A DNA stretch of 24,419 nt from IMG/VR virus record IMGVR_UViG_3300025326_000758; one strand, given 5' to 3'. The position numbers were made by a program, and so were the translations under genes. The stretch comes from a virus. Below the pieces are notes generated by a model. That model worked only from the letters and a program-made list of their open reading frames with translations, ran no database searches and had not been told where the DNA came from. How positions within the stretch are numbered: the stretch's first letter is position 1; each line of letters opens with the position of its first letter. Shown here in pieces: positions 1 through 24,419 of the stretch.

Positions 1-1
1 C

Positions 2-1927
2 CTGAAGGCGTTCTTCGCCTCTCGTCCTCCACTCACATTGGACATCCCCCAAGAAGCTCAGAACGCCTTCAGGGCCTACTTGGATCGTGTGCAGAATGAC
101 ATGGGACCCTCCCTTCAAGCTGGTTACAGGATGGGGGAATACCATCGAGACGCCTCTCTCCTGAACTACAACCGAAGAATGAACTACAACACTTGGTTGG
201 GAGTGATGGCCCCCTACGAGTTCTGGTTCACTCAGTCTATGGGCAAGTGGGCCTTCGGGGCCCTCGATAGGCACAGAGTCCTTTCTACCTATCTGAGGAT
301 GCAGAAGCTCTTGGAGACTGCATACCGTCCCGAGTCAGGCTTTCCTGCTAGACTCCGAGGACTTGTGAGGATCCCAATGCCCTTCCTTCCCTCGTGGATG
401 GGGAAGGACCTGTTCATCGACCCTCTAGGGGCAATTCTCCCGATCAAGCGATTTGCGTGGCCGTTCCAACAGATCACCGAGGAGATCGAAGGCGATAGAC
501 AAAGAACGGAACGTACTCTTGAGGAGATGCTGAACGACAACAAGATCACCCAACAGGACTACGACTTCGCCCTCCAACAGCAGGCTGGTCCGATTTGGGA
601 TCAAGCGGTTGATCTTTCGAGAATGGACGACTCTCAAGAGCGGATGGACCCCTTCGATTTCATGTCCATGCTCATCTCTCCACATGCTCCTTTGCAGTGG
701 GCCTACAACATCGCCCGCGGGACACCCGAGAGGATTCAACCCTTCCTCCCGATCACCCGCTCTATCCGTGCGGTGACAGCAATGCTAGGGATTGCCCCAG
801 AAACGGGAGGGCTGAACGTCGAAGGGGCCGTAAGGAAAGCCTTGGGTCTTCCGGCCTACGACCGCTGGGACGACTACCGGGTAGATCGGATGCTCTCTAA
901 CATGGTCGCGAGTGGTGTCGTTTCAGTGGGAGATGCTATCCAGGCCATGAACTCCAGGGAGGGACCTGCTTTCCAAGAGGCAGTCCGAAGAGCAGGAATT
1001 GAATTCGGCTGGGGGGCAATGGGTTCCATAATTGGGATTCCCTCCAAGGCATATCCTGAGGGCGAGGAACAACTACGGGAGTTGAAGAACGACTACGAAG
1101 CGGCTTGGGCAGCGCATGAATCAGGGGATACAGAAGCAGTCAATCGGTTCTACGAAGAACACCCAGAATACGAGGCTAGATTAGCTCTTTGGAAGACCCC
1201 CGAAGAGCGGATGCAGCAATTCCTGGTTGACAACATCTGGGACATCTACAACGACCTCCCTCAACTCCACAAGCAGGAAGTCCGTGAACAACTTGGCGAC
1301 TTGTTCCAGTCTGCCTTCTTGAGCAGGGACACCCGAAGCTACGATAGTATCCCCAATGAAATCCTCCAGGGTTGGCTCAAGGTGATGGGCGGGGATCCTC
1401 CCGGGCAGGTGCATTTCAGCGAAACTCTGACCCCAATCCAGTTCACCGACCCCGATATCGCCTTCAGGTATCAGACCTTCTACGAAACCAGGGATCAGAC
1501 CTTCCGTTACTCCGAGGTCGTCTGGCCGCTCCAGGAGGACTACTTCCGCCTCCAGGAAGGACAGGCCCGAAAGGACTTCCTCAAGCGGCATCCAATCCTG
1601 AAGCAATACTGGGACTGGAGACGGGACTTCATGTACCGAAATCCCGACGTAGCTCCCTACATTGAGGACGATCCCGAGAAACTTCCGAAGTATCCAAGCG
1701 AAGCCGCCCTGAGAGAAGTGGAATCACAACAGTCGGGCTTCACTTGGGTTGAGTGGTCTCAGATGATGGGACCCTCACTCTCTAATCTCGTTCTGGACTA
1801 CTTTGAAGGCCAGCCTCTACCCAGAGTCGCTCAGGACAAACTGGAAGGTCTGGGCTTAGGAGGATGGGAGGAGGTACTCGCAAGCATTGATGCAGTTGCA
1901 CCGCAGCAAGAAATCGTGATAGCATGA
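2..1927 (+). CDS. Large helical virion-associated protein, C-terminal part (internal/ejection-protein-like; 5'-truncated)
   Basis: Frame stays open from base 2 (LKAFFASRPPLT-LDIPQ...), so the TTG at 38 is not the true start. Helical and acidic, with recurring Fxxx(H/N)P motifs (RFYEEHPEY, DFLKRHPIL, DFMYRNPDV). Lies directly upstream of scaffold and capsid. Function inferred from context only. Confidence 0.45.
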   Translation: MKAFFASRPPLTLDIPQEAQNAFRAYLDRVQNDMGPSLQAGYRMGEYHRDASLLNYNRRMNYNTWLGVMAPYEFWFTQSMGKWAFGALDRHRVLSTYLRMQKLLETAYRPESGFPARLRGLVRIPMPFLPSWMGKDLFIDPLGAILPIKRFAWPFQQITEEIEGDRQRTERTLEEMLNDNKITQQDYDFALQQQAGPIWDQAVDLSRMDDSQERMDPFDFMSMLISPHAPLQWAYNIARGTPERIQPFLPITRSIRAVTAMLGIAPETGGLNVEGAVRKALGLPAYDRWDDYRVDRMLSNMVASGVVSVGDAIQAMNSREGPAFQEAVRRAGIEFGWGAMGSIIGIPSKAYPEGEEQLRELKNDYEAAWAAHESGDTEAVNRFYEEHPEYEARLALWKTPEERMQQFLVDNIWDIYNDLPQLHKQEVREQLGDLFQSAFLSRDTRSYDSIPNEILQGWLKVMGGDPPGQVHFSETLTPIQFTDPDIAFRYQTFYETRDQTFRYSEVVWPLQEDYFRLQEGQARKDFLKRHPILKQYWDWRRDFMYRNPDVAPYIEDDPEKLPKYPSEAALREVESQQSGFTWVEWSQMMGPSLSNLVLDYFEGQPLPRVAQDKLEGLGLGGWEEVLASIDAVAPQQEIVIA

Positions 1928-1939
1928 CGAGGAGGAACA

Positions 1940-2677
1940 ATGTCCACTGAAGCGCTGGAGAACGAACAGAAGCAAGCGGAGGCGCAGGCAAGCCAACCTG
2001 TTGTCCCTTCGACTGTTTCTGCCACCGCCCCTTCCGCCAAGTTGGACGCGGACAGTCTCGCTTCCGCGCTGAAATCCGACCCGACTTTGCGATCCGCCCT
2101 CGTGGAGGCACTTCGTCCCGAGTGGCAAAAGGATACGCAGAGCGTGAAGGACAAGCGCATCGCGGGCCTCACGGATGACGTTGAGCGCCTCAAGGTTTAC
2201 ATCCAGAAGTCCGGCGGTGACGTAGATGCCGCCGTTCGAGAGATGCGCGTAGACGAACTCCTAGAGGGTCGCCCGGCTCGTGGCGGAGCAGAAAGCGAAG
2301 ATGTGGCCTATATGACGGCCAAGTCCGCTCTGATCCTCAAAGATGCGGAGATCAGTTTCGAGGACCCCGAATACAGACTTTTGGTCGCACAGTACGAGGG
2401 ACGCATCAATCCAAACCAATGGGTTGATGTTGTCCAGCACTTCGCGGACTCGCGCCAGAAAAAGGCCACGAGGCAGACCTCCGTTACAGCCTCCGCTGCC
2501 GTGGGAGGCGGCGGAAGTGCGGCACCCGCAGGAGACCTGGATGCCCTTACAGAAGAACTTGAGGCCATTCAGTCTGGAAAGCGGGGAAGCCTGACCGATC
2601 CCAAACTACAAGCAAAGCGCAAAGAACTCCGCAAGCAACTCGCGGATTTGACACCGCAGAGACCAGACATCCGCTGA
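1940..2677 (+). CDS. Putative capsid scaffolding protein
   Basis: Strong RBS GAGGAGG upstream; low-complexity Ala/Gln/Pro N-terminus, coiled-coil core, Ala/Gly linker and short basic helical C-terminus; canonical position just ahead of the major capsid gene. Confidence 0.6.
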   Translation: MSTEALENEQKQAEAQASQPVVPSTVSATAPSAKLDADSLASALKSDPTLRSALVEALRPEWQKDTQSVKDKRIAGLTDDVERLKVYIQKSGGDVDAAVREMRVDELLEGRPARGGAESEDVAYMTAKSALILKDAEISFEDPEYRLLVAQYEGRINPNQWVDVVQHFADSRQKKATRQTSVTASAAVGGGGSAAPAGDLDALTEELEAIQSGKRGSLTDPKLQAKRKELRKQLADLTPQRPDIR

Positions 2678-2976
2678 TGCCCCTCGATTGGAAGGACATG
2701 CTTTTCTCTGAACAGGCCGACGCAATCCTCGATCTGTTCGAGTTGAATCCATCCGAGCGAGAAAGCGTCCAGTCAGAGTGGTCCGAGGAGCTGTTTGAAG
2801 TCGATAAGGTTGTGTTTCACGGAAGTGAGCGACACATCCTCGACGGTCGCAACGATGCGTTGCTAGCCCTCCAGACGCTCTGCGAAAAGCGAGTCCAGGA
2901 ACGCGGCGAGATCCTCGATAGGCGGGCGGAGATGCGCAAAAGGATGATCGATGGCAATTCAGACAGCCTCAGCTAG
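2677..2976 (+). CDS. Hypothetical protein (99 aa)
   Basis: TGATG coupling with the scaffold stop; fills the whole scaffold-capsid gap and overlaps the capsid start by 26 nt. Confidence 0.55.
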   Translation: MPLDWKDMLFSEQADAILDLFELNPSERESVQSEWSEELFEVDKVVFHGSERHILDGRNDALLALQTLCEKRVQERGEILDRRAEMRKRMIDGNSDSLS

Positions 2977-4180
2977 CGGCGGTACCGCTCGCGCGCTGTC
3001 GAACTCGATCCGAACCCAGTACGTCGAGGAGTATCTCGACGCAGCGATGACGGAGCGCGTGTACGATCAGATCGCGCAACCGTTTCCCGACAACTCGGAG
3101 ATGATCCGCGGTTCCTCGATCCAGGTCGAGTTCCTGTCCGATATGGAACCCGGCACGACTGCGATCTCGGAAACCGCGGATGTTGTTCCGCAGGCCCTTC
3201 GGGATGCAACCGCCTCGCTGACCCCCACCTCGCGTGGTGAAGTCCTCCAAGCCTCAGAGTTACTTTTGATCCAGGCGTTCACCAACTACGGAGCCGCAAG
3301 GATTCGTAAGATTGGCAAGAATGCGATGGAGTCAATTGATCTCTTGGCCCAAGCTGCGGCCTGCCAGGGTGTTCACTTGGAAGCCGCAGTTGCGAGAGCT
3401 TCACTAGACGCGGGCACCACAAGCCACAACGCGGATGATGCAGTATTCGAGAAGGCGTGGATCAGATTTCTGAGCAACAAGGTTCCAGACTTCAATGCAG
3501 TAATGAACATTGGAGCCAGGACCTACGTTGCGATCACCCACCCCGCGGTGTACTCGGACATCATCCGTACTGGAAACACCCAGTCGATCATGCAGTACCA
3601 GAATGCCCAGATCCTGTTCAATCACGAAATGGGCGCTCTGTCTGCATTCCGACTGGTTGTTTCGCCGTGGGCCAAGGTGTTCTACGGGGCGGGGGCCGAT
3701 CAGGGAACCGATGTCGTCGCAAGCTCGCTGAAAGCCAACTCCAATGCTCTGGCAAAGACCGTTACCCTCTCCGCCTCCACTCACCTCGATTCTGGGCTGG
3801 GTGCCTGGTGGACTGTGGGAACGGAAGAGACCGCGAATACCTTCTACCCGAAGAACGAGCGAGTGAAGTGGGTCTCCAATACCACCTCTATCGTGACGTT
3901 TGTGGGTGAGGGTCCGAACGGTGGCTTCCGCTTCGATCACACCACCGCAGACGTGGTGCGGAACGCGGATAGCGCGTACACCATCGTCTTTGGTGGGCCG
4001 GAGTCCTTGGCGAAGGCGTACTCACCGGATGTGGGCGAGTTCGGTATGCTTGTTGGTCCTCGACGGCACGGTTCGTTGGATCAGTTCGACTCAATCGGGT
4101 GGAAGTTCTATGGTGGGTACGGCATCCTGTCGGATAACCGTATTCTCCGGGCCGAAGTGTCTGTAAGGTCGGAGGCATAA
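2951..4180 (+). CDS. Major capsid protein, N4-gp56 family (HK97 fold) with an inserted beta-rich domain
   Basis: N-arm SNSIRTQYVEEYL, E-loop GSSIQVEFLSDMEPGTTAISE, YVAITHPAVYSDI, EMGALSAFRLVVSP, C-terminal GSLDQFDSIGWKFYGGYGIL..NRI; 409 aa. Confidence 0.85.
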   Translation: MAIQTASASGGTARALSNSIRTQYVEEYLDAAMTERVYDQIAQPFPDNSEMIRGSSIQVEFLSDMEPGTTAISETADVVPQALRDATASLTPTSRGEVLQASELLLIQAFTNYGAARIRKIGKNAMESIDLLAQAAACQGVHLEAAVARASLDAGTTSHNADDAVFEKAWIRFLSNKVPDFNAVMNIGARTYVAITHPAVYSDIIRTGNTQSIMQYQNAQILFNHEMGALSAFRLVVSPWAKVFYGAGADQGTDVVASSLKANSNALAKTVTLSASTHLDSGLGAWWTVGTEETANTFYPKNERVKWVSNTTSIVTFVGEGPNGGFRFDHTTADVVRNADSAYTIVFGGPESLAKAYSPDVGEFGMLVGPRRHGSLDQFDSIGWKFYGGYGILSDNRILRAEVSVRSEA

Positions 4181-4182
4181 CC

Positions 4183-4428
4183 ATGACCGCAACGAGGGAA
4201 GCATCTCCGTACGATGGTCTGGCAGCCTCCTTGGTCAAGGGTCGTTTCTTGGATTTGGGTACAGCGGTGACTACCGCGCCAGGATCAGCAGCCGCGATGC
4301 AGAACGGCTATCTGTTTCTGGCATGGACTGGCACGCATCCGATGATCGGCGTATGCTGGTCTTCGGCACTGGCCCAAGTGAAGTACATACCCTTTACGAC
4401 CAAGACGCTGGGCCGCAAGACCGCGTAG
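4183..4428 (+). CDS. Small protein directly after the capsid gene (possible decoration protein)
   Basis: 81 aa, beta-rich; RBS GGAGG inside the capsid 3' end; position only. Confidence 0.5.
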   Translation: MTATREASPYDGLAASLVKGRFLDLGTAVTTAPGSAAAMQNGYLFLAWTGTHPMIGVCWSSALAQVKYIPFTTKTLGRKTA

Positions 4429-4442
4429 TTACAATCGAATAG

Positions 4443-4484
4443 CCTGTCTGGGGACTCCCCCTCCTACGGGGGGTCCCCAGCAGG
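4443..4484 (+). promoter_or_regulatory. GC-rich stem-loop (terminator-like but no U-tract); loop is anti-Shine-Dalgarno
   Basis: CCTG/CAGG + CTGGGGAC/GTCCCCAG + CCCCC/GGGGG (17 bp, two single-nt bulges), loop TCCTAC 4462-4467; sits in the largest intergenic gap of the window (4429-4504). Confidence 0.6.
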
Positions 4485-4504
4485 ACCAACCTGTAGGAGG
4501 GGTT

Positions 4505-5254
4505 GTGCGGGTCTTCGTTGCGGGTGTTTCCTCGGAACAGCAGTACGTCCGCTCACTGGACTCCATCTTTAGGGGCCTCATAGTAGAAGACGGCGATCAG
4601 CTTGGATACCTTATGGGGAGTCCAGGCTGGATGGCCCGCATAACCCTCTGCGACCAGTTCCTTGAACAGAAGCAGTTCGATGCAATCTTCCAAGTTGACA
4701 TGGACATGCTCCATCCCGATGATGCACTGACCCGCCTCAGAAGCCATGACAAGGACATCGTGACGGGACACTACTTCCGTCGCAAGACAGACCCCATGAT
4801 GTCCGTTATTCAGGTGAAGAATGGGAACCGATGGCTGCCGATGCAGGAGATCCCGACCGAAGGACTGCATGAGGTTGCTTGTACCGGAATGGGCTGTCTT
4901 CTGATAAAGCGGAAGGTCATCGAGGACGTCCTTCATATTCCTGGGATCATCCACCCCTTCATGGCAGGCACCATCCCTTTACTGCACCCGACTAAGATAT
5001 ACGGGCAGGATGTTCGTTTCTTGTACTACGCCCAAATGTTAGGATACAAGCTATGGTTGGATGCTGAGGTCGAGGCGGCTCACGGTTGTACATTCTGGAT
5101 GACCAAGTATCTATATGACATCCTGAGACCCCATCAGGATCAAGAGTGGAAAGAGGAAATGAGGAAGGCCGAATGGGAAACCGAAAGATCCACCGAGCAA
5201 GAGCGGTTGAGTTGGAAGGACTACGCGGCAGAATTCAGGACACCGGCGAACTGA
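4505..5254 (+). CDS. Soluble GT-A fold glycosyltransferase (GT2-like, phage type)
   Basis: ARITLCDQFL (ARN.lv..fl-like), FQVDMDM DxD motif, DIVTGHYFRR, GMGCLLIKRKV, GQDVRF (gED..F-like), GYKLWLD..V...H; GTG start with AGGAGG RBS; no TM or signal segment. Confidence 0.78.
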   Translation: MRVFVAGVSSEQQYVRSLDSIFRGLIVEDGDQLGYLMGSPGWMARITLCDQFLEQKQFDAIFQVDMDMLHPDDALTRLRSHDKDIVTGHYFRRKTDPMMSVIQVKNGNRWLPMQEIPTEGLHEVACTGMGCLLIKRKVIEDVLHIPGIIHPFMAGTIPLLHPTKIYGQDVRFLYYAQMLGYKLWLDAEVEAAHGCTFWMTKYLYDILRPHQDQEWKEEMRKAEWETERSTEQERLSWKDYAAEFRTPAN

Positions 5255-5787
5255 TCCAGATTGATAGGGCCGAACTCCAAAAAGCCGTCCATGACGGACA
5301 GATTCATGAGAACGTCGAATGGGCAAACACCCCGGAACTTGATTCGCCGTCAACCAACCGATCCTCCCCCGCGGGTTATCTTCCCAAGCAGAAACCCTTG
5401 ATGTACCGCCTCGATTATCACGAGATGGCTAGACAGCGTGCCGCGAGCGAGCTTGATCTTCACCAGATCGAGACGGTCCCCAAGGAACTGAGGGACTACA
5501 TCGAACTTCTGGGGAGGATCAAGGAGTGCGATGACTGGCTAAAGGTCCAGGATGAGCATGGGGATTGGGGAACCCTTGTGGTGGGAAAAGAAGGTCGAGA
5601 GGCCAAGATGCCGACCCTCGGTTCGAGAGCGGATGTGGAGGCACACATCAAGAACCGCCACCTGAGCATGGGGTTTCTGGATGAGGAGACCGTGAAAGGG
5701 GAACGCAAGAAGGTCTACAGGGGAATCGCACAGGCTCATTCCGACGCTGTGGATAGAGAGAATGCCGAGCAAGAAAGAGAAGCTTAA
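5173..5787 (+). CDS. Hypothetical protein (~204 aa, coiled-coil N-terminus)
   Basis: Long open frame; ATG 5173 preceded by GAGGAAGG (alternative GTG at 5146); overlaps the GT 3' end by 82 nt. Confidence 0.6.
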   Translation: MGNRKIHRARAVELEGLRGRIQDTGELIQIDRAELQKAVHDGQIHENVEWANTPELDSPSTNRSSPAGYLPKQKPLMYRLDYHEMARQRAASELDLHQIETVPKELRDYIELLGRIKECDDWLKVQDEHGDWGTLVVGKEGREAKMPTLGSRADVEAHIKNRHLSMGFLDEETVKGERKKVYRGIAQAHSDAVDRENAEQEREA

Positions 5788-6334
5788 CTTCATCAAGCAC
5801 TTCATGATGATTAATCAGGACCGGGAAGGGACCGACCTCTCGGGAAACGACTTGTCTGGTGCCTGCATGGTGGGATCGAATCTTAGAAGCGCGATCTGTG
5901 TGGGAACGAACTTCACTGGTTGCGATCTGAGGAAGGTGGACTTCTCCAGCGCAAACCTCAAGTTGGCTAACTTCACCGACGCTGATTTGAGCGGAGCGGA
6001 TATGTCCATGACCTATGCAAAAGCGGCACTCTTCCTTAGGGCGAGGATGTGGAATACCATCGTGAGACATGCGATCTGGAAGAACGCCCTCCTGATTGAC
6101 GCCGATTGCGCGGGGATGGATGTTGTTGGGACTCTGCTCATGGGGGCCAGATGGGACGGGACGAGAACCCTTGATATGAGGAACACCGACAGGGCCATCT
6201 ATCAATGGTGGATGTCTCCTTGGGGAGGCCCTCCGAGTTACGACCCGATTCCAGGCTGGACGAAGCTGGATGAGTCGCTCTTGGGAGGGATATCTCTCCA
6301 AGAGAATTCGGGAAGTTGGCAATCGGCTAGGTAA
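5762..6334 (+). CDS. Pentapeptide-repeat protein (paralogue 1)
   Basis: Tandem A(D/N)LXX-type pentads: TDLSG NDLSG ACMVG SNLRS AICVG TNFTG CDLRK VDFSS ANLKL ANFTD ADLSG ADMSM; non-repeat Trp/Pro-rich C-terminal tail. Confidence 0.92.
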   Translation: MPSKKEKLNFIKHFMMINQDREGTDLSGNDLSGACMVGSNLRSAICVGTNFTGCDLRKVDFSSANLKLANFTDADLSGADMSMTYAKAALFLRARMWNTIVRHAIWKNALLIDADCAGMDVVGTLLMGARWDGTRTLDMRNTDRAIYQWWMSPWGGPPSYDPIPGWTKLDESLLGGISLQENSGSWQSAR

Positions 6335-6356
6335 CGCCGAATCGGAAAGGGATTGA

Positions 6357-6677
6357 ATGAACGAGCAACGGATTGTACGTGTGCAAAGGTACGGCTTGCT
6401 GACCGAGATGTATGCTCTAGCGATAGGTCGCAGGACGGAGAATGGTCTTGAGATCGCCAGATTGAACTATGAGCCAGTAGATGAAATGAAAGACCCATTG
6501 CCAACAACCTATCTGAATCCTACTGAGGCACAAGTGCTCATCGACAGTTTGTGGGATGCCGGTATTCGACCTACGGCTGGACATGGAAGTGCTGGTGCAT
6601 TTTCGGCAGTTCAGCACCACCTGGAGGACATGCGCAGGATTTCGTTCAAGCAGTTGGATATGGAGAAAGGCCAATGA
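6357..6677 (+). CDS. Hypothetical phage protein (106 aa)
   Basis: RBS AAAGGG; motif AQVLIDSLWDAGIRP...GSAG...HLEDMR resembles an uncharacterised phage family as I recall it (unverified). Confidence 0.65.
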   Translation: MNEQRIVRVQRYGLLTEMYALAIGRRTENGLEIARLNYEPVDEMKDPLPTTYLNPTEAQVLIDSLWDAGIRPTAGHGSAGAFSAVQHHLEDMRRISFKQLDMEKGQ

Positions 6678-6862
6678 GAGTCACTGTGGTTCAGAATGGC
6701 GAGACAATCACCTATGAATGCTCCGATATGAGAACCGGCGAGAGAAGCATCCAGATCATGCAGCGGATGAGAGCAAAGAGCGACCTTGATCCCGTAGAGA
6801 GGGACCGCTGCATCGCGGTCTTCTACGGGACGTTCAGGGCGGATATTGAATGGGATGAGTGA
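6674..6862 (+). CDS. Hypothetical protein (62 aa)
   Basis: ATGA overlap with the upstream stop (6674-6677) and GGAGAAAGG RBS; the track ORF from 6551 is over-extended. Confidence 0.55.
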   Translation: MRVTVVQNGETITYECSDMRTGERSIQIMQRMRAKSDLDPVERDRCIAVFYGTFRADIEWDE

Positions 6863-7427
6863 AGACATTCTTTGGCACCGGCTCCGGTATTTCATGAGTC
6901 CCCAGTGGGACGTTTACCTCTCATTGCGGGACCATTTAAGGGGCCAACCCCAGGTTTTGGAAGTCGGCTTCGGAACCGCCGCAGGATCAATGCTCTATGC
7001 CGATAGGGTTGGGCACCTCACTGGAATTGAGATCAATCGAGATGCGGTTGAGTTTGCGAAAGCGATGTATCCGTTGGAGAATGTGGACTGGATACATGCA
7101 GACATTCTCGACTTCGCTTCTCCTACGAAGTTCAGCGCAATCCTGGCAATTGAGGTCCTAGAGCACATCCCAGACTGGCTTGGCGCGGTTCAGAACATTA
7201 GGGATTTGTTAGTCGATCCAGGCGGCGAGTTCATTATGAGTGCGAGAAATGCAAACGCCGATCTTCGGAGAGCGAAGTCACAGCACGAACGAGAGTTGAT
7301 TGCCGAGGATATTGTATCGGCCCTAGAGGAGTTTTTCCCCAATGTCACAATCTACGACTACACCCTCGCCAGAATTCAAGACCGAGACACCAGAGTCACT
7401 CCAATACTCGCCGTCTGCCGGACGTAG
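6855..7427 (+). CDS. Class I SAM-dependent methyltransferase
   Basis: Motif I VLEVGFGTAAG, motif II GIEIN, WIHADIL, FSAILAIEVLEHIPD, GGEFIMS-PN-like; ATG 6855 overlaps the upstream stop. Confidence 0.88.
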   Translation: MSEDILWHRLRYFMSPQWDVYLSLRDHLRGQPQVLEVGFGTAAGSMLYADRVGHLTGIEINRDAVEFAKAMYPLENVDWIHADILDFASPTKFSAILAIEVLEHIPDWLGAVQNIRDLLVDPGGEFIMSARNANADLRRAKSQHERELIAEDIVSALEEFFPNVTIYDYTLARIQDRDTRVTPILAVCRT

Positions 7428-8112
7428 CGTCCTCGGTATCACGATGGCCCGCGGGGGCTCCGTTGGTGTCCCGCGGAAGAACCTCCGCATGGTTGCTGGG
7501 AAAGAACTCATCAGGTGGACCATTGAGGAGGCCAGGAAGTGCTCTCTATTGACAAGGTACGTCGTTTCTACGGATGACCTGGAGATCAGGAAGGTCGCTG
7601 AGCAGTACGGGGCTGAACTGGAGTTCATGGAACCCTACTCCGATGGGACGAATCCTCTCATCGAGAGGCTCCAGTACGTCGTGAAAGGATTGGAGGGGAG
7701 GGGGGAGAAGTATGACCTTATTGCCGACATCCGTTGCACTAACCCCTTAAAGACCGCAGGCGATATTGATGGGATGATCGCTATGCTCTTGGACACTGGG
7801 GCGGACGTGGTTTGTGGGGTCACTAGACTAGAAGACCACCATCCCTCCAGGATCAAGATGATGCTTCCTGATAAGAGGCTGGTAGATGTTTGGCCTGAAC
7901 CCAAGAGTGGGCTAAGGCAGGATCTAACCCCATCCGTTTACATTCGGAACGGAAGTGTCTATGTTGTGAGGACGGAAGCACTCTTAAGAGGGGTCCACTT
8001 CTCTGGGGGGGACATTCGAGGTTACGAGATGCCCCCAGAACGCAACTTGAACATAGACGACGAGATGGATCTCAAAATCGCGGAGGTGTTCCTTGCTTCT
8101 AGAAATCTTTAA
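7342..8112 (+). CDS. neuA: Acylneuraminate/nonulosonate cytidylyltransferase (NeuA/CMAS family)
   Basis: GITMARGGSVGVPRKN nucleotide-binding loop, VVSTDD, RCTNPLKT (QPTSPLR-like), RQDL...YIRNGSVY, NIDDEMD. Family-level call; start uncertain. Confidence 0.9.
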   Translation: MSQSTTTPSPEFKTETPESLQYSPSAGRSVLGITMARGGSVGVPRKNLRMVAGKELIRWTIEEARKCSLLTRYVVSTDDLEIRKVAEQYGAELEFMEPYSDGTNPLIERLQYVVKGLEGRGEKYDLIADIRCTNPLKTAGDIDGMIAMLLDTGADVVCGVTRLEDHHPSRIKMMLPDKRLVDVWPEPKSGLRQDLTPSVYIRNGSVYVVRTEALLRGVHFSGGDIRGYEMPPERNLNIDDEMDLKIAEVFLASRNL

Positions 8113-8311
8113 GTGGTTTCTAACCGCGTGCATCATTGTCGGAACTCTTCTCCTAACTCGCAAGAACAAATGGGGTTGGCTCGTGTCAATTGTGGGTTCT
8201 ATTGGTTGGCTTTGGTACATGCTGTCCATTAGGGAATATGCGTTGGCCTTTAATGCCGTTGCTATGCTTATCATTAGGTTAGATGGTCTGCGCCGATGGT
8301 TCGGCTTATGA
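8093..8311 (+). CDS. Small membrane protein, half-size PnuC-like (3 hydrophobic helices)
   Basis: TTG start with GGAGGTG RBS; 72 aa; pattern W..T...IVG..L...KNKWGWLV...G...W......Y......A...I...G..RW resembles one PnuC three-helix repeat. Confidence 0.55.
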   Translation: MLLEIFKWFLTACIIVGTLLLTRKNKWGWLVSIVGSIGWLWYMLSIREYALAFNAVAMLIIRLDGLRRWFGL

Positions 8312-8955
8312 TTATCTGCGCCGAGATCGGGTCGCTGCATAAAGGCAACCAGCATCTAGCCTACGAGATGATCCGAAGGTCCGCAGAGGCTGGGGCGGAC
8401 ATCTGCAAGTTCCAGTTAGGATGGCCCGCAGACGATCAACTAAGACATGTTGACTCCTTCGCTGGTTTCCTGAAGGAGTCCTGTGAGCATTTCGGGATTG
8501 AGTTCCTGGCCTCCATCTGGTCGCTGGAAGGATTAACAGTCGCCCAGATCCTGAGAATGAACCGCTACAAGATCAGCAACCAGATTGCTCTATCTGGGGA
8601 ACCGCTCTTCGAGCACATCATCGCAGATGGCAAAGAGACCCTCGTCTCCGCCCCTCCAGGGGGAAAGAAGTACAAGAACGTCCGCTGGATTTACACCGTC
8701 TCGCAGTATCCTACCTACCCCAAATACCTGCATCTTCCAAGGACATTCGGAGAGGACGAGAAATACTACGGCTATTCAAGTCACACACACGGGATCGGGG
8801 ATGCACTCATAGCTATTTCTAGGGGGGCGGAGTACATCGAGAAGCACTGTACTCTGGACAGAGAAATGGTAACGAGGGACGCTTCCTTTGCCATCACCTT
8901 CGAGGAACTCGGAGAACTCGTGAGACTAGGGAGAGAGATCGAGAGGCTGAGATGA
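8308..8955 (+). CDS. neuB: N-acetylneuraminate/nonulosonate synthase family (NeuB/SpsE), lacking the C-terminal SAF domain
   Basis: IICAEIGSLHKG, AGADICKFQ, FLASIWS, YKI, SQYPT, GYSSHTHG, GAEYIEKHCTLDR..RDASFA; ATGA-coupled start at 8308; 215 aa. Family-level call. Confidence 0.9.
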   Translation: MIICAEIGSLHKGNQHLAYEMIRRSAEAGADICKFQLGWPADDQLRHVDSFAGFLKESCEHFGIEFLASIWSLEGLTVAQILRMNRYKISNQIALSGEPLFEHIIADGKETLVSAPPGGKKYKNVRWIYTVSQYPTYPKYLHLPRTFGEDEKYYGYSSHTHGIGDALIAISRGAEYIEKHCTLDREMVTRDASFAITFEELGELVRLGREIERLR

Positions 8956-10043
8956 AACACGTGCTAATCCGCGTGTTCTGGAGGTTTTGCACCGAGGTAT
9001 GGGGGATATTTATGCGAGCATACCGTTGGGACACAAGACCAGCAGATGCCATTGGCTATCGTCAATGGGCCGAACGCAAGCTGTCCCGGTTTGCACGAGA
9101 CTTTATCTTCACCGAAAACAGAAACCGGCCAGCTCTAGACGGCCTTTCGTTGATTCCCAGAGTAGCGGTGGACGTTTCTGAAGTGGATATTCGATACTCC
9201 GTCTTTGGGCAAAGCCTTGCGTCTCCAATCGGATTGTCTCCTGCTGGGGCGCAGCTTTGGCTGCATCCACTTGGAGAAAGAGCTACATCCGCAGGCCTCA
9301 ATGGACACGTCGGGATGTTTGGGACAATGGCAACGCAACAACTTGAACGCATCGCTGAGGCCGCAACGGGCCCTCTATGGTTTCAGTTGTATGTACAGCA
9401 CGACTTCCCGTTTACCTTGCACCTGATTGATCGTGCTCTAACGGCTGGGTTTTCTGCCCTTTGTATTACTCTCGATACGCCAGTGGCTTCCATACGACCA
9501 GGATGGGGGAAATACGCAATTCCTGCCTGGGCCGTGGCGCCGAATCTCAGAGATGCACCCATACCGCCCCTTGCTTCGGGCATTGGTCCTCGAATATCCC
9601 CAGCGGTATCTTGGAAAACGATTGAGGCGCTACGCAAGAGATACCAAGAAGTCCCCTTGGTACTGAAGGGCATTCTTCATCCTGATGATGCACGAATGGC
9701 TGAGGAAACAGGAGCAAGTGCAGTTCTCGTATCAAATCACGGCGGAAGGCAATTGTTCGGTTCGGTATCTCCCGTCACAATGTTTCCAGCAATTCGGGCC
9801 GCTACTAGCATCCCCCTGTACGTAGACGGTGGGATACAGAGCGGGATTGATGTTTTGAAGGTGCTGGCTCTCGGCGCAGATATGACGTTCGTGGGTAGCT
9901 CCTACCTTTGCGCATTGGCCCACTCCGGCACGCAAGGCGTTGCACATATCTTGCGCTTGCTGGATACCGAACTGATACGTGCGATGCGTTTATGTGGCGT
10001 GACTAAACTATCTGATATAAACCGCTCGCTGCTCGGAGGTTAG
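8952..10043 (+). CDS. FMN-dependent alpha-hydroxy-acid oxidase/dehydrogenase family protein
   Basis: LIPRVAVDVS, SPIGLSPAG, LWFQLY, ITLDTP..SIR, VPLVLKGILHPDDA, VSNHGGRQL, VDGGIQSGIDVLKVLALGA, ELIRAMRLCG. Confidence 0.9.
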   Translation: MKHVLIRVFWRFCTEVWGIFMRAYRWDTRPADAIGYRQWAERKLSRFARDFIFTENRNRPALDGLSLIPRVAVDVSEVDIRYSVFGQSLASPIGLSPAGAQLWLHPLGERATSAGLNGHVGMFGTMATQQLERIAEAATGPLWFQLYVQHDFPFTLHLIDRALTAGFSALCITLDTPVASIRPGWGKYAIPAWAVAPNLRDAPIPPLASGIGPRISPAVSWKTIEALRKRYQEVPLVLKGILHPDDARMAEETGASAVLVSNHGGRQLFGSVSPVTMFPAIRAATSIPLYVDGGIQSGIDVLKVLALGADMTFVGSSYLCALAHSGTQGVAHILRLLDTELIRAMRLCGVTKLSDINRSLLGG

Positions 10044-10046
10044 ACG

Positions 10047-10802
10047 ATGGTCATTGACCCGCTTAAACCGTTCGGAGAAGCAGAGTGGGAGGATGCCGGA
10101 AGACCGGCGGCGATAGCTACGCCCTCCAGAGGGACAAACCATATTGATTTGCCGTTTTTTGAACGGATGGGCGTGCAGGTGTTTTCGTTGTTTGATGATC
10201 CCGCGGGCCTGGAGACAATCCGCGCGGCTGCCGAATATACCTTCTTCGCGATCCTCTCCTGTCTTAGAAAAGGGGCGGTCAACGCCGAGGAGAGACAGAA
10301 GCCGAGAAGAGAGCTATACGGAAAGACTGTAGGGCTGGTTGGCTTGGGAAGGATCGGGAGGAATCTGAGGAATTGGTGCTCTGTGTTTGGGGCGCACGTT
10401 CTCTTCTACGACCCCTACGTGAAAGGGTATTCTAGCCCTCTGGTGGTGATGTTCAGGGCTTGCGACATCCTTGTAGTCTGCTGTTCTCTGACCAAAGAAA
10501 CTACGGGGATGATCGACAAGAACCTCTTGGACCTCTGTAGGGAGGATGCGATCATCGTGAACACCGCGAGAGGGGAGATCGTGGTGGAAAGGGATATGCT
10601 AGACTTCCTCTCTGAGAGAAAGGATGTGACCTACTTCGCAGATGTGTGGGAGAGAGAGCTGGACGGATACCCCAATCCGTTCTATGGACTTCCTAATACG
10701 ATAACGAGTAACCATGAGGCGGGGAACTGTGTAGAGTCGAACGAGAAGGCCCACGCGATAGCCGAACGATTGCTAAGTCGTGCTATTATGGGAACTGGAT
10801 GA
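10047..10802 (+). CDS. D-isomer-specific 2-hydroxyacid dehydrogenase (NAD-binding), short N-terminus
   Basis: TPSRGTNHID, AAEYTF, GKTVGLVGLGRIG Rossmann motif, FYDPY, NTARGEIV, ADVWERE, TSNHEAG; GGAGG RBS. Confidence 0.87.
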   Translation: MVIDPLKPFGEAEWEDAGRPAAIATPSRGTNHIDLPFFERMGVQVFSLFDDPAGLETIRAAAEYTFFAILSCLRKGAVNAEERQKPRRELYGKTVGLVGLGRIGRNLRNWCSVFGAHVLFYDPYVKGYSSPLVVMFRACDILVVCCSLTKETTGMIDKNLLDLCREDAIIVNTARGEIVVERDMLDFLSERKDVTYFADVWERELDGYPNPFYGLPNTITSNHEAGNCVESNEKAHAIAERLLSRAIMGTG

Positions 10803-11128
10803 GCGACGACAACTCCTATACGCAACCCAAGAAGACCTCCACCTCCCACGGCAAGGTTTGGGAAGTCCTGAAAGCCTCCAAGAGGAACTTTCAAGGCATC
10901 ATCGGGCAAGGGCAGGATATGCGCTTTGGCCCCAACGATGCTTTTTCCACCCGCGATCCCAAGAAAGCCAAAGAAATCTCCGACAAGTACGGATATGCCC
11001 CTGGAGGAAGTAGAGACGTGATCGTGGTTGAGAGAGACGAATACGCCGCATCCTCCAGAAAGAACGTCTGGTCAGTCCCCGAACTCCCCTGGAAAAAGGA
11101 TGGACGAGGAACGTCCAATGAAGACTGA
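10799..11128 (+). CDS. Hypothetical phage protein (109 aa)
   Basis: ATGA coupling with the dehydrogenase stop; continuous ORF. Confidence 0.65.
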   Translation: MSDDNSYTQPKKTSTSHGKVWEVLKASKRNFQGIIGQGQDMRFGPNDAFSTRDPKKAKEISDKYGYAPGGSRDVIVVERDEYAASSRKNVWSVPELPWKKDGRGTSNED

Positions 11129-11624
11129 AGAGATTAGGGGCATCTTGGAAGGATTCGAGAGCGAGCAAGTAGCCCTTCATGGAAGGAAGAGGGCATTACA
11201 GGCCGAGTTGAAGGACATGGAAATACGTTTCCACAGGGGGGCAGGAGCCATCCTTGCTCTACGAAACATCTTGGCAATGTATGGGGAGTACGTCGCATCC
11301 CAATCCACCGAGGAGATCGTGAAGCAACACGACATCCCTATGGCCTCCGATGAAGCGGAAGCCCTCCGTATAAGGACGTTAGGCCCTGGAGAGACCACTG
11401 AGAAACAACTGGCTCAACTCAGGGAATCCGTCTACGAAAGACAGGCGATGGACTGGGTTGGCGTCCTGGATAGGAGAGACCATGAGGATGCTGGATCTGG
11501 CCCTGGAGTCGGGGCTGGTGGGAGTCCAACTGGAGAGAGCGGACCTGCGGGGGAGGAATCTATCAGGGGCGAACCTGACGAACGCCAACCTGAGGATGGC
11601 CGATCTGACGGACGCGGACCTTAG
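11118..11624 (+). CDS. Hypothetical coiled-coil protein (168 aa) with acidic low-complexity tail
   Basis: ATG 11118 after GAGGA; heptad-like N-terminus; last 143 nt overlap the next gene. Confidence 0.6.
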   Translation: MKTEEIRGILEGFESEQVALHGRKRALQAELKDMEIRFHRGAGAILALRNILAMYGEYVASQSTEEIVKQHDIPMASDEAEALRIRTLGPGETTEKQLAQLRESVYERQAMDWVGVLDRRDHEDAGSGPGVGAGGSPTGESGPAGEESIRGEPDERQPEDGRSDGRGP

Positions 11625-12042
11625 AGGTATTACCGCTGTTCATACAGATTTCTCTGGAGCCAAACTATTACGAGCGGACCTGGAAGGGGCCAATCTGGTC
11701 GCGGCGGACTTCACTGGAGCATATCTGAGAGCGGCGAACTTCTCTTATGCAAAGATGTGGACAACGATGCTGCGGAGAGTTTCAGCAAAGAACGCAATCT
11801 TCTTCCAAGCCGATATGACCTACGTGGATTTCAATGGTGGTGAGTTTCTAGGGTCGCGGTTTAATGGTGCTATCCTAGATGGGGCGAGGAACGTAGATCG
11901 AGCGATCTTCTACTGGTGGCTCCCTTCGGATAAGGGGAAGCCGATATACGAAGCCAGGCCAGGATATGTCAGGAGGGAACGGAGTGCGATGGGAGGGATT
12001 TCTCTTCCAGAGAACGCAGGAAGAAAGACCTATGACGGTTGA
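11482..12042 (+). CDS. Pentapeptide-repeat protein (paralogue 2)
   Basis: ADLRG RNLSG ANLTN ANLRM ADLTD ADLRG ... TDFSG AKLLR ADLEG ANLVA ADFTG AYLRA ANFSY; ATG 11482 with TAGGAG RBS. Confidence 0.92.
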   Translation: MRMLDLALESGLVGVQLERADLRGRNLSGANLTNANLRMADLTDADLRGITAVHTDFSGAKLLRADLEGANLVAADFTGAYLRAANFSYAKMWTTMLRRVSAKNAIFFQADMTYVDFNGGEFLGSRFNGAILDGARNVDRAIFYWWLPSDKGKPIYEARPGYVRRERSAMGGISLPENAGRKTYDG

Positions 12043-12199
12043 GGAAGAACTGGAAGAGTTGTGGAAGCAGTATAGAGAGATCTCCCAACAGATTGACGCG
12101 CTCCGCGAACAGAAGAGGGCAGTTACTGCTATGATTGCAGACAAGGAGGAGGTGATCGAAGCAGGCAAAAGAGCAGGGTGGGGACAGGTCATTGGGTGA
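12032..12199 (+). CDS. Small coiled-coil hypothetical protein (55 aa)
   Basis: ATG 12032 after AGGAAGAAAG; EEELEELWKQYREISQQIDALREQK heptads. Confidence 0.55.
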   Translation: MTVEEELEELWKQYREISQQIDALREQKRAVTAMIADKEEVIEAGKRAGWGQVIG

Positions 12200-12482
12200 G
12201 ATTCTGTTTCGGAACATCCAGTCCATGCGGGTAGTCCCCGATGGGACAGATGTTCTTCTGCTGAAGAACGGAGTCCTGATGGCCGCAATCCCTTGGAGGC
12301 AAGCGGAGGAACTGTCTAAGGCAATCTGGAGCGTCGCGAGGTTATGCGACAGATTGGACAACATTGAGCAGATCGCTGCAGATGCAACGATCATGAAGAA
12401 CGCTGGAGTATCCCGAAGATTCACCGATGCGTTTGTGGGAATTCCCACAGTGAGGAGACACGATGGCAAACCTACTCTATGA
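12192..12482 (+). CDS. Hypothetical phage protein (96 aa)
   Basis: TTG start overlapping the upstream stop; fills the gap to the structural genes. Confidence 0.55.
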   Translation: MGEILFRNIQSMRVVPDGTDVLLLKNGVLMAAIPWRQAEELSKAIWSVARLCDRLDNIEQIAADATIMKNAGVSRRFTDAFVGIPTVRRHDGKPTL

Positions 12483-12870
12483 TGCTGGACGAGAAGCGTT
12501 TCTGGATGGGAACTTGGATTGGGCCGCCGATACCATTAAGGTAACATTGCTGGACACGTCTGGCTATGTCTACTCATCGGCCCACGACTTCTACAATGAC
12601 ATCACCGTCGCGGGAAGAACAGCGGAATCGGGTGCGTTCGTTGGAAAGACCTCCACCGATGGGACGGCGGATGCTTCGGATGTCACGTTGTCGGCTGTCT
12701 CGGGAAGCGTGAGCGAGAACCTCATCATCTGGGAGGACGATGCTTCCGCTTCGGACTCAGATAGATTGATCGCCAGGATCGACACCGCTACCGGTCTGGC
12801 TGTCACCCCGAACGGTGGCGACATCACGATCACCTGGGACTCGGGCACCGACAAAATCTTCACACTGTAG
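12463..12870 (+). CDS. Virion structural protein (minor-tail-type, 135 aa)
   Basis: GAGGAG RBS; MANLLYDAGREAFLDG..DW..DTIKV.L, G..DA.DVT, TPNGGDITITWD resembles small minor-tail proteins of actinophage-like genomes as I recall them. Confidence 0.65.
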   Translation: MANLLYDAGREAFLDGNLDWAADTIKVTLLDTSGYVYSSAHDFYNDITVAGRTAESGAFVGKTSTDGTADASDVTLSAVSGSVSENLIIWEDDASASDSDRLIARIDTATGLAVTPNGGDITITWDSGTDKIFTL

Positions 12871-12873
12871 TGA

Positions 12874-15800
12874 ATGGCCCATCCTGCCAAGGAAGCCCGT
12901 GATCGCGTAATCGCGAGTTTTCCCGACGCGGTAGTTGTAGAGCGTCGGCGAAACTCGATCAAGCACGCAATCCCCTCGATCCCCAATAAGTTCATTCTGG
13001 ATCTCGGAATCGGCCCGATGCACTTTGGGCCTTCCGAAGATCAGGAAATCAACACCGCTTGGCAACCTGGAATCGCTCCTTGGGATTTCCAGATGACCCA
13101 GGCGGGCTTCAGTGCCTTCGCCCTCTCCAACTTCTCCTCCGGGCAGATCGTCAAGTACGTCCACCCCGGAAGCGGGGAGTCAATCGCCTTCCAGCCCCAG
13201 CAACTCCAATACACAAATGACCTAGATCAGATTCAGGCTATCGCCAATCCGCAATCTGTGGGCGCGGTGGTTCAGGACGAGGATGTCCTGTTCTGGCAGG
13301 GAGCTTTCGGGCCGGGATTTGATATTCGCTGGCAGGCGCAGACTGCCCGTTTGGACAAACGCTTGGTCGTGGATCAGGCCTCCAGATGGCCGACCCCCAC
13401 CGCGCAGATCATCGCGGGCGGCAATCCGGTCGCTCGGTTGCAGTTCATCTTCCAGGTTTCAACCGGCATCGACATCTTCGTCAACGGCGTTCTGTGGACC
13501 CGCCAGCCGAACAGCACAAGGGATACGCAGGCCTATGTGGAGTTCCGGTTGCAGGGGACGGGCGAAGTCCTGTGGAGCTTCAACCTGCCACGATCCAACG
13601 CTTCGCCAGTCGAGGATCAGGACCCGGATGAGTTACTGGGGACCTTCAGGCTGCGCAGGACCGGGCCTAACCTGTTTGTAGAGCACCGAATCCCCATTGC
13701 TTGGCTTCAGGCCGCGGACTATCCCATTGAGATCGACGTGACGATTGACGAGGTGGTGGGGGCGAGCGCAGATGATGCAAGCCAAACTACAGCCGACGTA
13801 GTATCAATTCTCGCCACCAGCATCACCGTGGACAACACGCAAGAGCACGCGGGTTTCCGATGGACCACTGTTGGGGTTCCCGTTGCGGCCACAATCAATT
13901 CCGCCTGGATGAGCATTTTCATAGTTGGTACTACCACGGACGAGCCGCAGCACCAGCTGCGTGGACAACTCGTGGCAGACGCAGCGGAATTCACTACGGG
14001 ATCTAATAATATAGACGCAAGATCGCGTACAACTGCCACGGTCAACTGGGAAGATACGGATTTAGGATCAGGAGCAGATGAGGAATGGCAATGGGGGGCA
14101 CCTAATGGAAGCCCGACGTCTGGTGCCGACATCAAGACCATTATTCAGGAGATTGTAGACCAAGGTGGATGGGCACAAAACAATGCGATGGTGCTCATCT
14201 TTGAACAGCATACCCTGGATTCGGCTCGTGACTTAGCTCCAAATTTCTATGATGCTAGTACTAGCTTGGCCGCCAAGCTCCACATCGAATACACCTCGTC
14301 TGGCCCGCAGACGATCACATGCACCGGTATCGCTTCAACTGAGGCCTTTGGCACAGCACAACTCAATCTTCAGGTACTTCCCTCTGCGATAAGCAGCACC
14401 GAGGCTTTCGGAACTTCCCTCTTCATACTCTACCTTCTGCCCACTGGGATTGCATCCTCGGAATCTTTCGGCACCGCGGTTCTGAGCGTGGGTGCTGTAG
14501 ATGTTGCACCATCGGGCATCGCAACATCTGAGAGCTTTGGCACAGCTACTCTCACGCTATATCTACTACCCAGTGCTATCGCCTCTGCTGAGGCGTTTGG
14601 CACAGCACTGTTTGTCCTCTATGTAGTTCCCAGTGGGATAGCTTCTGGAGAATCATTTGGCACAACGACAGTCACTCCGGGTGCAGTGACTGTCGGTCCC
14701 ACAGGGGTAGCATCAGCAGAAACGTTCGGAACTGCGGCTCTCGCGCTGTATTTGGTTCCATCGGGAATTGCATCATCAGAATCGTTCGGAACCGCACAGC
14801 TTAATCTGGTCCTGTTCCCAAGCGGGATCGCCTCTGCCGAGTCCTTTGGGACTGCGGCACTGGTTCTCTACATACTTCCCAGTGGCATCGCATCTGCTGA
14901 ATCCTTCGGTACAGCCACAGTAACAGTCGGGGCACTGGTCCTGTTCCCCGATGGCATCGCGACTTCAGAAGCCTTCGGAACAACAACTCTCACGCCTGGA
15001 GCAGTTACCCTCAGTCCAACCGGGATTGCTTCGGCTGAGGCATTTGGCACCTCCACGCTCTCCCTATACCTGCTGCCATCAAGTATCACCTCAGGTGAAT
15101 CATTCGGAACGGCTCAGCTCAATCTTGTCCTCTTAGTAAGTGGTATTGCCAGCGCAGAGGCCTTTGGAACCGCGCAACTCAACCTGACGATTTCGGCTTC
15201 CGGCATCGCCTCTTCCGAGGCATTTGGCAACGCGACGGTATCCGCTGGACTTCTCCTCTTGCCGGATGCCATCGGCTCCTCTGAGTCCTTTGGCACGACA
15301 ACACTCGTTCCTGGGGCGGTTGACATCTCTCCGACTGGGATAGCCAGCACAGAGAGTTTCGGGACCGCGACCCTTGGACTGTATGCACTTCCTGATGGGA
15401 TTACAACGACCGAACTGTTCGGAACAGCCCTGCTGGGTCTGTATCTGCTCCCCACGGCTATCAGCACCGAGGAACTATTCGGAACAGCAGATGTATCCAC
15501 AACTGGCGCACAGACCATTGAACCCTCCAGCCTCCTAAGTGAGGAGGTCTTTGGTACTGCGCTACTTGAGGTTGAGGTTCTCAGAGTCGGAGCTAGACCA
15601 CAGATATTCCCTGTTGGGCCTCCTGTTGTGGTGGTGGATCGGGCTTTCCCAGAGGAGATCCGACAAAGGGCTATTGACCAAGAAGCTAAACGACTAAGAC
15701 AGGAAATAGTTCAACGCGAACAATTGGTGAAGGAGCGCATCGACTCAATACGTAGTCTCTTAGCAGACGCCAGGGAAGACACCGAGGACGCTAACCGAAA

Positions 15801-15966
15801 ACGAAACGAGGCGAATGCGGAACTCTTGAAACTGGAGGAGGAAAGAGGTCAAATAGCCTTGGATCGCAGTTCAGTCTACCGAATGCAGAACAAACGCAGG
15901 CTTGAGAGAGCCAGAGAACAGAAAAAGAGTATAGAATTGAACCGTAGGAAGAAGAGGAGGAAGTGA
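12874..15966 (+). CDS. Large fibre/adhesin-like protein: beta-rich N-domain, DNRLRE/CBM96-like domain, 20 tandem repeats, C-terminal coiled coil with basic tail
   Basis: YPIEIDVT linker; HAGFRW...VP..ATINSA, IIQEIVDQGGW..NN, AKLHIEY; repeats xGIASxExFGT; terminal EEIRQR...RRKKRRK. Confidence 0.65.
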   Translation: MAHPAKEARDRVIASFPDAVVVERRRNSIKHAIPSIPNKFILDLGIGPMHFGPSEDQEINTAWQPGIAPWDFQMTQAGFSAFALSNFSSGQIVKYVHPGSGESIAFQPQQLQYTNDLDQIQAIANPQSVGAVVQDEDVLFWQGAFGPGFDIRWQAQTARLDKRLVVDQASRWPTPTAQIIAGGNPVARLQFIFQVSTGIDIFVNGVLWTRQPNSTRDTQAYVEFRLQGTGEVLWSFNLPRSNASPVEDQDPDELLGTFRLRRTGPNLFVEHRIPIAWLQAADYPIEIDVTIDEVVGASADDASQTTADVVSILATSITVDNTQEHAGFRWTTVGVPVAATINSAWMSIFIVGTTTDEPQHQLRGQLVADAAEFTTGSNNIDARSRTTATVNWEDTDLGSGADEEWQWGAPNGSPTSGADIKTIIQEIVDQGGWAQNNAMVLIFEQHTLDSARDLAPNFYDASTSLAAKLHIEYTSSGPQTITCTGIASTEAFGTAQLNLQVLPSAISSTEAFGTSLFILYLLPTGIASSESFGTAVLSVGAVDVAPSGIATSESFGTATLTLYLLPSAIASAEAFGTALFVLYVVPSGIASGESFGTTTVTPGAVTVGPTGVASAETFGTAALALYLVPSGIASSESFGTAQLNLVLFPSGIASAESFGTAALVLYILPSGIASAESFGTATVTVGALVLFPDGIATSEAFGTTTLTPGAVTLSPTGIASAEAFGTSTLSLYLLPSSITSGESFGTAQLNLVLLVSGIASAEAFGTAQLNLTISASGIASSEAFGNATVSAGLLLLPDAIGSSESFGTTTLVPGAVDISPTGIASTESFGTATLGLYALPDGITTTELFGTALLGLYLLPTAISTEELFGTADVSTTGAQTIEPSSLLSEEVFGTALLEVEVLRVGARPQIFPVGPPVVVVDRAFPEEIRQRAIDQEAKRLRQEIVQREQLVKERIDSIRSLLADAREDTEDANRKRNEANAELLKLEEERGQIALDRSSVYRMQNKRRLERAREQKKSIELNRRKKRRK
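14323..15575 (+). repeat. Coding tandem repeat, 20 units of 20-24 aa (60-72 nt), consensus P-S-G-I-A-S-x-E-(A/S)-F-G-T-A
   Basis: Counted 20 ExFG units from TGIASTEAFG to SSLLSEEVFG; degenerate at the DNA level. Confidence 0.95.
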
Positions 15967-16268
15967 TGGCTGACTACCGCTTATACGACCGCGTGAAATC
16001 CGGGGAAATCTCTGGCTCGGCTACGGCGAAGCAGCTCCCCGACGTAAGCTGCCAAACCGTCATGTTCGTTGCCGCCAACTCAAACGTGGGAGATGTGTAC
16101 ATAGGAGGTAGTGGCGTTACCGCGCCGAACGGGACACAGGACGCTACCACTGGGTTCGAGTTGAAGCCAAGTGCCCAGAGCCCCTGGCTTACAGTACGCA
16201 ACCTTGATCGGTTCTACATCATTTGTGACAACGCCGGAGACGATCTGCTCTATCTGGCGCTGGAATGA
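15966..16268 (+). CDS. Small beta-sandwich structural protein (100 aa)
   Basis: TGATG coupling; Gly/Thr-rich, V.F.A..SNVGDVYIGGS...GFEL.P...W pattern; context. Confidence 0.6.
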   Translation: MADYRLYDRVKSGEISGSATAKQLPDVSCQTVMFVAANSNVGDVYIGGSGVTAPNGTQDATTGFELKPSAQSPWLTVRNLDRFYIICDNAGDDLLYLALE

Positions 16269-16280
16269 AAGGACCGAATA

Positions 16281-17003
16281 ATGCAGAAGAAACTGCTAAT
16301 AACCGGGTTCGTCTTGTTCGCACTATTTGCAGCCAGCTTGCCCTTCGTAGCCTATGCCGCAACGTTCTGGGCTGACTACTTTGAGGACGGCAATCTGAAT
16401 GAGTACACATCTCCAGACGGTACCAATATCGGAGTCGTGATCGAAGATACGGTAGTCTATGCGGGCAATTACTCCGTCAAGGCCGATAACGATTTGGGCG
16501 AGGATGCCTGGGGAAGTTCAGTATTGCGTAGATTTGTTGGCTACTCCAACGCGATGGGCGCTTCAATACGCTGGCGCATGGAGGCTGATTTCGAGGGAAG
16601 GCTCGGACCCGCGGTATTCCAATGCCGGTGGCGTAAGTCACTACAAGGCTACTATGTCCATCAATTCCCTCTTGAAGTGGTCGTGCGCTATATCAATAAT
16701 GTCCCGAAAGCATTCCTCTACGTGAAGGACTTTAGTGGCGATCTCACCTATGTAGCAGGTCCGATCACCTTGACGGAGGAAACATGGTATCAAGCCATCG
16801 TCAAGTCCAGCGGCGGTGGCTATGAGTACATTCACTTCGGAGGGACCACGTATTACCCAACTGTACAAGGTCACGCTACGGCGGAATCTTGCAATTGGAA
16901 CGGCCAGAAAACGGAGATAGTCTTCGGCGTAGATGCACTGGACGATGTTGAGTATTCGGGTCCGCAGTACGAATACTTCGACAACTTCCTGGGCGCAGAC
17001 TGA
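16281..17003 (+). CDS. Signal-peptide-bearing beta-sandwich (ConA/LamG-like) protein
   Basis: AAAGGA RBS; MQKK + hydrophobic core + AYA/A cleavage site; mature part DYFEDG..., GNYSVKA, TWYQAIV, YFDNF. Confidence 0.6.
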   Translation: MQKKLLITGFVLFALFAASLPFVAYAATFWADYFEDGNLNEYTSPDGTNIGVVIEDTVVYAGNYSVKADNDLGEDAWGSSVLRRFVGYSNAMGASIRWRMEADFEGRLGPAVFQCRWRKSLQGYYVHQFPLEVVVRYINNVPKAFLYVKDFSGDLTYVAGPITLTEETWYQAIVKSSGGGYEYIHFGGTTYYPTVQGHATAESCNWNGQKTEIVFGVDALDDVEYSGPQYEYFDNFLGAD

Positions 17004-17869
17004 TGCCACCTGAATGTCAAATCTTCAACTCGGCAGCCATAAGCATCCCTACCGGCGCGGGTTATACCACGCTGACGTTTGACAGCGAGGTATTTGACAC
17101 TGGCGCGATGCACAGTACCTCCTCGAATACCGACCAGATCACGATGCCGGAGGCGGGCATATATCTGTTGCAGGCCAAAGTACGCTGGGCAGCCAATGCC
17201 ACTGCATATCGCGAGTTCGTCTTCGTCAGGAATGAGACAGACGCCTTGGGTGCCAAGACGGTATGGCCGGGATTAGCCACGGCTTGGCCGATGACCGTGG
17301 CCTGTCTTCAGGAATTCGCCGTGAACGACTATGTAGAGTGCTGGGTTCGGATCGGAGCCGCGGGCGCTGCCACGAATGTTGAGGCCGAGGCTGGATTGAC
17401 GCCCTACGTCCACGCGATTAAGTTGCCCGACGGACTAGCCAGATGCTCGTTATCAACCACCGCTGCACAAACCATACCTAATAATGACCGAACAGCTATC
17501 AGCTTTGACCTGGAGAACTCAGACGATCAGGGAATGCACGATGCGGGCAGTCCAACAAGGGTCAATTTCTCAGCGGACGGCTGGTACGCCGTCTTCGCAC
17601 AGATGCGTTGGGCCGCCAACACGACTGGGTTTCGGGAAGTGCGAACTGCCAGAAATGGTCAGGTTATTGACTTGGGCTGTGGGAGCGACAGCATGGCACC
17701 AACTACATCGCTAGTGACACAGATGCAGGTTATGAGCTTTCTCCCTATGCTGGCCGGAGACTACTTGGAGATGTATGTCGGACAGAACTCCGGCGGCAAT
17801 CTCGTCGTGCAATCGCCTGGAGATGGGCTGACGCCTCTATTACATATTGTCCAGATGCCAGACCTCTAA
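17003..17869 (+). CDS. Protein of two tandem C1q/TNF-like jelly-roll domains
   Basis: Each half: (C)x5-SIP...T.(L/I).FD....D...MH......(I/V).....G.Y.(L/V).A..RWAAN.T..RE...RN ... DY(V/L)E..V ... LTP..H. Confidence 0.7.
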   Translation: MPPECQIFNSAAISIPTGAGYTTLTFDSEVFDTGAMHSTSSNTDQITMPEAGIYLLQAKVRWAANATAYREFVFVRNETDALGAKTVWPGLATAWPMTVACLQEFAVNDYVECWVRIGAAGAATNVEAEAGLTPYVHAIKLPDGLARCSLSTTAAQTIPNNDRTAISFDLENSDDQGMHDAGSPTRVNFSADGWYAVFAQMRWAANTTGFREVRTARNGQVIDLGCGSDSMAPTTSLVTQMQVMSFLPMLAGDYLEMYVGQNSGGNLVVQSPGDGLTPLLHIVQMPDL

Positions 17870-18366
17870 TGCGCGCAGTGCGGGCGTATCACGATGCAGA
17901 GCAGATCATCGCCGGGGCCACTTGGACACAGGTAGCGTTGAATTCCGAGCTTTCAGATACGAGCAACATGCACAGCACGACGGTCAACAATGAGCGGATC
18001 ACCATTGACGAGGCCGCCAGTTTCGCGTTTGCATTCCATGCCACCTGGACTTTCGAGAATACTTCGGGGGTCCGAGGCATTCGGATCAAGAAGACGGGAA
18101 CCGTCATTGTTTCTTCACTATCGAACGACCTCTATCCGTCAGCTTATCACTGGACGCACTCCATGTCATTTTGCGACCGCTTTGCTGTCGGTGATTATCT
18201 GACTGTGGAGGTTTATCAGGAAAACGCCGATCTAACCGGGGGACTACGCTCAGTGGGATGGAATACTCCGCACATGGCCGGAGGTATATTCGTTGAGGTT
18301 ACGCCGGTGACGGGGGACGCCGTAGTTGCGGCGACTGTTGGTTCCGATATGGCTATACTTGACTAG
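17869..18366 (+). CDS. Single C1q/TNF-like domain protein
   Basis: TAATG coupling; Q.I....WT.V.LNSE..D...MH....ITI ... F..GDYL.VEVYQ, alignable by eye to the two upstream domains. Confidence 0.65.
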   Translation: MRAVRAYHDAEQIIAGATWTQVALNSELSDTSNMHSTTVNNERITIDEAASFAFAFHATWTFENTSGVRGIRIKKTGTVIVSSLSNDLYPSAYHWTHSMSFCDRFAVGDYLTVEVYQENADLTGGLRSVGWNTPHMAGGIFVEVTPVTGDAVVAATVGSDMAILD

Positions 18367-18373
18367 GAGGACA

Positions 18374-18682
18374 ATGATGGACTATTCAGGCATGGATCAG
18401 GCTCAACTGGTAGACACGCTGCACGAACTGGACAAGCGGAAGGATGACTTGGGGAAGATTCTCCAAAGCGGGAATCGATTTGGTGTGGATTTCTACGAGT
18501 CGCTTACCCATCTTGGATGTAGACTGTGCATGGGGGAGGCTGCAGAACAGGTAGACGCGAAGGGGAAGAAATGGACTTCTTGGAAGGGCCAACCCCTGAT
18601 TGGAACTGAACTTCCGTGCCGGAGCTGCCGCCATCTAAGGTCTCTGATGGTAGGAAAGACCGGCTTTCACATAACGGTGTGA
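18374..18682 (+). CDS. Small coiled-coil plus Cys4 (putative Zn-binding) protein
   Basis: TAGGAGG RBS; CRLC...CRSC. Confidence 0.65.
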   Translation: MMDYSGMDQAQLVDTLHELDKRKDDLGKILQSGNRFGVDFYESLTHLGCRLCMGEAAEQVDAKGKKWTSWKGQPLIGTELPCRSCRHLRSLMVGKTGFHITV

Positions 18683-18683
18683 C

Positions 18684-18920
18684 ATGGAATACTCCAAACT
18701 ATCCAAAGAGCAATTGATCGAGGAAATCGGCAAGCGAGAGGCGGAGATCGAAGAAATCCGCCAACTAAGCGACGCGGCCCAACATCTCAACCCAGTGGAG
18801 TTCCGCTCTCTGAAATGGACCTATTGTCGAGAGTGCGGGAATCGGTTGGTGGACACCGCGGGATGTAATAGCTGTTCAGCGGCCAAAGCATCCTACATGA
18901 GCGAGAATGGAAGGGAATGA
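18684..18920 (+). CDS. Small coiled-coil plus Cys4 zinc-ribbon protein
   Basis: CREC-x9-CNSC; N-terminus resembles the preceding ORF. Confidence 0.65.
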   Translation: MEYSKLSKEQLIEEIGKREAEIEEIRQLSDAAQHLNPVEFRSLKWTYCRECGNRLVDTAGCNSCSAAKASYMSENGRE

Positions 18921-20176
18921 GCGAAACTCTAGCAACCGCAACCTACCGTCTAGCACGCGAACTCGGGATCGTGGTTGAGGGAGTTGCGACGGGTGGCTCT
19001 GCTACAACCCTCATCGACACCAACGACTTAACCCAAGCAGACGACTACTGGAATTCGGCATCGTTGTGGATTCTCCGAGACGCAGCAGAGGGTGGTGCTG
19101 CACCTGAAGGACAGTTCGCCATCGTGTCGGACTTCACCGCCTCAAGCGACACACTCTCGCTCCGGTCAACTTTCGCAGAACTGATAACCAACGGAGGCTT
19201 CGCTGCGGATACAGACTGGACGAAGGGGACTGGCTGGGCGATTGCTGCGGGTCTAGCAACAAAGACCGCTGGTACTGGAAGCGACCTGGAACAAGACATC
19301 TCGGTAACTGAGGCGCAGACTTACACCGTCATCTTTACGGTCTCTGGGAGGACGGCCGGGACGATTGTAGCCAAGGTCGCGGGAACTTCTGGGACTTCCA
19401 GATCAACCAATGCCACGTTCACAGAGAACATCGTTGCGGGAAGCGGGACGACTCCAAGGTTTGAACTCACGGCGGACTCATCTTTCGACGGCAGCGTAGA
19501 CAATGTATCGGTTATCTCCTCTGCACTATCCGTTGCCGTAGCCTCAGGAGACCGCTACGCTCTAGGGAAGAAACGCTATCCCCTTCATATCCTCATTCAA
19601 AAGGTCAACCAAGCTCTTACTGAGATGGGAACCATCCCCATTACGGATACGACCACGGTTGACACCGCCTCCGCTCAAACGGAATACTCCCTCCCGATTG
19701 CGGCCAACACAGACTTGAGAGAGGTGTGGTTCCAGACCATTACTGGAGACACGAACGACAACCGATGGAGGAAGATGCACGACTGGTACGTCCAGAGAAG
19801 TGCTACTGGAACCGCTGACCTCCTGATGCTTCCAGTCCAGTACCCCGCTCCTAGGGACATCAAGATCGTCTACATGGACGTTCACCCCTCTTTGGATGAC
19901 CACGACGACAAGATCAGTGAACACGTCCACATCTCCAGAGTCGTTATGGAGGCAATCGTCCTTGCTCTTCACTGGAGGAAGCAGAAGATTGGACTAGGAG
20001 ACCCGACCTTGAACGAGCAACTCAACTTCTATCTGGCTCCTGAAGCAGGTGGATTATCACGTCTTGACAAGATCAGGATCAAGTACCCCATCCGCGCTCC
20101 ACAGGCTCACCGCAGATTTCTGGTTATGGGCCAGCGAGTAGCTGAAGATGAGTTCTACACCCCCCCAGCCCCATGA
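18917..20176 (+). CDS. Putative head-tail adaptor (tail tubular protein A-like) with accessory beta-domains
   Basis: N-terminal helix, accessory domains, then LIQKVNQAL...TEYSLP...YP..RDIKIVY adaptor-like core; directly upstream of the nozzle-like gene. Confidence 0.55.
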   Translation: MSETLATATYRLARELGIVVEGVATGGSATTLIDTNDLTQADDYWNSASLWILRDAAEGGAAPEGQFAIVSDFTASSDTLSLRSTFAELITNGGFAADTDWTKGTGWAIAAGLATKTAGTGSDLEQDISVTEAQTYTVIFTVSGRTAGTIVAKVAGTSGTSRSTNATFTENIVAGSGTTPRFELTADSSFDGSVDNVSVISSALSVAVASGDRYALGKKRYPLHILIQKVNQALTEMGTIPITDTTTVDTASAQTEYSLPIAANTDLREVWFQTITGDTNDNRWRKMHDWYVQRSATGTADLLMLPVQYPAPRDIKIVYMDVHPSLDDHDDKISEHVHISRVVMEAIVLALHWRKQKIGLGDPTLNEQLNFYLAPEAGGLSRLDKIRIKYPIRAPQAHRRFLVMGQRVAEDEFYTPPAP

Positions 20177-22809
20177 CGATTGATGCGACTCCTACAAGTG
20201 ATTCGCCTACTCACGTTGTAAGTTTCGAGGATGGTTCAGCCAACAAAGTAGGTCTTGTTTCGGTTGATGGTCGGGCCATCTACAATCCTCGGGCGATCAT
20301 CAGGTCCCCCCTCCAAAGAACTTCTCTAAAGACCTCACAGGGAAGCACAAAGTATTCTGACTTCTCCGAACCCTTCACACCTATCTCTCAAGATGACTGG
20401 TCTGGAGGAAGGGGGCAGGAAGACTTTGAGAGGGATAGATCAAGGTTCTTCGACTCCTACCGTCTGAATACCTGGATGGCTAACCAAGTTGTTTTAGGAC
20501 CCCAAGAACAATACACCACTGGATACCGAAGCCTCAACCAGAGTATGCCTGGAAGTGTAAGTTGGATCTCTTTAACTGGAAGTCGTGCCTACTTCGCCAA
20601 GAGTTTTGTTCCCTCAGCAAGTTACACGGCGGCGAAGACGTACATCTGGGTTCGCAGAATTGGAACTCCCAACGGCTCAATTAATGGCGGCATCTTTAAT
20701 GATTCGGCTGGAGATCCCGGAACAGTACGGGTTTCCACATCGGTGACGGTTGCTGGATTCGGAAGTGATGCTAGTTCGCAGTTACTTGGATTTGGACATG
20801 CTGCTTCTGCACTTACTGGATCGACCACATACCACGTGAAGGTATGGGCTGGTTCTCTTTCGGATAACGCAACCAACTGCTGGCAGGTAGGAGTCAACAA
20901 CGCATCAGGAACGACAAAGAAGTCTTCCGACGACAGTGCATGGTCGGCTGACACTGTGGATCTCTACTATAGGATTATCGACGCAGATGATGACCGTGCT
21001 ACGATCTACTTCCAGTATAAGGAAGGCTGGTATGGGATAACAGCGGATGCTGATGGGACCTCCGCCCCCAAACTCTACCTAAACGGTGATCGAGGTGTTG
21101 CAGATGCAAATACTGGCACTCTTGATCGGTTGATTGATGCGACAAAGAGTTGGACCGCGGATGCTTACAACGGATATGTCGTACTTCTACAAGCAGGTAC
21201 AGGACAGTTTGAAGACCCTCCTTGGAGAGTTATCACAGATACAACCACTACTGCATTGATCGTCAGCCCCGATTGGGTCGTTACTCACGATACCACAACG
21301 GAGTATGTCATCCTCGGAACAAACCAGTGGATTGAAATTACAGGACACGGACTGACAAAACCAGTCACTGATGTTTTGGTGAGCAACCGGGATCTCGTCT
21401 ATTTCGCACAGGGCGACGCGACGACCTTCCGCCGCTTTCGCGGATACAACAACTCGGGAACTTGGACGAATGAGTTTGCCGCGGACGGAACCAATGTAGG
21501 GACATTCTTTACACTCGCCAATGATCCGGTGAACGGAATGCAGGTTTGGGTCGCCAATGTGGATCAGTCAGGCGCGAAAAGAGCAGACACGAAAACCTGG
21601 GGGACCAATCTGACCCTGGGAAGTAACATCAAATGCGGCAATGATGATGAACACATAACGGGGATTGACCGCTATGGTTCTCCAGAAATCCCGTGGATAT
21701 TGAAGGAAGGCTCAATTTGGTCGATTGATAACGACATCGCCCAAGCCGTACCTTTACGAGAGATGATGCAAGTCAAGTCTGAGACGAACGGCAGAGGGCA
21801 TCTCGTCCACGGCGTATACCTCTATATCAATCTGCTGCACTCACTTGAACGCTTCTATCGGAACAATCTGGATGACGTTGGGCCATCTCAGGACTTCGGT
21901 TTACCCAGCAATAGGCAGGGGCCTATCTCCGCGTTGGTTGGGTATCCCGGAAGGTTTTTCGCATCAGTAGACGGGGGATCCAGTAACTATTCATCCATCC
22001 TCACCTCCACCGGGTCAAGCGATTGGCATGAGATTTATCGCGCTCCAGAGGTGGGGAAGCGGATACGGAATATGGCCTTCGAGGTGGTACCAGGACTCTC
22101 AGATCGTCTCTGGTTCTCTCAGGGAATGGATATGCTGTGGCTGTACTTTCCATCAAACACACTTGATCCCACGAGAGATTCAAGTTATCGCTTCACGCAT
22201 GAAGGACATCTCATTACGTCTTGGACCTACCTGGACTTACAAGATGTCCCCAAGCTCTTCAAAAGCGTGAAAGTCTTCGGAGAGAACTACTCTGGGTCTA
22301 CAAGGGTCATCAGTTGCGATTATCAAACAGACGGCGACGACGAGTCTTCTGCGTGGACCGAAATCAGCGGTACGTTCAATACTGTGCCAATAGAAGAGAT
22401 TGACTTCGCATCCAACGCTGTGACGGGTGCCGTTACAGGAAGACGGATCAGGCTACGGTTCCGCTTCTATACGGATGATGCCTCTGAGAGTCCCCGAATG
22501 AAGGCTTCCATCATCGAGGCTATTGGAAGGATCGGGACGAAGTTCCAGTACAGCGTGAACTACCGGGCCAAGGATGAAGACATCGACTTGGAGGGGGACG
22601 AGGTTACTGAATTCACGACTGTACAGGCTGTCATGACGCAACTGGATAGTTGGGCGAACTCGGCTACCCCACTTACGATGCGCTGCGTCTATTCTCCATT
22701 TGATAGCAAGACCGTCCTCTTAGAACCCAGCACATTGCAACCCTACGCCAATGTCCCCGATGAGCAAGTCGAGACTCATGTGGCGCAGGTCGTAGCCACC
22801 GAAATCTGA
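20173..22809 (+). CDS. Putative tail nozzle/stabilisation protein (T7 gp12 / P22 gp10-like beta-propeller) with inserted domains
   Basis: 878 aa, beta-rich; DDWSGGRGQ N-motif, propeller-like blades (ILKEGSIW, LYINLLHSLERF, GRFFASVD, RLWFSQG), C-terminal HLITSW.YLD...PKLFKSVKV and GRRIRLRF. Confidence 0.6.
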   Translation: MTIDATPTSDSPTHVVSFEDGSANKVGLVSVDGRAIYNPRAIIRSPLQRTSLKTSQGSTKYSDFSEPFTPISQDDWSGGRGQEDFERDRSRFFDSYRLNTWMANQVVLGPQEQYTTGYRSLNQSMPGSVSWISLTGSRAYFAKSFVPSASYTAAKTYIWVRRIGTPNGSINGGIFNDSAGDPGTVRVSTSVTVAGFGSDASSQLLGFGHAASALTGSTTYHVKVWAGSLSDNATNCWQVGVNNASGTTKKSSDDSAWSADTVDLYYRIIDADDDRATIYFQYKEGWYGITADADGTSAPKLYLNGDRGVADANTGTLDRLIDATKSWTADAYNGYVVLLQAGTGQFEDPPWRVITDTTTTALIVSPDWVVTHDTTTEYVILGTNQWIEITGHGLTKPVTDVLVSNRDLVYFAQGDATTFRRFRGYNNSGTWTNEFAADGTNVGTFFTLANDPVNGMQVWVANVDQSGAKRADTKTWGTNLTLGSNIKCGNDDEHITGIDRYGSPEIPWILKEGSIWSIDNDIAQAVPLREMMQVKSETNGRGHLVHGVYLYINLLHSLERFYRNNLDDVGPSQDFGLPSNRQGPISALVGYPGRFFASVDGGSSNYSSILTSTGSSDWHEIYRAPEVGKRIRNMAFEVVPGLSDRLWFSQGMDMLWLYFPSNTLDPTRDSSYRFTHEGHLITSWTYLDLQDVPKLFKSVKVFGENYSGSTRVISCDYQTDGDDESSAWTEISGTFNTVPIEEIDFASNAVTGAVTGRRIRLRFRFYTDDASESPRMKASIIEAIGRIGTKFQYSVNYRAKDEDIDLEGDEVTEFTTVQAVMTQLDSWANSATPLTMRCVYSPFDSKTVLLEPSTLQPYANVPDEQVETHVAQVVATEI

Positions 22810-23249
22810 TGTTCCCCGTTCAGAGAGTAGTCACCCCGACGCTTCCGAAGCTGAACATCATCACCCCCAGAGTTGGTGAAGAGGATGTCATCCAACCCAT
22901 TCAGGGAATACTTCCTGACAGCCTCCCCGAATACTGGATATCGAGGGCTTTGGAGAGGCTGAGGCACAGGTTCATCTTTCAGTATGAGATATTCGGAGTT
23001 CGGGGGGTCAGAGGATCATATAAGATTGACTGGCTTATTCTATCCACTGTCCCCCTAGCAACCCCCCTGGAATACTTCGGGGAGTATTGGCACTCAGGAG
23101 AGATGGGAGCGGAGGATCAATTCAGGATCAACCAGATCAATGACTATTTCCAGGGGTCGGCTTTTCCTGTTGAGATCATTTGGGGGAATGAAACGAAAAC
23201 CGAGGAAGATGCCAACGCTGTGCTCTTGAGGAAGATTGGCAGGGCATGA
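22809..23249 (+). CDS. PD-(D/E)XK Vsr/DUF559-like endonuclease-fold protein
   Basis: SLPEYWISRAL, F.FQY, YKIDW, LEYFGEYWH, VEIIW match the E...D...E.(D/F)G.YWH pattern. Confidence 0.65.
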   Translation: MFPVQRVVTPTLPKLNIITPRVGEEDVIQPIQGILPDSLPEYWISRALERLRHRFIFQYEIFGVRGVRGSYKIDWLILSTVPLATPLEYFGEYWHSGEMGAEDQFRINQINDYFQGSAFPVEIIWGNETKTEEDANAVLLRKIGRA

Positions 23250-23273
23250 CATTCCTTCGCTGGAGGAGAAGCC

Positions 23274-23894
23274 GTGGGAAGACTCGCTGACCTGCTTACC
23301 TCTCGGGGTGAGCTGAATCTGCAAGAACGGCATGAACTTGCCGGCCTTCTGGATCGACTAGAAAACGATGTACGACATGCTTGGATAGCTGGTGAGAGTG
23401 TTACATTTCCTCGGCGGGTGCTTTTTCAACGGGAAATTGATCTGGCGGGGCGATGGGTCTTCCAACAAAGCACAACGCTTGATCGCCTAAACTTCATAAA
23501 CCAGGCCACCGGGAATGCAGTTCTCGCGTTTGACAATCTCGGGGATGAGGTGTTTATCCGAACCAATCTTAACTTCGCCGTTCCCGCAGCAATAACTATA
23601 TCCGGGGGGATCATCTCCGTAAGCCACACCTATACAAGGGTACAAAATGAGGGTGGAGCAGCAACTGACGATCTGGATACCATAAACGAAGCAGCAGGAG
23701 CCAGCATCGGTGGCCGACTGTTGATCCTACAGGCTTTCGACGATGCCCAAACTGTTGTAGTAAAGGATGGGACTGGGAACATTCGTCTCGCTGGAGATAT
23801 GTCACTGGATTCGGAGCAAGATACGATTGTCCTTCTCGGGGACAGTAAAGGTAGTGGTAACTGGTATGAGTTGTGCAGGAGCAACAACGCATGA
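23274..23894 (+). CDS. Tail-fibre-like structural protein (206 aa)
   Basis: GTG with GGAGGAG RBS; C-domain AITISGGII...EGGAATDDLDTI...LIL......VVKDGTGNI.L.GD..LD...D...L...WYEL.R resembles phage fibre C-termini. Confidence 0.5.
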   Translation: MGRLADLLTSRGELNLQERHELAGLLDRLENDVRHAWIAGESVTFPRRVLFQREIDLAGRWVFQQSTTLDRLNFINQATGNAVLAFDNLGDEVFIRTNLNFAVPAAITISGGIISVSHTYTRVQNEGGAATDDLDTINEAAGASIGGRLLILQAFDDAQTVVVKDGTGNIRLAGDMSLDSEQDTIVLLGDSKGSGNWYELCRSNNA

Positions 23895-24016
23895 ACTTCT
23901 CGGATGCAGTAGTTCTAGTAGTCTCGTTTGACCTGCTGATCATAGGAGTGGTGGGCTGGGTTCTCTCAGCGGAGAAGACCTTGAACCTACTGTTTGACTG
24001 GTGGTTTGGGCTATGA
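23891..24016 (+). CDS. 41-aa single-TM membrane protein (holin-like candidate); not in the ORF track
   Basis: MNFSDAVVLVVSFDLLIIGVVGWVLSAEKTLNLLFDWWFGL; ATGA-coupled at both ends (23891-23894, 24013-24016); directly upstream of the lysin. Confidence 0.4.
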   Translation: MNFSDAVVLVVSFDLLIIGVVGWVLSAEKTLNLLFDWWFGL

Positions 24017-24419
24017 GAGCCTCCCTTGTAGACATTTCTCGTTACCAAGAGGTGATAGACGCCTCCAAGATCAAGGCCGCAGGATTTTGTGGGATCATTG
24101 CTCGTTGTACTATCGGGTTCATGGAAGACGGCTCCTCCGTAGGAAAGGGGCTGGACTTCTACAAGAACTCCCAGAAACAAGCTAGAGATAACGGGCTGAT
24201 CTTCGGGGCCTATCATGTCCTGTGGCCGTCAAACAAAGCGCCCATACGGGAAGCGGACAACTTCCTAGGAAAATGTGGGGATATCGACTTTTCGGTGATT
24301 GATGTAGAACTGCTGGGAGGGCAATCCTTATCTCAGGTACAGGGGCAGTCAAAGGCTTGGCTAGAGAGAGTCGAGGGCGTTCAGGGGAAGAAACCGTGGG
24401 TGTACACGGGGAGTTGGTT
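24013..24419 (+). CDS. GH25 muramidase (endolysin), 3'-truncated by the window end; not in the ORF track
   Basis: My translation: MRASLVDISRYQEVIDASKIKAAGFCGIIARCTIG...GLIFGAYHVL...EADNF...SVIDVE...KPWVYTGSW; contains the GH25 D(I/V)S.YQ, GAYH, DxE and YT motifs. Confidence 0.88.
   Translation, partial: MRASLVDISRYQEVIDASKIKAAGFCGIIARCTIGFMEDGSSVGKGLDFYKNSQKQARDNGLIFGAYHVLWPSNKAPIREADNFLGKCGDIDFSVIDVELLGGQSLSQVQGQSKAWLERVEGVQGKKPWVYTGSW

Follow-up and report, generated by a model that had tools for sequence, protein, structure and literature searches.

Bacterial pathways to nonulosonic acids (NeuB/NeuA for Neu5Ac, PseI/PseF and LegI/LegF) place a NeuB-family barrel with a metal-binding His pair side by side with a CTP_transf_3 CMP-synthetase. 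The Bacillus subtilis sps spore-crust locus, which is not of phage origin, encodes a GT-A glycosyltransferase (SpsA), a NeuB-like synthase with a SAF domain (SpsE) and a cytidylyltransferase (SpsF), and includes aminotransferase and acetyltransferase steps but no D-2-hydroxyacid dehydrogenase (2HADH). In mycobacteriophages, phage genes for glycosyltransferases and methyltransferases accompany structural genes, and capsid or tail proteins are thought to be glycosylated, using host NDP-sugars only. We know of no mycobacteriophage virion-glycosylation system with a NeuB/NeuA-type acid-sugar pathway. Virion glycosylation by mycobacteriophage glycosyltransferases is mentioned in PMC11256854. The Maf (MAF_flag10/GT42-like) flagellin system is cytoplasmic and soluble and modifies Ser/Thr of a still unassembled structural protein with CMP-activated ulosonic acids; the donors for this O-glycosylation by Maf enzymes are CMP-nonulosonic acids and, in addition, CMP-Kdo (bioRxiv 10.1101/2020.06.03.131540; PMC11339370). 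In Acinetobacter baumannii KL49, ElaABC tailors CMP-legionaminic acid, and NAD(P)-dependent dehydrogenases are proposed to oxidise and reduce the CMP-sugar (PMC13656337).

We analyzed a 24,419-nucleotide stretch of viral DNA (IMG/VR record IMGVR_UViG_3300025326_000758; hereafter the window), in which an earlier note had described a coupled run of genes for a GT-A glycosyltransferase, a methyltransferase, a NeuA-type cytidylyltransferase, a NeuB-family synthase and two 2-hydroxyacid enzymes. All six enzymes are encoded in a single, tightly coupled plus-strand run at positions 4505–10802, where successive genes overlap or are separated by gaps of at most 22 nt, with ATGA overlaps at 6674, 8952 and 10799. 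The same run holds a pentapeptide-repeat protein, a glycosyltransferase-accessory protein, two small ORFs and a 72-aa PnuC-like membrane ORF. The features are as follows.

4443..4480, plus strand: hairpin between a small capsid-associated ORF (4183–4428) and the glycosyltransferase start
4505..5254, plus strand: soluble GT-A glycosyltransferase, short form, with a DXD motif (PHROG match, remote relatives, AF2 model, Foldseek)
5146..5787, plus strand: glycosyltransferase-accessory protein "c9", start uncertain (candidates 5170 or 5401)
5762..6334, plus strand: pentapeptide-repeat protein (Pfam Pentapeptide, 70.8 bits)
6357..6677, plus strand: 106-aa ORF with no detectable relatives
6674..6862, plus strand: small conserved protein of ~62 aa with an ATGA-coupled start (70% identity to an ORF of related locus L006)
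6846..7427, plus strand: class I SAM-dependent methyltransferase (Pfam Methyltransf_25/11/23)
7342..8112, plus strand: NeuA-type CMP-sugar-acid synthetase, the cytidylyltransferase (CTP_transf_3, PDB matches, motifs)
8093..8311, plus strand: 72-aa membrane ORF resembling the PnuC N-terminus (NMN_transporter, E 1.8e-4, 22 bits, under cut-off)
8296..8955, plus strand: NeuB-family PEP-condensing synthase, SAF-less, TIM barrel only, 219 aa (Pfam, alignment, tree)
8952..10043, plus strand: FMN-dependent L-2-hydroxyacid oxidase/dehydrogenase (FMN_dh, 293.8 bits)
10047..10802, plus strand: NAD-dependent D-2-hydroxyacid dehydrogenase family protein (2HADH), N-terminally shortened (2-Hacid_dh_C, 122 bits)
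10799..11128, plus strand: conserved structural gene outside the cassette, marking its downstream edge

The locus shares the adjacent barrel and CMP-synthetase with NeuB/NeuA, PseI/PseF and LegI/LegF but differs from them in its SAF-less synthase and in its scores (90 versus 400 and 99 versus 206 bits), and, compared with the bacterial nonulosonic-acid pathways, the window has no NeuC, PseB-G or LegB-G precursor enzyme. With the sps locus it has in common a soluble GT2/GT-A enzyme, a NeuB-family synthase and a CTP_transf_3 protein, and SpsA and SpsE are among the structural and sequence matches. With the mycobacteriophage systems it shares phage glycosyltransferase and methyltransferase genes tied to structural genes. 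The likeness to the Maf flagellin system lies in the phage relatives, which carry Maf-like genes inside the cassette, whereas the window has none and its acceptor would be a virion protein rather than flagellin.

The phage context is given by a PHROG match to a major head protein, and the window has portal, scaffold, major capsid protein (MCP) and two tail proteins in common with the complete 41.8-kb podovirus MW202608. That genome, with its related capsid, runs from the MCP and a decoration protein through a homologue of 10799–11128 (c6 HMM on L161, E 1.8e-12) directly to the tail genes without a cassette, and the cassette is therefore an insertion relative to MW202608. At its head, the RNA of 4425–4515 folds with -46 kcal/mol (z -3.4; none of 200 shuffles was equally stable). 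No T-run was found 3' of the hairpin, which is possibly an attenuator or processing site heading the cassette. Promoter and terminator signals did not rise above the shuffled background.

At least nine related phage loci from metagenomes (L001, L002, L006, L010, L015, L021, L026, L031 and L009) retain the cassette; they have diverged to 41–52% identity in the MCP and 41–61% in NeuB. Their core set comprises the glycosyltransferase, pentapeptide protein, methyltransferase, cytidylyltransferase, NeuB and 2HADH, and these six follow the capsid gene in full synteny in L001, L002, L010, L026 and L031. The make-activate-modify module that the earlier note placed in the late operon after the capsid genes is coherent, with its synteny kept in relatives. 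For the same note, a failure of the genes to co-occur in related phages would have counted against its reading. They do co-occur: among loci of the phage clade in the NeuB tree that have enough flanking sequence, a cytidylyltransferase lies upstream in 13 of 16 and a 2HADH downstream in 15 of 16.

The synthase matches NeuB PF03102 with 85.3 bits (Pfam gathering score 22.1), and its family profile aligns to PseI 8h2c across residues 2–215, the whole barrel. E10, K38, Q40, K92, S161, H163, E182, H184 and D195 are invariant or nearly so among 22 family members, and the catalytic and metal-binding set (the Glu of AEIG, KFQ, SxH, ExH and Asp) is fully kept. The ORF stops at residue 219 in the ATGA overlap with the next gene, and the C-terminal SAF (antifreeze-like) domain, which in canonical enzymes provides the partner subunit with an Arg for substrate binding (PMC7591256), is absent. 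All 24 close relatives share this form (211–246 aa, PF03102 only), whereas canonical matches of ~350 aa mostly have PF08666 too. In the tree, the phage NeuBs group in one clade (32 rows; local support 100%) that lies within the bacterial SAF-less NeuBs. The claim of a NeuB-family synthase therefore stands for family, barrel and catalytic residues and falls for the canonical form, the scores lying far under the NCBIfam equivalog cut-offs (TIGR03569, 90.2 versus 399.65 bits; TIGR03586, 63.7 versus 340.25 bits). Because of that distance and the missing SAF domain, "nonulosonate" is a label that we infer.

The cytidylyltransferase matches CTP_transf_3 with 63.6 bits (cut-off 22.6) and carries ARGGSxGxPxKN and NIDDxxD motifs. 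In the PDB it matches CMP-Neu5Ac synthetases at E 3e-21 to 6e-14 and KdsB at only 3e-4; against PseF TIGR03584 it reaches 98.9 bits, under the cut-off of 205.7. The adjoining methyltransferase, an arrangement conserved in relatives, weakly matches the Pse-associated methylase TIGR03587, under its cut-off. The cassette probably makes and activates a sialic-acid-like sugar. As for the smaller genes, pentapeptide-repeat paralogues (cluster c2) occur one to three times in every related cassette; the 106-aa ORF has no family match in Pfam, PHROG or NCBIfam searches and is a singleton when clustered; the L006 homologue of 6674–6862 also sits just upstream of the methyltransferase; and the hydrophobic 72-aa ORF occurs only in the present phage and the identical L005.

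The glycosyltransferase has no Pfam match of its own and no detected transmembrane segment. It has a PHROG glycosyltransferase match (E 4.5e-7) and 1669 relatives, the remote ones matching Anp1 or Glycos_transf_2. Its AF2 model (pLDDT 92) has a GT-A fold, with STIV A197, LH3, COLGALT1, ppGalNAc-T, Mnn9 and SpsA as best Foldseek matches (probability 1.0 for A197, LH3, COLGALT1, Mnn9 and SpsA), and R45, D65-x-D67, D169 and H193 are invariant in the family alignment, so that both the DXD motif and the C-terminal His expected of a GT-A enzyme are there. The model is nearest to protein-directed glycosyltransferases (LH3, COLGALT1, ppGalNAc-T). Given the DXD motif and this closest likeness to UDP-sugar protein glycosyltransferases, the enzyme is unlikely to transfer a CMP-sugar. 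The glycosyltransferases of relatives have a C-terminal extension that the short form in the window lacks. By alignment and clustering, c9 is homologous to that extension (its HMM matches the long glycosyltransferase of L001, E 6.7e-8); in L001, L002, L006, L010 and L021, c9 exists as a gene of its own as well.

Candidate transferases for an acid sugar are found in relatives. The cassettes of L010, L021, L009 and L024 contain one to three Maf/GT42-like genes each. By profile, the relatives' GNGxSL proteins match only GT42 sialyltransferases in the PDB, and by structure their model comes closest to the Maf flagellin glycosyltransferase 5MU5, with CstII next. At 174–265 aa the phage proteins are minimal; Maf itself has 632 aa and flanking domains that they lack. 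The absence of a recognizable sialyltransferase from the window, noted earlier, holds: an HMM built from the relatives' Maf-like proteins gave nothing better than E 2, and the GNGxS motif is absent in all six frames.

We consider virion-protein decoration with an acid sugar the most likely purpose of the cassette. All cassette enzymes are soluble by transmembrane and hydrophobicity checks, and a Pfam search found no flippase, polymerase, initiating transferase, lipid-linked glycosyltransferase or exporter among the cassette genes, which fits cytoplasmic protein glycosylation. The soluble enzymes and the relatives' Maf/GT42-like genes lend indirect support to the decoration proposed earlier; one target then suggested, a capsid insertion, is not supported: comparison of MCPs revealed no insertion restricted to cassette-bearing phages. 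Our best explanation overall, held with slightly better than even confidence, is a bacterial-derived glycosylation module that would be expressed with the virion genes and place an acid sugar on virion proteins. Against it count the lack of a CMP-sugar transferase in the window, the SAF-less NeuB with its low equivalog scores, the MCP without a cassette-specific insertion, and the 2HADH, a partner foreign to known ulosonic-acid pathways and here N-terminally truncated and fast-evolving.

That missing transferase would also suit a different acceptor. Late in infection, host enzymes could use the CMP-activated acid sugar to alter glycans of the host surface (LPS, capsule or S-layer glycan), for example keeping progeny from sticking to debris or blocking superinfection, with the virion undecorated. 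The module is also found across many bacterial phyla, where it consists of a SAF-less NeuB, a short GT2 and a fusion of cytidylyltransferase and 2HADH; its neighbors in these polysaccharide loci are ABC exporters, UDP-glucose dehydrogenase and epimerases, as host-glycan remodeling would lead one to expect. We nevertheless regard it as unlikely: the all-soluble cassette lacks the flippase, polymerase, lipid-linked glycosyltransferase and exporter, it is embedded in the late structural operon right after the capsid genes in every relative, and the relatives' Maf-like enzymes are protein-directed.

The occurrence of fusion, short GT2 and SAF-less NeuB in bacteria argues that NeuB, cytidylyltransferase and 2HADH form a functional unit, and the fusion itself that 2HADH is integral to the cassette. 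The dehydrogenase keeps the NAD motif GxGxxG (GLGRIG) and, by alignment, the Arg/Glu/His triad (NTARG, the Glu of the WERE segment, which aligns with the relatives' conserved Glu, and NHEAG). It lacks ~45 N-terminal residues relative to L001, L010, L026 and the bacterial fusions (L006 is also short), so its N-terminal substrate-binding domain may be incomplete, and it is the fastest-evolving cassette protein relative to L006 (43% identity, versus 61–68% for the others). Its best PDB matches are a glycerate dehydrogenase-related protein, McyI and PGDH. Both 2-hydroxyacid redox enzymes of the earlier note are encoded, but the FMN oxidase is not core: its close homologues are confined to L005, L001 and one 46-kb contig, and it is an accessory add-on. 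The oxidase best matches L-lactate oxidase, glycolate oxidase and hydroxymandelate oxidase in the PDB.

None of the described nonulosonic-acid pathways has an obligatory 2HADH partner, fused in bacteria to the CMP-synthetase, and we know of no ulosonic-acid pathway that employs one, which leaves room for chemistry other than the nonulosonate type. The trio could instead make another CMP-linked or free 2-oxo/2-hydroxy acid metabolite and no sialic-acid-type donor, for example a short-chain 2-keto-3-deoxy acid from glyoxylate, glycolaldehyde or tartronate semialdehyde, reduced by 2HADH and fed by the FMN oxidase. An uncapped sugar pocket in the SAF-less NeuB, the bacterial fusion and the insertion of the oxidase between NeuB and 2HADH in the present phage are in keeping with such a product. 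It seems to us improbable, somewhat more so than host-glycan remodeling, since CMP-Neu5Ac and PseF enzymes are far closer relatives of the cytidylyltransferase than KdsB or any other class is, the relatives' GT42/Maf-like transferases are specific for CMP-ulosonic acids, and such a metabolite has, to our knowledge, no precedent. A precedent for a redox partner tied to a CMP-synthetase is ElaABC, where the CTP-transferase works with dehydrogenases (PMC13656337); ElaA, however, is a Gfo/Idh/MocA enzyme, not a 2HADH, and the Ela enzymes act on a diamino sugar from a full Leg pathway. Attachment of the sugars to phage DNA by base hypermodification is very improbable: some hypermodified-DNA phages do have glycosyltransferases and nucleotidyltransferases beside the DNA polymerase gene (PMC12686479), but here the genes sit in a capsid-tail operon rather than in a replication module, searches found no base-modifying enzyme (hydroxymethylase, kinase or DNA glycosyltransferase family), and the glycosyltransferase model matches protein glycosyltransferases.

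Gene content, folds, retained catalytic motifs, conservation and synteny in a phage clade, the bacterial counterpart and the insertion site are observed; the chemical steps, sugar and acceptor that we infer for virion-protein decoration would be these. An uncultured podovirus-like phage lineage would have captured the glycosylation module from bacteria and expressed it together with its virion genes. The SAF-less NeuB would join PEP to a host-supplied aldose. The product, a 2-keto-3-deoxy sugar acid (an ulosonic acid resembling Kdn, Kdo or a nonulosonate), would be turned into its CMP ester by the NeuA-type enzyme. 2HADH would contribute an obligatory redox step, with the precursor, the free acid or the CMP-sugar as its substrate; the methyltransferase would O-methylate the sugar or glycan; and the FMN oxidase, a later add-on, would supply or remove a 2-oxo or 2-hydroxy acid. 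Together with c9, the DXD GT-A enzyme would glycosylate a protein acceptor from an ordinary NDP-sugar. Attachment of the acid sugar would most likely take place in the cytoplasm, on virion or virion-associated proteins, in some relatives by the cassette-encoded Maf/GT42-like transferases; in the present phage the transferase would lie beyond the 24-kb contig or be unrecognized.

More tentatively, the trio may represent an undescribed route to a new acidic keto-sugar in many bacterial phyla, captured by the phage lineage, which would use it for cytoplasmic "sialylation" of its virion proteins. If true, it would be the first demonstration of a phage virion carrying an ulosonic acid of the phage's own making.

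The 24,419-bp window is a complete metagenomic contig, part of a phage genome, with every long ORF on the + strand, and represents the late region of a tailed phage. ORF 2951-4180 has a PHROG match to the major head protein and shares 45% identity with the capsid protein of MW202608, a podovirus from Manatee Spring whose circular 41.8-kb genome is complete. Further window ORFs, one portal-like, one scaffold-like and two encoding large downstream proteins (18917-20176 and 20173-22809), have homologues in MW202608 in conserved order. Its gene order is capsid, decoration protein, a small protein, and then the homologues of the two large downstream (tail) proteins; the small protein is a homologue of window ORF 10799-11128 (HMM E 1.8e-12). 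Since MW202608 runs from its head genes directly into this homologue, region 4505-10802 (the cassette) is an insertion that separates the head genes from the first downstream structural gene that is conserved.

The cassette is followed by another block of genes (11028-18920) that MW202608 lacks. This block encodes a 1030-aa repeat protein, a further pentapeptide-repeat protein (11458-12042) and a PHROG-644 protein (12463-12870), and several of its ORFs have no family match. At 16281-17003 the late operon encodes a 240-aa protein, also without a family match, that has a clear N-terminal signal-peptide-like hydrophobic segment (MQKKLLITGFVLFALFAASLPFVAYA). The portal-like ORF of the window is open at the 5' end of the contig, and the full protein may be much longer; its homologue in MW202608 is the C-terminal part of a 2156-aa protein (L161 4440-10910), and the homologues in two related metagenomic phage loci (L002 18-2990 and L026 17-2701) have 894-990 aa.

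Each of the enzymes named for this region in the earlier note (a GT-A glycosyltransferase, a methyltransferase, a cytidylyltransferase, a NeuB-family synthase and two redox enzymes) was found in the cassette, which also holds two small ORFs.

Principal genes of the cassette, with the basis of assignment in brackets.
4505-5254, + strand, GT-A glycosyltransferase, GT (relatives, predicted fold)
within 5146-5787, + strand, GT-accessory protein c9
5762-6334, + strand, pentapeptide-repeat protein
6846-7427, + strand, class I SAM methyltransferase (Pfam)
7342-8112, + strand, CTP_transf_3 enzyme, a NeuA-type cytidylyltransferase (Pfam)
8296-8955, + strand, NeuB domain (Pfam)
8952-10043, + strand, FMN_dh, the FMN oxidase (294 bits)
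10047-10802, + strand, D-2-hydroxyacid dehydrogenase, 2HADH (Pfam)

Cassette genes overlap or are spaced by no more than 22 nt, with ATGA overlaps at 6674, 8952 and 10799. No excess of promoter-like or terminator-like signals was found in the cassette; a strong hairpin (-46 kcal/mol, z -3.4) lies upstream of the GT. Between the cytidylyltransferase and NeuB, a translationally coupled ORF (8093-8311) encodes a 72-aa, two-helix membrane protein with a weak, below-cut-off likeness (E 1.8e-4) to the N-terminus of PnuC, a nicotinamide-riboside transporter. This ORF is present only in the window phage and in an identical fragment.

The assignment of the synthase to the NeuB family stands in that all PEP- and metal-binding residues are retained, but the protein is a TIM barrel alone (219 aa), ending where canonical enzymes run on into the antifreeze-like SAF domain, and it scores below the equivalog cut-offs for both NeuB (90 bits, cut-off 400) and PseI (64 bits, cut-off 340). 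The SAF domain donates a substrate-binding arginine to the partner subunit (PMC7591256). The window NeuB is a member of a distinct family of 211-246-aa proteins. Its tblastn search against phage records gave no match, and we found no description of SAF-less NeuB enzymes in the literature.

A profile search with the SAF-less NeuB family recovered 4 viral, at least 477 metagenomic and 76 genomic loci, and at least nine of the retrieved loci are related phages. The cassette follows the capsid gene in L001, L002, L010, L021 and L026, and precedes the same tail genes in L006, L009, L015 and L026; L031 starts at the small capsid-associated ORF that follows the major capsid protein (MCP). The composite order in these relatives is MCP, small head protein, GT, pentapeptide protein(s), c9, methyltransferase, cytidylyltransferase, NeuB, 2HADH, the homologue of ORF 10799-11128, and tail genes. 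In a tree of 156 NeuB sequences, the phage-context copies all fall in one 32-row clade (100% local support) nested among bacterial SAF-less NeuBs. The earlier note had made its proposal depend on co-occurrence of the genes in related phages, and they do co-occur: among the 16 loci of this clade with enough sequence, the cytidylyltransferase lies upstream of NeuB in 13 and 2HADH downstream in 15.

Both redox enzymes are present, but the FMN oxidase is not a core component. Its close homologues occur only in the identical fragment (L005), L001 and one 46-kb contig, the closest homologues of NeuB and FMN_dh together sitting on 26-50-kb contigs that include a 46-kb one. FkbM-type methyltransferases are added in some relatives. 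The cassette of L021 also encodes a 218-aa protein with a GT8-like DAD motif and no Pfam match (6958-7614), and a cassette fragment in L026 (11543-12382) resembles UDP-glucose dehydrogenase by eye.

The trio of SAF-less NeuB, NeuA-type cytidylyltransferase and 2HADH (the module) has a bacterial counterpart. Homologues of the cytidylyltransferase and 2HADH adjoin each other near SAF-less NeuB in Halobacteriovorax, SAR86, Burkholderiales, Magnetococcales, Pelagibacteraceae and Scalindua genomes, and the module is spread through SAR11, SAR86, Myxococcota, Elusimicrobiota and others. In the four loci for which ORFs were called (Halobacteriovorax L119, SAR86 L090, Pelagibacter L136 and Burkholderiales L105), the two enzymes form one long ORF of ~575-700 aa, with both domains Pfam-confirmed in the Halobacteriovorax protein. 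Two clusters of this fusion, with 51 and 63 members, are present in the ESM Atlas under generic names only. Downstream of the fusion in Halobacteriovorax and SAR86 come a 220-aa GT2 (Pfam-confirmed) and SAF-less NeuB; both sets adjoin ABC exporter and epimerase/dehydratase genes, and the Halobacteriovorax set also has a UDP-glucose dehydrogenase as a neighbour. At the GT2 position the Burkholderiales locus has an ORF of ~230 aa, a putative counterpart. On an Omnitrophota MAG contig of 43.9 kb (L087 4702-9703) the module looks duplicated: cytidylyltransferase and 2HADH matches occur in two ORFs in a row, and SAF-less NeuB and a third 2HADH come after them.

In Vibrio sinus (L122 7995-10338) and Pelagibacter (L136 8001-10283), SAF-less NeuB is followed by formyltransferase-like and polysaccharide-deacetylase-like genes, a set reminiscent of the Arn (Ara4N) enzymes; the Vibrio sinus locus is also near genes for a UDP-glucose dehydrogenase, an epimerase/decarboxylase-like protein and a DegT aminotransferase. 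By this analogy, the neighbourhood hints at an amino-pentose precursor in these bacteria. Two structural-genomics entries resemble bacterial proteins of these loci: the 290-aa 'sialic acid synthetase' PDB 6ncs resembles SAF-less NeuB, and the 228-aa glycosyltransferase PDB 6p61 resembles the short GT2 adjoining it (E 7e-50). The literature searches yielded no functional work on these two entries or on the module.

The observed and conserved gene content is the basis on which we infer the chemistry of the cassette. In the simplest reading, NeuB would condense PEP with an aldose from the host, yielding a 2-keto-3-deoxy acid; the CMP ester of this acid would be made by the NeuA-type enzyme, and the methyltransferase(s) may O-methylate the sugar or the glycan. 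Because bacteria fuse 2HADH to the cytidylyltransferase, 2HADH must putatively act in an integral step. We know of no ulosonic-acid pathway with a 2HADH-type enzyme, and a literature search found no description of NeuB together with 2HADH. The nearest precedent is ElaABC, which pairs a CTP-transferase with NAD(P) dehydrogenases for which the CMP-sugar has been proposed as substrate (PMC13656337), although those dehydrogenases belong to families other than 2HADH. The FMN oxidase beside 2HADH could allow a 2-hydroxy acid to be inverted from L to D, but an add-on this rare cannot account for the core role of 2HADH.

The GT has no Pfam match of its own. Its 1669 relatives in a representative library include distant ones that match Anp1 (GT62) and Glycos_transf_2, and its model (pLDDT 92, from a 50-sequence alignment) has as Foldseek neighbours STIV A197, the collagen glycosyltransferases LH3 and COLGALT1, ppGalNAc-transferases, Mnn9 and SpsA. 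R45, D65-x-D67, D169 and H193 are invariant, and the GT is a GT-A enzyme of the metal- and NDP-sugar-dependent type. To our knowledge, described CMP-sugar transferases are GT-B-like or are GT-A variants without DXD. A DXD GT-A is thus unlikely to transfer a CMP-activated acid sugar; with its accessory domain it would instead add an ordinary NDP-sugar. Kinship of the GT with the bacterial short GT2 was dropped as an idea (hhalign probability 0.2%). A single frameshifted gene made up of the GT and the next ORF was rejected, since the accessory protein is separate in five relatives and a 243-aa short GT occurs elsewhere.

A candidate for acid-sugar transfer is found in the relatives. Small proteins with an invariant GNGxS motif are encoded in L010 (three copies), L021 (two), L009 and L024. 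Against the PDB their profile matched only the GT42 sialyltransferases CstI and CstII, and these weakly (E 8e-4 to 0.02). A model of moderate confidence (pLDDT 73) comes closest in structure to Magnetospirillum Maf, a flagellin glycosyltransferase (5MU5; probability 1.0, TM 0.56), ahead of CstII and the MptE kinase fold. Maf enzymes act in the cytoplasm, where they use CMP-nonulosonic acids, as well as CMP-Kdo, to glycosylate flagellin on Ser/Thr (bioRxiv 10.1101/2020.06.03.131540; PMC11339370). In L010 and L009 one Maf-like gene occupies the slot between NeuB and 2HADH, exactly where the window has its FMN oxidase. A search of the 24,419-bp window for a Maf-like gene was empty. In the relatives the Maf-like enzyme would transfer the sugar to Ser/Thr of a protein; in the window this component would be missing or unrecognised.

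Remodelling of a host glycan or polysaccharide, in place of virion decoration, is a serious rival. We favour cytoplasmic glycosylation of virion or virion-associated proteins because the cassette enzymes are all soluble, with no flippase, polymerase or lipid-linked GT found in the cassette; because the cassette always lies within the head-tail operon; because the GT resembles protein glycosyltransferases; and because the Maf-like enzymes of the relatives belong to a protein-directed family. Such protein glycosylation has as candidate acceptors the pentapeptide-repeat proteins, which every cassette retains, and the 1030-aa Ser/Thr-rich protein (12874-15966), a possible O-glycosylation acceptor. 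The latter has ~20 tandem repeats of ~21 aa each (PSGIASxExFGTA...), a repeat region with 20-36% Ser/Thr and then a charged coiled-coil tail; its repeats match mycobacteriophage 'minor tail proteins' and a Microcystis phage protein. A capsid insertion, also suggested earlier as acceptor, was dropped as an idea: the MCP aligns colinearly with its counterpart in the cassette-less phage and has no cassette-specific insertion.

Nonulosonic/Kdo-type pathways and phage glycosylation cassettes are the two known classes of system to which the cassette is akin. The whole window had no Megablast match among phage records, a single-protein scan of IMG/VR found nothing, and nothing on this module was found in the literature on phage NulO pathways. 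As tblastn of 2HADH against deposited phages returned only unrelated enzymes (~25% identity), the module is carried by no cultured phage, and by these searches it is absent from deposited phage genomes. Being compact and made up of soluble proteins only, the cassette is open to direct test by heterologous expression. Should the product of the trio be a new CMP-activated acid sugar, this would be one more route beside those to Kdo, Neu, Leg, Pse and Kdn, and would explain the spread of the module in SAR11, SAR86, Myxococcota, Elusimicrobiota and others. If the sugar is on the phage particle, the masking of surface charge by sialic-acid-like sugars would be a feature of phages as well as of cells, with a bearing on adsorption, stability, and grazing or immune recognition.
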